Source of the DNA: Elephas maximus
Taxonomy: Eukaryota
Direction: 5' to 3'
Length of the DNA stretch: 64,000 nucleotides
NCBI RefSeq assembly: GCF_024166365.1
Contig: NC_064841.1
Coordinates: 46,311,680 to 46,375,679, forward strand
In this document: one piece after another, positions 1 to 64,000 of the stretch
Position numbering within the stretch: position 1 is the first letter of the stretch
Layout of the letters: every line of letters begins with the position of its first letter
Position numbers and translations under genes: made by a program
Notes under the pieces: generated by a model
Told to the model about the DNA's origin: nothing
The model's database searches: none
What the model saw: the letters and a program-made list of their open reading frames with translations, nothing else

Positions 1-520
1 GATCATGATCAACTCGGAAGTAACAAGAACAACTCAGGAGAAAGGGTAGAATTTCATCAATCAGGACAGCTTTTACCCAGGACAGCTCTTAGCTTTCTCT
101 TATCCCTAGGCCTCTCTTCTCAGCCTGGCCTCTGCCACTGGGACCCACTCAGGCCGAGCCTCTGCCTTGCTCAGGCAAGTCTATAGCTCTATTAGCTCTG
201 CTGTTAAGTGTCCCAAGGCACCTCACTCCACCAGAAAGCCTCCTGCCCAAAGGTGCTCAGCTCTCTCTCTCTCCATGGATCAATGAGCCCACTGCAGCCA
301 TTTGCCATCTCATTCCCCTGTCATCTCTTGCTGCTTCCATCTCCTGCTGCAGCTGTCTTCAGTGTTACAGCTCTCTCTCCTAAGTCTAAGAGGTTCTCAG
401 CACAAGGACCCCAGGTTCTTCTTGACGGTAGTGAGGTCTCCCTCAGCCCCTGTAGGATTAGCGCTTTTATGAGCCTAACTCTTCCAGAAAGACCACACAC
501 TGACCAGTCTCCTCAGTAGG

Positions 521-706
521 CCACCAAAAACCCAAAATCCATTGCTGTCAAGTCAACTCCAACTCACTGCAACCCTATAGGACAGAGTAGAACTGCCCCA
601 TAGAGTTTCCAAGGCTGTAATCTTTCTCCTATGAGGAACCTGGTGGGTTTGAACAGCCAACCTTTTGGTTAGCAGCCAAGCACTCAACCACTGTACCACC
701 AGGGGT
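521..706 (-). mobile_element. AfroSINE (tRNA-derived afrotherian SINE), near full length
   Basis: Reverse complement starts gacccctggtggtacagtggttgagtgcttggctgctaaccaaaaggttggctgttcaaacccacc (tRNA-like head) followed by the diagnostic core ctatggggcagttctactctgtcctatagggttgcagtgagttgg. Confidence 0.8.
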
Positions 707-892
707 CTTTTCGGTAGGCCACAGGCACTTCGTTTGCCTAGTCAATGTCCAATCCCTGCAGGCACTTACGTACCTTATTTGCATAATAATCTGTACAATC
801 TCTTCGCAAGACTGTGGTCTAGCAAATCATCTTGGCTGAACTGCAAACCTAGGGTCAGAAACGCCATATATAAAGAGAAACTTGTAGCACCA

Positions 893-1090
893 CAGGTGAT
901 ATTGAGTCAATTCTGACACATGGCAACTCCAAGTGTGCAGAAGAAAACTTCTTCAAAGAGCTTGCAAGGCTGTGATCTTTCAGAAGCTAGTCTCCAGGCC
1001 TTACCTCTGAGGTATGTCTAAGTGTGTTTGAACTGCCAACCCGTCAGTTAGCAGTCCAGTGTTTAACCACCTGCAACACCCAAGGACTCC
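893..1090 (-). mobile_element. AfroSINE, second copy
   Basis: Reverse complement ggagtccttgggtgttgcaggtggttaaacactggactgctaactgacgggttggcagttcaaac...ggcatgtgtcagaattgactc has the same tRNA-like head, core and tail as the 521-706 copy. Confidence 0.75.
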
Positions 1091-1422
1091 TTGAAAACAT
1101 TATGCTGAGTGAAATAAGCCAGTCAAGAAGGGACAAATATTGTATGATTCCACTTATTTTAAATTATCTAGGATAAGCAAGTGTATAGAGACCAAAGTTG
1201 GTTAGTGGTTACTAGGGGTGAGTGGAAGGTAGCGAAAAAGGAGGATTTACTGCTTAGGAGAAACTCAGCTTCTGTTAAGGGTGATAGAGAAATTTGTAAA
1301 TGGATAATGGCACTAGCTGAGCAATATGATAAACATAATTAATATCACTGAATTGTACATGGAATGTTGAAAAGACAAAGGATTTGTTACATATATATTT
1401 ACCAAAAAAAAAAAAAAAAAAA
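1091..1422 (+). mobile_element. L1 3'-terminal fragment (older subfamily) with poly-A tail
   Basis: ttatgctgagtgaaataagccagtcaagaagggacaaatattgtatgattccacttat is the conserved L1 ORF2-end/3'UTR block. It ends in A19 at 1404-1422. Confidence 0.75.
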
Positions 1423-4400
1423 GCCAAACAAGACAGAAAGCAACCAGGAAGGTGAAACACTACTTTAGCTAAGGTCACATGTCTAGGAAGTCATATCTTA
1501 GCAAGACCAAGTGATACAATGAGTGAACCATGAGGAGATCTAGGGGAAGAGGACTCCAGCAAGTGGAAAAACAAGTGTGAAGTTGAGACTGGTTGCAGCT
1601 TGGCATGTTCAAAAACATTGAAAAAGTCAGAGTGGATGCAACACAATGAAGGGGTTAGAAGATGAGCTTGATGATGTCATATAAAATTTTATGAACTGTA
1701 TCCTGTAGAGAAAGCTTTCGAAGCTTGGAAGCATGAATTGATGAACTGATTTGCACTTTTAAAATATTCAGCTGTTACTGAGGATTTGTTTTGGTTGCGA
1801 GAGTAGAAGCAGAGTCTAGTTAAGAGTTAAGAGGTGGTTTCAACTGTCTAGATCAGAGACAATAGTGGATTGACTTGGGCTAGTAATAGTAAAGATGGAA
1901 GGGTGGAATCAGGATGAATTTTAGAGCAAGAGTTAAAAGAATTTGATGATGAACTGGATGTGAAATACAAAGAAAAGAGAGGAATCAAAGCTGACTCCAA
2001 GTTTTTTTGGTTTCAGATACTTCTAGTTTTTTTCTGACTCCTAGTTCTTTTACAGAGGTGAGGAAGATCTGGGGAGGAACAGATTTCAAGAAGGTAATCA
2101 ACAGTTCTGTTTGCATATGTTCAGTTTTACATGCCTGTTACATGCCCACATGGAGACAAGGCAAAGGCAGCTGGCTAAGGACACAGATGTGTCAGTCATC
2201 ATGTATGTAGTTTTTAAAGGCGTTGAGTACCTTGATGAGCACACCCAGATAACAGCAGGATAGGAAATGGAAGAGATAGGAAGATAGAGCTTGGGGCACT
2301 CTGACACAAGAGCACTGGCAGGGAAGGGGGAGCCAGTGAAAGAGAAAGAGAGGGAGTTGCCAGTGAAGTAGTAGGAATCAGAACTGAGTGACAAATGCTG
2401 CTGACTGCTACTAGGATGCAATGAGATAAAAAAATGTGAAAGCCTCTTCTAAATTCTAAAGTTCTATTCACCTGCTAGTCATAGTGTGTTCCCAAGTGTG
2501 GGTGGTATGGGAAACGGAATAGGAGGTCAGAACCATGAAGCAGAAATGGCAAGAAACTATCTTGCCCACTAGTTAATCAGTTCTCTGCTTCAGAAGGAAG
2601 CTCAGCTAGAATCTGTGTAGGAGAGAAAGGACAAGCGTCTCCTACCATGGCCAGACTGCTATCGCCCATTCTCCTTACTTACCGAAGACCTTCTCTTCTT
2701 TCCTCCTTCACTGCTATGGTGCACTCACTTTTTGGCTCACTCACTCACTCTTTCTTTCCCTATGTTCAGACCATGAGATAGGGAAACTGCAGCTAGAAAG
2801 GGAGAATCAAAGTCCATGATGTTGGAATGTTTACAACCCCTCCCCCAAATTTTATGACATATGACAATGAAGCCCTTGGAGAGGAGTCAGGAATGTTACA
2901 TGTGGATACAGGGCCCAAGTGGATGTTTCAGAGTTAAAGGAATGCCATGAAAAGGTGTCACCAGAGTGTGGTGAACTCAACCATGTCATTTTGTTGAAGT
3001 CATTGGATATTTGTTTTGTATGAGATTTTTCAAGGGGTGTTTTGTTTTGATCTGAGTTACAAACACATTTAGGCATATACACACTTGTCTAGTCAGTGAT
3101 ATTTTTGAGGGCAAGGGAGATTTTGTTCACATATTATTGAATTCAATTCTTTTTTGCAAAGAGGAGACATGGGATTGTGTAGAGGATTAGGGGTGGCAGG
3201 GACAGAAGGGCTATTCAGAAAAGGTATTCTCATCTTATTCTGGACAGTCTCCTGAAGGGCCAGAGCACATGTCCACACTTGGATATTTTTCCAGGAGATG
3301 AGAGGAGCCTCTGCTCGAAATGTTACCAGGTGGAAACCCCAGGTTCAGCTCAACATGACTCTCATTGTCCAATAAATGAGAGACCGAGGTGGGAGAGAAG
3401 AAAGGTACTTTTATTTTACTGCATAAGGAAAAAAGGCAGTCAGAGCTGCTGCTGCCAAGACTGCTCCATGAGAGTGAGGAGAAAAGCCTTTTTAAGGGAT
3501 TTACAAGTAGGGAGTTCATACAAGTTACATCAGCAACATTCTTAATCATACTATGCAGCCATAATGAGGCTTATATATAACTTCATGAGTCATCAGAATT
3601 TTTACAAGGCAGCCAAGCAAAGGAGCTAGGATTCTAATGCAAAGTTGCAAGGCAGGCCAAGCAAGCTGCTACAGGCAGTGGAATTTTCTACAGCCTGGGG
3701 ACATATGCTTTATGCCCTTATTTTCTTCTTGAACGTTGGTCACTCAGGACCAGTGTCTATTTTGAACTACAGCCCAGCTCAGAATTCCTTGGAAAGTTTT
3801 TGGGGAGGCGGCAAATATTGAACCTAGGAATTGTGCCCCCTCTCCTTTTAGCCAGTAAGTTGGTTGTAAAGGTACATAGGATTCTTGCCTATGTACCTTT
3901 GACTACTCAGTAAAAGCTAAAATAAAAAATAAGAGTGGGTTTTATGCTTGTTTATGTGAATATTTCCTTAAAAGATGTTTTCCAAGATTATCCTAGCTAT
4001 CGTCTTTATACCTCAGGGACCAGTTGATGTGTCTTTGTGAGTCTAGCTCCAATCTGGGTCATATTCTTTATGCTCAAGGACAGGGAATAATGGCCCCAAT
4101 ATTATCTCCTAAATCATTCTTTTCTTTTGATCAGAGATTGGAGATAATACTCTGGTGATTATATTATATTATGATGAGATAAGACATTAACCTCGTCCTA
4201 GTTGAGCTCCTAGATGGCGGCCATAGTAGGCTCTTTAACCTCACAGTGCTGGTATTGCACCAGATACCATCTGGTTCTTCACCAGGATCTTAAGGAAGAG
4301 AAACTTTCCCATCAATCACATGGACCAAGTAAGCAGACTCAATGTACATCAACATTTTAGCCTGAGGTCTTAAGCGTGTAAGACAGTAGAAGATAACTTT

Positions 4401-5149
4401 TATTATGCCTAATACTGTCAGGATGCACATTAAGAATATTATTATTACATGCAGTGGCGATTTAGCTCATGTATTTATTCTTGATGGTAACTAACCAAAT
4501 AAATCTGGTATTTGTAAGGGTGTTACAGTGTGTAACCAAGTAGATTGCTATGTCCCCGTTTCACTTCTTTTGTGTTATTTGTCTGAATACAACAAGGCGT
4601 ATTTGCTACAGCACAAATTACAACTTCTTAGGCTAGTAAAAAATTTAAGACTGTTTTGTTATCTCATGTCACCTTGGCTAATGAGGTCAGAGATCGCTCT
4701 TGTGTTTCCATCCCATTTGCGAATTCGCCCTACAGTGAACACCAAATTTCTTAAAGATTTCTCCAATTCGACCTATGCCATAAGTAAAAATTAAAGCTAC
4801 CAGCCATATCCTGAGTGTTGGACCAATGGGTTTTCTTCTGGCTCTCATTTTACAGTGTGTAACAATTTAGAGTTATCTTTTCAATATTTACTACCATCAT
4901 TACTATGACTATCTAAAGATAATCCAATCCTAAAATTCCCCAAGTGTATTGACCACACACTTTCTAGGAACCTAAACAAAAGATCGCCTTTGTAAATTCA
5001 CCATCATTTGTAAAAGGATCATCTAAGCTAGTATAGTTGGATCCACCACACAAAAATATATATCCATAAGAAATACCCAAAGTTTGTCTAGAGGAAACGG
5101 AAGTCATAGAAAATTTGCAAGTGACAACCAAAATTCCATTACAGAACAC

Positions 5150-6417
5150 ATGATTAACCAGACAATACAGGAAGGAATTCTCCTGTTGGAGGTCTTCAGT
5201 TAATCTATTTAAAACATAAATGTAATGCTATTCTATCTAGGAAAATTGGAAATCATCAAAAATGAAGTGGACCACATAAGCATCAATATCCTAGGCATTA
5301 GTGAGCTGAAATGGCCTGGTATTGGTCATTTTGAATTGGACAATCATCTGGTCGACTATGCTGGGAATGAAAAACTGAAGAGGAATAGTGTTGCATTCAT
5401 TATCAAAAAGAACATTTCAAGATCTATCCTGAAGTACAAGGCTGTCAGTGATAGGATACCATCCATACGCCTACAAGGAAAACCAGCTAATAAAACTATT
5501 ATTCAAATTTACACACCAACCACTAAGGCCAAAGATGAAGAAATTGAAGATTTTTACCAACTTCTGGGGTCTGAAATTGATTGAACATGCAATCAGGATG
5601 CACTGAAAATTACTGGTGATTGGAATGTGAAAGAAGGAAACTAAGAATGATTGGTAGTTGGAAAATATGGCCTTGGTGATAGAAACAATGCCAGAGATAG
5701 CATGATTGAATTTTGCAAGACCAACCAAAGACTTCTTCATTTTTTCACCAACGTAAATGATGACTATATACATGGACCTCACCAGATGGAATACACAGGA
5801 ATCAAAACGACTACTTCTGTGGAAAGAGACAATGGAAAAGCTCAGTATCATCAGTCAGAACAAGGCCAGGGGCCTAGTGCAGATCAGACCATCAATTACT
5901 CATATGCAAGTTCAAGTAGAAACTAAAGAAAATTAGAACAATCCATGAAAGTCAAAGTATGACCTTGATTTTAATCAGCCAGAATTTAAAGATCATCTGA
6001 AGAATACATTTGATGAGTTGAAAACTAATGACTGAAGACCAGACGAGTTGTGGAATGACATAAAGGACATCATATATGAAGAAAGCAAGAGGTCATGAAA
6101 AACACATCAGAGAAAGAAAAGACCTAAATGGATATCAGAAGAGACTCTGAAACTTGCTCTTGAAAGCCAAGTAACTAAAGCGGAAGGAAAAAATGACGAA
6201 ATAAAAGAGCTGAACAGAAAATTTCAAAGGGCTGCTCGAGAAGACAAAGTATGACATGTGCAAAGACCTGGAGATAGAAAATCAAAAGGGAAAAACATGC
6301 TCAGCATTTCTCAAGCTGAAAGAAAAATTCAAGCCTTGAGTGGCAACACTGAAGGAGCCTACAGGGAAAATATTAAACGAAGAAGGAAGCACCAAAGAAA
6401 TATGGAAGGGAAATCTT
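5150..6417 (+). mobile_element. RTE/BovB-like non-LTR retrotransposon, 5' portion (AP-endonuclease domain and start of linker), frameshifted
   Basis: ORF 5225-5584 LGKLEIIKNEVDHISINILGISELKW...SIRLQGKPANKTIIQIYTPTT matches the BovB/RTE endonuclease N-terminus. Downstream frames give ...GPSADQTINYSYASS and ...KKDLNGYQKRL..., matching the RTE linker. It is cut at 6418 by an L1 5' end. Confidence 0.8.
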
Positions 6418-9290
6418 TAGGAGGGGGACCCAAGATGGCGGAATACACAGAAGCTTCTGGCAAGCCTCTTTACAACAAAGACCCAAAAAGCAAGTGAAAT
6501 GGGTATACTTATGACAAGCTAAGAGCCCTAAACATCAAAGGCAAGCTTAGAAAATGAACTGAGGGGCAGGGGGATGAAGAGACAGTTCAGAAGAGGAGAG
6601 GAGCTACTGGACCTGAATTGTGGGGAACCCTCAGGCACCATTCCCGGGAGTGTGGCGGAGGGCTAGTACTAGCGCTCAGCTGCAGTTTCCTCGGGGAGAA
6701 GCAGCCAGCCACACAGCCTGCTCACACCCCCAGAACCAGAGAAGAACATCGCTCTTGGCAAAAGCTAAGTACTTGCCTATATTTTCCACCAACTGGGGGA
6801 GCTCAGGACAAAAGCGGCTCCTGTCCAGGAATGGTCCATGGACTTTGAGTACCTTTCCCCTCTGCATGGACCTGTGCAGACCTATTTCAGGAGAATAGGC
6901 CCTTTGTTGGCAGACTAACCATTTCAGCCGTGTGGCAGAGAGGTGGGTGTTTGATGTTTGACATTGCTTTGCCTATTAAACAGGGTCCTCACCTACCCAC
7001 ATCAGGGACCTAAGGACTGGTGTCTCCACTCAGGTCACCCAGCCACCCACGACAGGGGTCCAAGGATAACTGGTACCTCCCAGTCCTTACAACCAAAAAC
7101 ATTGGCTGCCCGCGTTCTGTCTGCAGAACCCACCCACCTGTACACTCTAGGGAACAGGAACATGCTTTCCTCAGAGATACATGGGGGACGATTCTCAGCC
7201 CTGTGCCTTGTTTAAAGTGTGACTCCCTGCTGCAACCAGATACTGGTACCTACACCAATCACCCCTGCACCTCTAAGACTGTAGGACAGAGCCTGTACCA
7301 CACAGTTGATGATCAGCTACTTGGAAACCTGAGCTGAATTCATGCAGGAAAAGTGAATGGACTCCTAGGATGATATACCTAATAACAACTCTAGCCATCT
7401 GGGGACAGGATGTCAGAGCTCCAAAGGCAAAAATAATCAAGCTAGCTCATTCAAGCAACCCATTTGGGCATATCAAAACAAAACAAAGCAAGAAGCTATG
7501 ACACAGCAAGCAAACATAAAATAAACTAATACGATAACTCATAGATGGTTTGGAGACAACAGTCAATATCAAGTTACATAAAGAAAGAGACCATGATCAC
7601 CTCAACAAAGCTCTCAAAACAAAGAATCAAGGGATCTTGCAGATGAAAGTGCATTCCTGGAATTACCAGAAGTAGAATACAAAAGATTAATATACAAAAC
7701 CCTTCAAGACATCAGGAAGGAAATGAGGCAATATGCAGAACAAGCCAAGGAACACACAGATAAAGCAATTGAAGAAATTAAAAAGATTATTCAGGAACAT
7801 AATGAAAAAATTAATAACTTGGAAAAATCCATAGACAGACAACAAACAAAAATTCAGAAGATTAACAATAAAATTACAGAAGTAGACAACTCAATAGAAA
7901 GTCAGACAAGCAGATTTGAGCAAGTGGAAGGGAGAATTTCTGAACAGGAAGAAAAAGCACTTGGCACTAATATATTTGCAGAAAAATCAGATAAAAGAAT
8001 TTTTTAAAAAGGAAGAAACCTTAAGAATCATGTGAGGCTCTATCAAGAGAAATAACCTACAAGTTATTGGAGTACCAGAACAGGAAGGGATAACAAAATA
8101 GAGAATTGTTGAAGATTTGTTGGCAGAAAACTTCCCAGATATCGTGAAAGATGAGAAGATATCTACCCAAGATGCTCATCAAACTCTACATAAAGTAGAT
8201 GTTAAAAGAAAGTCAGCAAGACATATTATAATCAAACTTGCCAAAACCAAAGATAAAGAGAGAATTTTAAGAGCAGCTAGGGATAAATGAAAAGTCACCT
8301 ACAAAGGAGAGCCAATAAGAATAAGCTCAGACTACTTGGCCGAAACCATGCAGGCAAGAAGGCAACAGGAAGACTTATTGAAAAAATTAAAGAAAAAAAA
8401 TGTCAACCAAGTATCATATATCCAGCAAAACTGTCTCTCAAATATGAAGGTGAAATTAGGACATTTCCAGATGAACAGAAGTTTAGGGAATTCGTAAAAA
8501 CCAAACGAAAACTAGAAGAAATATTAAAGGGAGTTCTTTGGTTACAAAATCAATAGCATCAGGTATCAACCCAAGACTAGAACACTGGGCAGAGCAAACA
8601 GAAGTCAACCCAGACAGGGAAATTAAAAAAATAAATCCAGATTTAAAAATCCTCAAAACAGGGCAACAGCCATGTTATTATGTAAAAGAAGACAACATAA
8701 AAACAATTAAGAGAGACTAAGAAATGCAGTCATAGATCTTCCATACGGAGAGGAAGACAAGGCGATACAAAGAAATAAATGTTAAGTTTAAATTTAGAAA
8801 AATAGGTGTAAATGATAAGGTAACCACAAAGGAGACAAGCTATCCTACACATCAAAATAAAATACAAGAAAAAAATTGAGACTCAGCAGAAACAAAATCA
8901 ACAACAACGAATATGAGGAAAGGACAATATAAAAGATAATCTACTTAGCACATAAAATTAAATGGGAAAAAGAAACTGTCAACAACACACAAAAAAAGAC
9001 ATCAAAATGATACCACTAAATTCATACCTATCCATAATTATGTTGAATGTAAATGGACTAAATGCACCAATAAAGAGAGAGTGGCAGAATGGATTAAAAA
9101 ACAGGATCCATCTATATGCTGCCTACAAGAGACACACCTTAGACTTAGAAACACAAACAAACTAAAACTCAAAGGTTGGAAAAAAATACATCAAGCAAAG
9201 AACAATCAAACAACAGCAGGAGTGGCAATATTAATTTCTGACAAAATAGACTTTAAAGTTAAATCCATGATAAAGGATAAGGAAGAACTT
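6418..9290 (+). mobile_element. L1, 5' portion: 5'UTR (type 'b', non-monomeric), ORF1, inter-ORF spacer, first ~95 codons of ORF2. The 3' end is truncated at an inverted junction
   Basis: It starts ggagggggacccaagatggcggaatacacag, an L1-type 5' leader with a YY1-like CAAGATGGCGG box. ORF1 pieces 7723-8007 and 8287-8556 are homologous to ORF1 of the 30 kb copy. ORF2 starts at ~9008 (MIPLNSYLSIIMLNVNGLNAPIKR...GVAILISDKIDFKVKSMIKDKEE) and stops at 9290. Confidence 0.85.
7480..8560 (+). pseudogene. L1 ORF1 (RNA-binding protein), disrupted by stops/frameshifts
   Basis: Coiled-coil and C-terminal-domain homology to ORF1 at 31230-32292 (EETLRIM..LQVIGVPEQEG..PRIIYPAKLSLKYEGE). There are several stops. 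Confidence 0.65.
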
Positions 9291-12200
9291 TCTTCTATTA
9301 CCCAGTGGTTTTTAAGCAGGGTGTTATTTAGTTTCCATGCAATTGATTTTTTTTTTTTTTCTCCCTTGCTCTTCCTGTTCTTAATTTCTACTGTTATGGC
9401 ATTGTGGTCTCAGGAGATGCTTTGTATTACCTCAATGTTTTGGATTTTGTTGAGGGTTGCTCTGTGAACTAAGATGTGGTCTGTTCTGGAGTATGGTCTG
9501 TGTGCATTGGAAAAGAATGTGTACTTTGTAGCTGTTGGGTGGGGTGTTCTATATATGCCTGTGAGGTCAAGTTGGCTGATTGTGTTTCTTACTAGATGTT
9601 CTGTCCTTTACCGAGAGTGCTGTGTTTGAAGTATCCTACTATTATTGTGGAAATGTAAATTTCTCTTTTCAGTTGTTAGAGTTTGTTTTATGTATTTTGG
9701 AGCCCTGTCATTGGGTGTGTAGATGTTCATTATGGTTAAGTTTTCATGATGGATCCATCCCTTTAATCATTATATATTGTCTTTTACGGTGGATTTTGTT
9801 TTAAAGTCTATTTTATCTGAGATTAGTATTGCTACTCCTGCTCTTTTTTGGTAGTTTTTGCTTGATATATTTTTTCCATCCTTTGATTTTTAATGAGTTT
9901 ATGTCCTTGTTCTTAAGGTGTGTCTCTTGTAGACAGCATATTGATGGATCCTGATTTTTAATCCATTCTGTCACTCTCTATATCTTTATGGGTCCATTTA
10001 GGCCATTTATACTCAGTGTAATTATTGATAGGTGTGAGTTTATTGCTATCATTTTGTAGTGCTGACAGTTTTTTTGTTCTGCTTACTCTCCTGAGCCATA
10101 TACCTTTTGTTTGTGGATTTCGTTTTCATTTCTTTTCTTTCGAGACAGTTTGTTTACTTTCTTTGTAGTTACTTTGAAATTTACCCTTATCTTTCTAGGT
10201 TTGAACCAGTTTATTATTACTTGGTACAGCCTTGCCTTCCTCTCCATTAGTAAATTCTATACCTACACCATTTATGCCCTCTTTTATTGTTCTGACATTG
10301 TTGTCATTTACAGATTAACCTCTGCGGTTCCATGTTGCAGTTCTTTTGGTTTTGCATAGTCCTTGAGAGTTCATTTCCTCGGTTGGTATGTGGCTGGTAC
10401 AATCTTGCATCCTAGATTCAGGGTGCAGTCTGATATTTGTTCTCAGACTGAAGGACTCCCTTTAATCTTGTAAGTTTGGTTTGGCTTTTACATATTCCCT
10501 TAATTTCTGTTCATCTGGAAATGTCCTAATTTCACCATCACATTTGAATGAGAGTTTTGCAGATTCTTGGTTGGCAGCTTCTTTCTTTCAAGGTTTTATA
10601 TATGTCATCCTGTTGCCTTCTTGCCTACATAGCTTCTGCCAAATAATCAGACCTTAGTCTTATTGTTTCTCTTCTGTATTTGACTCTGTTTTTCTCAAGC
10701 TGCACTCAGGGTTTTTTCCTTGTCTTTGGTTTTAGTGAGTGTAACTATGATATGCCTCGGTGATGTTCCTTTGGGGTCTATCCCATATGCGGTTCGTTGA
10801 GCTTCTTGGATGGTCAGCTTTTCGTCTTTCATATTAGTGAAGTTTTCTGTCAGCAATTCTTTAATGATTCTCTCTGTGTTTTCCATTTTCTCCCCTTGTT
10901 CTGAAACTCCAATCACTCTCAAATTTTTGCTTTTGATTGTATCCCACATAATTCTCAGGGTTTCTTTATTTTTCTTCATTCTTTTTTCTGGCTTTTTCTC
11001 AAACAGAGTTGTATCCAAGTGTTTTCAATTTTGCTGATCCTGTCTTCCATTGTTTCAAAACCTGCTCCTCAGCCCTTTTATGACACTGTCCATTTCTGAA
11101 ATCTTGCTGTTTACCTTTTGGATTTTGAATTGTTGTTTTTGTATGATTTCTAGTTGTGAATTTATTTTAGCACCTTGTTCCTGTATTTTCCTGAATTATT
11201 CCATTTTTTGGTCTATCTTTTCCATGAATTTGTCTGCCTTTTCCACGAATTTGTCTATTTTTCCTCATTTTTGTCTGCTTTTTCTTCAACTCTTGGATAG
11301 CTGAGAATATTAGAGATTTGAATTCCTTGTCAGGTAGTTCTAGTACCTTTTCTTCTACTGGAAAGTCATCTGTGTTTTATTTTGGATGCCTACTGGAACC
11401 ATCCTGTCCTTTTTTTAAATATATTTTGATATCGTCTGCTGTCTTCAGGACATTCAGTAGTTATTTTCTTCATTTATTGATTGTAGATCTGTTTGGTTCA
11501 TCCTGCTTTTTTGTTTTATTTGGTTATGTCTGAGCGGGGGGGGCTGTGCGATCTTTGTTGTGTACTTGTCTGTGGTCATGATACTTTTCACTTCCTTGTC
11601 CAATGGGCAGGGTCAGTCGCTCAATTATGGTGCAGCAGGGCAGGTCCAGCTGAAGGGTAGGGAGTGGGGTGGGTTGTTTCTGGAACATACTAAGGCTGAC
11701 AGGGTGGGCTGGGAATCAGTGCTGGGCAGGTCCTGGTAGGCTGTGCCTGTGGTGCTCAGGGGTGTGCTGTTCAGTGCACAGTGCAGGTAGGCAGGAAGGA
11801 GGGGGAAGGTTGTGATGTCTGGACCTAATATGGGCATGGGAAAGAGGAGAGAGGAACAGGAGCCAAAAGCAAACAAACAAACAAAAAAAAAAAAAAGAGT
11901 GATAAGGGAGCTTGCCATTGGAGTGGAGATGAGAAACTGAGAAATGGAGAAAAACAAAAAGGAAAAAAGAAACACAAAGGGAAAAAATAACTAGATAAAA
12001 ATTTGGGAAAAAAAAAGAAAAGAAAAGCCCCCCAGGGGTCCCACTGGTGTGGCTTCAATGACCTGGGATTGGCTCCCAGGCTGTGCAGTATAGCCTGGGT
12101 AGAGGGGGTATAGATGCCACAAAGCACCAGATGTTGAAGAGATAGGGAAAGAAGGTAAGTATAGAGAGATGAGAACTGAAAAATGAAGAAAGACAAAAAG

Positions 12201-13280
12201 GAAAAAAGAGAAAGAAAGAAAGAAAGAAAAAAGAAATGCCCTCAGGGATCCCACTGACATGGCTGCACAGACTGGGGAAGTGGCTCCTAAGCTGTGCAGT
12301 GCAGCCCAGCTGGAATGGGCTCTCAAGCCACAAAAAGAGAAAGAAAACAAACAAAACAGAACAAAGCAAAATAAAATAGAATAAAAATCCCAGGGATCCC
12401 ACCAGCCTGGTATTGCAGGCCAGTGGAGTTGTTCCCCAGTCAAGCAACTCTTCACAGCCTTTCAAGAAGAAGCAAAGATGGCATTCAGAACCAGGTACTC
12501 GAGAAAAAGGAGGGAGAGGTGGGGGGAGACATGGAAGAAACCAAAAGAAACAGAAAAAAGCAATATCAGCAACAGACAAATGGCACTCAGTGAGCCTGCC
12601 AGTGTGGGAAAGGTGAATCCAAGCAGCCTGAGGTTGAAGCAGTTGCCTTCCTGCCAAGAGACTGCAGCAGGTAGGAAGCAGAGGAGGCTGGGTGGGGAAG
12701 AAGGGTGGGAGTTAAAAAAAAAATTAGGAAAGCATAAATCGCTGGTTATCAGGTGCTCTGTCTCCTGCTGGGAACTTCGTAAAGCTGCTTTCCTCTACTC
12801 CCTGTCTGCCGATCTTCAATGTGGATGGGGCGAATTCAGCAGCATGGACGCTGCACTCACTGGCCAGCCAAGCCACCATTGCCAGCCAGGAAGCAAGGAG
12901 GTAGAATAGCAGGGAGAGGAAGGGGAGTGAGAAAGCATGTATTGGTGGTTACCAGGTGCTCTGTCTTCTGCTGGGAGCTCCATGAAGCTGCATTCCTGTG
13001 CTCCCTGTCCAGCAATCTCCATCAGGAGTCCAAGATGGCGGATCCGTGCTGCGTTAGCTGATAGGGGTCCTCTGCACATATCTCTCCTCACTCTACTCTC
13101 TGTCAGTTCATTATTCCCTTTGGTGCTTGGCTGAGCTCTTTATCTCTTCATTTAACACTTCAGGTTCCAGGATTGGCATTTGTCTCTGCTATTTGCCTCT
13201 TAGTTTTTTGGAACTTTGCTGTGGGGGGATGGCATGGTGCTTCTGTCTATGGTGCCATGTTAGCTGGAAGTCCACCAAGT
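9291..13280 (-). mobile_element. L1 of a second, diverged lineage ('type B'), 5' portion in antisense: ORF2 first ~300 codons (9291-~10050), ORF1 (~10090-11340), 5'UTR ~1.9 kb (11350-13280) with two ~210-bp tandem monomers at its 5' end
   Basis: Minus ORF 10695-11018 (KETLRIMWDTIKSKNLRVIGVSEQGEKMENTE...PRHIIVTLTKTKDKEK) is an L1 ORF1 C-domain. Plus-strand 9300-9467 is the antisense image of ORF2 just after the EN domain and is identical in kind to the minus ORF 39275-39667 opposite a sense ORF2. The 5'UTR 11350-13280 is collinear with 27862-29740. Confidence 0.8.
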
Positions 13281-13284
13281 CCAA

Positions 13285-13712
13285 GCCATGGTGTTTTCAA
13301 TTGCCTTATATGCATGTGAAAGCTGGACGATGAATAAGGAAGACTGAAGAATTAATGCCTTAGGATTGTGGTGTTGGCAAAGAATATTGAATATACGATG
13401 GACTACCAAAAGAACATACAAATCTGTCTTGGAAAAAGTACAACCAGAATGCTCCTCGGGAGCAAAGATGGTGAGACTGTGTCTCACATACTTTGGACAT
13501 GCTATCAGGAGTGACCAGTCCCTGGAGAAGGACATCATGCTTGGTAAAGTAGTGGGTCAATGAAAAAGAGGAAGATCCTCAACGAGATTGATTGACACAA
13601 TGGCTGCAACACCAAGACTTGTGAGGATGGCCCTGGACCAGGCAGTGTTTCATTCTGTTGTGCGTAGGCTCACTATGAGTCGGAACCAACTCGACGGCAC
13701 CTAACAACAACT
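13285..13712 (+). mobile_element. RTE/BovB-like 3'-terminal fragment
   Basis: Translation ...CESWTMNKEDxRINAFGLWCWQRILNIRWTTKRT...MLGKVVGQ.KRGRSSTRLIDT matches the BovB/RTE ORF C-terminus. The tail is ...actatgagtcggaaccaactcgacggcacctaacaacaa. Confidence 0.8.
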
Positions 13713-13824
13713 TTATTACTGGAAATAGAGTCATTAGTGCCTTTAAGTCTAGCCAGACTTAAGAACCAATTCAGAAAACTCATTCTAAGTTTTTGTTCCT
13801 CTAGAGCCACTCTTGATACCAAAT

Positions 13825-14378
13825 ATCTTAGTCTGGGTTCTCTAGAGAAGCAAAACCAGTGACGTGTATATAAATACATGTATAGAGAAATTTACTTCAA
13901 GAAAATGGATCATAAAATTGTGAGGAAATGGCTCATGATACTGTGGGAGCTGGTAAGTCCAAATCAGTGGGTCAATCAACAAGCTGAAGACCTCTGATGG
14001 CTCACATGATTGCAGGAGCTGATGAACCCAAAATTGGCATGTCAGGCGGTAGGCTGGAGGCCTCTGTTGGGTCACAGGGTTGCAGGGTTGGCAAATCCAA
14101 AATTTGGAGGTCAGCAGCAGGCCAGAGACTTCTGCAGGTTTACGTTCCAACAACTGGAGGTCAGGCAAATAGAAGCATGCAGCATTGAGAAAGAAAGTGC
14201 ACTTTGCCAGAACATCAATTTATATACCAGAGGCAGGCCACACCCCCAAGGAAATTTTCCTTTCAACTGATTGGCTGCCCACATCAGATCTCAAAATGGA
14301 AGGTGATTAGATAGCATCTGCCAAACCACTGAGAATCATAGCTTAGCCATATTGACACCTAACATTAACCATCACAGT
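13825..14378 (+). mobile_element. ERVL-type (MLT2-like) solo LTR
   Basis: It begins tagtctgggttctctagagaagcaaaaccagtgacgtgtatataaatacatgtatagagaaatttacttcaag and ends ...ttgacacctaacattaaccatcacag. This is the characteristic start and end of MLT2/ERVL LTRs. Confidence 0.55.
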
Positions 14379-14636
14379 ACCCATGTGGCCATTTATCATT
14401 TCAAGCAAAATAAACAACCAGGTGCACTGCCCACTGAGAGGATTTCCCTTAACCACTGTTCTACAGAGAAATCTCAGAAAGTGGTCATAGTGCCATAGCT
14501 ATCCACTTTCAGGTGATGCTTGCGTATCACACAGAAACATCTGCAAACCAGGCTTGAGTTTTCTCTTCCTCAGTCAACTGATCTTAGGGAACTCCCCATG
14601 GGACAACAGGAGCAGTCTGGAAGACAGAAGGTATTA

Positions 14637-16731
14637 TGGATTGAATCATGTCTCTTAAAAATACATGTTTAAATCCTAATCCCCATACCCATAAATTTGA
14701 CCCTGTATTGAAATAGGGGCTTTCTTTTGTTACGTTAATGAGGTCACAGGAAGGATTTTCCCCTAGAGCCACATCCAGAACTTGGACTTCTAGCCTCCTG
14801 AACTGTAGAAAATAAATTTCTGTTCTTTAAAGCCACCCACTTCCAGTATTTGTGTTAGGGCAGCACTAAGTAACTGAGGCAATTTTGGTACCTAGAAGTG
14901 GGATGCTGCTCTAACAATTACCTAAAATGTGGAAAAGACTTAGGTAATGGATACGGGCTGGAGGAATTTTGATATGCTTGATAGTAAGACCATAGATTTT
15001 CTTGAAAATACTGTTGGTAAAATTATGGACAGTAAGGGTGATTCTGATGAGGGCTTAGAAAGAACGGGAGGAAGCTTCTATTATCATAAACTGAATGTTG
15101 CTTGAAATGTGGATGCTAAATATGATGTTGGTGAGGCTTTAAAAGGAAATAATGAGCATGTTACAGGACACTAGATTAAAGGTAGTCCTTGATATAAAGT
15201 GGCAAAGAACTTGTCTTAATTATGTTTGAATGTTTTGTGGAAAGTAGAACTTGTAAGTGATGAAATTGGATATTTGGTGAGGAAATTTCTAAGGAAGATT
15301 TCAAGGAGGCAGTGTAGTTTCTCCTTTTTCCTTATAGTAAAATGTAGGAAGAGATTTAGAAATCAACTGTGCAAAAAGTAACCAGATCGTAAAGATCTGG
15401 AAAATCCTATTGTAAAAACTAAGAAAGCATGCTCTAGAAATGACATCAAGTGCACGGCCACACAATCTTATGCTAAAAAGATTAGGCCTGTGACTGATGG
15501 ATGTAACCAACAACCTCAGCAGATACTCTGTCAGCTTAGACTAAAAGGGACAGAGACAGGACAACATGAAGAAAAACTATCTGCCTCTTGAAATTCTACA
15601 GGCAGTAAATGGGCCAATTGAACTACTTGGTTGTACGAACACCTGTTGTCCTCCAAGAAAAGGAAGGCAGGAGAGTTCAGAGACCAGAAGAAATGTCTGA
15701 AGGAGCATGACAGGTTGGGCTCATACTTCTTCAGTTCCTGAGGGTGAAGCTAACCTCTATGAGGTTTCAAAGAGTAGGGTTACTACTTAGGTTTCAAAGA
15801 GCAGGGTCACTGCCAACTTGGTTCCAGAGGGTGGGCTGCTGTTCTAGTGGGTCAGGAGAATGGGGCTGCCCAAAGATGAGGGGGTGGGACCACCATCCCA
15901 GTGGGGTTGGAAAGTCAGGCTGATCCCCAGAGGGATGGGGTCTCTACTCAGAATCCAGAAAGCCCAGAGTCCAGAGGGTGGGGCCATTGTCCATATGTGC
16001 CTGGAAAACAGGAGACTATTTTCAAGCAAAAATTTTCCCTCCAATATCTCCCTTTTGGAATGAGAATGTCTGCCTTATACAGTCACCATTGTACTTTGGG
16101 AACACATGATTTGTATTCCAGGTTTCACAAGTCCCAAAATGAAAACAAATTTTGTACCAGGATGAAGCACATGTAGAGTCTTACCCACATTTAATTTAGA
16201 TGATCCAAAAAATGAGATTTTGGACTTAGAGCTGATGCTGGAATGGGTTAAGACTGCTAGGGATGATGATAGGGTGAATGTGTTTTGCATGTTAGAAAGA
16301 CATGAATTTGGGGGGACAAAGGTGGAATGTTATAGATTAAATTGTGTTTCCCCCAAAATATGTGCTGAAATCTTAACCCCTGTACCTATAATTATGACCC
16401 TGTTTGGAAACATACGTTTTCTTTTGTTATATCAATGAGATCATATCAGAGTGGGGTGGATTCTACACCTGTGTTACAAAAAAGCAGAAAAGACACAGAC
16501 ACATAGGAGAGAGAGGAAGACAGATGATGGAGACAGATGTATTTATCAGCCCAGGAATGGCAAAGATTTTTGGCAGTTACTCGAAGCTGAAATAGACAAG
16601 GAAGGTCTCCTCCTATAGCCACACGCTGAATTCACACTTTTACCGTCTTAACTGTGAGAAAATAAATTTCTGTACCTTAAAACCACCCACTTGTGATGTT
16701 TGTGTTATAGTAGCACTAGGTAACTAAGGCA
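14637..16731 (+). mobile_element. MaLR-like (THE1/MST-type) LTR retroelement: 5' LTR 14637-14881, non-coding internal region, 3' LTR 16329-16731
   Basis: Both LTRs start tggattgaat/tatagattaaattgtgtttcccccaaaa...taatcccc and end ...ctgtgagaaaataaatttctgt(t/a)c(t)ttaaa(g)ccacccact...gtgttagggcagcactaagtaactgaggca. The ~1.45 kb internal region has no ORF, as in MaLRs. Confidence 0.65.
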
Positions 16732-17139
16732 TTTATTAAAAGTTTTCAGATAAAAAAATGTAAAGTTTGCAGACAAGCATTTTTCCTACACTGTCAGTAA
16801 AAACTGCACTTTCCCATGTCATAATTTATTATTGCTCTTCTTTGATACATTAAGTATAAAGGAAGAGACCACGCAAAATAACTATAACTAAAAAAAAAAT
16901 GCCTTGCCAGGTTGAAATCTAGGGATTATTTTAATAATTTATCTTGACACTATCACAAAAATGCTGGTTTACTATCTACAATAACAGTGAAATTTTGGTT
17001 TTCTGATTTGAAAAATTGAGGCAATAATTACAAATTTATAGATTATGGAGAAGATTAGGGAATATATGTGTGCATGGAAATTTCTCCAAACTGAGTTTAA
17101 GAAAGAGTAGGAGTGAAGAAGAAGCAAAATTATCTCTAT

Positions 17140-19012
17140 TTGTGTATGATGTGATCCCAAACAGTCCACAAGAAAACTTCTAGAGCTAATAGAGGAACTT
17201 AGCAACGTTGTAGCGTACAAGATAAACAAAGATCAGTTGGGTTTCTATACACCAGCAGTGAGAAATCTGAAAGGGAAATTAGAGACACAATTCCATTTAC
17301 AATATCATTGAAGAGAATAAAATACTTAGGAATAAATCTAACCTGGGACACAAAGGACTTAAGCAACAAAAAGTTTAAAACACTGCTGAAAGAGATTAAA
17401 GAAGACTTAAATGGAAAGATGTTCCATGTTCATGGAATGGGAGATGTAATATTGTTAAGATGTCAATACTACCCAAAGCGACCCATAGATATAACATAAT
17501 TCCAATCAAAATTCCAACAACCTTCTTTACAGAAATAGAAAAAAGAATTCTTCACTTTATGTGGAATGGCAAGAGGCCCCAGATAGCTAAAACAATGTTG
17601 AAAGAGAACAAAGTAGGAGGACTCATACTTCCTGATTTTAAAATATACTATACAGCTGCAGTAATCAAAACAGGCTGGTATTGGTACAAAAATGGACAAA
17701 TAGATCAATGGAATAAAATCGACAGTCTAGAAATAAACCCAGACATCTATGATCAACTGATTTTTTAAAAGAGTACTAAGTCCATTCGATGGGGAAAGAA
17801 GAGTCTCTTCAATAAATGGTGCTGGGAAAACTGGCAGAAAAAATGAAACAGGATCCATGCCTCATACCATACACAAAAAACAAATTCAAATTGGATTGAG
17901 GACCTAAATGTGCAAACTAAAACCAAAAAACTCTTAGAAGAAAAAACAGGGGCAATGCTGTCAGGCTTAGTTTTTGACAAGGGATTATAAAATATAATAA
18001 CAAAGTTCAAACAGCAAAATACAAGATAAATATATGGGACTTCATAAAAAGTTTAAAAACTTTTTTTCATCAAAAGACTTTACAAAAAAAGTGAAAAAGA
18101 CAAGCTACCATCTGGGAGAATATCTTCAGAAATCAAGACAAGAATCTAATAATCAAAATATATATAAAACATTGACAACTTGACAACAAAAAGACAAATA
18201 ACACAATCATAAAAATGGGAAAAGGACTTGAATAGACAGTTCACCAAAGAGGACATTCAAATGGCCACCAAAAACTTGAAAAGATGCTCAGTGTCTTCAG
18301 CCATCAGAGAGATGCAAATCAAAACCACGATGACATACCGTTTCACTCCCACTAGGATAACTAAGATAAAAAAAAAAAATGTTGTCAAAGATATGAGGAA
18401 ACTGGAAATCTTACCCATTGCTGGTGGAAATGCATAATGGTACAGCCAATGTGGAAAACGGTGTGGTGGTTTCTCAAAAAACTAAATATACAACTACCAT
18501 ATGACCCAGGAATTCCATTCCTAGGAATATATCCAAGAGAATTGAAAGCAGAGACTCAAAAAGAGACTTGTACTCCTATGTTCATGCCAGCACTATTCAC
18601 AATAGCCCAAAGTGGAAACAACCTTAGTGCCCAATAACAGACTAATGTGGTACATACATAAAGTGGAACACTACTCAGCCCTTAGGAGAAATGAAGTCTT
18701 GGTTCATGCTACAGTATGGATGGAGCTTGAAGACATTACGCTGAGTGAAATAAGCCAATCACAAAAGGCATTACCTCACTTACATAAAAATACAAGAAAA
18801 GGCAAATGTACAGACAACAAAGATTATTAGTGGTTACCAGGGGTGGGAAGAATGGGAAAAAGGGGGTTTAACGGTGATGGAAATATTGGATTGATTAGGG
18901 GTATTGCACAGTCGATGATTGTAATTGCTGTCAATAAATCGTACACCTGTAAAAGCTGAATTGGCAAAGGTGTGCGATAGATATATTTACAACTACAAAA
19001 AAAAAAAAAGAG
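17140..19012 (+). mobile_element. Old L1, 3' portion: ORF2 C-terminal third, short 3'UTR, poly-A
   Basis: ORFs 17308-17499, 17460-17768, 18228-18437 and 18437-18637 are the L1 ORF2 C-terminus ([15 protein letters not shown]...[13 protein letters not shown]...[16 protein letters not shown]...). The 3'UTR is attagtggttaccaggggtgggaagaatggg...aaatcgtacacctgtaaaagctgaattg and A13 ends at 19012. Confidence 0.8.
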
Positions 19013-21539
19013 TATCTGCTGAGTCTGCTTATGTACAACCAAACACCTCATGGGATTTGGTTAATTGGTTTGGAGATTTAGAGTCATGATTACATGGGAC
19101 ATCCCAATTATTGGCCTATTTTTTAGTATGTTTAGTGGTTCTGTTCTACCTCCTATTTCATTGCATAGTGCCTGGGTCTTAAAAACTTGCAAGCAGCCAT
19201 CCAAGTAACAGAAATGGGTCTCTATTTACCTGGAGCAATTAGAAGAGAGTCAGGAATAGGAGAATATGGAATGGGTGGCTAATCACCTCCATGAACAACT
19301 ACCTCCTTTGTCATGAGACCAGAACTGAATTTTGCCCAGATACCTTTACTGAATATTTTGTTCAAATATGCCATAGAAGATGAGGGACGGGGAAATGTAG
19401 ACCAGAATTTCAAATTATCATAGACTCCAGACTTCCTGGGGCCATGAAGTTTGGATGAACCCCTGAAATTACTGCCCGGATACAATCTTTAAATTTTAAA
19501 CCCAAAAATACCCCTTGAAGCTTTCTTAAAACTAAACAACAGTTTAGCTTAACTAGTTAAAAAAAAAAAAAAAAAAAAGCCTGCCTTAAGCATTATGCTC
19601 TTTTAAGAACTATCTATATTGGATCAAGTTGACAACAGCAGCTCGAAAGATTAGTTAGGAACCTGAGGGAGCAGTGAGTTTATGTTAATGATGGAAGAAA
19701 AACTCAGGAAATGAGGGTGAGGATGGTTGCACAGCTTGAAGAATGTAATCAATGTCACTAAACTGTACATGTAGAAACTGTTGAGTTCGTGTATGTTTTG
19801 CTGTGCATATTCTCAACAACAAAGTAAATAAAATTAAGTGAAAAAAATACACAAAATATCACCACCACTGGATCAAATATTTGTGAGAGACAAGGCTCTG
19901 GGTGGTTGTGTATTTGATACTTTTCAACATTTTTTTCAAACTGAGAAATATAATGAAGTTGGCTAGTTGGTCCTACTTTTGCTAGACAAAGTGAAGAAAG
20001 TAAAGGATGAGCTCAGCGCTCCAGAGCCCCAGCTCAAGCAACACATAAAAGATCTGAAAGTTGCTGTTTGTGCCCTGAAAGGAAGCCTTATTTCTTGTAG
20101 TAACAGAGTTCATATTGCTGAAAACCAAACCCAGAGTCTTATTCTAAGAGTGGCTGAATTATAACAACTGAATTCTCAGCCTCGAGTGGTGTCTGAAGTT
20201 AAAGTGAGGGATTGATTGGGAAAAAACAAGATCCTGAAACTTGGTGGGGGGAGGGACATATGGGCAGGTAATCTTGAAGCTGAGGACATTGAGCCCCTGA
20301 ATTCTGTTGAATCACCCCTGCCAACAGAACCTATCCTCTCACTCCCATTGAAGAGATTGCTCCAGTGAAGCCACCTTCCCCAGTAAAACCATTCCTTCCA
20401 CCCCATCTGATGAGATGTGTCTGAAGAGTCCTTGCCTGGGGCATTGCCTGAGGCAAATGCCTTGCAAGACATTGCTGAATTTCCTCACGATTCACCCCCA
20501 CCACCCATTTTTGCTTCTAGACATATAACTAGACTTAATTCTCAGCGAGTTCCAAGAGGTGAAATACAAAGTGTAACACATGAGGAGGGAAGCTGCACTT
20601 CAAAAGAACTACTTGATTTTTCTAATATATACAAACAGAAACCTGGGGAGTATGTGTGGGAATGGCTATTAAGGGTGTAGGATAATGATGCAACAAAGTT
20701 GGATCAGTCTGAGTTTATCAATATGGGTCCACTAAGCAGATATTCTTCATTCAGCCTGAGAGGTTAGAAATGGATCTAATAGTTTATATGGTTTATTGAC
20801 TGAAACACAGACCAAGAGGTGGCCTGCACTAAATGAAATTGAAATGTCATAACTGCTTGGTATACTGTAGATAGTGATAGACAAAGGTTTAGAGAAATTG
20901 GACTGTTAGAGTGAATTTATCATGTTGGACTCACAGAGCCACCCAAGAAGTGCCCAGAAGACATCACAGGCTGTGTGCACACAGTTGTGAGGAATTTGTG
21001 AAGGGAGCACCAGCATCCTTCAAGACTGCTGTGATTGCTTTCCTATGTAGGTCAGATATTACAGTGGGAAGTGCCCTAACTGAATTAAGACACCTAAATA
21101 CAACGGGGGTGACTGGATCCCAGGATGGAGGGGCTAAGAGATGGCATCTAATTGCCAAAGACAAGGTGGGCATGGTTATTGTAATGGACAGCAAAGTCAA
21201 ATCAGTAATCCGAATAGTCTGACTTGTATGGACTTATAGCATTGGTTGCTTAGTCATGGTGTTCCAAGGAGTGAAATAGATATGAAACTTACTAAAAAGT
21301 TACTTGACCTGTAGAAGCAGAAGAATTCTAGGTCAAGTGAATGGCAGTCTAACTTGAATCACCAAAATAGAGAGTCAAGTCCCCTCAGTCAATTCCCAGA
21401 CTTGAGCCAGTTTACAGACCCACAACCCCTTAAATGATAGGGAAGCCAGGTCCCCTTGAGGAAGGACCCCTCTACACTGTCAAAAACTTATACTGTTAAT
21501 CTCCTCCCAGTATTCCCCAAAGGGATCTATGACCTTTTA

Positions 21540-21850
21540 CAAGACTAACTGTTCATTGGGGAAAAGGAAATAATCAGATTTTTCAGGGGTTACTGGACAC
21601 TGGCTCTGAACTGACACTAGACACTAATTCCAGCAGACCCAAAATGTCATTGTGGCCCACCAGTCAGAGTAAGGGCATATGGAGGTCAGGTAATTAATGG
21701 AGTCTTATCTCAGATCTCACGGTGGATTCCAAACCCATCCTGTAGTGATTCCCCCAGTTCCAGGATCCATAATTGGAATAGACATACTCAACTGGCAGAA
21801 TCCCCATGTTGGATCCCTGACATGTAAAGTAAGGGCTATTATGGTAGGAA
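21540..21850 (+). pseudogene. Retroviral aspartic protease remnant
   Basis: GLLDTGSELTLD (21588-21620) is the active-site D(T/S)G motif. A flap-like ...PPVRVRAYGGQVINGV lies in another frame (~21640-21720), so a frameshift separates them. Confidence 0.6.
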
Positions 21851-21857
21851 AGGCCAA

Positions 21858-22967
21858 GTGAAAGCAATTAGAACGTCCCATGCCTTGGAAAATAGTAAGC
21901 CAAAACCAATGCCACAGTCCTGGAGGGATTGTAGAGATTACTGCCACCATCAAGGACTTGAAGGATGCAGTGGTAGTGATTCCCCCCACACTCCCTTTCC
22001 TATCTGGCCTGTGAAGAAAACAAATGGATCTTGGAGAATGACAGTGGATTATCATAAATGTAACCAGGTGGTGACTCCAATTTCAGCTGCTGTTCCAGAT
22101 GTGGTTTCATTGCTTGCAGAAATTAATTTATCTCCCTGTACCTGGAATGCAGCTATTGATCTGGCCAATGCCTTTTTCTCCATACCTGTTTCTAAAGCAC
22201 ATCAGAGACAGTTTGTCTTCAGCTGGCAAGGCCAGCAGTACACCTTCACTGTTCTAATTTTGGGGTGTATCAACTCTCCAGCCCTATGTCATAATTTAGT
22301 CCACAAGGACCTTGATCGCCTTTCGTTTCTACAACACGTCATACTGGCCCATTACACTGGTGACATTATGCTGATTAGACCTAGTAAGTAAGAGGTATCA
22401 ATGACTCTAGACTTATTGGTAAAACATTTGTGTGCTAGAGGGTGGGAAATTAACCCCCCAAAAATTCAGGTGCCTTCTACCTCAGTGAAATTTCTAGGGG
22501 TCTGGTGGTATGGGACGAGTTTAGATATTCCTTCTAAAGTGAAGGATAAGTTGTTGCATATGGTCACTCTTACAACTAAAAATGAGGCACAATGCCTGGC
22601 AGGCCTCTTTGGATTTTGGAGGCAACATGTCCTTCATTCAGGTGTGTTACTCTCATCTATTTATCAAAAACAGACAAAAGCTGCTAGTTCTGAATGAGGC
22701 CCAGAACAAGAGAAGGCTCTGCAACAGGTCCAGACTGCTATGCAAGCTGCCCTGCCACTTAGGCCATATGACCCAGCTGATCCAACGATTCTTGAAGTGT
22801 CAGTGGCAGATAGAGATGCTGTTTGGAGTCTTTGGCAGGCCCCTATTAGTGAATCACAGTGCAGACCCTTAGGATTTTGGAGCAAAGTCCTGCCATCCTT
22901 TGCAGATAACTACTCTCCTTTTGACAAACAGCTTTTGGCTTGTTACTGGGTGTTGGTTGAGTCTTAA
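21858..22967 (+). pseudogene. Retroviral reverse transcriptase remnant
   Basis: ORF 21858-22391 ...WRMTVDYHKCNQVVTPISAAVPDVVSLLAEI...AIDLANAFFSIPV...FVFSWQGQQYTFTVLILGCINSPALCHNLVHKDL...HYTGDIMLI covers RT motifs A-C, with YxDD degraded to YTGD. ORFs 22401-22697 and 22740-22967 continue into the thumb/connection. Confidence 0.75.
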
Positions 22968-23249
22968 TGCTTAACCATGGGCCATGAAGTTACCATGCAA
23001 CATGAGCTGCCCATCATGAAGTGGTTGTTGTCTGATCCACAGAGTTATAAAGTTGGGTGTGCACAGCAGCATTCCATCATTAACTGGAAATGGTATATAT
23101 GAGATCAGGCTCGAGCAGGACCTGAAAGCACAAGTAAGTTATTACATGAGGAAGTGGCCCAAATGCCCATGGCCTCCACTCCTGTCACATTACCTTCCTT
23201 CTCCCAGACTGCACTTATGACCTCATGATCAATTGACTGAGGAAGAGAA

Positions 23250-23600
23250 AATTCGTGCCTGTTTACAGATGGTTTAGCACGATATGCAGGCACCATTTGA
23301 AAGTGGGCAGCAGTAGCACTGCAGCCCCAGGACTTCCTTAAAGTACAGGGGTGAAGAGAAATTCTCCTAGTGGGCAGAACTTCAAGCAGGGCACCTGGTT
23401 GTTCACTTTGATTGGAAGGAGAAATGGCCAGATGTGCTACTGTATCCTGATTCATGGGCTGTGGCTAACGGTTTGGCTGGATGGTCAGGGACTAGGAAGG
23501 AACATGACTGGAAAATTGGTGACAATAGGATCATCACAGGAAAGTCAGAGAAAAATACCCCTGAACATCTAGCAGGGGGAGGGCGAAAGTAGCCATTTTT
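23250..23600 (+). pseudogene. Retroviral RNase H-like remnant
   Basis: A frame gives ...AELQAGHLVVHFDWKEKWPDVLLYPDSWAVANGLAGWSG..., which is RNase H-like. The element then decays into A-rich sequence. Confidence 0.45.
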
Positions 23601-23835
23601 AAAATTGCCCAGAGCTCTCTATTCTTCATTTTTTCCTCCTAATGAAGGCAAGGCAGCAAGTCAAGAGCTTTCAAGGGAAACTACTGTACCAAAACCTTAT
23701 CTGACCTGGAGGGGAAGGGTAATTGGAAAACTTCAGCCACCTCAAACCTTACTGTCTCACGTGAGGGGAGGAGAAAAAAAAAAAACAGCTTAAAGAAACT
23801 CCTCAGAAGGTCACAGCTCAAAGACCCTGGCCCAC

Positions 23836-23861
23836 AAAAAAAAAAAAAAAAAAAAAAAAAC
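23836..23861. repeat. Poly(A) tract (A~26); a second A12 tract lies at 23770-23782
   Basis: Homopolymer seen directly. Confidence 0.9.
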
Positions 23862-24496
23862 CAGAAGAAAGAATAGAGAATGCTTCCTTTCCCCAATACC
23901 TTACTGGTGCATTGAAAAGGCACCAGGATAATAACACTGGATTACAGTGGAGAAAGCTGAAAGTCACAGACTCTATTTAAAAAGGAGTTTCTAGAGAAAC
24001 CCAAATATAACCAGGAAGACAAAAACAAAGATACCAGAGGAAACTTTTAGGTTCTGATGACACAGTTATAGCAAACAGTAAATACAACCTAACTTCCAGC
24101 CAGATAAACATAAAATCTCACATTACTTACCCCAGTTCCTATTATCAGACACACCTGTCAGGCTTTCAGCAAAAAATTACAAGGCATGCTAAAAGCTCCC
24201 CCCCCCCCAAAAGAAACACAATCTGAAGATACAAATATCAGAACCAGACTCAGATATGGTAGGTATTTTGGATCACACAAGGAATACTAAAAATACTGCA
24301 CACTTGGGGTCATCATGAGTCATAATTTACTTGATACCAACAGACAACAGCATAATTAATTAATATGGTGAGAGCTCTAATGGAAAAAGTGGGCAACATC
24401 TAAGATGGGTAATGTAAGCAGAAATGGAAATTCTGAGAAAGAATAAAAAGAAAGTGCTAGCCCAAAAGAATTGAAAACAGGTACTCAAAAAGCATA

Positions 24497-24967
24497 TGTA
24501 CACATTACACATTTATAGCAGCACTACTCATAATAGCCAAAAGATGGAAATAGCCTAAATGTCTATCAAAAGATGAATGGATAAACAAATTGTGGCATAT
24601 GCATACATATAATATTGTGCAGCCATAAAAGGGAATGAAGTACTGATACATGCTAAAATGTGGATGAACATTCATATTATTCAAATGACACATATTATAT
24701 TACTCCATTTATATGAAATATCCAGAATAGATAAATCCATTGAGACAGAATGCAGGTAGGTGGTTGTCAGGGTGGTGGGAGGGTGGGAAGAGGTGGAAGA
24801 ACGTGCCTGATAGGAAAGGGGTTTTACTTTGGAATGGTGGATAAGCTTCGAAACTAGACAAAGGCAGTGACTGCACATTATAAATGTACTAAATGCCATT
24901 GATTGTTAAATTCAAGAGTTTATTTTGTATCATATCTAAAAATATCACATCTCTAACAGTTAAAAAA
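24497..24967 (+). mobile_element. Old L1 3'-end fragment
   Basis: cacatttatagcagcactactcataatagccaaaagatggaaatagcctaaatgtctatcaaaagatgaatggataaacaaattgtggcatat is the L1 ORF2 C-terminus (FIAALFTIAK...W..KMWYI). It ends ...ctaaaaatatcacatctctaacagttaaaaaaa. Confidence 0.7.
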
Positions 24968-25235
24968 ATTTCACTCTTATGTAATTTTTACCTCAAAAAA
25001 ACCATAGTATCGAACTCTAGTTCATATACTGAAGTGTTCAGTTGTGAAATGTTCTTATGTCTAAAACTTACTTTGAAATGCATCCAAAAATAAAATGGAT
25101 TGGCAGATGGATAAAGGACGGTTACATGGATAGATAAAGCTGGTATAGCAAAATGTTAATTCTAAAATCTAGGTGGGGATAAATGGTTGTTCATGGTATA
25201 ATTCTTTCAATTTTTCTATATGATTGAAAGTTTTC

Positions 25236-25935
25236 AGAATTAAATGCGAGGGGAATAAAACGGAAATGCTAGAAATCAAGAACGATGTAACAGAAATGAA
25301 AAATGACTTTGTGGGTTCATCAGTAGATTGGAAACAGCTGAGAAGAGCATCGGTGAACTTGGAGATACGTCAACAGAAACTTCAAAGAGAAAAAAGATGT
25401 GGGGAAAAAAAAAATACCTAAGAACTGTGGGACAATTTTAAAAGCTGTAACATATGCAAAAAGGAAATATGAGAACGAAAAGAGAAAATAGTTAAAGTAA
25501 TAATGGCTGAGAATTTTCCAAAATTAATGATAGACACCATACCACAGATCCAGGAAGCTCACAGAAGACCAAGCAGGATAAATAAGAAAAAACACACACA
25601 CACACACAAACACGCACATCCCTAGGCACATCATATCCAAATTGCAGAAAACCAAATACAAACAGAAAATCTTAAAAGAAGCCAGGGGCTAGGTGGGGAG
25701 GAGAGGGAAGGAGAAATCATGCAATCAAGAAAAGAGCGGAGTAAAATATTTAAAATGTTGAAAGAACAACAAAACAAAAAACAGAATTCTGTATACAGTG
25801 AAATTATCCTTCAATAGTGAAGGAGAAATACTTACTCAAATAAAAAAATGAGGGAATTTGTCACCAGTAGACCTGCCTTGCAAGAAATGACAAGTTCTTC
25901 AGAGAGAATGAAGAAATGAAGGTAAAATAAGATCT
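25236..25935 (+). mobile_element. Ancient L1 ORF1 fragment
   Basis: ORF 25224-25421 MLEIKNDVTEMKNDFVGSSVDWKQLRRASVNLEIRQQKLQREKR, then ...MAENFPKLMIDTIPQIQEAHRRPSRINKKK... and ...REFVTSRPALQEM..., matching L1M-type ORF1. Confidence 0.6.
25591..25617. repeat. (CA)n-like microsatellite
   Basis: acacacacacacacacaaacacgcaca. Confidence 0.8.
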
Positions 25936-26162
25936 TTATTTTACTTATTCATATATGATCTAATAGATAACTGTTTGTTTAAATAATAATAAGGTGTTGG
26001 GTGTTTACAGCTAGTGGGTAAGTGCAATAAATAACAGCAATGGTATAAGGGATAGGAGAAATTGGAAATACTGTTATGAGGTAATTTTACTAGCTGTCGA
26101 GTGGTGTAGTTTTACTTGAAAAAGGTCTTTGATTGGTTGTAAATGAATATTGCAAACTCTAG

Positions 26163-26291
26163 GGTAACCATGACTCATAGTAACCCTATAGGACAGAGTA
26201 GAAATGCCCCACAGGATTCTCAAGGAGCAGGTGGTGGATTCAAACTTCGGTTAGCAGCTGCAGATCTTAACCACTGCACCACCAGGGCTCC
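26163..26291 (-). mobile_element. AfroSINE, partial
   Basis: Reverse complement ggagccctggtggtgcagtggttaagatctgcagctgctaaccgaagtttgaatccaccacctgctccttgagaatcctgtggggcatttctactctgtcctatagggttactatgagtcatggttaccc. Confidence 0.75.
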
Positions 26292-27574
26292 AAGAGAGGT
26301 GAGTAAAATAAATCATATAAAATGCTCGGTCCAGCTGGGCCAGCTCCCTGATAGATTTCCAAAAGAGAGACTAAAATAAGCTTTCAGGGCCATTCTTGAA
26401 ACATTTAAACACATAAATTTGGTAATATTGTAATTTCCTTTTATTATTGCTGGTTAGTTCATTAAATTAATTGATTCTGCTTCCATTTTATTTTAATGTG
26501 GCTAATTAATACACTGAGTAAAATTACAGTTAAATTTCATTAAAGATATCTATTAATATTTCATTATTTTACACATAAAAGCATTAAAAAATCTTGAAGT
26601 GCAATTTCACTTGATTCGGCCTTGACTGTAACTAAGGACTCTGTGAAGAGGAGACGTGGTGTCTATGGGTTGAAATCCCAATAGCTGCTTAGTGGTAGAG
26701 TCCCAGTCTTTACCCAGTTCAAGCCGTTGGCAGATAGATGGATATTGTCCTTCAGTTCTTCTCACCCATTCACTTGCTTTCTTTAGTCCCTCGATAGCCC
26801 AGGGAATATTCCTACATTAAAAAAATAAAAGCTTATATGGATTTCAGAATATAATTTCATATACAAAATGTAATGGGGTACCAAATCCAACATATTCAAA
26901 ATCAGGCAAAATGATTCTGTCAAAAATTAAACACCAAAATATTGCTTTAACAATAAAAACAATTCTCTTTGACATTTTATGAAAGTTCTTCTGTCAGCCT
27001 GGCTGGCACTGTGCTTTTAATTTATTCAATACATTCTCAAATATACTATATTGAAGTGGAAGTCCAATTTCCACTATACTTCACAGGCTTTGTTGCTGGC
27101 TCCAGAACCATTCAAGCTTCCTATAGCTTTTAGATATTTGTTTATTGCCACCCCTTTCCACTCTTCTCAATCTAAATTCTATCTATTCTTCAAGCACAAA
27201 CTCAAGTACCATTTTTCATACTAGGCTTTCATTTCTCTTTTCTGCTGTACCAGGAATTCTACTTGATTAGTTGGTTGTGGCCTATATTTATTTCTATCAT
27301 ATAAACCAGTAACAACTTACACATAAAATGTGGATAACATAAAACACAACTTTGAGTTTGTGTCCATAATACATTGATAAATATTCAAGACTGGCTATTT
27401 CCGTGATTTTATATAAATATTAATTTTCTACATCCTCATTTGTCTTGTCATCTTCTAGAAATTGTTAGCAAACAAGTGGTAACATACACCAAAGTTTTAA
27501 AGAAAATTCTATGGCAGGAAAAACTAAAATTTAGAAAATTCTATCTTCCTGACATTTTTTTTCCCCTTGTAAAC

Positions 27575-27830
27575 TGGGCAAGGGCCATTAGTAAAGCATG
27601 AGGGTGAAGAGCTGCGTTCAAATCCTGACTCTTCAAATATTACCTGTGTGATATTGTGTAACTTTCATTCAACATTGAATTCCTCAGATTCCTCAGTGTG
27701 AGATATTATAGGTTTGCTGTGAGGATAAAGAACTCATGCATTTAACATGTTTACCACTACTTGGCATAGAGTTGGCATTCAATAAATGTTAGCTGACTAT
27801 CATGTTGAGATGAACATGCTAAATAATAAG
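27575..27830 (+). mobile_element. MIR (mammalian-wide interspersed repeat) fragment
   Basis: aactgggcaagggccattagtaaagcat...cagtgtgagatattataggtttgctgtgaggataaagaactcatgcatttaacatgtttaccactacttggcatagagttggcattcaataaatgttagctga resembles the MIR core and 3' region. Confidence 0.55.
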
Positions 27831-27861
27831 CATGACCAGCGTAGTTAAAAGACCTATGTTC

Positions 27862-30009
27862 CAGACTTCTGGCCATCATGGCACCACAACATCCCTGCAC
27901 AGCAAAAACCCAAAAAACTGTGTAAAATAGAGACAAACGTCACTCCTGAAACCTGAAGTGTCAAATGAAGAGATAAAGAACTCAGCCAGCCACCGAATGG
28001 AATAAGAAGCTAACAGAGACAGAGAGCTAGGAGATATACGTGCAGAGGTTCCCTATCAGCTAATGCAGCACAGATCTGCCATGTTAGACTCCTGTCAGAG
28101 ATCAGTGGACAGGGAACATGGGAAAGCAGCTTCACAGAGCTCCCAGCAGGAGACAGAGCACCCAGTAACCAGCAATACATGCCTTCCCACCCCCATCCTC
28201 TCCCCACTATTCTATCTCTGCACTTCCTGGATGGCAGTAGTGGCTCTGCCAGCCGTGATGTGCAGTGTCCGTGCCGCTTGGATTCGCCTCACCTGCAATG
28301 GAGATCAGCGGACAGGGAGTACGGGAGAGGAGCTTCATGAAGTTCCCAGCAGGAGAGAACCCAGTAAATAGTGATATACGCTTTCCTAACCGCCACCCTT
28401 CTTCCCCCCAACCTTGGCCTCCTTTGCTTCCCGCTGGCTGCAGTCTCTTGGATGGGAGGCAACTGCTTCCACTCTGGGTGGGTTGGATTCACCCTACCCA
28501 CACTGGGTGGCTCACTAAGTGCCCTGTCTGTTCCTGACACTGCTTTCTTCCATTTCTTTTGGTTTCTTCCATGCCTTCCATCACCTCTGCCCTGCACCCC
28601 TTTCTCTCGAACACCTGGCTCTGTGTGCCATCTTTGCTTCTTCTTGAAAGGCTATAAAGCACTGCTCAATTGGGGAACCATGCCCCTGGCTGAAGACACC
28701 ATGCTGGTGGGATCACTAGGGCTTTTTTTTTCTTTTTTGCTTTGTTCTGTTCTATTTGCTTGTTTGTTTTCTTTTTCTTTTCACAGCTTGGGAGCCCCTT
28801 CTAGCCAGGCTGCACTGCACGACTTAGGAGCCACTTCCCCAGTCAGTGGGATTCCTGGGGGCATTTCTTTTTTCTTTCTTTTCCTCTTTCTGTTTTTTCC
28901 TGTCTGTCATTCATTTGTCAGTTCTTGTCTTTCTATACTTACCTTCTTTTCCTGTCTCCTGAATACCTGGCACTGTCGGAAATCTATACCTCCTAGCCAA
29001 GCTATATTGCACAGTCTGGGAGCCACACCCCTTTCTTTGCATCTGCACCAGTGGGACCCCTGCAAGCTTTTTTTCCCTTTCTGCTTTTCAAATTTTTATC
29101 TAGTTACTTGTTTTTGTCTTTTCTTCTTTTATTTTTCCATTTTGTTTTCCTCCATTTCTTAGTTTCTCACCTCTCCACTCCAATGGCAAGCTCCCTTAGC
29201 ACTCTTTTTTCTTGCTTGTTTCTTTTTGGCTTCTGTTTCTCTCTCACGCTCTCCTCTTTCCCATACACATATTAGTTCCGCACATCACAACCTCCCCCTG
29301 CCCTTCCTGCCTACCAGCACTGCGCCCTGAACATCACACCCCTGAGCAGCACAGTCACAGTCTACCGGAACCTGCCCAGTACTGATTCCCGCCCTGCCCC
29401 GTTAACCCTAGTACATGCCACAAACAACCCATCCCAGCCCCTCCCCTTCAGCTGGACCTGCCCTGCTGCACCACAGCTGAGCAACTGGACCTGTCCATTG
29501 GGCAAGGAGGTGAGAAGTATTGTGACAACAGACGAGCAAACAAAAAAGAATGCACAGCTCACCTGCTCAGACATAATGAAATAAAACAAAAAAGCAGGAT
29601 GAAACAAACAGGTCTACAATCAATAAACAAAGAAAATAACTACTGAATGTCCCAAAGACAGAGACAATATTAAAAAATATTTTAAAAAATTAAAAAAAAA
29701 AAACAGGACAGGATGGTTCCAGTAAAAAAAAAAAAAAATTGAGTAAAGGTTCCAGTAGGCATCCAAAATTAAATACCAGATGACTTTCTAGTAGAAGAAA
29801 AGGCACCAGAACTACCTGACAAGGAATTCAAATATCTAATACTCAGAGCTATTCAAGAGTTGAAGTAAAAAGCAGACAAAAATGAAGAAAAAATAGACAA
29901 ATTCATGGAAAAGACAGACCAAAAAATGAAAGGATTCAGGAAAACAATACAGGAACAATATGCCAAAATAAATTCACAACTAGAAACCATACAAAAACAA
30001 TTAGAAATC
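27862..30009 (+). mobile_element. L1 'type B': 5'UTR (two tandem monomers 28020-28400, then a pyrimidine-rich body) and first ~90 codons of ORF1 (from ~29745). It is interrupted by the young L1
   Basis: Collinear with the reverse complement of 11050-13280. ORF1 start ...PELPDKEFKYLILRAIQELK.KADKNEEKIDKFMEKTDQKMKGFRKTIQEQYAKINSQLETIQKQLEI| continues in the same frame at 37526. Confidence 0.8.
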
Positions 30010-30289
30010 TGGAGGCGGGGCCAAGATGGCGGACTAGGTGGACCCTACCGCGGATCCCTCTTGCAACAAAGACTTAGAAAAACAAGTGAATCGATCACAT
30101 ATATAACAATCTACGAACTCTGCACAACAAACACAGACTTAGAGACGGAGAACGAACAAATACGGGCAGACAGCGATCGTTTTCAGAACTAAGAGCCAGC
30201 GTACCAGGCAGGTGACCTTCGGAGCCCGGGCTGGGGCAGAGCCCAGGGGGACAGACGGCACAGACAAGGGGCCCAGCCCTACCCACCCC

Positions 30290-31090
30290 GAACCCATCCC
30301 GGGAGGAAGTCTAGCTGGTTGGCGTGGGCGGTGTAGCGGCGAAGCCGGTGGGAGAAACGCCCGGGAGGAAGTGACGGATCTTGGAGCGGAGAGAGCAGCG
30401 TCCCAGCCGGGGCGCCGTCCCGCTGGGAGTTTGGCGGGAGGCGGGCGAGACGCGAGCGTGGGGATCACCTATATTTCCCTAAAGCGACCCCGGGGGGGGA
30501 CGCCCAGACATTCGTGAGGGCCATGTCCACCCAGTTCGCGCGAGCGGTGCGGCGCACTGGAGGGAGAAATCCCCGGGAGGAAGTGACCGGTCTTGAAGCA
30601 GGGAGAGCAGCGTCCCAGCCAGGGAGCCGTCCCGCTGGGATTTTGCGAGAGCGGGCGGGGTGTGAGTGCATTCCCCTGAATAGGCCCCGGGGGCGAGCCC
30701 GGCTATTCATGAGGGCCACGCCCACCCAGTTCGCGCGAGCGGTGTGGCGTACCGGAGGGAGAAATCCCCGGGAGGAAGTGACGGGTCTCGGAGCGGGGAG
30801 AGCAGCGTCCCAGCTAGGGAGCCGTCCCGCTGGGATCTTGGCGAGAGCGGGCGGGGTGTGAGCACATTCCCCTGAATAGACCCCGGGGGCGTGCCCAGCT
30901 GTTCGTGAGGGCCACGCCCACTCAGTTCGCGCGAGCGGTGCGGCGCACCAGAGGGAGAAATCCCCGGGAGGAAGTGACTGATCTTGGAGCGGGGAGAGTA
31001 GCGTCCCAGCCGGGGAGCCATCCTGCCGGGATTCTGGCGGACGGGGGCAGGACGTGAACGCGGGGATCAGCTCTATATTCTGTGGTGCTA
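30290..31090 (+). promoter_or_regulatory. L1 5'UTR tandem CpG-rich monomer array (~4 copies of ~195-213 bp), a putative L1 promoter
   Basis: A repeating unit cccgggaggaagtgac(c/g)g(g/a)tcttg(g/a)agcggggagagcagcgtcccagc(c/t)(a)gggagccgtcccgctgggat.ttggcgagagcgggcggggtgtgag...gttcgtgagggccacgcccac.cagttcgcgcgagcggtg(c/t)ggcg.ac..gagggagaaat recurs at ~30362, 30573, 30768 and 30962. CpG density is very high. Confidence 0.7.
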
Positions 31091-31229
31091 CACGCCTAGC
31101 TTTCTGATTCCTCCCCACCCTCCCCAGGCGGCTCCATTAACATCCGAATACCCTGAGCCAGAAGGAGAATTCAGATAGGGATCCGACTGCATTTTTTTTA
31201 GCTGATTACCTGGAAAATCTAGTTTCCCA

Positions 31230-32292
31230 GTGATGGCTCAGAGACAGCAGTCCATATCAAACCACATAAAGAAACAGACCATGACAGCTTCTCCAACCCC
31301 CCAAACAAAAGAATCAAAATCTTTCCCAAATGAAGATACAATCCTGGAATTATCAGATACAGAATATAAAAAACTAATTTACAGAATGCTTAAAGATATC
31401 ACAAATGAAATTAGGATAACTGCAGAAAAAGCCAAGGAACACACTGATAAAACTGTTGAAGAACTCAAAAAGGTTATTCAAGAACATAGTGGAAAAATTA
31501 ATAAGTTGCAAGAATCCATAGAGAGACAGCATGTAGAAATCCAAAAGATTAACAATAAAATTACAGAATTAGACAACGCAATAGAAAGTCAGAGGAGCAG
31601 ACTCGAGCAATTAGAATGTAGACTGGGACTTCTGGAGGACCAGGGAATCAACACCAACATAGCTGAAAAAAAAATCAGATAAAAGAATTAAAAAAAATGA
31701 AGAAACCCTAAGAATCATGTGGGACTCTATCAAGAAGGATAACTTGCGAGTGATTGGAGTCCCAGAACAGGAAGGGGGGACAGAAAACACAGAGAAAATA
31801 GTTGAAGAACTCCTGACAGAAAACTTCCCTGACATCATGAAAGACAAAAGGATATCTATCCAAGATGCTCATCGAACCCCATTTAAGATTGATCCAAAAA
31901 GAAAAACACCAAGACATATTATCATCAAACTTGCCAAAACCAAAGACAAACAGAAAATTTTAAAAGCAGCCAGGGAGAAAAGAAAGGTCTCCTTCAAGGG
32001 AGAATCAATAAGAATAAGTTCAGACTACTCAGCAGAAACCATGCAAGCAAGAAGGGAATGGGATGACGTACACAGAGCACTGAAGGAGAAAAACTGCCAA
32101 CCAAGGATCATATATCCAGCAAAACTCTCTCTGAAATATGAAGGAGAAATTAAGATATTTACAGATAAACACAAGTTTAGAGAATTTGCAAAAACTAAAC
32201 CAAGACTGCAAGAAATGCTAAAGGAGATTGGCCTGATGACCAATAATATCAGGTACCAGCACAATACAAGGTCACAAAACAGAACGTCCTGA
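31230..32292 (+). pseudogene. L1 ORF1 with a single frameshift (segments 31230-31682 and 31717-32292)
   Basis: MMAQRQQSISNHIKK...coiled coil...IAEKKIR. then ...MWDSIKKDNLRVIGVPEQEGG...PRIIYPAKLSLKYEGEIKIFTDKHKFREFAKTKPRLQEMLKEI. Removing one A from the A9 run at 31661-31669 restores ...AEKKSDKRIKKNEETLRIMWDSIK. Confidence 0.8.
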
Positions 32293-32712
32293 TATCAACG
32301 CAACTCAAATAGGGAAAGCACAAAAACAAAGTAAGATTAATTCTAAAAAATAAATAAATAAACAAAATAGTACACATAACAGGAAATCATGGAAATCAAT
32401 AGATAAATGATCACAATAAAAAAAAAGAGGGACTAAACATAGGAGGCATGGAACTGCCAGATGGAGAGTTACACAAGGCGATATAGAAGGATACAAGTTA
32501 GGTTTTTACTTAGAAAAATAGGGGTAAATAATAAGGTAACCACAAAAAGGAATATCAACTCCATAACTCAAGAAAAACGTTAACGACTCAACAAACATAA
32601 AGTTAAACATTATGAAAATGAGGATCTCACAATCTACTAAGAAAAATGTCTCAGCACAAAAAAGTATGTGGAAAAATGAAAAGGCCAACAACACACATGA
32701 AAAGGCATCAAA

Positions 32713-35700
32713 ATGACAGCACTAAAAACTTATTTATCTATAATTACGCTGAATGTAAATGGACTAAATGCACCAATAAAGAGACAAAGAGTCACGGACT
32801 GGATAAAGAAACACGATCCATCTATATGCTGCCTACAAGAGACACACCTTAGACTTAGAGACAGAAACAAACTAAAACTCAAAGGATGGAAAAAAATATA
32901 TCAAGCAAACAATAAGCAAAAAAGAAGAGGAGTAGCAATATTAATTTCCGACAAAATAGACTTTAGACTTAAATCCGCCACAAAGGATAAAGAAGGACAC
33001 TATATAATGATAAAAGGGACAATTGATCAGGAAGATATAACCATATTGAATATTTACGCACCCAATGACAGGGCTACAAGATACATAAATCAAATTTTAA
33101 CAGAATTGAAAAGCGAGATAGACACCTCCACATTTATAGTAGGGGACTTCAACACACCACTTTTGAAGAAGGACAGGACATCCAGTAAGAAGCTCAATAG
33201 AGACACGGAAGACCTACTTACAACAATCAACCAACTTGACCTCATAGACTTATACAGAACTCTCCACCCAACTGCTGCAAAATATACTTTTTTTTCTAGT
33301 GCACATGGAACATTCTCTAGAATAGACCACATATTAGGTCATAAAACAAATCTTGGTAGAATTCAAAACATCGAAATATTAGAAAGCATCTTCTCAGACC
33401 ACAAGGCAATGAAGCCAGAAATCAATAACAGAAAAACTAGGGAAAAGAAATCAAATACTTGGAAAATGAACAATACCCTCCTGAAAAAAGACTGGGTTAT
33501 AGAAGACATCAAGGAGGGAATAAGGAAATTCTTAGAAAGCAACGAGAATGAAAAGACTTCCTATCAAAACCACAGCAAAAGCAGTGCTCAGAGGCCAATT
33601 TATATCGATAAATGCACACATACAAAAAGAAAGAGACAAAATCAGAGAACTGTCCCGACAACTTGAACAAATAGAAAGTGAGCAACAAAAGAACCCATCA
33701 GGCACCAGAAGAAAACAAATCATAAAAATTAGAGCTGAACTAAATGAATTAGAGAACAGAAAAACAATTGAAAAAATTAACAAAGCCAAAAGCTGGTTCT
33801 TTGAAAAAATTAACAAAATTGATAAACCATTGGCTAGACTGACTAAAGAAAAACAGGAAAGGAAACAAATAACCCGAATAAGAAACGAGAAGGACCACAT
33901 CACAACAGAGCCAAATGAAATTAAAAGAATCATTTCAGATTACTACGTAAAATTGTACTCTAACAAATTCGAAAACCTAGAAGAAATGGATAAATTCTTA
34001 GAAAAATACTACCTACCTAAACTAACACATTCAGAAGTAGAACAACTAAATAGACCCATAACAAAAAAAGAGATTGATACAGTAATCAAAAAACTTCCAA
34101 CAAAAAAAAGCCCTGGCCCGGACGGCTTCACTGCAGAGTTCTACCAAACCTTCAGAGAAGACTTAACACCACTACTACTGAAGGTATTTCAAAGCATAGA
34201 ACAAGAAGGAATACTACCCAACTCATTCTATGAAGCTACCATCTCCCTGATACCAAAACCAGGTAAAGACATTACAAAAAAAGAAAATTACAGACCTATA
34301 TCCCTCATGAACATAGATGCAAAAATCCTCAGCAAAATTCTAGCCAATAGAATCCAACAACACATCAAAAAAATAATTCACCCTGATCAAGTGGGATTTA
34401 TACCAGGTATGCAAGGCTGGTTTAATATCAGAAAAACCATTAATGTAATCCATCACATAAATAAAACAAAAGATAAAAACCACATGATGTTATCAACAGA
34501 TGCAGAAAAGGCATTTGACAAAGTTCAACACCCATTTATGATAAAAACTCTTACCAAAATAGGAATTGAAGGAAAATTCCTCAACATAATAAAGGGCTTT
34601 TTTTATGCAAAGCCAACAGCCAATATCACTCTAAATGGAGAGAACCTGAAAGCATTTCCCCTGAGAATGGGAACCAGACAAGGATGCCCTTTATCACCAC
34701 TCTTATTCAGCATCGTACTTGAAGTCCTAGCCAGGGCAATTAGGCTAGACAAAGAAATAAAGGGTATCCAGATTGGCAAGGAGGAAGTAAAGCTATCACT
34801 ATTTGCAGAGGACATGATCGTATACATGGAAAACCCTAAGGAATCCTCCAGAAAACTACTGAAACTAATAGAAGAGTTTGGAAGAGTCTCAGGTTATAAT
34901 ATAAACATACAAAAATCACTTGGATTCCTCTACATCAACAAAAAGAACACCGAAGAGGAAATAACCAAATGAATGCCATTCACAGTAGCCCCCAAGAAGA
35001 TAAAATACTTAAGAATAAATCTTACCAAGGATGTAAAAGACCTATACAAAGAAAACTATAAAACTCTGCTACAAGAAATTCAAAAGGACATACTTAAGTG
35101 GAAGAACATACCCTGCTCATGGATAGGAAGACTTAACATAGTAAAAATGTCTATTCTACCAAAAGCCATCTATACATATAACGCACTTCCAATCCAAATT
35201 CCAATGTCATATTTTAAGGGGATAGAGAAACAAATCACTAATTTCATATGGAAGGGAAAGAACCCCCGGATAAGTAAAGCATTACTGAAAAAGAAGAAGA
35301 AAGTGGGAGGCCTCACTCTACCTGATTTCAGAACCTATTATACAGCTACAGTAGTCAAAACAGCCTGGTACTGGTACAACAACAGGCACATAGACCAATG
35401 GAACAGAATTGAGAACCCAGATATAAATCCATCCATGTACGAGCAGCTGATATTTGACAAAGGACCAGTGTCAGTCAATTGGGGAAATGATAGTCTTTTT
35501 AACAAATGGTGCTGGCATAACTGGATATCCATTTGCAAAAGAATGAAACAGGACCCATACCTCACACCATGCACAAAAACTAACTCCAAGTGGATCAAAG
35601 ACCTAAACATAAAGACTAAAATGATAAAGATCATGGAAGAAAAAATAGGGACAACCCTAGGAGCCCTAATACAGGGCATAAACAGAATACAAAACATTAC

Positions 35701-36508
35701 CAAAAATGATGAAGAGAAACCAGGTAACTGGGAGCTCCTAAAAATCAAACACCTATGCTCATCTAAAGACTTCACCAAAAGAGTAAAAAGACCACCTACA
35801 GACTGGGAAAGAATATTCAGCTATGACATCTCAGACCAGCGCCTGATCTCTAAAATCTACATGATTCTGTCAAAACTCAACCACAAAAAGACAAGCAACC
35901 CAATCAAGAAGTGGGCAAAGGATATGAACCCAGAAGATATTCAGGCAGCCAACAGATACATGAGAAAATGCTCCCGATCATTAGCCATTAGAGAAATGCA
36001 AATTAAAACTACGATGAGATTCCATCTCACACCAACTAGACTGGTATTAATCCAAAAAACACAAAATAACAAATGTTGGAGAGGCTGCAGAGAGATTGGA
36101 ACTCTCATACACTGCTGGTGGGATTGTAAAATGGTACAACCACTTTAGAAATCCTTCTGGCATTATCTTAAACAGTTAGAAATAGAACTACCATACAACC
36201 CAGAAATCCCACTCCTCGGAATATACCCTAGAGATACAAAAGCCTTCACACAAACAGACATATGCACACCCATGTTTATTGCAGCTCTGTTTACAATAGC
36301 AAAAAGCTGGAAGCAACCAAGATGTCCGTCAACGGATGAATGGGTAAATAAATTGTGGTATATTCACACAATGGAATACTACGCATCGATAAAGAACAGT
36401 GACGAATCTCTGAAACATTTCATAACATGGAGGAATCTGGAAGACATTATGCTGAGCGAAATGAGTCAGAGGCAAAAGGACAAATATTGTATAAGACCAC
36501 TATTATAA
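32713..36508 (+). pseudogene. L1 ORF2 (endonuclease, reverse transcriptase, Cys-rich C-terminus) with three lesions
   Basis: The EN ORF 32713-33666 changes frame to the RT ORF 33548-34972 (overlap 33548-33666). There is an in-frame TGA at 34970-34972 (...[19 protein letters not shown]) and a TAG at 36146-36148 (...CKMVQPL*). Homology continues to 36508 (...KDKYCIRPLL*). Confidence 0.85.
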
Positions 36509-37525
36509 GATCTTGAGAAATAGAAAAAACGGAGAAGAACACATACTTTTGTGGTTACAAAGGGGGGAGGGAGGGAGGGAGGGAGAGGGTTTTTTATTGA
36601 TCAATCAGTAGATAAGAACTGGTTTGGGTGAAGGGAAAGACAACACGCAATACAAGGAAGGTCAGCCTAATTGGACTGGACTAAAAGCAAAGAGGTTTCC
36701 GGGATAAAATGAAAGCTTCAAAGGTCAGCGGAGCAGGGGCTGGGGTCTGGGGAACATGGTTTGAGGAGACTTCTAAGTCAACGGGCAAAATAATTCTATT
36801 ATGAAAACATTCCGCATCCCACTTTGAATTGTGGCGCCTGGGGTCGTAAATGCCAACAAGCGGCCATCTAAGATACATCAATTGGTCTCAACCCACCTGG
36901 AGCAAAGGCAAAGGAAGAACACCAAGGTCACACGACAACTAAGAACCCAAGAGACAGAAAGGGCCACATGAACCAGAGACCGACATTATCCTGAAACCAG
37001 AAGAACTAGTTGGTACCCGGCCACAATCGATGTCTGCCCTGCTAGGGAGCACAACAGACAACTCCTGAGGGAGCAGGAGGCCAATGGGATGCAGACCCCA
37101 AATTCTCATAAAAAGACCATACCTAATGATATGAATGTGACTAGAGGAATCCCAGAGACAATGCTCCCCAGAACTTCTGATGGCACAGGACGGGAACCAT
37201 CCCCGAAGACAACTCATCAGGCGTGAAAAGGACTGGTCAGCGGGGGGGAGAGAGATGCTGATGAAGAGTGAGCTAATTAAATCAGGTGGACACTGGAGAG
37301 TGTGTTGGCAACTCTTGACTGGAGGGGGGATGGGAAGATAGAGAGAGAGGGAAGATGGCAAAATTGGCACGAAACGAGAGACTGAAAGGGCTGAGTCAAT
37401 AGGGGGAGAGCAAGTGGGAGAAGGGAGTATGATGTATGTAAACCTACATGTGACAGACTGATTGGAATGGTAAATGTTCACTTGAAGCTTAATAAAAATT
37501 AATTAAAAAAAAAAAAATTAGAAAT

Positions 37526-40406
37526 CCAAAACATAAACAAGATTGCAGAAATAGTGTTATAGAAAGGCTGAGGAACAGGTTTGACATAATGGAAAACAGG
37601 ATGAGTGAAATTGAAGACAAACACTTGGGTACAACTCTGAGGAAAAAACAGAAAAAAGAATGAAGACAAATGAAGAAACCCTGAGAATTATGTGGGCTAC
37701 AATCCAAAGCAAAACTTTGCGAGTGGTCGGTGTTCCAGAAAAGGGGGAGAAAACAGAAAACACAGAGATCACCAAAGAACTGCTGACAAAAAACTTCCCT
37801 AATACCATGAAGGATGAAAAGGTGACCATCCAAAAAGCTCAATGAATCCAATATAGCATAGACCCCAAAAGAAAATCACCAAGACATATCAGTCATGCTT
37901 GCTATAAACAAAGACAAAGGAAAAATCCTGAGAGCAGCTAGAGAAAAACTAAAAATCACATACAGAGAAGAAACAATACGGTCAAACTCTGATTTTTTGG
38001 CAGAGGCCATGCAGGCAAGAACGCAATGGGATGACATATATAAAACCTTGAAAAAAAAAAAAAATGCCAGCCAAGAATAATATATCCTGCAAAATCCTTG
38101 TTCAAATATGATGGTTGAAATTAGGATATTTCCAGATAAATAGAAATTAAGGGAATACGTAAAAACCAAACCAAGCTTACGAGAATTATTAAAGGGAGTC
38201 TTTCAGTCTCAGAACAAACAACATCAGACCACAGCCTGAATCTTGGATGCAAGATTGTACCAGACAGATACCAATATAGGAAGTGAACTCTCAAGGACTA
38301 TCCAAAACCAAAAAAAATACAACAGGGAACCAGAGAGGTTAATCTCTAAATGACACAACATCAGAACAATAAAAGAGGGAATAAATGGTGTAGGTATAGA
38401 ACATTCTAATGGAGAGAAAAGCAAGGCGATACCAAGTAAAAATAAACTGGTTCAAACCTAGGAAGATAAGGGTAAATTACAAGGTAACCACAAAAAAGTT
38501 AATGAACATACTCCTCAAAATAAAGAAGAAAAACAAAGTCTCAATAAAAACAAAAGAAGTAAAAAAGAAATCCACAAACAAAAGGAATTCAGCACAGGAG
38601 AGTAAGCAGAACAAAGAAAATGTCAGCACTGCAAAATAACAGTACTAAACTCACACCTATCAATAATTACACTGAATGTAAATGGCCCAAATGCACTCAT
38701 ATAGAGATAGGCAGTGGCAGAATTGAAAAAAAAACAGGATGCATCAATATGCTGTCTACAAGAGCCACACCTTAGAAACAAAGACATAAGTTTATTAAAA
38801 ATCAAAGGATGTAAAAATATATCAAGGAAGCAGCTACCAAAAAAAAAAAAAAACAAAAAAACAGCAGGAGTGACAATACTAATTTCAGATAAAATAGATG
38901 TTAAAACAAAGTCTACCGTAAAAGGCAAAGAAGGCACTATATAATGATTAAAGGGATGATCCATCATGAAGACTTAACCATAATAGACATCTACACACCC
39001 AGGACAGTTATCCAAAATACAGAAAGCAAGCTCTAACAGCAATGAAAAGAAAAACTGACAGTTCCACAATAACAGTAGGAAACTTCAACACACCACTCTC
39101 GGTAAAGGACAGAACATCTAGAAAGAAACTCAGTGAAGACACAGAAGAGCCAGAGGTCACAATCAGCCAACTTGACCTCATAGACATATATAGAACACTC
39201 AACCCAACAGCTGCAAAGTACACATTCTTTTCCAGTGCACAAGGAATGTTTTCCAGAATAGAAAACATCTTAGGTCACAGAGCAACCCTCAACAAAATCC
39301 AAACCACTGAAATAATATGAAGTGTCTTCTCTGACCACAACAGCATCAATGCAGAAATTAACAACAGGAAGAGCAAGGAGAAAAAACCAATTACATGGAA
39401 ACTGAATAACGCTCTGCGTAAAAACCACTGAGTAACAGAAGAAATTACAGATGGAATCAAAAAATTCCCAGAATCAAACGAGAATGAAACACATAAAAAG
39501 AAACAATCTTTGATGGTTACGAGGGAGGGGAGGAGTGGGTATGGAAAAACACTAAAATAGGCAACAGATAAGTGGTAACTTTGGTGAAGGGTAAGACACA
39601 GTTCACAATACTGGGGAAGCCAGCAAAACTTGTACAAGGCAAGGCCATGGAAGTTCCACAGATACACCCCTCATCCCTGAGGGACTGAATTGTTGGGCTG
39701 AGGGCTGTGGGGATCATGCTCTCAGCAAACATCTAGCTCAATTGGCATAACATAGTTTATAAAGAAAATATTCTACATTCTACTGTGGTGAGTAGCATCT
39801 GGGGTCTTAAAAGTCTGTGAGCGGCCATCTAGGATACTCCACAGGTCTTACCCCTTCAGGAGCAAGGAAGAATGAAGAAAACTAAAGATACACGGGAAAG
39901 ATTAGGACAAATGGACATCTACCACGGCCTTCACCAGACTGAGTCCAGTACAACTAGATGGTGCCTGGCTACAACCACTGACTGCTCTGACAGGGATCAC
40001 AAGAAAGGGTCCCGGACAGAGCTAGAGAAAAATGTAGAACAAAATTCTAACTCAAAAAGAAAGACCAGACTTGCTGGCCTGACAGAAACTGGAGAAACAC
40101 TGAGAGTGTGGTCCCAGACACCCGATCAGCTCAGTAAGGAAGTCACTCTGGAGATTCACCCTTCAGCTGAAGATTGGACAGACCCATAAAATAAAACGAG
40201 ACTAAAGGGGCACACCAGCCCTGGGGCAAGGACTAGAAGGCAGGAGGGGACAGGAACGCTGGTAATAGGGAACCTAAGGTTGATAAGGGAGAGTGTTTAC
40301 ATGTCATGGGGTTGTTGACTAATGTCATAAAACAATATGTGTACTGTTTAATGACAAACTAGTTTGATCTATAAACCTGAATATAAAGTACAAAAAAAAA
40401 AAAAAA
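37526..40406 (+). mobile_element. L1 'type B' continuation: rest of ORF1 (to ~38200), inter-ORF spacer, ORF2 endonuclease (38640-~39500), internal deletion of the RT region (junction ~39510), ~0.9 kb 3'UTR, A15 tail
   Basis: ORFs 37660-37845 and 37895-38080 are the ORF1 C-domain. ORFs 38714-38944 and 39042-39320 are the ORF2 EN domain. 39510-40391 is collinear with the 3'UTR 36520-37500 (ggtcttaaaagtctgtgagcggccatctaggata...) and ends aaaaaaaaaaaaaaa. Confidence 0.8.
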
Positions 40407-40458
40407 CCTATGTTTCCCAATAATTATTAGTCCACTTGTAGTTATTAACTGCTTGTTG

Positions 40459-40933
40459 TGGATTGAATTATGTCCCCCCAAAAACATGTGTATCAGTTGG
40501 GCTGGGCCATGATTCCCGGTATTGTGTGATTTTCGTATATGTTGTAAATCCTGCCCCTATGATGTTGATGAGGGGGGACAGGCAGCAGTTGTGTTAGTGA
40601 GGCAGGACTCAGTCTACAAGACTGGACTGTGTCCTGAGGCAATCTCTTGAGATATAAAGGAAAGGGAAGCAGGCAGAGAGTTGGGGACCTTATACCACCA
40701 AGAAAGCAGCACCATGAGCAGAGCGTGTCCTTTGGACACCAGGTCCCTGTGCCTGAGAAGTTCCTCGACCAGGGGAAACCTTCCTCCAGAGAGAGAAAGA
40801 ACAGAGAGAGAAAGCCTTCCCCTGGACTGAATTTGGACTTGTAACCTACTAGATTGTGAGAAAATAAATTTCTCTTTGTTAAAGCCATCCATTTGTGATA
40901 TTTCTGTTATGGCAGCACTAGATGACTAAGACA
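40459..40933 (+). mobile_element. MaLR-like solo LTR
   Basis: tggattgaattatgtccccccaaaaacatgtgtatcagt...ctagattgtgagaaaataaatttctctttgttaaagccatccatttgtgatatttctgttatggcagcactagatgactaagaca has the same architecture as the LTRs at 14637 and 16329. Confidence 0.6.
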
Positions 40934-41395
40934 CTACTGAAAGAAACAAAATTGATTTTAAATATTCTGACTAATTCAACTGGTCTTCCTTTAATCAAGT
41001 TAGCCTCTAAACTTGTTTAATTAATCCATTTGATTAATATCAAAATTTTGTTTATACAAGCCCATGTAAATTAAATACATGTGCTACTGCGTTAATGCTA
41101 TGTATATCATGAAAAATTTTTAAAAGTTTATAATGTGTAATAATGAGAAAATAAAAATGCAATATTTTTGTTGAATTTATTAAAGGGTCAACAAACCATT
41201 CGGCTGTCTCAATAACGTAACACTAAGCAATGTGATGGCATGGCATATACCACATTTTTTTTTTAAATCTTGGTTTAATACGTTGTGATACTGCAATTCA
41301 AAGTTAAGTTTTATTAATACTTGTTCTAATGGCTATCATAGCTGCAAAAGATCTAAACGGAAGAAATTCCTCTTTGGTTGTGCCTATTATATGAA

Positions 41396-41748
41396 TTATG
41401 GTGTTGGCGAAGAATATTGAATATACCATGGACTGTCAGAAAAATGAACAAATTTATCTTGGAAGAAGTACAGCCAAAATGCTTCTTAGAAGCAAGGATG
41501 TTGAGGCTTTGTCTCACTTTGGACATGTTATCAGGATGGATAAGTCCCTGGAGAAGGACATCATGCTTGGTAAAGCAGAGGGTCGGCGAAAAAGAGGAAG
41601 ACCCTCAATGAGATGGATTGACAGTGGCTGCAACAACAGGCTCAAGCATAACAACAATTATAAGGGTGGCGCAGGACTGGGCAATGTTTCTTTCTGTTGT
41701 ACAAGAGGTCACTATGAGTCAGAGCCAACTGGACAGCACCTAACAATG
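41396..41748 (+). mobile_element. RTE/BovB-like 3'-terminal fragment
   Basis: ORF 41378-41611 ...LWCWRRILNIPWTVRKMNKFILEEVQPKCFLEARMLRLCLT matches the RTE C-terminus. The tail is tatgagtcagagccaactggacagcacctaacaatgac. Confidence 0.75.
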
Positions 41749-41814
41749 ACAAAAGCAACATTGTGGCAAAACGGACTTTTCGCCCACCCACTAAGTTACT
41801 CAAGGAATTTTTCT

Positions 41815-42140
41815 TTTTTTATTTTAAATTGTGCTTTAGTTGAAAGTTTACAGAACAAACTCATTTCTCATTAAACAATTAAAATACATATTGTTTTGTG
41901 TTGTGACATTAACTGCCAGCCCTGCGATGTGTCAACACTCTCCCCTTCTTGACCTTGACCCATTTCCATTCATCTAGCTTTCCTGTCACCTCCTGCCTTC
42001 TCATCCTTGCCCCTGGGCATGGGTGCTTATTCATTTTTTTTTTTAATTGTGCCTTAGGTGAAAGCTTACAAAACCAATTAATTTCTCATTAAACAATTAG
42101 TACACATATTGTTTTGTGACATTCATTGCCAACAATTCAA
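41815..42140 (+). repeat. Two diverged ~110-bp copies (41815-41925 and 42035-42140) of an unclassified short repeat, each preceded by a T-run
   Basis: tttttttattttaaattgtgctttagttgaaagtttacagaacaaactcatttctcattaaacaattaaaatacatattgttttgtgttgtgacattaactgccag versus tttttttttttaattgtgccttaggtgaaagcttacaaaaccaattaatttctcattaaacaattagtacacatattgttttgtgacattcattgccaac. Confidence 0.4.
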
Positions 42141-42330
42141 AGTATTTTTCTTGACATTTGTTTTAATAGATTTCCATCTTTCTCAAGCAGTTGTTTTGGC
42201 AAACTAATATTAAAGGTGTTGCTTTTTTAAAATGGTGGTATAATTTATATATAGCGAACTGCTCAATTAAGAATTTTCTGAGGACAGCCTGGTACTGGTA
42301 TAACAACAGACACGGAGATCAATGAAAAAG

Positions 42331-43312
42331 AATTGTTGTTAGGTGCCGTCGAGTTGATTCCAACTCACAGCGATGCTATGTACAGCAAAACGAAACGCTG
42401 TCTGGTCCTGCGTCATTCTCACAATCGTTATGCTTAAGCCTGTTGTTGCAGCCACTGTGTCAATCCGTGTTGAGGGTCTTCCTCTTTTTTCGCTGACCCT
42501 CCACTTTAGCAAGCATGATGTCCTTCTCCAGGAACTGATCCCTCCTGATGATATATTCAAAGTATGTGACACGCAGTCTCGCCATCCTTGCTTCCATCCT
42601 TGCACTCCTTCAAAGATAGATTTGTTCATTATCTTGGCAGTCCACGGTATATTCAATATTCTTTGCCAACACCACAATTCACAGGCATCAATTTTTCTTT
42701 ACCTTCATTATTCATCATTCAGCTTTCATGCGCGTATGAGACTACTGAAAAAGCCATGCTTGGGTCAGGCACATCTTAGTCTTCAAGGTGACATCTTTGC
42801 TTTTCAATGCTTTAAAGAGGTCTTTTGCAGCAGACTGGCCCAATGCAATGTGTCTTTTGATTTCCTGACTGCTGCTTCCATGAATGTTGATTGTGGATTT
42901 GAGTAAAATGAAATCCTTGACAACTCCCATCTTTTCTTCATTTATCATGATGTTGCTTATTGGTCCAGTTATGAGAATTTTTGTTTTCCTTATGTTGAGG
43001 TATAATCCATACTGAAGGCTATGGTCTTTGATCTTCATTAGTAAGTGCTTCAAGTCCTCTTCACTTTCAGCAAGCAAGGTTGCATCATCTGCATATCCCA
43101 GGTTGTTAATGAGTCTTCCTTCAATCCTGATGCCTTATTCTTCTTCGTATAGTCCAGCTTCTCAGCTTGTTGCTTAGCAAACAGACTGAATAGGTATGGT
43201 GAAATAATATAAGCCTGGCACATACCTTTCCTGACTTAAAACCACACAGTATCTCCTTGTTCTGTTCGAACAACTGCCTCTTGATCTATGTAAACCCACA
43301 CATCTATTGTCA
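42331..43312 (-). mobile_element. RTE/BovB-like, 3' ~1 kb (RT C-terminal region and 3' tail), antisense
   Basis: Minus ORFs 42339-42677 (MWCWQRILNIPWTAKIMNKSIFEG...) and 42742-43077 (MLAESEEDLKHLLMKIKDHSLQYGLYLNIRKTKILTTGP...) are the BovB/RTE RT C-terminus. Confidence 0.8.
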
Positions 43313-44663
43313 ACTGATTTCTGAAAAGGGTGTTAAGTCCATTCAGTGGGGAAAGAAGGGTCTCTTCAACACATGGTGCTGGGAAAACTGGATTTCACAT
43401 ACAGAAAAATGAAACAAAATCCATGTCACATAACATACACAGAAACAAATTCAAAATGGATTAAGGATCTAAATATGCAAACTAAAACCATAAAATTCTT
43501 AGAAGAAAGAGCAGGGGCAATGCTGTCAGGCCTAGTTTTTAACAAGGGATTATCAAACACAATAACAAAAGCACAAACAGCAAAACACAAAATAAATAAA
43601 TGAGACTTCGTAAAAATTAAAAACTTTTGTTCATCAAAATAAGAACCCGTAAAAAAACCCTTACTTTACCAAAAATGTGGTGTGGCAGGCTATCAACTGG
43701 GAGTATATCTTCAGAAACTGTATATCTGACAAGAATCTAATAACCAAAATATATATAAAACTTCAACAACTTGATAACCAAATGACAAATAACCCAATCA
43801 TAAAACGAGCAAAGAACTTGAAAAAACATTTCACCAAAGAGGACATTCAAATGGCCACTAAACACATGAAAAGACATTCAGTGTCATTAGCCATCAGAGA
43901 GATGCAAATCAAAACCACAGTGAGATACCATTTCACTCCTACTTGGATAGCTAAGATTAAAAAAAAAAAAAAAAACAGGAAATACTAAATGTTGTCAAGG
44001 ATGTAAGGAAATTGGAACCCTTATCCATTGGTAGTGAGAATGCAAACGGTACAGCTCTTGTAGAAAACAGTGTGGTGGTTCCTCAAAAAACTAAATGTGG
44101 AACTACCATGTTGTTGTCAGCTGCCACTGAGTCAGTTCCAACTCGTAGTGACCCAGAGGTTCTGTGCCATCCTCATAATTGTTGTTATGCTTGAGCCCAT
44201 TGTTGCAGCCACTAAGTCAGTCCATCTCTTTAAGGGTCTTCCACTTTTTTGCTGACCCTCTATATTACCAAGCACGATGTCCTCCAGGGACTGGTCCCTC
44301 CTGATAAAAGAATTACCATAAAAACCACCATATGACCCAACAATTCCATTCCTAGGTAGATACCCAAAAGACTTGAAAGCAGAGACTCAAAAAGAGACTT
44401 GTACACCAATGTTCACTGAAACACTATTCACAATAGCCAAAAGGTGGGAACAACCTAAATGCCCATCAAAATATTAATGGATAAACAAAACCTGGTACAT
44501 ATGTACAATGGAATACTATTCTGCCAACAAAAGAAATGAAGTTCTGAATCATGCTACAATCTGAATGGAGCCTAAAGACATTATGCAGAGTGAAATAAGC
44601 CAATCACAAAAGAACAAATATTATACGACCTCACTTATATAAAAAGACAAGAAGAAATGACAG
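43313..44663 (+). mobile_element. Old L1 3' portion (ORF2 C-terminus and start of 3'UTR), split by the insertion at 44110-44312
   Basis: ORFs 43346-43603 and 43677-43988 (…[23 protein letters not shown]) then 44313-44663 (...PKDLKAETQKETCTPMFTETLFTIAKRWEQPKCPS...) are the L1 ORF2 end. Confidence 0.75.
44110..44312 (-). mobile_element. Short RTE-3'-tail-derived (SINE-like) element inserted in the old L1
   Basis: gttgttgtcagctgccactgagtcagttccaactcgtagtgaccc...tgttgcagccactaagtcagtccatctctttaagggtcttccacttttttgctgaccctctatattaccaagcacgatgtcctccagggactggtccctcctgata is collinear with the last ~200 bp of the RTE copies, for example 42331-42540. Confidence 0.6.
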
Positions 44664-44665
44664 GG

Positions 44666-47438
44666 TGCAGGGCCATGATGGCAGAGTAGTCAGACACTTC
44701 CTGTGGTCCCTCTTACAACAAAGACCCAAAAAAGCCAATGAATCAATTACATACGACAATCTAGGAGCCTTGAACATCAAAGGCAAGGTTGAAGAATCAG
44801 ACTGAGGGACAGGGGAGGGAGAGATGGTTCAGAAGCAGTGAGGAGTTGCCAGTGGGAACCACCACCCTGCAGGCTGGATCGCCATGTGCGGTAAGGCAAG
44901 CAGTGGCGCTTGGGATGCGTTTTCCACATAGGGAGAGGCTGAGGAGCAGAGTCTGCTCAACCTCCAGAACCAGCAAGAAGCAGCACTCAATCAGCAAAAC
45001 ATAAGTACATGCATCTAAGCTACCACGTGGTTCAAAAAACACCACCTTTGGGAAGAACTTCTCTCCCATTTACCTGCTCCCTCCCTACTCTGCACCAGGT
45101 CTGGGCTGGCTTCAGCAACTGCTGCACACCCTGGGCTGGAAGAGCACCCATCAAATGTTCTGAGCCATTCTCCCAGCTTTGGAGAGGGAACAAATTAACA
45201 AACAGGAAAAAATTACCTGCCAGCTCCCCTAAGCTGGAAACTCAGGGCAGGCACAGTTCCTTTGTCTAGGCACAGGCATAAGGGGGTCCACAGACTTTGA
45301 ATGCCTTTCACCCCTGCATAGACCTGTGTGGGCTCACTCCATTGCATAGGTCCTCATTACCACACTACAACAGGGTATACACCTGAAGTCTAAGTTCAAC
45401 TGTATCAGCTATAAGGTGGAGTGGGAGGTTCATGACATTTAACACTGCTCTGCTCATTAGCAAGGTCCTCACTTAAGCACATCAGGGACCTAAGGACCGG
45501 TGGTTTCACCCATATCACCTAGCCACTCATGACAAGGATCCAAGAATAAGTGCTGCCTCCCAGTCCCTACAGCCAATAGCATTGGGTACCCATACTCTGG
45601 CTGCAAAACCTACCCATCTACATGCTCCAGGGAACGGGGACACGCTTTCCTCCCAGACACTCAGGAGCAGCCGTAAGCCTCTTGCCTTACTCAGCACATG
45701 ATCCCCTACTGGAGCCAGATACCTGTGCCTACGCCAATCACCCCTGTCCATCTAGAACTGTAGGTGAGAGCCTGAACCACACACTACGTGACTGACAACC
45801 TAGACACCTAAGATGAATTTATACAAGAAAAGCAAACGGACTCCTGGGTTCACATACCTAGTAAAAACTCTTAATGACCCTGGTGACAGGACATGAGAGC
45901 TTCAAATGTGACAATTATCAACTAGCTCACATGACTGGCCTATTTGGGCATATTAAAACAAGAAGCTAGAATATAGTATACAAACATAAATAAATATAAT
46001 AACTTATTGATGGCTTGGAAACAACAGTCAACATCAAATCACATAAAGAGGCAGGACATGATGGCTTCAGTAAGTGAGCAAAACAAGAATCAAGAAATCT
46101 TCCGGAGGAAGATAATTTCTTGAAATTACCGGCAATAGAATTCAAAAGATGAATATACAGAGTTCTTCCTGAGATCAAGAGGGAGATCAGGAAAAATGCA
46201 GAACAAGTCGGGGAACACACAGTCAAAGCTATAGAGGAAATTAAGAAGGTTATGCAAAGCATAATGATAATTTTAATGGGCTGCAAGAATCCATAGAGAG
46301 ACAGCAAACAGAAATCTAAAAGATTAACCACAAAATTTCAGAATTAGACAACTCAATATTAAGTCATAGGAGCAGTATTGAGGCAGAAAGTCAGAATTAG
46401 TGAAGTCAAAGATAAAGCACTTGACACCAACTCATTTGAGGAAAAAGCAGAAAAAAGAATTAAAAAAAAAATGAAGAAACCCCAAGAATTCTGTGAGACT
46501 CTATCATGAGGAATAACCTACGAGTGATTGGAGTACCAGAACAGGGGTAAATAACAGAAAATACACACAGAATTGCTGAAGATTTGTTGGTGGAAAACTT
46601 CCCTGATATCATGAAAGATGAGAAGGTATCTATCCAAGAAGCTGATTGAACTCCACACAATGTAGATCCCAAAAGAAAGCCACCAAGACATATTATAATC
46701 AAACTTAAAAAACCAAAGGTAAAAAGAGAGTTTTAAGAGTGGCTAGGGATAAACAAAAAGTCATCTACAAAGGAGAGTCAAGAAGAGGAAGCTTGGACTA
46801 CTCAGCAGAAACCATGCAGGCAAGAAGGCAATGGGATGACATATATAAAGCCTTGAAGGAAAACACCTGGCAGCCAAGAATTATATACCCAACAAAACTC
46901 CCAACCATGACAGTGAAATTAGGGCATTTCCACATAAACAGAAGTTAAAGGAATTTGTAAAAACCAAACCAAAATTAAAAGAAATACTGAATGGAGACTT
47001 CTGGTTAGAAAATCAGTAATATCAGATAATAACAGAAGACTAGAACACAGGATAGAATAACCAGGTATCAACCCAGAAAGGGAAGTCACAAATAAAGCTA
47101 AAACACTGAAAATAGGGAAACAGAGACATCAATATGTAAAAGATGACAACATTAAAACAAAACATAGGGATTAAATGTAGTCACAGATCTTTCATATGGA
47201 GAAGAAGTCAAGGTGTTGTAAAGAAACAAAAGATTGTTTAAACTTAGAAAAATCGAGGTAAATATTCAGGTATCCACAAAGGAAACTAACAATCCTACAC
47301 ATCAAAATAAAAACCATAAAGACTCAGTAAATACAAAATCAAGAACAATGAAAAGAAAATACATAAAGAAAAATGACTCAGCTCAGAAAATTAAGTGGAA
47401 AAAAGAAAGTGTCAACAACACACACCAAAAAAATACAT
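44666..47438 (+). mobile_element. L1 5' portion: 5'UTR type 'b' (~1.4 kb, non-monomeric), ORF1 (degenerate), inter-ORF spacer. It ends exactly where the ORF2 ATG would start
   Basis: Start gtgcagggccatgatggcagagtagtcagacacttcctgtggtccctcttacaacaaagacccaaaaaagcc. Collinear with 6418-9000. The last bases ...acacaccaaaaaaatacat correspond to ...aaaaaaagacatcaaaATG of the 6418 copy. Confidence 0.8.
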
Positions 47439-48060
47439 GAAGGCGGGGCCAAGATGACTGACTAGGTAGAAGCTACAGCGGATCCCTCTTACAACAAAGA
47501 CTCAGAAAAACAAGTGAATCGAGCACATATATGACAATCTACAAGCCCTGACCATCAAACACAGAACTAAGGAGCTGACCTGAGTGACAGGGGAGCAAAA
47601 AGCCACACTCTGAAGCGGCAACCGCTTCTGGAACCAGCGTTCCGTGCCACAGCCTTGAGCCTTTGCGGTTCCCTGGTGCCAGAGTGGTGGGGCTGATCAC
47701 GGCTTCCTGAGGCGGCGCAAGCAAGGGACGCAGCCCTCGCGCCCTGAAGTAACCTCGGCGGAAACCCAGCCAGCCCACACAGGCTGCACAACGACTCAGT
47801 TGACAAGAGAAGGAGAAATCGCAGGGAAGGCAGGGATTGGTTTTGGAGCCTGGAGTGCAGCGTCCCAGCCAGAAAACCTTGGCACTGGGCTTTGGACTAG
47901 GAGCGGAGGAACTGATCACAGCTTCCTGAGACAGCACAAGCACAGGACGAAGGCCTGACCTTTGAGGACAATCTCGACCCAGCCAGCTGGCGCACACAGG
48001 CTACACGGCCCTCTGGAATCTCAGATAAAACAGTCATCACCAAGCAAGATAAGTAACTGT
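47439..48060 (+). mobile_element. L1 5'UTR fragment of a third type (shared ~120-bp leader plus two ~220-bp monomers)
   Basis: gaaggcggggccaagatgactgactaggtagaagctacagcggatccctcttacaacaaagactcagaaaaacaagtgaatcgagcacatatatgacaatctac closely matches 30011-30120. Downstream monomers contain gcagcgtcccagccag as in the 30.3-31.1 kb array. Confidence 0.75.
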
Positions 48061-50610
48061 CTATATTGCCAGCACACTACTCTTCTTTGGTGAAGTGCCT
48101 GTTCATATCTTTTGCTCATTTTTTAACTGGGTTATTTGTCTTTTTGTTGTTGAGTTTTTGCAGTATCATATAGATTTTAGAGGTCAGAAGCTGATAGGAA
48201 ATGTCATAAAAAAGCTAACACTTTTTCCCAGTCTGTATGTAATCTTTTTACTCTTTTGGTGAAGTCTTTGGATGAGCATAGGTGTTTGATTTTTAGGAGC
48301 TCCCCGGTATCTAGTTTCTCTTCTGGTGTTTGTACATTGTTAGTAATGATTTGTATACTGTTTATGCCATGTATTAGGGCTTCTAGCATTGTTCCTATTT
48401 TTTATTCCATAATCTTCAGCATTTTAGATTTTATAGTTAGGTCTTTGATCCATTTTGAATTTGTTTTTTGTGCGTGGTGTGAGGTGTGGGTCTTGTTTCA
48501 TTTTTTTGCAGATGGGTATCCAGTTATGTCAGCACCATTTGTTAAAGAGACTGTCAACTGTCTTTTCCTCATTTAACTGACTTTGGGCCTTTCTCAAATC
48601 AAATATCAGCTGCTCATATGTGGATGGATTTATGTCTGGATTCTCAATTCTGTTCCACTGGTCTATGTATCTGTTGTTGTACCAGCACCAGGCTGTTTTG
48701 ACTACTGTGGTGGTATAATAGGTTCTAAAATCAGGTACAGTGAGGCCTCCCACTTTGTTCTTCTTTTTCAGTAATGCTTTACTTGTCTGGGGCCTCTTTC
48801 CTTTCCCCTTCCATATGAAGTTGGTTATTTGTTTCTCAATCTCATAAAAAAATGTCGTTGGAATCTGAATCAAAATTCCATTGTATCTACAGATCTCTTT
48901 TGGTAGAATAGATATTTTTACAATGTTAAGTTTTCCTATCCATGAGCAAGGTATGTTTTTCCACTTATGTAGGTCTGTTTTGGTTTCTTGCAGTAGTGTC
49001 ATGTACTTTTCTTTGTATAAGGCTTTTACATCTCTGGTAAGATTTATTCCTAAGTATTTTATCTTCTTGGGGGCTATTGTAAATGGTATTGATTTGGTGA
49101 TTTCCTCTTCGATATTCTTTTTGTTGTTATAGAGGAATCCAACTAATTTCTGTATGTTTATCTTGTATCCTGACACTCTACTGAACTCTTCTATTAGTTT
49201 CAGTAGGTTTCTTGAGGATTCCTTAGGGTTTTCTGTGTATATGATCATGTCATCTGCAAATAAAAATTCTTTTGCTTCTTCCTTGCCAATCTGGATGCCC
49301 TTTATTTCTTTATCTAGCCTAACTGCTCTGGCTAGGACCTCAGGCACAATGCTGAATAAGAGTCGTGATAAAGGGCATCCTTGTCTGGTTCCCAGTCTCA
49401 AGGGGAATCCTTTCAGACTCTCTCCATTTAGAATGATGTTGGCTATTGGCTTTGCGCACTGGGTTTTTTTTGGCTTTGTATAAATGTCCTTTTTTATGTT
49501 GAGGAATTTTCCTTCTATTCCTATTTTGCTGAGAGTTTTTATCATGAATGTGTGTTGTACTTTGTCAAATGCCTTTTCTGCATCAGTTGATAAGATCATG
49601 TGGTTCTTGTCTTTTGTTTTGTTTATATGATGGATTACATTAATTGTTTTTCTAATGTTGAACCATCCCTGCATACCTTGTATGAATCTCACTTGGCCAT
49701 CGTGAATTTTTTTTTTTTTTGGATATGGTGTTGAATTCTATTGGCTAGAATTTTTTTTGAAGATTTTTGCATGTAAGTTCGTGAGGGATATAGGTCCATA
49801 ATTTTCTTTTTTTGTGTGATGTTCTTACCTGGTTTTGGTATCAGGGATATGCTGGCTTCATAGAATGAGTTTGGGAATATTCCATCCATTTCTATGCTCT
49901 GAGATACCTTTAGTATTAGTGGTGTTAACTCTTCTCTGAAAGTTCAGTAGAAGTCTGCAGTGAAGCCATACCAGCCAGGATTGATTTTTTTTTTTTTGGC
50001 GGGAGTTTTTTGATTACCTTTTCAATCTCTTATTTTGTTATGGGTTTCTTCAGTTGTTCTACCTCTGTTAGTTTAGGTAAGTAGTGTGTTTCTAGAAATT
50101 CATCCATTTCTTCTAGGTTTTCAAATTTGTTAGAGTACAATTTTTCATAGTAATCTGATAAGTTTCTTTTAATTTCAGCTGGGTCTGCTGTGATATCGCC
50201 CATCTCATTTCTTATTCGGGCTATTTCCTTTCTCTCCTCTTTTTTTTTTTAAATCATTTTGGCCAAAAGTTTATCAATTTTGCTAAATTTTTCAAGGAAC
50301 CAGCTTTTGATATTGTTAATTGCTTTTCTGTTCTCTATTTCATTTAATTCTGCTATAAAAAATTCTGCTATAATTTTTATTATTTGCTTTCTTCTGGTTC
50401 CTGAAGTGTTTTTGTTGTTCTTGTTGCTCTCTATTTGTTCAAGTTGTAGGGATAATTCTTTGATTTTGACCCTTTCTTCTTTTTGTACGTGTGCATTTAT
50501 TGATATAAGTTGACCTCCAAGCACTGTTTTAGCTGTATCCCAAACGTTCTGATAGGAAGTATTTTCATTCTCATTGGATTCTATGAATTTCTTTATTTTA
50601 TCCCTGGGTT
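48061..50610 (-). mobile_element. L1 ORF2 (codons ~330-1060, RT domain) in antisense
   Basis: Minus ORF 48529-49692 (387 aa: ...[81 protein letters not shown]...) and minus 50249-50524 are collinear with the ORF2 of 33548-36148. Confidence 0.85.
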
Positions 50611-51125
50611 AGTGGAGCTGGCTGATTATCTTTTCCCCCAGTTGTGAATTTATTCCTCTTCCATGGCTGGGAGAATGGCTCAGATTGCTCAGCAGGGCAT
50701 ATCTCAGGCCCAGGGAAACTGACAGTCACTGAAGCTGGCTTGGGGGCTGGGGGCACAGTAAAATATATGCAAGAACTTAGCTTTTGCCCAGAGCATCATT
50801 CTTCTTTGGTTCCAGAGGTGTGAGTAGGCTGTGCAGCTGGCTGTTTCTCCCTGAGGAAACTGCAGCTGAAGACTACCACCAGCCCACCACAGTCACTCCT
50901 GCGAATGGTGCCTGAGGGTTCCTGGTGATTCAGGTCCAGCAACTCCTCTCTGCTTCTGAACCGTCTCTCTCTCTCCCTCTGCTGCTCAGTCTGTTTTCTA
51001 ACTTTGCCTTTGATGTTCAGGGCTCCTACGTTGTCATAAATATAATCTTTTCACTTGTTTTTTCAGGTCTTCATTGTAAGAGGGATCACCGGAAGCGTCT
51101 GACTACTCCACCATCTTGACCCCAC
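50611..51125 (-). mobile_element. L1 5'UTR (type 'b') first ~500 bp, antisense
   Basis: The reverse complement of 51107-51125 is ggtggggtcaagatggtggagtagtcagacgcttccggtgatccctcttacaatgaagacc, the L1 leader. The rest is collinear with 6418-6900 and 44666-45200. Confidence 0.7.
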
Positions 51126-51127
51126 CC

Positions 51128-52960
51128 TTGTTTGATTTCTTGGTGGCTACATTCATGGCCATTAATTGTGATTCCAAGTAAAATGAAATCCTTGACGCCT
51201 TCATCCTTTCTCCGTTTATCATGGTGATGCTTATTGGTCCAGTTGTGAGGATTTTTGTTTTCTTTATCTTGAGATGTAATCCATACTGAAAGCTAAAGTC
51301 TTTGATCTTCATCAGTAAGTTCAAGTCCTCTTTGCTTTCAGCAAGCAAGGTTGTGCCATCTGCATATTGCAGGTTGTTTATGAGTTTTCTTCCAATAATG
51401 ATGCTGCATTCTTAGTCATATAGTCCAGTTACAGATTATTTGTTCAGCATACATACTGAATAATTACGATAACAGGATACAACCATGGCACACACCATTC
51501 CTGATTTTATACCATGAAGTATCCTCTTGTTCTGTTCAAACGACTGCTTATTGGTCTTTGTACAGGTTTCACATGAGCATAATTGTTCTGGAATTCCCAT
51601 CTTTTGTAATGTTCTCCATAATTTGTTATGATCCACACAGTAGAATGCCTTTGCATAGTCAATGAAACACAGGTAAACACCTTTCTGATATTCTTTCCTT
51701 TAACCCAAGATCCATCTGACATCAGCAATGATATCCCTGGTTCCATGTCCTCTTCTGAATCCGGCTTGAATTTCTGGCAGTTCACTATCGATATAAAGCT
51801 GCAACCATTTTTTAATTATCTTCACCAAAGTTTTACTTATGTGTGGTATTAATTATACTGTTTGATAACTTCCACATTCTGTTGGATCACCTTTCTTTGA
51901 AATGGGCACAAATATGGATCTCTTCCTGTCAGTTGACCAGGTAGCTGCTTTCAAATTTCTTGGCATAGACAAGTGACTGTTTCCAGTGTTGTATTCATTT
52001 GTTAATACATCTCAATTGGTATTCTGTCAATTTCTGGAGCCCTGTTTTTCATCAATGCCTTTGGTGCAGCTTGGACTTCTTCCTTCAATATCATCAGTTC
52101 TTGAAGTGGTTCAACGTTGATCAATTTTTTTGGTACAGTGACTCTGTATATTCCTTTCATCTGCTTCTGATGCTTCCTGAGTTGTTTAATATTTTCCCCA
52201 TAGAATCTTTCAATATTGTAACTAGAGGCTTGAATTTTTTCTTTGGTTTCTTCAGCTTGAGAAATTCTGAGTATGTTCTTTTCTTTTGGTTTTCTATCTC
52301 CAGATCTTTGCACATGTCATTATAATACTTTGTTTTGTCAAGCAGCCCTTTGAAATCTTCTGTTCAGGTTTTTTACTTCATCATTTCTTCTGTTCACTTT
52401 AGCTACTCTACCTTCAAGAGCAAGTTTTAGAGTCTCTTTCTGACATCCATTTTGGTCTTTTCCTTCTTTCCTCCCTTTTTAATGACCTTTTTCTTTCCTT
52501 GATGTCATCCCACAAATTATCTGTTTTTGGCATGGACAAGTGACTCTTTCCAGCATTGTATCCATTTATTGAAACATCATTAGTGTTCAATGTATCAAAA
52601 GTATCTTTGAGATGGTCTCTAAATTCAGGTGGGATATACTGAAGGTCGTACTTTGGCTCTTGTGGACTTGCTTTCATTTTCTTCAGCTTCAACTTGAACT
52701 TGCATATGAGCAGTTGATGGTCTGTTCCACAGTCAGCCCCTGGCCATGTTCTGTCTGATGATTTGTTGTACTGTGGTGTTTTGTGTGTTGCTATGATGCT
52801 GGAAGCTATGCCACCGGTATTTCAAATAACAGCAGGATCATTCCTGGTGGGCAGGTTTCAGTGTCGCTTCCAGACTAAGACAGACTAGGAAGAAAGACTT
52901 CAGGATCTACTTCTTTAAAAAACTGGCCAGTGAAAACCTTATTAATGGTAGCGGAACAAT
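51128..52960 (-). mobile_element. RTE/BovB-like body (EN C-terminal through RT), antisense, lacking the 3'-terminal ~0.5 kb
   Basis: Minus ORFs 51103-51348 (MLAESKEDLNLLMKIKDFSFQYGLHLKIKKTKIL...), 52002-52313 (...KALMKNRAPEIDRIPIEMY) and 52414-52692 (...KYDLQYIPPEFRD...). The reverse complement of 52700-52780 gives ...RTWPGADCGTDHQLLICKFKLKLKK, the BovB EN C-terminus. Confidence 0.75.
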
Positions 52961-53400
52961 GTCTGATATGATGCCAGAAGATGAGCCCCTCTGGTTGGAA
53001 GGCACTCAAATTATGACTAGAGGAGGGCTGCCTCCTCAAAGTAGAGTTGACCTTAATGACATGGATGGAGTAAAGCTTTTGAGACCTTCATTTGATGTGT
53101 CAAGACTCAAAAGAGAAGAAACAGCTGCAAACATCCATTAATAATCAGAATGTGGAATGTAGGAATTATGAATTTAGGAAAATTGGAAGTTGTCAAACAT
53201 GAAATGGAATGCTTAAAGATCTGTATCCTAGGCATTAGTGAGATGAAATTGGCCATTTTAAATCGACAATCATATGGTCTAGTATGCCAGGAACAATAAA
53301 CTGAAGAGGAACTACATCGTATTCACTGTTGAAAAGAACACTTTAAAATCTATCCTCTTGACCAAGGCAAAGTCATAGAAGCTTCCAAGATATAACTAAA
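52960..53400 (+). mobile_element. RTE 5' end (upstream small ORF and EN N-terminal ~80 codons) in the opposite orientation to the adjacent RTE body
   Basis: 53150-53400 translates MWNVGIMNLGKLEVVKHEMECLKICILGISEMK..., collinear with 5225-5330 (LGKLEIIKNEVDHISINILGISELKW). ORF 52959-53141 lies upstream. Confidence 0.65.
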
Positions 53401-54170
53401 CACCTTGATGGACCTAGTTGCTGGAGCTGAGGGCTGGGGACCATGCTGTCTGGAGACATCTAAGTCAACTGGCATAACATACTACATAAAGAAAATGTTC
53501 TACTTCCTACTTTGGTGAGTAACATTTGGGGTCTTAAAAGCTTGCGAGTGGCCATCTAAGATATAACTAGCGGTCTCTTCCCATCTAGAGCAAAGGTGAG
53601 TGAAGAAAACCAAAGACCCAAGGGAGCAATTAGTCCAAAGGACAAATGGACCACACCACCACAGCTGCCACCAGCCTAAGCCCAGAGGAACTAGAGGGTG
53701 CCCGGCTACCACTATTGACTGCTCTGACAGGGATCACAATAGAGAGTCCTGGAGAGGGTGGGAGAAGGATGTAGAACAGAAAATCAAATTCATAAAAGAA
53801 GACTAGACTTACTGGCCTGAGACTAGAGGAACCCCCGAGATTATGGCCCTAAGACACCCCTCTGATTTGGAACCACAGTCATTCCTGGGAACCACTTTCC
53901 AGCCAAACAACAGACAGGCCTAAAAAAAATAACACCAGAAAGGAACTTGCTCCATAGAACAATCAATTATACCAGACCAAAGAGGTGCCCAAAAGCTAAG
54001 ATGAGAAGGCAGAAAGGGACAGGAAAACCAGATAAAAGGAAATGGGGAAACCAGGGCAGAAATGGGAAGAAGGCTGTCATGGAACACTTTGTGTACAATT
54101 TTTTGAATGGGATACTAATTTGCTCTGTAAACTTTCACCTAATACACAATATTTTTTTAAAAGTTACCTA
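53400..54170 (+). mobile_element. L1 3'UTR fragment (long-3'UTR lineage) with A-rich end
   Basis: ...ggggtcttaaaagcttgcgagtggccatctaagatataac...ccacaccaccacagctgccaccagcctaag...gactgctctgacagggatcacaa... is collinear with 39700-40150 and 36800-37250. Confidence 0.65.
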
Positions 54171-54285
54171 GATAGACAGACAGACACGGATAGATAGATG
54201 GATGATAGGTAGATAGGTAGGTAGATGATAGATAGATGACAGATGATAGATGATACATAGACAGACAGATAGACAGACAGATCAG
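54170..54285. repeat. (GATA/GACA)n compound microsatellite
   Basis: gatagacagacagacacggatagatagatggatgataggtagataggtaggtagatgatagatagatgacagatgatagatgatacatagacagacagatagacagacagatcag. Confidence 0.85.
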
Positions 54286-54894
54286 TTTTAAAAAAGTAGT
54301 ATATAAATGCAAGATAATTCCTTGTAGCCTTCTTACAAGGTTATTTAATAAGAAATGGTTGAAAATAAATAGCTAAAACTTATAAAGTCACCTGGAAATG
54401 GAAATGTCATCTAATTTCATCAGTGATTTGAATACTATTCCTTCTTCTTTGAACTTAGCGCGAAGAAACTGTAGTACAAGAAATGTGGCAATCAGGTCCA
54501 GGAGACATTCTTGTCCCTTTATACCTAAAAGGAAAAAAAAAAAACTCCTTACGTCTGTTTGAAACTGCATCTCACATTGTGTCCATTTATAAAAGTCCTA
54601 TTAAAAAATTACAATACTATTAAACCTTAAAGTAATAGCAGATCATAAACTCTGTAATACTCCTCAAGGCCCTTAACTAGCCTGCTGTTGAAATAGAAAA
54701 TTAGGAAGACTGGAACATGTGCTATCATATTATACTGAAGGTTTTTAGGAAACTATATCCAGAGCTCACCTCCCTCGACAAATTCAATAACCAGTAGGCA
54801 TGAAGTATGATGAAAGAAAGTTTGTTTCTAAGCTCTTGCTACAAACAGCTCAGAAGAATAAACTTTAAATATACAATAGATATGGCCGATTATG

Positions 54895-55050
54895 GAAACC
54901 CTCGTGGTGTAGCTGTTAAGTGCTACAGCTGCTAATCAAAATGTCAGCAGTTCAAACCCACCAGGCACTCCTTGGAAACTCTATGGGGCAGTTCTACTCT
55001 GGTCTATAGGGCCACTATGAGTCAGAATCAACTTGATGACAATGGATTTG
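54895..55050 (+). mobile_element. AfroSINE
   Basis: ggaaaccctcgtggtgtagctgttaagtgctacagctgctaatcaaaatgtcagcagttcaaacccaccaggcactccttggaaactctatggggcagttctactctggtctatagggccactatgagtcagaatcaacttgatgacaatgg. Confidence 0.75.
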
Positions 55051-55994
55051 GTTTGGTTTTTTCCTATGGCTGATTATACCAGTGTATCAAATTATTTCTA
55101 GTGAATAGTACCTAAACAGTGCTATTTAACAAATCAAGATATTTACTATATTATGAAATACAAAACTGAAAATGAATGTTTTGATATAGTGAACCCAGAA
55201 ATTAACAATCCATTTCTATTTCTAAAACAATGCAAGTCACATTTAAAATCGCTTTAAAATATAAAATAGTTCCAAAATAGTTATATTCCCAATTCCTATT
55301 TCATCAAGTTAATTTTATTCAAATTTTTCCCATCTATCTTCATTATCAGTAGTGTCACAGTGAGTCTTCCAATTGGTAAATCATCTTTATTTCTATCTAA
55401 TGTGTTTGGCATAAAGCACTGTTTGTATTACTATCACACAGCCACTTAATGTATTGTTTTATTTGATTATGAAATAGTTTAAGTACACAAAAATGTAAAC
55501 GGAATAGTATGATGACTAGTCCCCCTTTGTATCTCTCCTCCAATCCATTTCCCTCCCCTCTCTCTTCAAAGAGACCACTCAGAAATACTGTTCTGATTTT
55601 GAGAATTACATTTTCATGATGTACATTGCTCTTGAAATAGGCTCATTAAACAATATTCAGTAAAAACAAAAAAACAGAATATTCAGTGTTTATGATTTCT
55701 AATTCCTATTCCCAGGATTACTTCATAAACTTGTGCTGAACTTCTTTTACTCACCTTTTTAGGATTTCTGTCCTACAGCTTCTGTATGTACCCAATATCA
55801 GCATGAATTAAGGTCGTTTTAGGCTGACTACCTTCTTTAATAGACACTGTGTTATTCAAAATAAAGTAATTGAGGCAATACCTTACAGCATGAAATACAT
55901 ATAAAAACTCAAATATGTTATGACTTCTTTTCTGAGTGAGAATTTTTTTTTTTTAAAGCAACCATAACAAAACCCTTGCCTTATAATTGCTATA

Positions 55995-57055
55995 TTGTTG
56001 TCAGGTGCCATGCAGTCGGTTCCAACTCATAGCAACCCTATGTACAACAGAATGAAACATCGCCCAGTCCTGCACCATCCTCGCAATCATTTTATGTTTG
56101 AGCCCATTGTTGCAGCTACTGTGTCAATTCATCTCATTGAGGGTCTTCCTCTTTTTTGCTGACTCTCTACTTTACCAAGCATGATGTCCTTCTCCAGAGA
56201 CCGGTCCCTCCTGATAGCATGTCCAAAGTACGTGAGATGAAGTTGCACCATCCTCGCTTCTAAGGAGCATTCTGGCTGTACTTCTTCCAAGACAGATTTG
56301 TTCATCCCTCCAGCAGTTTAGGGTATATTCAATATTCTTTGCCAACACCATAATTCAAATGCATCAGTCCTTCTTCAGTATTCTTTATTCATTGCCCAGC
56401 TTTTGCCTGCATGTGAGGCGACTGAAAATACTATGGCTTGGGTCAGGCACACCTTAGTTCTCAAAGTGACATGTTTGCTTTGGAACACATTAAAGATGTC
56501 TTTTGCAGCAGATCTGTCCAACGCAATTCGTCGTTTGATTTCTTGATGGCTACTTCCCTGGGCATTGATTGTAAATCCAAGTAAAATGAAATCCTTGACA
56601 ACTTCATTATTTTCTCCAATTATCATGATGTTGCTCATTGCTCCAGATGTGAGGATTTTTGTTTTTTTTATGTTGGGGTATAATCCAAACTGAAGTCTTC
56701 AGTCTTCATCAGTAAGTCCTTCAAGTCCTCTTTGCTCTCAGCAAGCAAGGTTGTGTCATCTGCATATGGCGGGTCGCTAATGAATCCTCCTCCAATCCTG
56801 ATGCCGGATTCTTCTTCATATAGTCAAGCTTCTCAGATTATTTGCTCAGCATACATACTGAAAAGTATGGTGAAAAGATACAACCCTGACGCACACCTTT
56901 CCTAACCTTAAACCACGTGACAACAGTCGAACAACAGTCTATGTATAGACCAAGCACAATTAAGTGTTCAGGAATTTCCATTCTTCATGTTATCCTAATT
57001 TGTTATGATCTACACAGTAGAATGCCTTTGCATAGTAAATAAAACACAGGTAAAC
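55995..57055 (-). mobile_element. RTE/BovB-like 3' ~1 kb, antisense
   Basis: Minus ORF 56375-56638 (MSNIMIIGENNEVVKDFILLGFTINAQGSSHQEIKRRIALDRSAAKDIF...). Its 3' end is gttgtcaggtgccatgcagtcggttccaactcatagcaaccc. Confidence 0.8.
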
Positions 57056-58144
57056 ATATTGTAATTAAGATAATTAACTGTCTTATAATTAAGAATATAC
57101 AATTACTTTTTTGAGTAAAGACCAAAGGGACTTGTGCATAATATGAATATATCTGTACAAACACCATTAATTTTATGTCACTGAAATAGCCAAAACAGCT
57201 TCTAAGATGAGAGGGATTTTATTAAGTGACATCATTCTTCTAATTTAGAATAACTGAATAAATCTTTAGTAAAACGAAACTACAAAATTAATCCATTATC
57301 CCACAAAAGAAAATCATTGGAGACAAATAAAAAGGAGTTTAATTAGCGAGTTCTCTTTTTTTAGGCTAATATTTAAATGATAATAATAAGCAACACAACT
57401 CCATTTAAGAATACCATCAATGATAAAATCATGAAACAATGTATTAGAGTAATTTAAAAAACAAATTCAGGTGGTAAAGGAGAGATAAAAGAGAAACAAA
57501 AAGACAAAAAAAGTTGGATAGAGAGATATGAAAACAACTCGAAAAAATCAGACAGCTTGGGACTACATATAGGGAAAAAGGAGCAGAAAAGCACACACCA
57601 CCAGAAAAATACCATGGGTAATATAAGTAAGACAGGGAAAATCCATATATAGGATATATCCGTAAAGAAATCTCATCTTAACTTTTAACATTGAACTCCC
57701 TAGTTTCCTCTTATTTTTCTAGTCCTTCTTTCTCAGTCTTTTTTGCTGTTTCCTGCTCTGCCTGGCCACTAAATATTGGTGTTCACCAAGGATAGCCCTA
57801 AGCCCTCTTCTCTGCTCTAGGTATGCTTTCTTTAGTTGATCTTACCTAGACACATGGCTTTAAATACCACTAATTTTCCAACTCTGACCTCTTCCCTCAG
57901 CTCTAGCCTCACATATCCAAGTATGCATTTCCCTCGAATGTCTAACAGGCATCTCAAACTTAAAGTGTCCAAAATACAATTCCAAATATTAGTGTTTCTA
58001 AGGCTCAGCTACAGGTGATGTTTTCTCTTTCCATGTTCTAGCCTGAAATCCTCGCTCTTACGCTAACTATTCATACCTGATTCTTCCTCGAAAACACATC
58101 TCAAATCTTCCCAATTACACAATTCAATTTTTTAAAAGATTATT

Positions 58145-58400
58145 GTTATTGTTTGCCATCAAGTCACCTCGTACTCACAGTGACCCCATGTACAACAAAA
58201 CAAAACTCTGCCTGCCCTGCTCCACCTTCATGATTGTTGGCATGCTTCAGTCCATTGTTGCAGCTACTGTGCCAATACATCTCACCAAAAATGATGTCCC
58301 CCTCTAATAACTGGTCTGTCCTGATGACATGTCCAGAATAAGTAAGTAGAAGTCTGTGATCCACAGGGTTTTCATTAGCTAACATTTGGAAGTAGATTGC
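58145..58400 (-). mobile_element. RTE-3'-tail-derived short fragment (SINE-like)
   Basis: ttgtttgccatcaagtcacctcgtactcacagtgaccccatgtacaacaaaacaaaactctgcctgccctgctccaccttcatgattgttggcatgcttcagtccattgttgcagctactgtgccaatacatctc matches the RTE terminal ~250 bp. Confidence 0.55.
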
Positions 58401-58529
58401 CAGGCCTTTCTTCCTAATCTTAGTCTGGAAGCTCTGCTAAAATATGCACCATAGATGACCCTGCTGGAATTTGAAATACCAGTGGCATAGCTTTCAGCAT
58501 CATACCAACCACAGTATGACAAACTGACA

Positions 58530-58632
58530 AACAGGTTGGTGAATGTAATTAATGCTAATAAATTGTACACTTAGAAATGGTTAAAAGGGCAAATTTTATA
58601 TTATACAAATTTTAGCATAAAAAAAAAGAACC
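58530..58632 (+). mobile_element. L1 extreme 3' terminus with A9 tail
   Basis: gtaattaatgctaataaattgtacacttagaaatggttaaaagggcaaattttatattatacaaattttagcataaaaaaaaag. Confidence 0.6.
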
Positions 58633-58639
58633 TAGCAGA

Positions 58640-59895
58640 AAAAAATAACCTACAAATGGAATTGCTAGGTTAAAGAAAAGGTTTATGTTTAGCTTTATAA
58701 GAAACTACCAGACAACATTTTCACCGTTAACAATGTATTTTATTTTCCCACCAGCAATGTATGCAAGTTCCAGTTGCTCCATAACTTTACCAAGATTTTA
58801 TTTTTTCAATCTTTTTTTAATTTTAGGCATTCTGGTTGGTTTGTAGTAGTATCTCGCTGTAGTTTTTTATTTTCCTGATGAATACTTTTTCATGTGCTTG
58901 TTGGCCATTTGTAACTATTTTGTGAAGTATCTGTTCAAATATTTTGCTCATATTTGTCTTTTTATTTTTGAGTTTCTGTATATCTTGGGTATCAGTGCTT
59001 TGTCAGATACATGTTTTGTGAATGTTTCTCCCAATCAATGATTTGTCTATTCATTTTCTTAATGCTGAATTTGATTTTAATTTTGATGACCTCCAATTTT
59101 TTTTTTTTCTTTATGGTTCATACCTTTTGTGCATTTTCTAAAAATACCTTTGCCCACTCCAAATTCATGAAGATACTCTCCTATGTTTCCTTTTAAAAGT
59201 TTTTAATAGTTTTATATTTAGGTCTATGATCCACCTCAAATTAATTTTTGAAAACGGCATAAAGTAAGGATGAAAGTTCAGAAATCCAATCGTTCTAACA
59301 TCAGATTTGAAAAAGCTTTCCCTTCTTGTTAATTTGATTGGTGTCTGCAGAAAATCAATGAACTAAATGTTAAGGTCACTTTCTGGACTTTCTATTTTCC
59401 ATTGGCCTATTATTATCACCCTTATGGTAATACAAACTGTGTGTTTGACATCAGGTAATTTATACCCTCCAATTCTCTCATTCTAGTGTAAGATTATCTT
59501 GGCTATCCTAGGCCCTACTGAATTTCCATATGTATTTTAGGGTTGTCTTGTCAATTTCTACAAGAATATCCGCTGGGATTGCATTGACTCTATAGATTCA
59601 TTTGAGGACAACTGACATTATTGACTTTCCTAATCCCATTATATTGAAAAAATTTTCCACTCATTAAGGTCTTTTAAAAGTTTTCTCAATAATATTGTTA
59701 GTTTTCATTGAAGAAATCCTGCACATCTTTCTTTAAATTTATTTGTATGTATTTGATGTTTTTTAATGCTACTGTAATGGTATTTTTTAAATTGCATTTT
59801 CTGATTATTTGTAGCTAGTATATTGAATTATAACTGATTTTTCATTTTGACCATGTATCAGCTTTTGTTACCTAGTTGACAGATTTTTTTTTTTT
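58640..59895 (-). mobile_element. Old L1 ORF2 fragment, antisense
   Basis: attttcccaccagcaatgtatgcaagttccagttgctccataactttaccaagattt...catgtgcttgttggccatttgtaactattttgtgaagtatctgttcaaatattttgctcat is the typical antisense image of the L1 ORF2 C-terminal region. ORF2-antisense character continues through 59100-59890. Confidence 0.7.
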
Positions 59896-59904
59896 TATTT
59901 CAGT

Positions 59905-60122
59905 ACTTTAAACCCAAACCAAACCCAATGCAGTTGAGTCAACTGCGACTTATAGCGACCCTATAGGACAGAGTAGAACCACCCCCAAAGGGTTTCCAAG
60001 GCTATAAATCTTTACAGAAGCAGACTGCCACATCCTTCTCCTGCTGAGTGCCTGGTGGGTTCGAAATACCGACCTTCCAGTTAGGAGTCAAGTGCTTTAA
60101 CCACTGTACCACCAGGGCTTCC
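59905..60122 (-). mobile_element. AfroSINE, full length
   Basis: Reverse complement ggaagccctggtggtacagtggttaaagcacttgactcctaactggaaggtcggtatttcgaacccaccaggcactcagcaggag...ccctttgggggtggttctactctgtcctatagggtcgctataagtcgcagttgactcaactgcattgggtttgg. Confidence 0.8.
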
Positions 60123-60124
60123 AT

Positions 60125-61390
60125 TTCAATACTTCAGAGATGTTTCATTATTTCTAGCTTCTGTTATCTCAGGTGTGAAGTAAGATGAAATTCTCATAGA
60201 TATTCTCCAGAATGTAATCTGTCCTTTTTCTCTGGGTGCTTTTAAGATTTATCTTAGGCTTTCAGCAGTCTGACTTTTGTTTCCCTAAAAACGATCTTTT
60301 TTTATTTATCTCTTTGGGGTTCTGCTGCATTTCTTGGGTCTGTGGGTTGATGTCCTTCATTAATTTTAGAAAAATTTCCACCACTATTTACACACATTAA
60401 ACCATTTGATGTTCTACAAGTCCTGGATGCTCTGTTGTTGTTGTTGTTTTCCTATGCTTCAGTTTGGATAATTTTTATTGACCTATCTTTGAATTAAATG
60501 TTCATTTTTTATGTTGTATCCATATTGCTGTTAAGCCTATCCAATGAATTTTTCATTTGATTCTAATTTATAGTTTCCACCTGTCTCCTAAAACTCCCCC
60601 ATTTGTTCACCGATCCTATCTTTCCTTCTGGTAAATCCTCTAATATACTTATAATAGAATTTTTAAAGTCCTTCTCTACTAATTTCAACATTGGGGACAT
60701 CTGTAGATCAGCATGTACAGCTAATCATTTTTTCTCTTGATTATCAGTCACATTTTCCTGCTTCTTCATGTCTATTAAATTTTCATTCTATACTGAACAG
60801 TGAAGATTATATCTTGTAGCGATCCTGGATTATTACCTTGCTCTAAACAGTGCCAAGTTTTGTTCTGGTGGCTTCCATGAAGGCTTTGTTGAGGTTTTGT
60901 TAGGATGCACATATTTTGGTTTTGTCTTTTGTCCTAGGGCGTAGTCCTTAGTCACGAGTATGGTCTTTATGACCCTTTTTGGATTCCAACGGAAAATCTG
61001 AGCTGTCCACAAAGCCTCTCCAATTTGGTGTGACTTGAACTCCAGATTCTGCCTCTCCCCCATCTGGCAGAAGTTGAAGGTTTTGAATGATCTTTAAGGT
61101 TCCCAGCTATTGTTTTTTTCTGGATTCCTTGAAGTCACATCCTATGCATGCATAGGTCAGGGATGAGCCAAGGAACTAAGGGGAATTTTTACAGATTTCA
61201 GAGCTCCCTGCTCTGTGGCTCCCTCATCTCGAGGATTTTCATCCTTAATTTCCAGACACTCTGGTAGCCTGGCACTCAGATCCCATGTTCTCATCCTATT
61301 AGGACTGTTTCTACTTCAGTTATAACCTCCCAATGCTTCATGAACTGTGAAGTACTGTTTGGTGAGAAACTGGATAAATGTGAAGCTCAC
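60125..61390 (-). mobile_element. Probable continuation of the old antisense L1 (ORF2 N-terminal/ORF1 region), assigned with low confidence
   Basis: T-rich antisense-L1-like composition. It sits on the far side of the AfroSINE that interrupts 58640-59895. I could not anchor a specific motif. Confidence 0.4.
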
Positions 61391-61399
61391 TTAGTTTGC

Positions 61400-64000
61400 T
61401 CCTCTTCTTTCAATGACGGTGTCCCCTCTAGCTTCTCCCTGTTTTTGGTTGCTCCTCAGGCCTTCAAACAGGTTTTTGCTGTTGTGGTTTTTATTGAGCT
61501 TTAGGTAAAAGTTTATAAATCTAGTCAGTCTCTCATATAAAAAGCCTGACACACCCCACTGTGCACTCCCAGCTACTCTCCCCTTAATGAGACACCACAT
61601 TCTTCCTCTCCATGCTGTATTCCCCATGTCTATTCAACCAGCTCCTGTACCCCTCTTGCTTCTCATCTCGCCACCAGACAGGAGTCATCCACATAGTCTC
61701 ATGTGTCTACTTGAGCCATGAAGTTCACTCTTCACCAGTGTCATTGTTTATCTTATAGTCTAGGCCAATCCCTGTCTGAAGAGTTAGTTTCAGGAATGGT
61801 TCCAATCCTGGGCTATCAAAAGGTCTGGCAACCATGACCAACAGGGTCCCTCCAGTCTCAGTCAGACCATTAAGGCTGGTCTTTTTACAGGAATTTAAGA
61901 TCTGCATCCCACTGTTCTCCTGCTCCTTCAGGGATTTTCTGTTGTGTTTCCTGTCAGGGCAGTGATCAGTGGTAGACAGGCACCATCTAGTTCTTCCGGT
62001 CTCTGATCAGTAGTAGCCAGGCACCATGTAGTTCTTCTGGTCTCAGGCTGATAGAGTCTCTGGTTTATGTGTCCCTCTCTGTCTCTTGGGCTAATGTTAA
62101 CCTTGTATCTTTGGTGTTCATTCTCCTTTGCTCCAGGTTGAGACCAATTTATGCTTGCTAAGACCCCAGACGCCTCTCACCAGAGTACAGAAGTTTTCTT
62201 AATACATTTTGTTATGCCAATTGACCTAGATGTCTCCTGAAACCACGGTCCCCAGGCCCCCATCCCTGCTACTCTGGCCTTCAAAGCGTTTTGTTGTATT
62301 CAGAAAACTTCTTTGCTTTTGGTTTCGTTCCGTTGTACTGACTATCCCTGTGTTGTGTGTTGCCCTTCCCTTCACCTAAAAAAATTTGTGTCTAGTATCT
62401 AGTTGGTAAATATCCCTCTCCCTCCTTCCCCACCCTTGTAACCATCAAAGAATATTTCTTCTGTGTTTAAACTTTATCTAGAGTTCTAATAATAGTGCTC
62501 TTATACAATATTTGTTCTTTTGCAGTTGACTAACTTAGCATGTCTTCCAGATTCCTCCATGTTATGAAATGTTTCACAGATTCATCATTGTTCTCAACCG
62601 TTTTGTGTATTATTCCATTGTGTGAATATACCATAAGTTATTTATCCACTCATCCGTTGATGGGCACCTTGGTTGCTTCCATCATTTTGCTATTATAAAC
62701 AGTGCTGCAATGAACATGGGTGTGCATATATCTGTTTGTGTGAAGGGTCTTATTTCTTTAGGGTATATTCCAAGGAGTGGAATTCCTGGGTCATACGGTA
62801 GTTCTAATTGTTGCTGTTTATGGAAGTGCAAAATTGATTTCCAAAGTGGCTGTACCATTTTACATTCCCACCAGCAGTGTATAAGTGTTCCAGTCTCTCC
62901 ACAACCTCTCCAACATTTATTGTGTTTTTTGGATTAATGTCAGCCTTGTTGGGGTGATATGGAATCTCGTTGTATTTTTGATTTGCATTTCTCTAATAGC
63001 TAAAGATCATGAGCATTTCTTCATGTATCTGTTAGCAGCCTGAATGTCTTCTTTGGTAAAGTGCCTGTTCATATCTTTTGACCATATTTTAATCAAGTTG
63101 ACTTTTTATTGTTGAGTTTTTGCAGTATCCTGTAGATTTTAGAGATCAGAAGCTGATCATAAATGTCATAGCTAAAACCTTTTTCCCAATCTGTAGGGAA
63201 CCTTTTTACTCTTTTGGGAAAGTCTTTGGATGAGCATAGGCATTTGACTTTTAGAAGCTCCCAGTTATCTAATTTCTCTTCTGGTGTTCACACTGTTAGT
63301 AATGTTTTGTATACTGTTTATGCAATGTATTAGGGCTTCTAGCATTATAGCGATTTTTTCTTCCATAATCTTTAGCATTTTAGATTTTATATTTAGGTCT
63401 TTGATCCATTTTGAGTTTGTTTTTGTGCATGGTGTGAGATATGGATCTTGTTCCATTTTTTTACAGATGGATATCCAGTTATGCCAGCATCATTTGTTAA
63501 AGAGATTGTCTTTTCCCCATTTAACAGATTTTGGGCCTTTGTCAAATATCAGCTGCTCATATGTGAATGGGCTTATGTCTGGATTCTCAATTCTGTCCCA
63601 TTGGTGTATGTATCTGTTGTTGTGCCAGTACCAGGCTGTTTTGACTACTGTGGTGGTATCATATGTTCTAAAATCAGGTACAGTGAGGCCTCCCACTTTG
63701 TTCTTCTTTTTCAGTAATGCTTTACTTATCCGAGGCCTCTTTCTCTTCTGTATGAAGTTGGTGATTTGTTTCTCCATCTCATTAAAAAATGTCACTGCTA
63801 TTTGGATTGGGATTGCATTGTATCTATACTTTGCTTTGGGTAGAATAAACATTTTTACAATGTTGAGTCTTCCTATCCATGGGAAAGGTATGTTGTCCCA
63901 CTTATGTACGACTAAGACTCTCTTGGTTTCTTGCAGTAGTGTCTTATAGTTTTCTTTCTACAGGTCTTTTATGTCTCTGTTTAGATTTATTCCTAAGTAT
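61400..64000 (-). mobile_element. L1 (long-3'UTR lineage, older than the 30 kb copy): 3'UTR antisense (61400-62520) and ORF2 C-terminal half antisense (62520 to window end). It continues beyond the window
   Basis: 62330-62560 is collinear with the reverse complement of 36520-36760 (…cttatacaatatttgt.cttttgc…ttccagattcctccatgttatgaaatgtttca.agattc.tca.tgttc). Minus ORF 63490-63852 (...[52 protein letters not shown]...) is ORF2. Confidence 0.8.

Follow-up and report, generated by a model that had tools for sequence, protein, structure and literature searches.

The 5'UTRs of the L1 retrotransposons analyzed here probably belong to one lineage that was remodelled by tandem duplication, deletion, and CpG decay, and the window (the entire stretch of 64,000 nucleotides from Elephas maximus) would hold successive families of a single L1 lineage. 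A first-pass annotation of this DNA had proposed repeated replacement of the 5'UTR behind a retained YY1 module. One half of this proposal stands, in that successive families keep the same leader while the architecture of their 5'UTRs changes. The other half does not, since the bodies that follow the leader appear to be homologous, and we therefore speak of remodelling.

We also put forward, tentatively, that elephant L1 may preserve nearly all the intermediates through which a non-repetitive 5'UTR gave rise to a monomeric CpG-island promoter, by tandem duplications and deletions within it while the initiator leader stayed fixed. If this is true, some apparent "5'UTR swaps" in L1 would be rapid remodelling of existing sequence and not the capture of foreign sequence. 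The biology of the arms race between transposons and their hosts still has to account for the way in which L1 renews its promoter. Should the series hold genome-wide, it would provide a worked example in which the intermediates survive and a new promoter is built from old parts, and it would document a monomeric L1 promoter with a separate YY1 leader, unlike that of the mouse.

A young L1 with a monomeric 5'UTR

The window contains a full-length, 7.5-kb L1 that extends from position 30010 to a poly(A) tract at ~37517. Its 5'UTR covers positions 30010–31232, and its insertion site lies within ORF1 of an older element (the host L1). The parts of the young element and its flanks are as follows:

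29999..30009 (+): target-site duplication, 5' copy, AATTAGAAATC, 11 bp
30010..30144 (+): leader, the true 5' end of the element, adjoining the target-site duplication
30145..30317 (+): first unit (A/M0), degenerate; the unit profile finds its core at 30147–30231, which is colinear with unit A in the 47439 copy
30318..30533 (+): monomer M1, 216 bp, ending in the region of the CTATATT landmark
30534..30728 (+): monomer M2, 195 bp
30729..30924 (+): monomer M3, 196 bp
30925..31072 (+): monomer M4, cut short to ~148 bp and leading into the CTATATT landmark at 31073
31073..31232 (+): tether of ~160 bp between the monomers and ORF1, homologous to positions 447–547 and 757–824 of L001 (a Loxodonta element introduced below) and weakly to the old-type body
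31233..32292 (+): ORF1, broken by a stop at 31680–31682 and a frameshift
32713..36148 (+): ORF2, split in three where the frame shifts near 33600 and where an in-frame stop lies at 34970–34972
36149..37515 (+): end of ORF2, G-rich tract, long 3'UTR of ~1 kb, AATAAA, and poly(A)
37516..37526 (+): target-site duplication, 3' copy, AATTAGAAATC, 11 bp

The AATAAA signal and A-run at 37505–37517, together with the target-site duplication, identify this sequence as an L1 insertion. Pfam detects Transposase_22 (E 7e-23) and Tnp_22_dsRBD (E 3e-25) in positions 31681–32289, that is, the domains of L1 ORF1p. ORF2 contains Exo_endo_phos (E 2e-23) and RVT_1 (E 5e-41), which correspond to the APE-type endonuclease and the reverse transcriptase. 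A spacer of ~420 bp separates the two ORFs. Because a few stops and frameshifts interrupt them, we consider this copy young but dead. The two halves of ORF1p match sequences from Loxodonta africana, Elephas maximus, and one ENA metagenome contig with 74–95% identity. The next matches come from bats, pig, horse, and primates and drop to ~58%. A protein search with the N-terminus of ORF1 returned two proteins only, and ORF1 is 95% identical to P0001 and P0241 (Elephas).

The first-pass annotation had noticed about four GC-rich monomers of ~200 bp at 30010. We confirm four units of 216, 195, 196, and ~148 bp and add the degenerate fifth. TRF reports a 196-bp period with 2.8 copies at 30486–31039, and an earlier 216-bp copy begins at 30318. 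The mean column identity among M1–M4 is 80%. With a GC content of 63% and a CpG observed/expected ratio (o/e) of 0.84, this 5'UTR is the sole strong CpG island within the window. Inspection by eye reveals three motifs in each monomer: GGAA (ETS-like), CCACGCCC (Sp/KLF-like), and TTCGCGCG (E2F-like). By analogy to mouse L1, the monomers would probably raise promoter strength as stacked promoter/enhancer modules. Transcription itself would still start at the leader, not within the monomers.

A search of positions 29900–31400 against Rfam found no RNA family and so gives no hint of a known small RNA as the source of the monomers. ARAGORN found no tRNA-like genes in the window. An antisense ORF of 217 aa runs across the monomers (30468–31118, −). 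It contains no Pfam family, and in our view it is a by-product of the GC-rich repeats. The public "proteins" P0243 (64% identical), P0245, and P0246 are antisense translations of other monomer arrays. Read in this way, public data contain further arrays of ≥3 and ≥4.7 units.

The leader and the bodies behind it

The other L1 5' ends in the window fall into an old type, an oldest type, and one truncated copy:

6420..7543 (+): old-type 5'UTR, leader plus non-repetitive CpG-poor body; ORF1 from 7544
44664..46007 (+): old-type 5'UTR; ORF1 from 46008
50598..51130 (−): old-type 5'UTR reduced to its first 533 nt, with ORF2 position ~3501 following directly
47439..48087 (+): 5'UTR-only fragment, cut off by an antisense piece of L1 ORF2
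27866..29700 (+): oldest-type 5'UTR of the host L1, diverged leader plus a T-rich body of ~1.83 kb
11410..13276 (−): oldest-type 5'UTR, second copy; its leader aligns with old-type leaders (z 7–8)

The copies at 30010, 47439, 6420, and 44664 (+) and at 51130 (−) begin with a common leader of ~135 nt that includes a YY1-type box (CAAGATGGCGG). This leader had been placed at 6418, 30010, 44666, 47439, and, antisense, at 51125; it is real, with ends that lie within 2–5 nt of these positions. The two oldest-type 5' ends, at ~27866 (+) and ~13276 (−), were absent from that list, and both carry a diverged copy of the leader. The five closer leaders align over ~135 columns with a mean column identity of 77%. 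By BLAST, the leader at 30010 is 87% identical to that of the 47439 copy over 128 nt (E 2e-39) and 69–74% identical to its three counterparts in the older copies 6420, 44664, and 51130 (E 1e-5 to 1e-17). The 20-mer GGCCAAGATGGCGGACTAGG occurs twice with up to 3 mismatches, compared to 0 occurrences expected from shuffles.

In the young element, positions 30011–30033, next to the target-site duplication, read GGAGGCGGGGCCAAGATGGCGGA. This G-rich run followed by CAAGATGGCGGA is the usual start of a mammalian L1 and contains a predicted YY1 site, with the YY1-type core CAAGATGGC at 30022–30030. The core is exact in the leaders at 30010 and 6420, and the other leaders carry single changes, several of the CpG-decay type. 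The exact core is confined to the leader: the monomers contain one match with one mismatch, on the opposite strand of M4. The box CAAGATGGCGG lies ~12 nt from the 5' end and presumably sets RNA polymerase II at the first base. Initiation at this base would cause the internal promoter to be copied into every L1 transcript. Fixing initiation at the first base is the role ascribed to the YY1 box of human L1 in the summary given in PMC5381506, and the position of the box in elephant L1 would fit this role.

Judging from the alignments, the leader is retained across families, but its conservation is not unusual. The notion of a specially conserved leader is at odds with the comparison of L001 and the 6420 copy, in which the leaders are 69% identical, the 3' parts of the 5'UTRs 67%, and the ORFs ~78% (an estimate derived from an overall alignment at 75.2%). 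Exact-pattern scans for the leader found no match in JGI metagenome contigs (two patterns) or in GTDB genome contigs. An exact CCAAGATGGCGGA at 13031–13043 (+) was considered as an eighth 5' end and dropped, as it has no leader homology and is followed by neither ORF1 nor an endonuclease. It sits opposite the antisense T-rich 5'UTR and probably occurs there by chance.

Behind the leader, a long CpG-poor body is common to the copies at 6420, 44664, and 51130, as the first-pass annotation had described, with 69–79% identity, some indels, and a CpG o/e of 0.15–0.19. In the last of these copies an internal deletion of ~3 kb at 50597/50598 (−) joins position 533 of the 5'UTR to ORF2 position ~3501. 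The 47439 copy consists of a leader (47439–47575), unit A (~47577–47812), unit B (~47813–48060), and a CTATATT at 48061. Two units of ~220 bp had been reported for this copy. They are recognizable as a weak internal repeat with a period of ~219 bp (47682–47789 vs 47901–48006, 71%), which TRF did not detect.

The sequences downstream of the leader had been said to diverge completely and to form at least three unrelated bodies. Comparison of the bodies with sensitive scoring suited to ~65% identity contradicts both statements. Nucleotides 4–425 of the 30010 copy are colinear with nucleotides 3–457 of the 47439 copy over ~450 nt (E 2e-38). The 47439 copy in turn is 70% identical to the 6420 copy at its start (nt 3–194 vs nt 5–194), and its unit A (nt 235–374) aligns with nt 190–327 of the 6420 copy with a z of 9.9, a score that none of 500 dinucleotide shuffles reached. 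A profile of the later units matches the 30010 copy five times (E 1e-7 to 3e-16) and unit A of the 47439 copy (E 2e-10). The same profile scores 9.3 bits against nt 218–328 of the 51130 copy, where the best of 300 shuffles scored 2.0 bits.

A profile built from the old 5'UTR leads to the same connection from the other side. It is colinear with L001 over positions 376–1389, reaching ORF1 (E 2.5e-104), and it assigns 37 bits to L001 151–830 alone, 10.1 bits to the tether of L002 (a young-type element from a metagenome contig), and 1.9 bits to the tether at 30010; the best of 800 shuffles scored −2.1 bits. The profiles thus tie both the monomer and the tether to the old body. Direct alignment of the monomer core (~110 bp) of L001, L002, and 30010 to the old body was not significant (z < 2.3), and the link between this core and the old body is carried by the single 47439 copy and by profile matches of modest score. 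As far as sequence comparison can tell, the bodies with monomers (30010, 47439) are homologous to the old, CpG-poor one via intermediates. Because the bodies are connected in this way, we read the change between them as remodelling by duplication and deletion. Between the old and the monomeric type we did not find what defines a replacement, namely, non-homologous bodies attached to ORFs of one lineage.

Loss of CpG contributes to the contrast between the types. The CpG o/e values form a series of 0.84, 0.61, 0.49, and finally 0.15–0.19, and the changes from CpG to TG or CA are asymmetric (9/20 in one direction vs 0/6 in the other). The older copies look CpG-poor and unrelated in part because methylated CpGs decayed after insertion.

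These observations suggest the following series. The old type (6420, 44664, 51130) would represent the starting point, with a leader, a segment S (~nt 140–370, up to the CTATATT landmark), and a long 3' region R. Segment S would have been duplicated in tandem to give units A and B, as in the 47439 copy. L001 from Loxodonta would retain one B-like unit and all of R. In the youngest lineage (L002, then 30010), deletions of ~209 and ~568 bp would have cut R down to the tether of ~160 bp, and B would have been amplified to four CpG-rich monomers.

Intermediate elements and alternative explanations

L001, a 7.7-kb L1 on L. africana CM057419.1, has a poly(A) tail, and its target-site duplication is GGAGAG(C/T)AGT. 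As this duplication flanks the element, the intermediate 5'UTR transposed as one unit. It consists of the leader (89% identical to the 47439 copy), one B-like unit (83%), the young tether sequence in two pieces ~209 bp apart, and, as far as ORF1, ~568 bp of the old-type body. L002 and L004 are contigs of the metagenome assembly ENA ERZ18707846. They contain elephant-type L1, one of the young and one of the old type, and that sample therefore includes host DNA. Searches for ORF1p-based loci in genome contigs and viral contigs found no relatives.

The identity of ORFs to those of the 30010 element ranks the copies by relative age: 92% for L002, 87% for L001, 82% for 51130, 78% for L004, 75% for 6420, 70% for 44664, and 68% for the host L1. 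The order of events in the proposed series is read from single decayed copies and three outside loci (L001, L002, and L004) rather than from consensus sequences of families. The 47439 copy, a truncated fragment, has neither ORFs nor a target-site duplication and is hence undatable, and its two-unit architecture occurs only once.

Behind a leader retained as an initiator module, the bodies could have been repeatedly replaced by unrelated captured sequence. Primates and mouse provide documented cases of such replacement (PMC3600994, PMC5381506), and standard BLAST of the 30010 copy against the old copies detects the leader only. We nevertheless regard it as unlikely, because the homology of the three named bodies can be demonstrated and is colinear, and because L001, an intermediate flanked by a target-site duplication, retains the old 3' body. 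The best case for replacement is the oldest type. The two T-rich 5'UTRs of ~1.85 kb (11410–13276 and 27866–29715) are 80.5% identical over 1804 columns and contain internal repeats of their own (for example 28098–28205 vs 28301–28406, 74.5%). When the oldest type is compared to the old type, the leader alone is detectable, even by profile: the leaders score 9.6 and 2.7 bits (shuffle maximum −1.0), the bodies score below the shuffle maximum, and the old-5'UTR profile has no match in the T-rich body. The ORFs of the two types are, however, only ~68% identical, for which reason the T-rich body may be saturated by divergence, as expected for a faster-evolving UTR, instead of replaced. The step from the oldest to the old type appears to be the sole candidate for a true replacement, and saturation would explain it equally well.

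Remodelling within one lineage also has to be weighed against the idea that the architectures of L001 and the 47439 copy are not lineal steps and instead arose by recombination, through template switching or at the DNA level, between co-existing old and young families. Recombination between families is well documented for mouse and rat L1 (PMC3600994), and the BLAST blocks of L001 look mosaic-like. This explanation seems to us rather improbable. Positions 825–3162 of L001 align with positions 539–2871 of the 6420 element as one continuous block at 75% (75.2% overall) that runs from the 5'UTR into ORF2. Within this comparison the 5'UTR is less similar than the ORFs (67% vs ~78%, the latter an estimate), which argues for descent rather than a recent graft. 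In addition, the ORFs of L001 are 87% identical to those of 30010 and 75% to those of 6420, in agreement with the place of its 5'UTR in the series. The least probable explanation by a wide measure is that leader and body were joined by chance chimerism, by rearrangement after insertion, or by an artefact of assembly. Rearranged L1 junctions do exist in the window (9288/9291, ~48088, and 50597/50598), and the 47439 fragment ends at one of them (~48088). Even so, target-site duplications enclose the entire 30010, L001, and host elements; that of the host L1 is ACCTATGTTCCA at 27855–27866, with a diverged copy after its poly(A) at ~40406. Three copies of the old type and two of the oldest type repeat the same junction of leader and body, and the architecture is found again in an independent assembly (L001) and on a metagenome contig (L002). 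The leader-body units are transposed L1s and not chance chimeras, a conclusion supported by the duplications on 30010 and L001 and by these recurrent copies.

Two of the rearranged junctions, at 9288/9291 and ~48088, join L1 sequences tail to tail with no poly(A) between the arms. At 9288/9291 a plus-strand L1 cut in ORF2 adjoins a minus-strand L1 cut in ORF2; at ~48088 a plus-strand L1 cut in the 5'UTR adjoins a minus-strand L1 cut in ORF2. Inversion by twin priming was considered for both and rejected, since the geometry is wrong given that no poly(A) separates the arms. These junctions may reflect rearrangement, deletion, or assembly error.

Known L1 promoters and related public sequences

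The window represents ordinary L1 biology with a routine set of families, and its main features (a YY1 start and tandem motifs) have been published. Boissinot and Sookdeo (2016, PMC5381506) described a YY1-box start in nearly all mammalian L1, with 14 sampled species including elephant and hyrax. For elephant they reported a tandemly triplicated motif of ~70–100 bp in the 5'UTR, based on a dot plot of one family. They also gave spacers of 423–719 bp between ORF1 and ORF2 across opossum, elephant, hyrax, and pig, and a 3'UTR of 994 bp. The statement that such 5'UTRs are not characterised for afrotherian L1 is weakened by this report of the YY1 start and the tandem elephant motif. Papers on how the 5'UTR types of elephant L1 succeeded one another, or on where the repeats came from, did not turn up in an incomplete literature search, and their absence is weak evidence. 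The most useful new point would appear to be the chain of intermediates, carried by few, decayed copies.

The 30010 element resembles the active elephant family of PMC5381506 in its CAAGATGGCGGA start, its GC- and CpG-rich 5'UTR with a tandem motif, its spacer of ~420 bp, and its 3'UTR of ~1 kb. It differs in containing four units of 195–216 bp (M4 ~148 bp) and a degenerate one, a comparison made by description only. PMC5381506 covers neither the older elephant families nor the origin of the repeats.

Tandem CpG-rich monomers of ~200 bp followed by a non-repeated tether upstream of ORF1, as in the 30010 element, are the arrangement of mouse L1Md (A, Tf, Gf), again compared by description. In mouse L1Md monomer counts differ among copies and families (PMC5381506, PMC9022269, PMC6454616). 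Unlike the monomeric promoters of the mouse, in which elements start within monomers that bring their own initiation signals and no separate leader, the 30010 element and L001 start at a unique leader, as verified by their target-site duplications.

For replacement of the L1 5'UTR in primates and mouse, PMC5381506 and PMC3600994 cite Khan 2006 and Sookdeo 2013. In elephant, as in these cases, families of a single lineage differ most in the 5'UTR while the start motif persists. Replacement in primates and mouse is defined by non-homologous 5'UTRs, whereas the change from the old to the monomeric type in elephant L1 appears colinear with intermediates; the one step with a resemblance to replacement leads from the oldest to the old type. 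In primates the changes of the 5'UTR appear punctuated, "without transitional intermediate sequences" (PMC13174262).

Elephant L1 sequence also surfaces in public records of other kinds. Two Elephas maximus indicus gene models, P0002 and P0241, consist largely of L1 ORF1 sequence. NCBI names these models [quoted passage not shown] and "uncharacterized protein LOC126084693", and they are likely annotation artefacts. The junction of the young tether with ORF1 is also found in an Elephas maximus gene model (FSGKTSFPVM). A protein search with the ORF2 endonuclease returned only short ENA contigs and the contig L003, none of them with a 5'UTR. In L003 (GCA_964261755.1, CAXVQW010051269.1, 1–15646), bacterial two-component and NTPase-like genes run into the ORFs of a 5'-truncated L1. 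Its endonuclease shares 70% identity with the 30010 endonuclease, and a reverse transcriptase ORF lies beside the endonuclease ORF. L003 looks like a chimeric contig or like host contamination in a MAG-like (metagenome-assembled bacterial genome) assembly.

Follow-up and report, generated by a model that had tools for sequence, protein, structure and literature searches.

L1-dense mammalian DNA normally contains L1 copies that are fragmented, nested and rearranged. The L1 5'UTRs of mouse carry monomers of the A, Tf and Gf types. Endonuclease-independent L1 insertions can reportedly be without a 3' end (Morrish 2002; Sen 2007). L1 integration is known to yield inverted L1 fragments as a by-product (PMC2837659), and the inversions ascribed to twin or dual priming present two adjoining L1 fragments in opposite orientation (Ostertag and Kazazian 2001; Meyer et al. 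2010, PMC2837659). For human L1 RNA, splicing from the 5'UTR to downstream sequence and retrotransposition of the product are documented (PMC5860796). The known human elements of this kind, called SpIREs (spliced integrated retrotransposed L1 elements), have deletions within the 5'UTR or between 5'UTR and ORF1 which are bounded by GU and AG (Larson et al. 2018, PMC5860796).

The block described here lies in the window, which means the whole stretch of 64,000 nt of Elephas maximus DNA that was analysed. Comparison within the window resolves the block into at least five separate repeat copies. These form two facing stacks of nested insertions that were probably united by a single old break-and-rejoin event. 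The initial annotation had described a chimeric L1, possibly rearranged, recombinant or an assembly artefact. The anatomy that it gave is real, and alignments within the window show its coordinates to be accurate to a few bases. The block is also rearranged; it is, however, no recombinant or chimeric L1, as it consists of independent copies that differ in family and age and have canonical 5' termini inside older repeats. What was read from the raw sequence as a chimeric L1 can thus be resolved into independent insertions and one rearrangement.

Organisation of the block

The block resembles what is known from L1-dense mammalian DNA in which nested L1 insertions are combined with a non-homologous deletion or inversion. 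Younger full-length L1s start canonically inside older, interrupted L1 or RTE copies, an A-rich target precedes each terminus, and age runs from the older host to the younger insert. It is unlike that system in that the 3' halves of the inserts and the downstream halves of the hosts are absent, which leaves the nests only half visible. The features are as follows.

43296-44661, plus strand: e43, an old L1 with ORF2 codons ~909-1272 and the first ~20 nt of the 3'UTR (tblastn against human ORF2p); host of C
44662-47437, plus strand: C, a type-b L1 with canonical 5' terminus, 5'UTR, ORF1 and inter-ORF spacer (alignment and ORF1 matches)
47438-~48034, plus strand: B, a monomer-type ("type-c") L1 5'UTR (5' terminus alignment, monomer repeat and match to the reference L1)
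48035-48080, no strand assigned: junction stretch of 46 nt that is assignable to neither B nor A'
48081-50610, minus strand: A', L1 ORF2 codons ~265-1086 with linker, RT and part of the C-terminal region (tblastn and alignment)
48529-49692, minus strand: residual 387-codon open frame in A' with RT fingers, palm and thumb (Pfam RVT_1, 1.9e-25)
50602-50613, minus strand: D/A' join, 5'UTR nt ~515 fused to ORF2 codon ~265 (alignment with the C 5'UTR and the reference ORF2)
50611-51128, minus strand: D, a type-b L1 5'UTR from nt 1 to ~515 with canonical 5' terminus (79-82% identity to the 5'UTRs of C and of E, another type-b L1)
51129-52762, minus strand: RTE (BovB-like) element, host of D, cut in the middle of its ORF (a tblastn search with an RTE C-terminal query stops at 51128)

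Within the window B, C, D and A' are without 3'UTR, poly(A) and flanking target-site duplications. Because none of them has a 3' end in the window they are fragments, that is, incomplete insertions. Poly(A) and poly(T) are absent from the whole block, positions 47438, 48035-48080 and 51128 included.

The plus-strand stack

The sister copy of e43 (the e18 copy, 17165-19010) extends ~210 nt further, up to the poly(A), and a search of the whole window gave no remainder of the last ~200 nt and the poly(A) of e43. The exact 5' terminus of C interrupts e43 at 44661/62. C is 74.8% identical to 6943-9005 over 2 kb. It had been described as a plus-strand L1 that ends at its ORF2 start, which is borne out: with the homologous element at 6422-9288 as yardstick, C breaks off 6-7 nt ahead of the ORF2 ATG position. 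Its sister copy E carries on into ORF2.

C is in turn interrupted by the exact 5' terminus of B (47437/38). The plus-strand L1 5' terminus of B (GAAGGCGGGGCCAAGATG, starting at 47438/47439) can be aligned base by base to four further L1 5' termini of the window, one of which has its end fixed by target-site duplications (30011/12). The first 125 nt of B share 84-87% identity with the young full-length L1 at 30012, which serves as reference L1. The canonical terminus is followed by a leader of ~240 nt and ~1.6 monomers with a period of ~218 nt (47682 and 47901). This internal direct repeat scores 63 against 17 +/- 2.3 in shuffled sequences, and 0 of 1000 shuffles reached 63. The monomers are 79-83% identical to each other and their core is common to the reference L1. 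The plus-strand type-c 5'UTR proposed earlier is therefore genuine at 47439-48034. Everything of B downstream of the 5'UTR is missing from the window. A plus-strand L1 3'UTR piece at 53420-53840 was considered as the lost tail of C or B and rejected, as it is a separate 3'UTR-only insertion within a plus-strand RTE element.

Like the monomeric 5'UTRs of the mouse type, B and the reference L1 have tandem, G+C- and CpG-rich monomers of ~200 nt downstream of the 5' end. Unlike them, a conserved non-monomeric leader of ~130-240 nt with a YY1-like AAGATGGCG box precedes the monomers, and B is down to ~1.6 decayed ones.

The minus-strand stack

The RTE element is interrupted by the exact 5' terminus of D (51128/29). 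Its 3' third is missing from the window, and an RTE sister copy at 56004-57056 extends past the homologous cut point. The RTE fragment at 44159-44320 was rejected as the lost tail, since it covers only residues 176-230 and is located inside e43. D confirms the proposed minus-strand type-b 5'UTR (51128-50611), which runs from nt 1 to ~515 and is directly joined to ORF2.

The L1 identity and the ORF2 RT homology of A' are seen in tblastn, which covers human ORF2p residues 270-1084. Over 2515 nt A' has 81.6% identity to the reference L1, and in the family comparison it has 85.2% to the reference ORF2. It has neither endonuclease domain nor 3' end nor poly(A), and it has decayed with 7 stops and at least 4 frameshifts. 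The minus-strand ORF2 described earlier is confirmed and extends from 50597/50610 to 48081. The codon numbering from 1060 to 330 does not; the codons run from ~1086 to ~265 by the full-length L1 of the window, or from 1084 to 270 by human ORF2p. The 387-codon open RT segment is present as described and matches human ORF2p residues 565-936 at 1e-150. It is no gene, because its start is a GTG inside the domain. Exact-product look-ups recorded no identical product, and a protein search gave a best identity of at most 76%, with no match from the same species. A metagenome scan with a 43-nt 5'UTR pattern gave no match either.

At the D/A' join ~9 nt (CCCAGGGA) are compatible with an origin on either side. 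The minus-strand element was said to have lost the rest of the 5'UTR, ORF1 and the whole endonuclease domain. We agree, and a single internally deleted element is compatible with the age of the family (A' 85.2%, E 86.5% identity to the reference ORF2). The join is most simply read as an internal deletion of ~2.9 kb.

Families and age

The 5' starts of B, C, D and E align with the reference L1 (30012) from its first bases onward and fall into two clusters, B with the reference and C, D and E together. A' and D, whose divergence fits one family, group with the type-b family, whereas B groups with the reference family. The possibility that A' is the inverted ORF2 of B itself was rejected, as A' is about as far from the reference as a type-b ORF2 (85.2% vs 86.5%), while even the fast-evolving 5' start of B reaches 84-87%.

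A young 5'UTR has a CpG observed/expected ratio of 0.83, and the window mean is 0.22. B has kept 24 CpGs (ratio 0.51), about half of its CpGs being lost; the ratio is 0.17 in C and 0.16 in D, where the CpGs were lost. The nesting order is consistent with age, as the insert B has the higher ratio and its host C the lower one. B, C and D all have mutations in the ATGGCG core (YY1-type) of the conserved 5' box; the AAGATGGCG box became ATGACT in B and ATGGTG in D. The flanking copies are diverged as well (70-87% identity to their relatives). On this evidence the copies of the block are old. Each 5' terminus is preceded, at 12-27 nt, by an A-rich stretch of the kind expected at L1 endonuclease target sites.

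The junction between B and A'

The similarity of B to its own monomer ceases at ~48034, and clear ORF2 homology begins at 48081, where all ORF2 alignments stop. The initial annotation had placed a breakpoint at 48060/48061. A break between B and A' exists, but its position cannot be given to the base, since the alignments leave these 46 nt in between. Positions 48061-48080 show ~13/20 matches and may be very diverged ORF2; the stretch 48035-48080 has no other match within the window.

According to the alignments the ends of B and A' that are joined near ~48060 have no homology in common, which points to end joining and argues against a repeat collapse or a homologous recombination. A recombination of the latter kind between inverted L1s was rejected for the same reason, 5'UTR nt ~600 and ORF2 codon ~1086 being non-homologous positions. 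An imperfect inverted repeat of 28-30 nt (24/30 matches) is located at 48023-48049 and 48081-48110. Such a repeat could be a sign of a fold-back or of a template switch in place of simple end joining, although a fold-back was left as a marginal reading, since 2.1% of shuffles reach the repeat; half of it is accounted for by the monomer of B itself.

Proposed history and alternatives

Four junctions have the form of an interrupted host followed by an exact L1 5' terminus, namely 44661/62, 47437/38, 51128/29 and the control 30011/12 with its target-site duplications. Judged from the sequence, two stacks of nested insertions are present. In the plus stack, e43 was hit by a full-length type-b C, and C then by a full-length monomer-type B in the A-rich inter-ORF spacer. 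In the minus stack, the RTE element received the type-b L1 D/A'. While it integrated or later, this minus element would have lost ~2.9 kb, which comprised ORF1, the endonuclease domain and the remainder of the 5'UTR; or else A' may be a 5'-truncated copy that inserted into D. One non-homologous event with two breaks would have joined B, broken at ~nt 600 of the 5'UTR, in opposite orientation to A', broken at ~ORF2 codon 1086, with the join at 48035-48080. A deletion of at least ~12 kb may have been the cause, or else an inversion with its second junction beyond the window. The single event would have taken away or moved the body of B, the ORF2 of C, the e43 tail, the RTE tail and the 3' end of A', and all parts would have decayed afterwards.

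Nested stacks with one rearrangement and subsequent decay are probably the best explanation of the block. All missing parts sit inward of the single B/A' junction, and every 5' boundary is present. One event at this junction would account for all absent 3' parts and host continuations. None of the six expected remainders was found in the window in either orientation. Nor does any host resume with a target-site duplication, as the window holds no remainder of e43, C or RTE, which the proposed rearrangement would explain. The missing 3' parts and host tails are themselves inferred.

A misjoin in the assembly would equally leave all missing parts inward of one junction. The contig would wrongly unite two real loci near 48035-48080, and both stacks would be ordinary nests whose 3' halves are intact at other places. 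In favour of such an error are the extreme L1 density of the region and a further junction of this kind at a distance of 38 kb, but the window is without N or gap and the joined sequences share no homology, so that repeat collapse has nothing to act on. The flanking copies are moreover old and diverged enough to be easily assembled uniquely. We regard a misjoin as unlikely, and the same applies to the assembly collapse that had been considered before. An origin of the junction in retrotransposition itself, by twin or dual priming, by RT template switching between two L1 RNAs or by endonuclease-independent capture of cDNA at a double-strand break, is very unlikely. Inverted L1 fragments are known from L1 integration (PMC2837659), the imperfect inverted repeat flanks the junction, and A' is without a 3' end as endonuclease-independent insertions can be. 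However, that repeat is marginal and half of it is B's own monomer, and template switching would leave both parts co-oriented. Twin and dual priming are contradicted by the orientation, by family identity and by the lack of poly(A) or target-site duplications: unlike in such inversions, the fragments come from different families and are joined by their 3'-proximal ends with the complete 5' termini outward, the block has no poly(A) or poly(T), and no target-site duplication bounds it, the flanks being the interiors of C and RTE.

The D/A' join could also stem from a spliced L1 RNA that was retrotransposed, or from a non-autonomous L1 subfamily without ORF1 and endonuclease domain. It resembles SpIREs (PMC5860796) in that a 5'UTR retaining its 5' end is fused to downstream L1 sequence by a clean internal deletion, such splicing being documented in human. 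D and A' fit one family by divergence, and in the reference ORF2 an AG lies just upstream of the join (AAGGAG/GGAAT, the slash marking the join). Unlike in human SpIREs, the deletion extends to ORF2 codon ~265. At the homologous position of the C 5'UTR (CTAAG/CTGGAAAC) there is no GT at or within 3 nt, C being only ~80% identical and the sole alignable type-b 5'UTR. The candidate acceptor in the reference ORF2 is not preceded by a pyrimidine tract, the deleted form has neither poly(A) nor target-site duplication to mark it as itself retrotransposed, and the junction has no second copy in the window. This origin is very improbable compared with a plain internal deletion. That the block is a convergent transcription unit, in which sense and antisense RT transcripts start from the facing L1 5'UTRs and supply the production of dsRNA or piRNA, seems highly improbable. 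The facing arrangement reported earlier is correct as geometry only, with B directed rightward into the antisense ORF2 and D leftward, and the CpG ratio of B is above the window mean. Convergent antisense transcription is thus geometrically possible, but it is weakened by the decay of the putative promoter regions in the 5'UTRs, because the ratios of D (0.16, under the window mean) and B (0.51) compare with 0.83 in a young 5'UTR and the ATGGCG core is mutated in both. B is left with ~1.6 monomers that have diverged from each other, and head-on relics arise by chance in L1-dense DNA; there are two in the window. Extremely improbable is a combination of both ideas, in which the minus element would be a retrotransposed processed L1 RNA, a non-autonomous RT-only derivative mobilised in trans or at DNA breaks, and its head-on position to the partly CpG-preserved B could let the locus yield double-stranded L1 RT RNA.

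The block is probably an inert relic of separate repeat copies, and it is not a single chimeric element. It is an ordinary graveyard of broken LINE-1 copies, as far as sequence can tell, and nothing in it suggests a function of any kind. It contributes neither a new element type nor a new mechanism, and matters little in that respect.

A second junction of the same kind is found at 9288/9291 and could signal a recurrent process or a recurrent assembly problem. The L1 fragment that starts there (F, 9291-12000) and A' have break points which agree within ~10 nt in L1 coordinates. They were considered as halves of one element, which was rejected because they lie in the wrong order on the strand and because ~20 break points can be expected to include such an agreement. 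The rearrangement between B and A' would be younger than the insertion of B and could therefore be used as a dated marker in a comparison with sister species.

Repeat content and reference element

The window is mammalian DNA dense in LINE-1 (L1) and RTE/BovB-like fragments. More than 12 L1 pieces on both strands were revealed by searching the window with human ORF1p and ORF2p (tblastn), and seven RTE pieces by an RTE C-terminal query. L1 coordinates were counted on a young full-length element, here called the reference, in which ORF2 starts at nt 2702. Its 5'UTR is CpG-rich (observed/expected ratio 0.83) and contains 2.8 copies of a 196-nt tandem monomer with 88% identity. The element is inserted in ORF1 of an older L1, and its own ORF2 is nearly intact but read as three separate ORFs (317, 474 and 391 aa).

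Elements of the block and L1s used for comparison
43296-44661, plus strand: old L1 (e43)
44662-47437, plus strand: 5'UTR, ORF1 and inter-ORF spacer of a type-b L1 (C), 74.8% identical over 2 kb to E
47438-48034, plus strand: monomer-type (type-c) L1 5'UTR (B)
50597-48081, minus strand: ORF2 piece (A') of an element A, with 81.6% identity to the reference across 2515 nt
51128-50611, minus strand: type-b 5'UTR, nt 1 to ~515 (D), aligning with C as far as ...GCCAGCTCCACTAAC
51129-52762, minus strand: RTE host of D
6422-9288, plus strand: type-b L1 (E), 5' terminus at 6422, ending at ORF2 codon ~95
From 9291, minus strand: L1 (F), ORF2 codon ~265 back through ORF1
30012-37517, plus strand: young full-length L1 of 7.5 kb (reference), flanked by the target-site duplication ATTAGAAATC

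Nested insertions

The initial annotation described a chimeric L1, in which a plus-strand promoter faces an antisense L1 5'UTR across antisense ORF2. This observation is essentially correct, as all segments it listed (C, B, A' and D) were recovered by alignments and tblastn. Its interpretation is only partly supported: the convergent geometry is real, but the pieces are independent insertions in interrupted older repeats and not a single chimera. The block would best be explained by nested insertions, a single old rearrangement without homology at the join, and a single internal deletion, and we regard it as known, ordinary genome decay.

An older repeat broken off exactly where a younger L1 begins with its 5' terminus is seen between e43 and C (44661/62), between C and B (47437/38) and, read on the minus strand, between the RTE element and D (51128/29). 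The five 5' termini of the reference, B, C, D and E line up from identical first bases, that of B beginning at 47438/47439 on the plus strand. Past its terminus B is genuine 5'UTR, which is 87% identical to the reference over the first 125 nt and carries a direct repeat with a period of ~218 nt (47682-47789 versus 47901-48006; score 63 versus 17 +/- 2.3 in shuffles). The reference monomer matches the core of this repeat, of which only ~1.6 decayed monomers are left. At the ORF2 ATG, E has GACATCAAAATGA whereas C has TACAT and then GAAGGCGGGGCCAAGATG; C therefore ends 6-7 nt short of this ATG. Sister copies of the interrupted repeats continue further: E extends into ORF2, an e43-like copy (17165-19010) is longer by ~210 nt plus poly(A), and a copy of the RTE host (56004-57056) reaches beyond the homologous point. 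The 5' starts group into B with the reference (84% identity) and C, D and E (79-82%), with 71-76% between groups, and the CpG ratios are 0.51 for B, 0.17 for C and 0.16 for D. Ages estimated from these clusters and ratios fit the nesting order.

The ORFs and tail of B, ORF2 of C, the tails of e43 and of the RTE host, and the 3' end of A were found nowhere in the window in either orientation. Two candidates turned out to be unrelated, namely a plus-strand L1 3'UTR (53420-53840), which is a 3'UTR-only insertion within another RTE element, and a small RTE piece (44159-44320) located within e43. In the region 52750-54285 a 5'-truncated RTE on the minus strand adjoins the 5' region of one on the plus strand (endonuclease N-terminus ~53130-53370). 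The latter is cut by the 3'UTR-only plus-strand L1 (~53380-54150), and behind this L1 comes a (TAGA)n microsatellite (54169-54282).

The junction between B and A'

All missing pieces would fall inward of the single junction between B and A', so that one two-break event would explain everything. This event would be either a deletion of ~12 kb or more (estimated as ~6.9 kb of B, ~4 kb of C, 0.2 kb of e43, ~0.5 kb of the RTE host and ~0.8 kb of A') or an inversion with its reciprocal junction outside the window. The junction is present in the sequence as annotated, but its proposed position at 48060/48061 is too precise: it can be placed only within 48035-48080, because the similarity of B to its own monomer stops at ~48034 and every ORF2 alignment stops at 48081. 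The 46 nt in between match nothing else in the window.

The positions joined, nt ~600 of the 5'UTR and codon ~1086 of the antisense ORF2, share no homology. The join is therefore non-homologous, which speaks against homologous recombination between L1s and makes repeat collapse unlikely. Retrotransposition-coupled inversion is rejected as well, since the fragments come from different families, their 3'-proximal ends meet, the complete 5' termini point outward and poly(A) or poly(T) is absent; template switching would leave both parts in one orientation. An imperfect inverted repeat of 28-30 nt (24/30 matches; 48023-48049 and 48081-48110) lies symmetric about the junction and is a marginal hint of fold-back at the break, as its score is reached by 2.1% of shuffles and the monomer of B accounts for part of it.

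The minus-strand ORF2 and its join to D

The annotated minus-strand ORF2 is present, although it spans codons ~1086 back to ~265 (1084 to 270 when counted on the human protein) rather than 1060 to 330. It has accumulated at least four frame changes and seven stops. An open frame of 387 codons (48529-49692) shows similarity to RVT_1 and to residues 565-936 of human ORF2p. Exact-product look-ups and a metagenome scan with a 43-nt 5'UTR pattern gave no match, and a protein search yielded best relatives of no more than 76% identity, belonging to other mammals or to contaminated bacterial assemblies. The closest named relative of the reverse transcriptase ORF (76%) is annotated in Pseudomonas sp. 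MOB-449 as a 'reverse transcriptase family protein'; it is encoded by a 3.8-kb contig and almost certainly stems from mammalian L1 DNA contaminating the bacterial assembly.

As initially annotated, D is fused straight to ORF2: in alignments to C and the reference its nt ~515 runs into ORF2 at ...GGGATAAAATAAAGAAATTC, the reference counterpart being GGGAATAAGGAAATTC. A' is as far from the reference ORF2 (85.2% identity) as the type-b element E (86.5%). Judged from sequence, this allows D and A' to be parts of a single type-b element, which would have lost ~2.9 kb comprising the remaining 5'UTR, ORF1, the endonuclease domain and ~25 codons. Insertion of A' into D as a 5'-truncated copy would fit equally well, the remainder of D then being lost in the same large event. 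An origin of the join from spliced L1 RNA (SpIRE, PMC5860796) is not supported; an AG does stand just before the join in the reference ORF2, but the candidate acceptor is not preceded by a pyrimidine tract and the homologous site of the related 5'UTR, C, has no GT.

The 5'UTRs of B and D converge in geometry, and nothing supports their activity. The CpG content of D is at background level. In place of the conserved box AAGATGGCG, a YY1-type site in human L1, B carries ATGACT and D carries ATGGTG.

A second head-on junction

A second junction of the same kind as that between B and A' is found at 9288/9291, where the 3'-truncated L1s E and F converge. They are only 70-82% identical and are therefore not a recent inverted duplication. 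With two such junctions in the window, head-on relics are common in this DNA.

L1 breaks at 9291, 39489 and 50602-50613 correspond to reference nt ~3495, 3542 and ~3500, just past the endonuclease domain, and the 3' break of F and the 5' break of A lie at most ~10 nt apart in L1 coordinates. This clustering probably reflects chance or a hot spot of A-rich targets. About three repeated units of ~190 nt (GGGATCCCAC...GGCT...) separated by A-rich tracts occupy 11950-12600, past the 5'UTR region of F.
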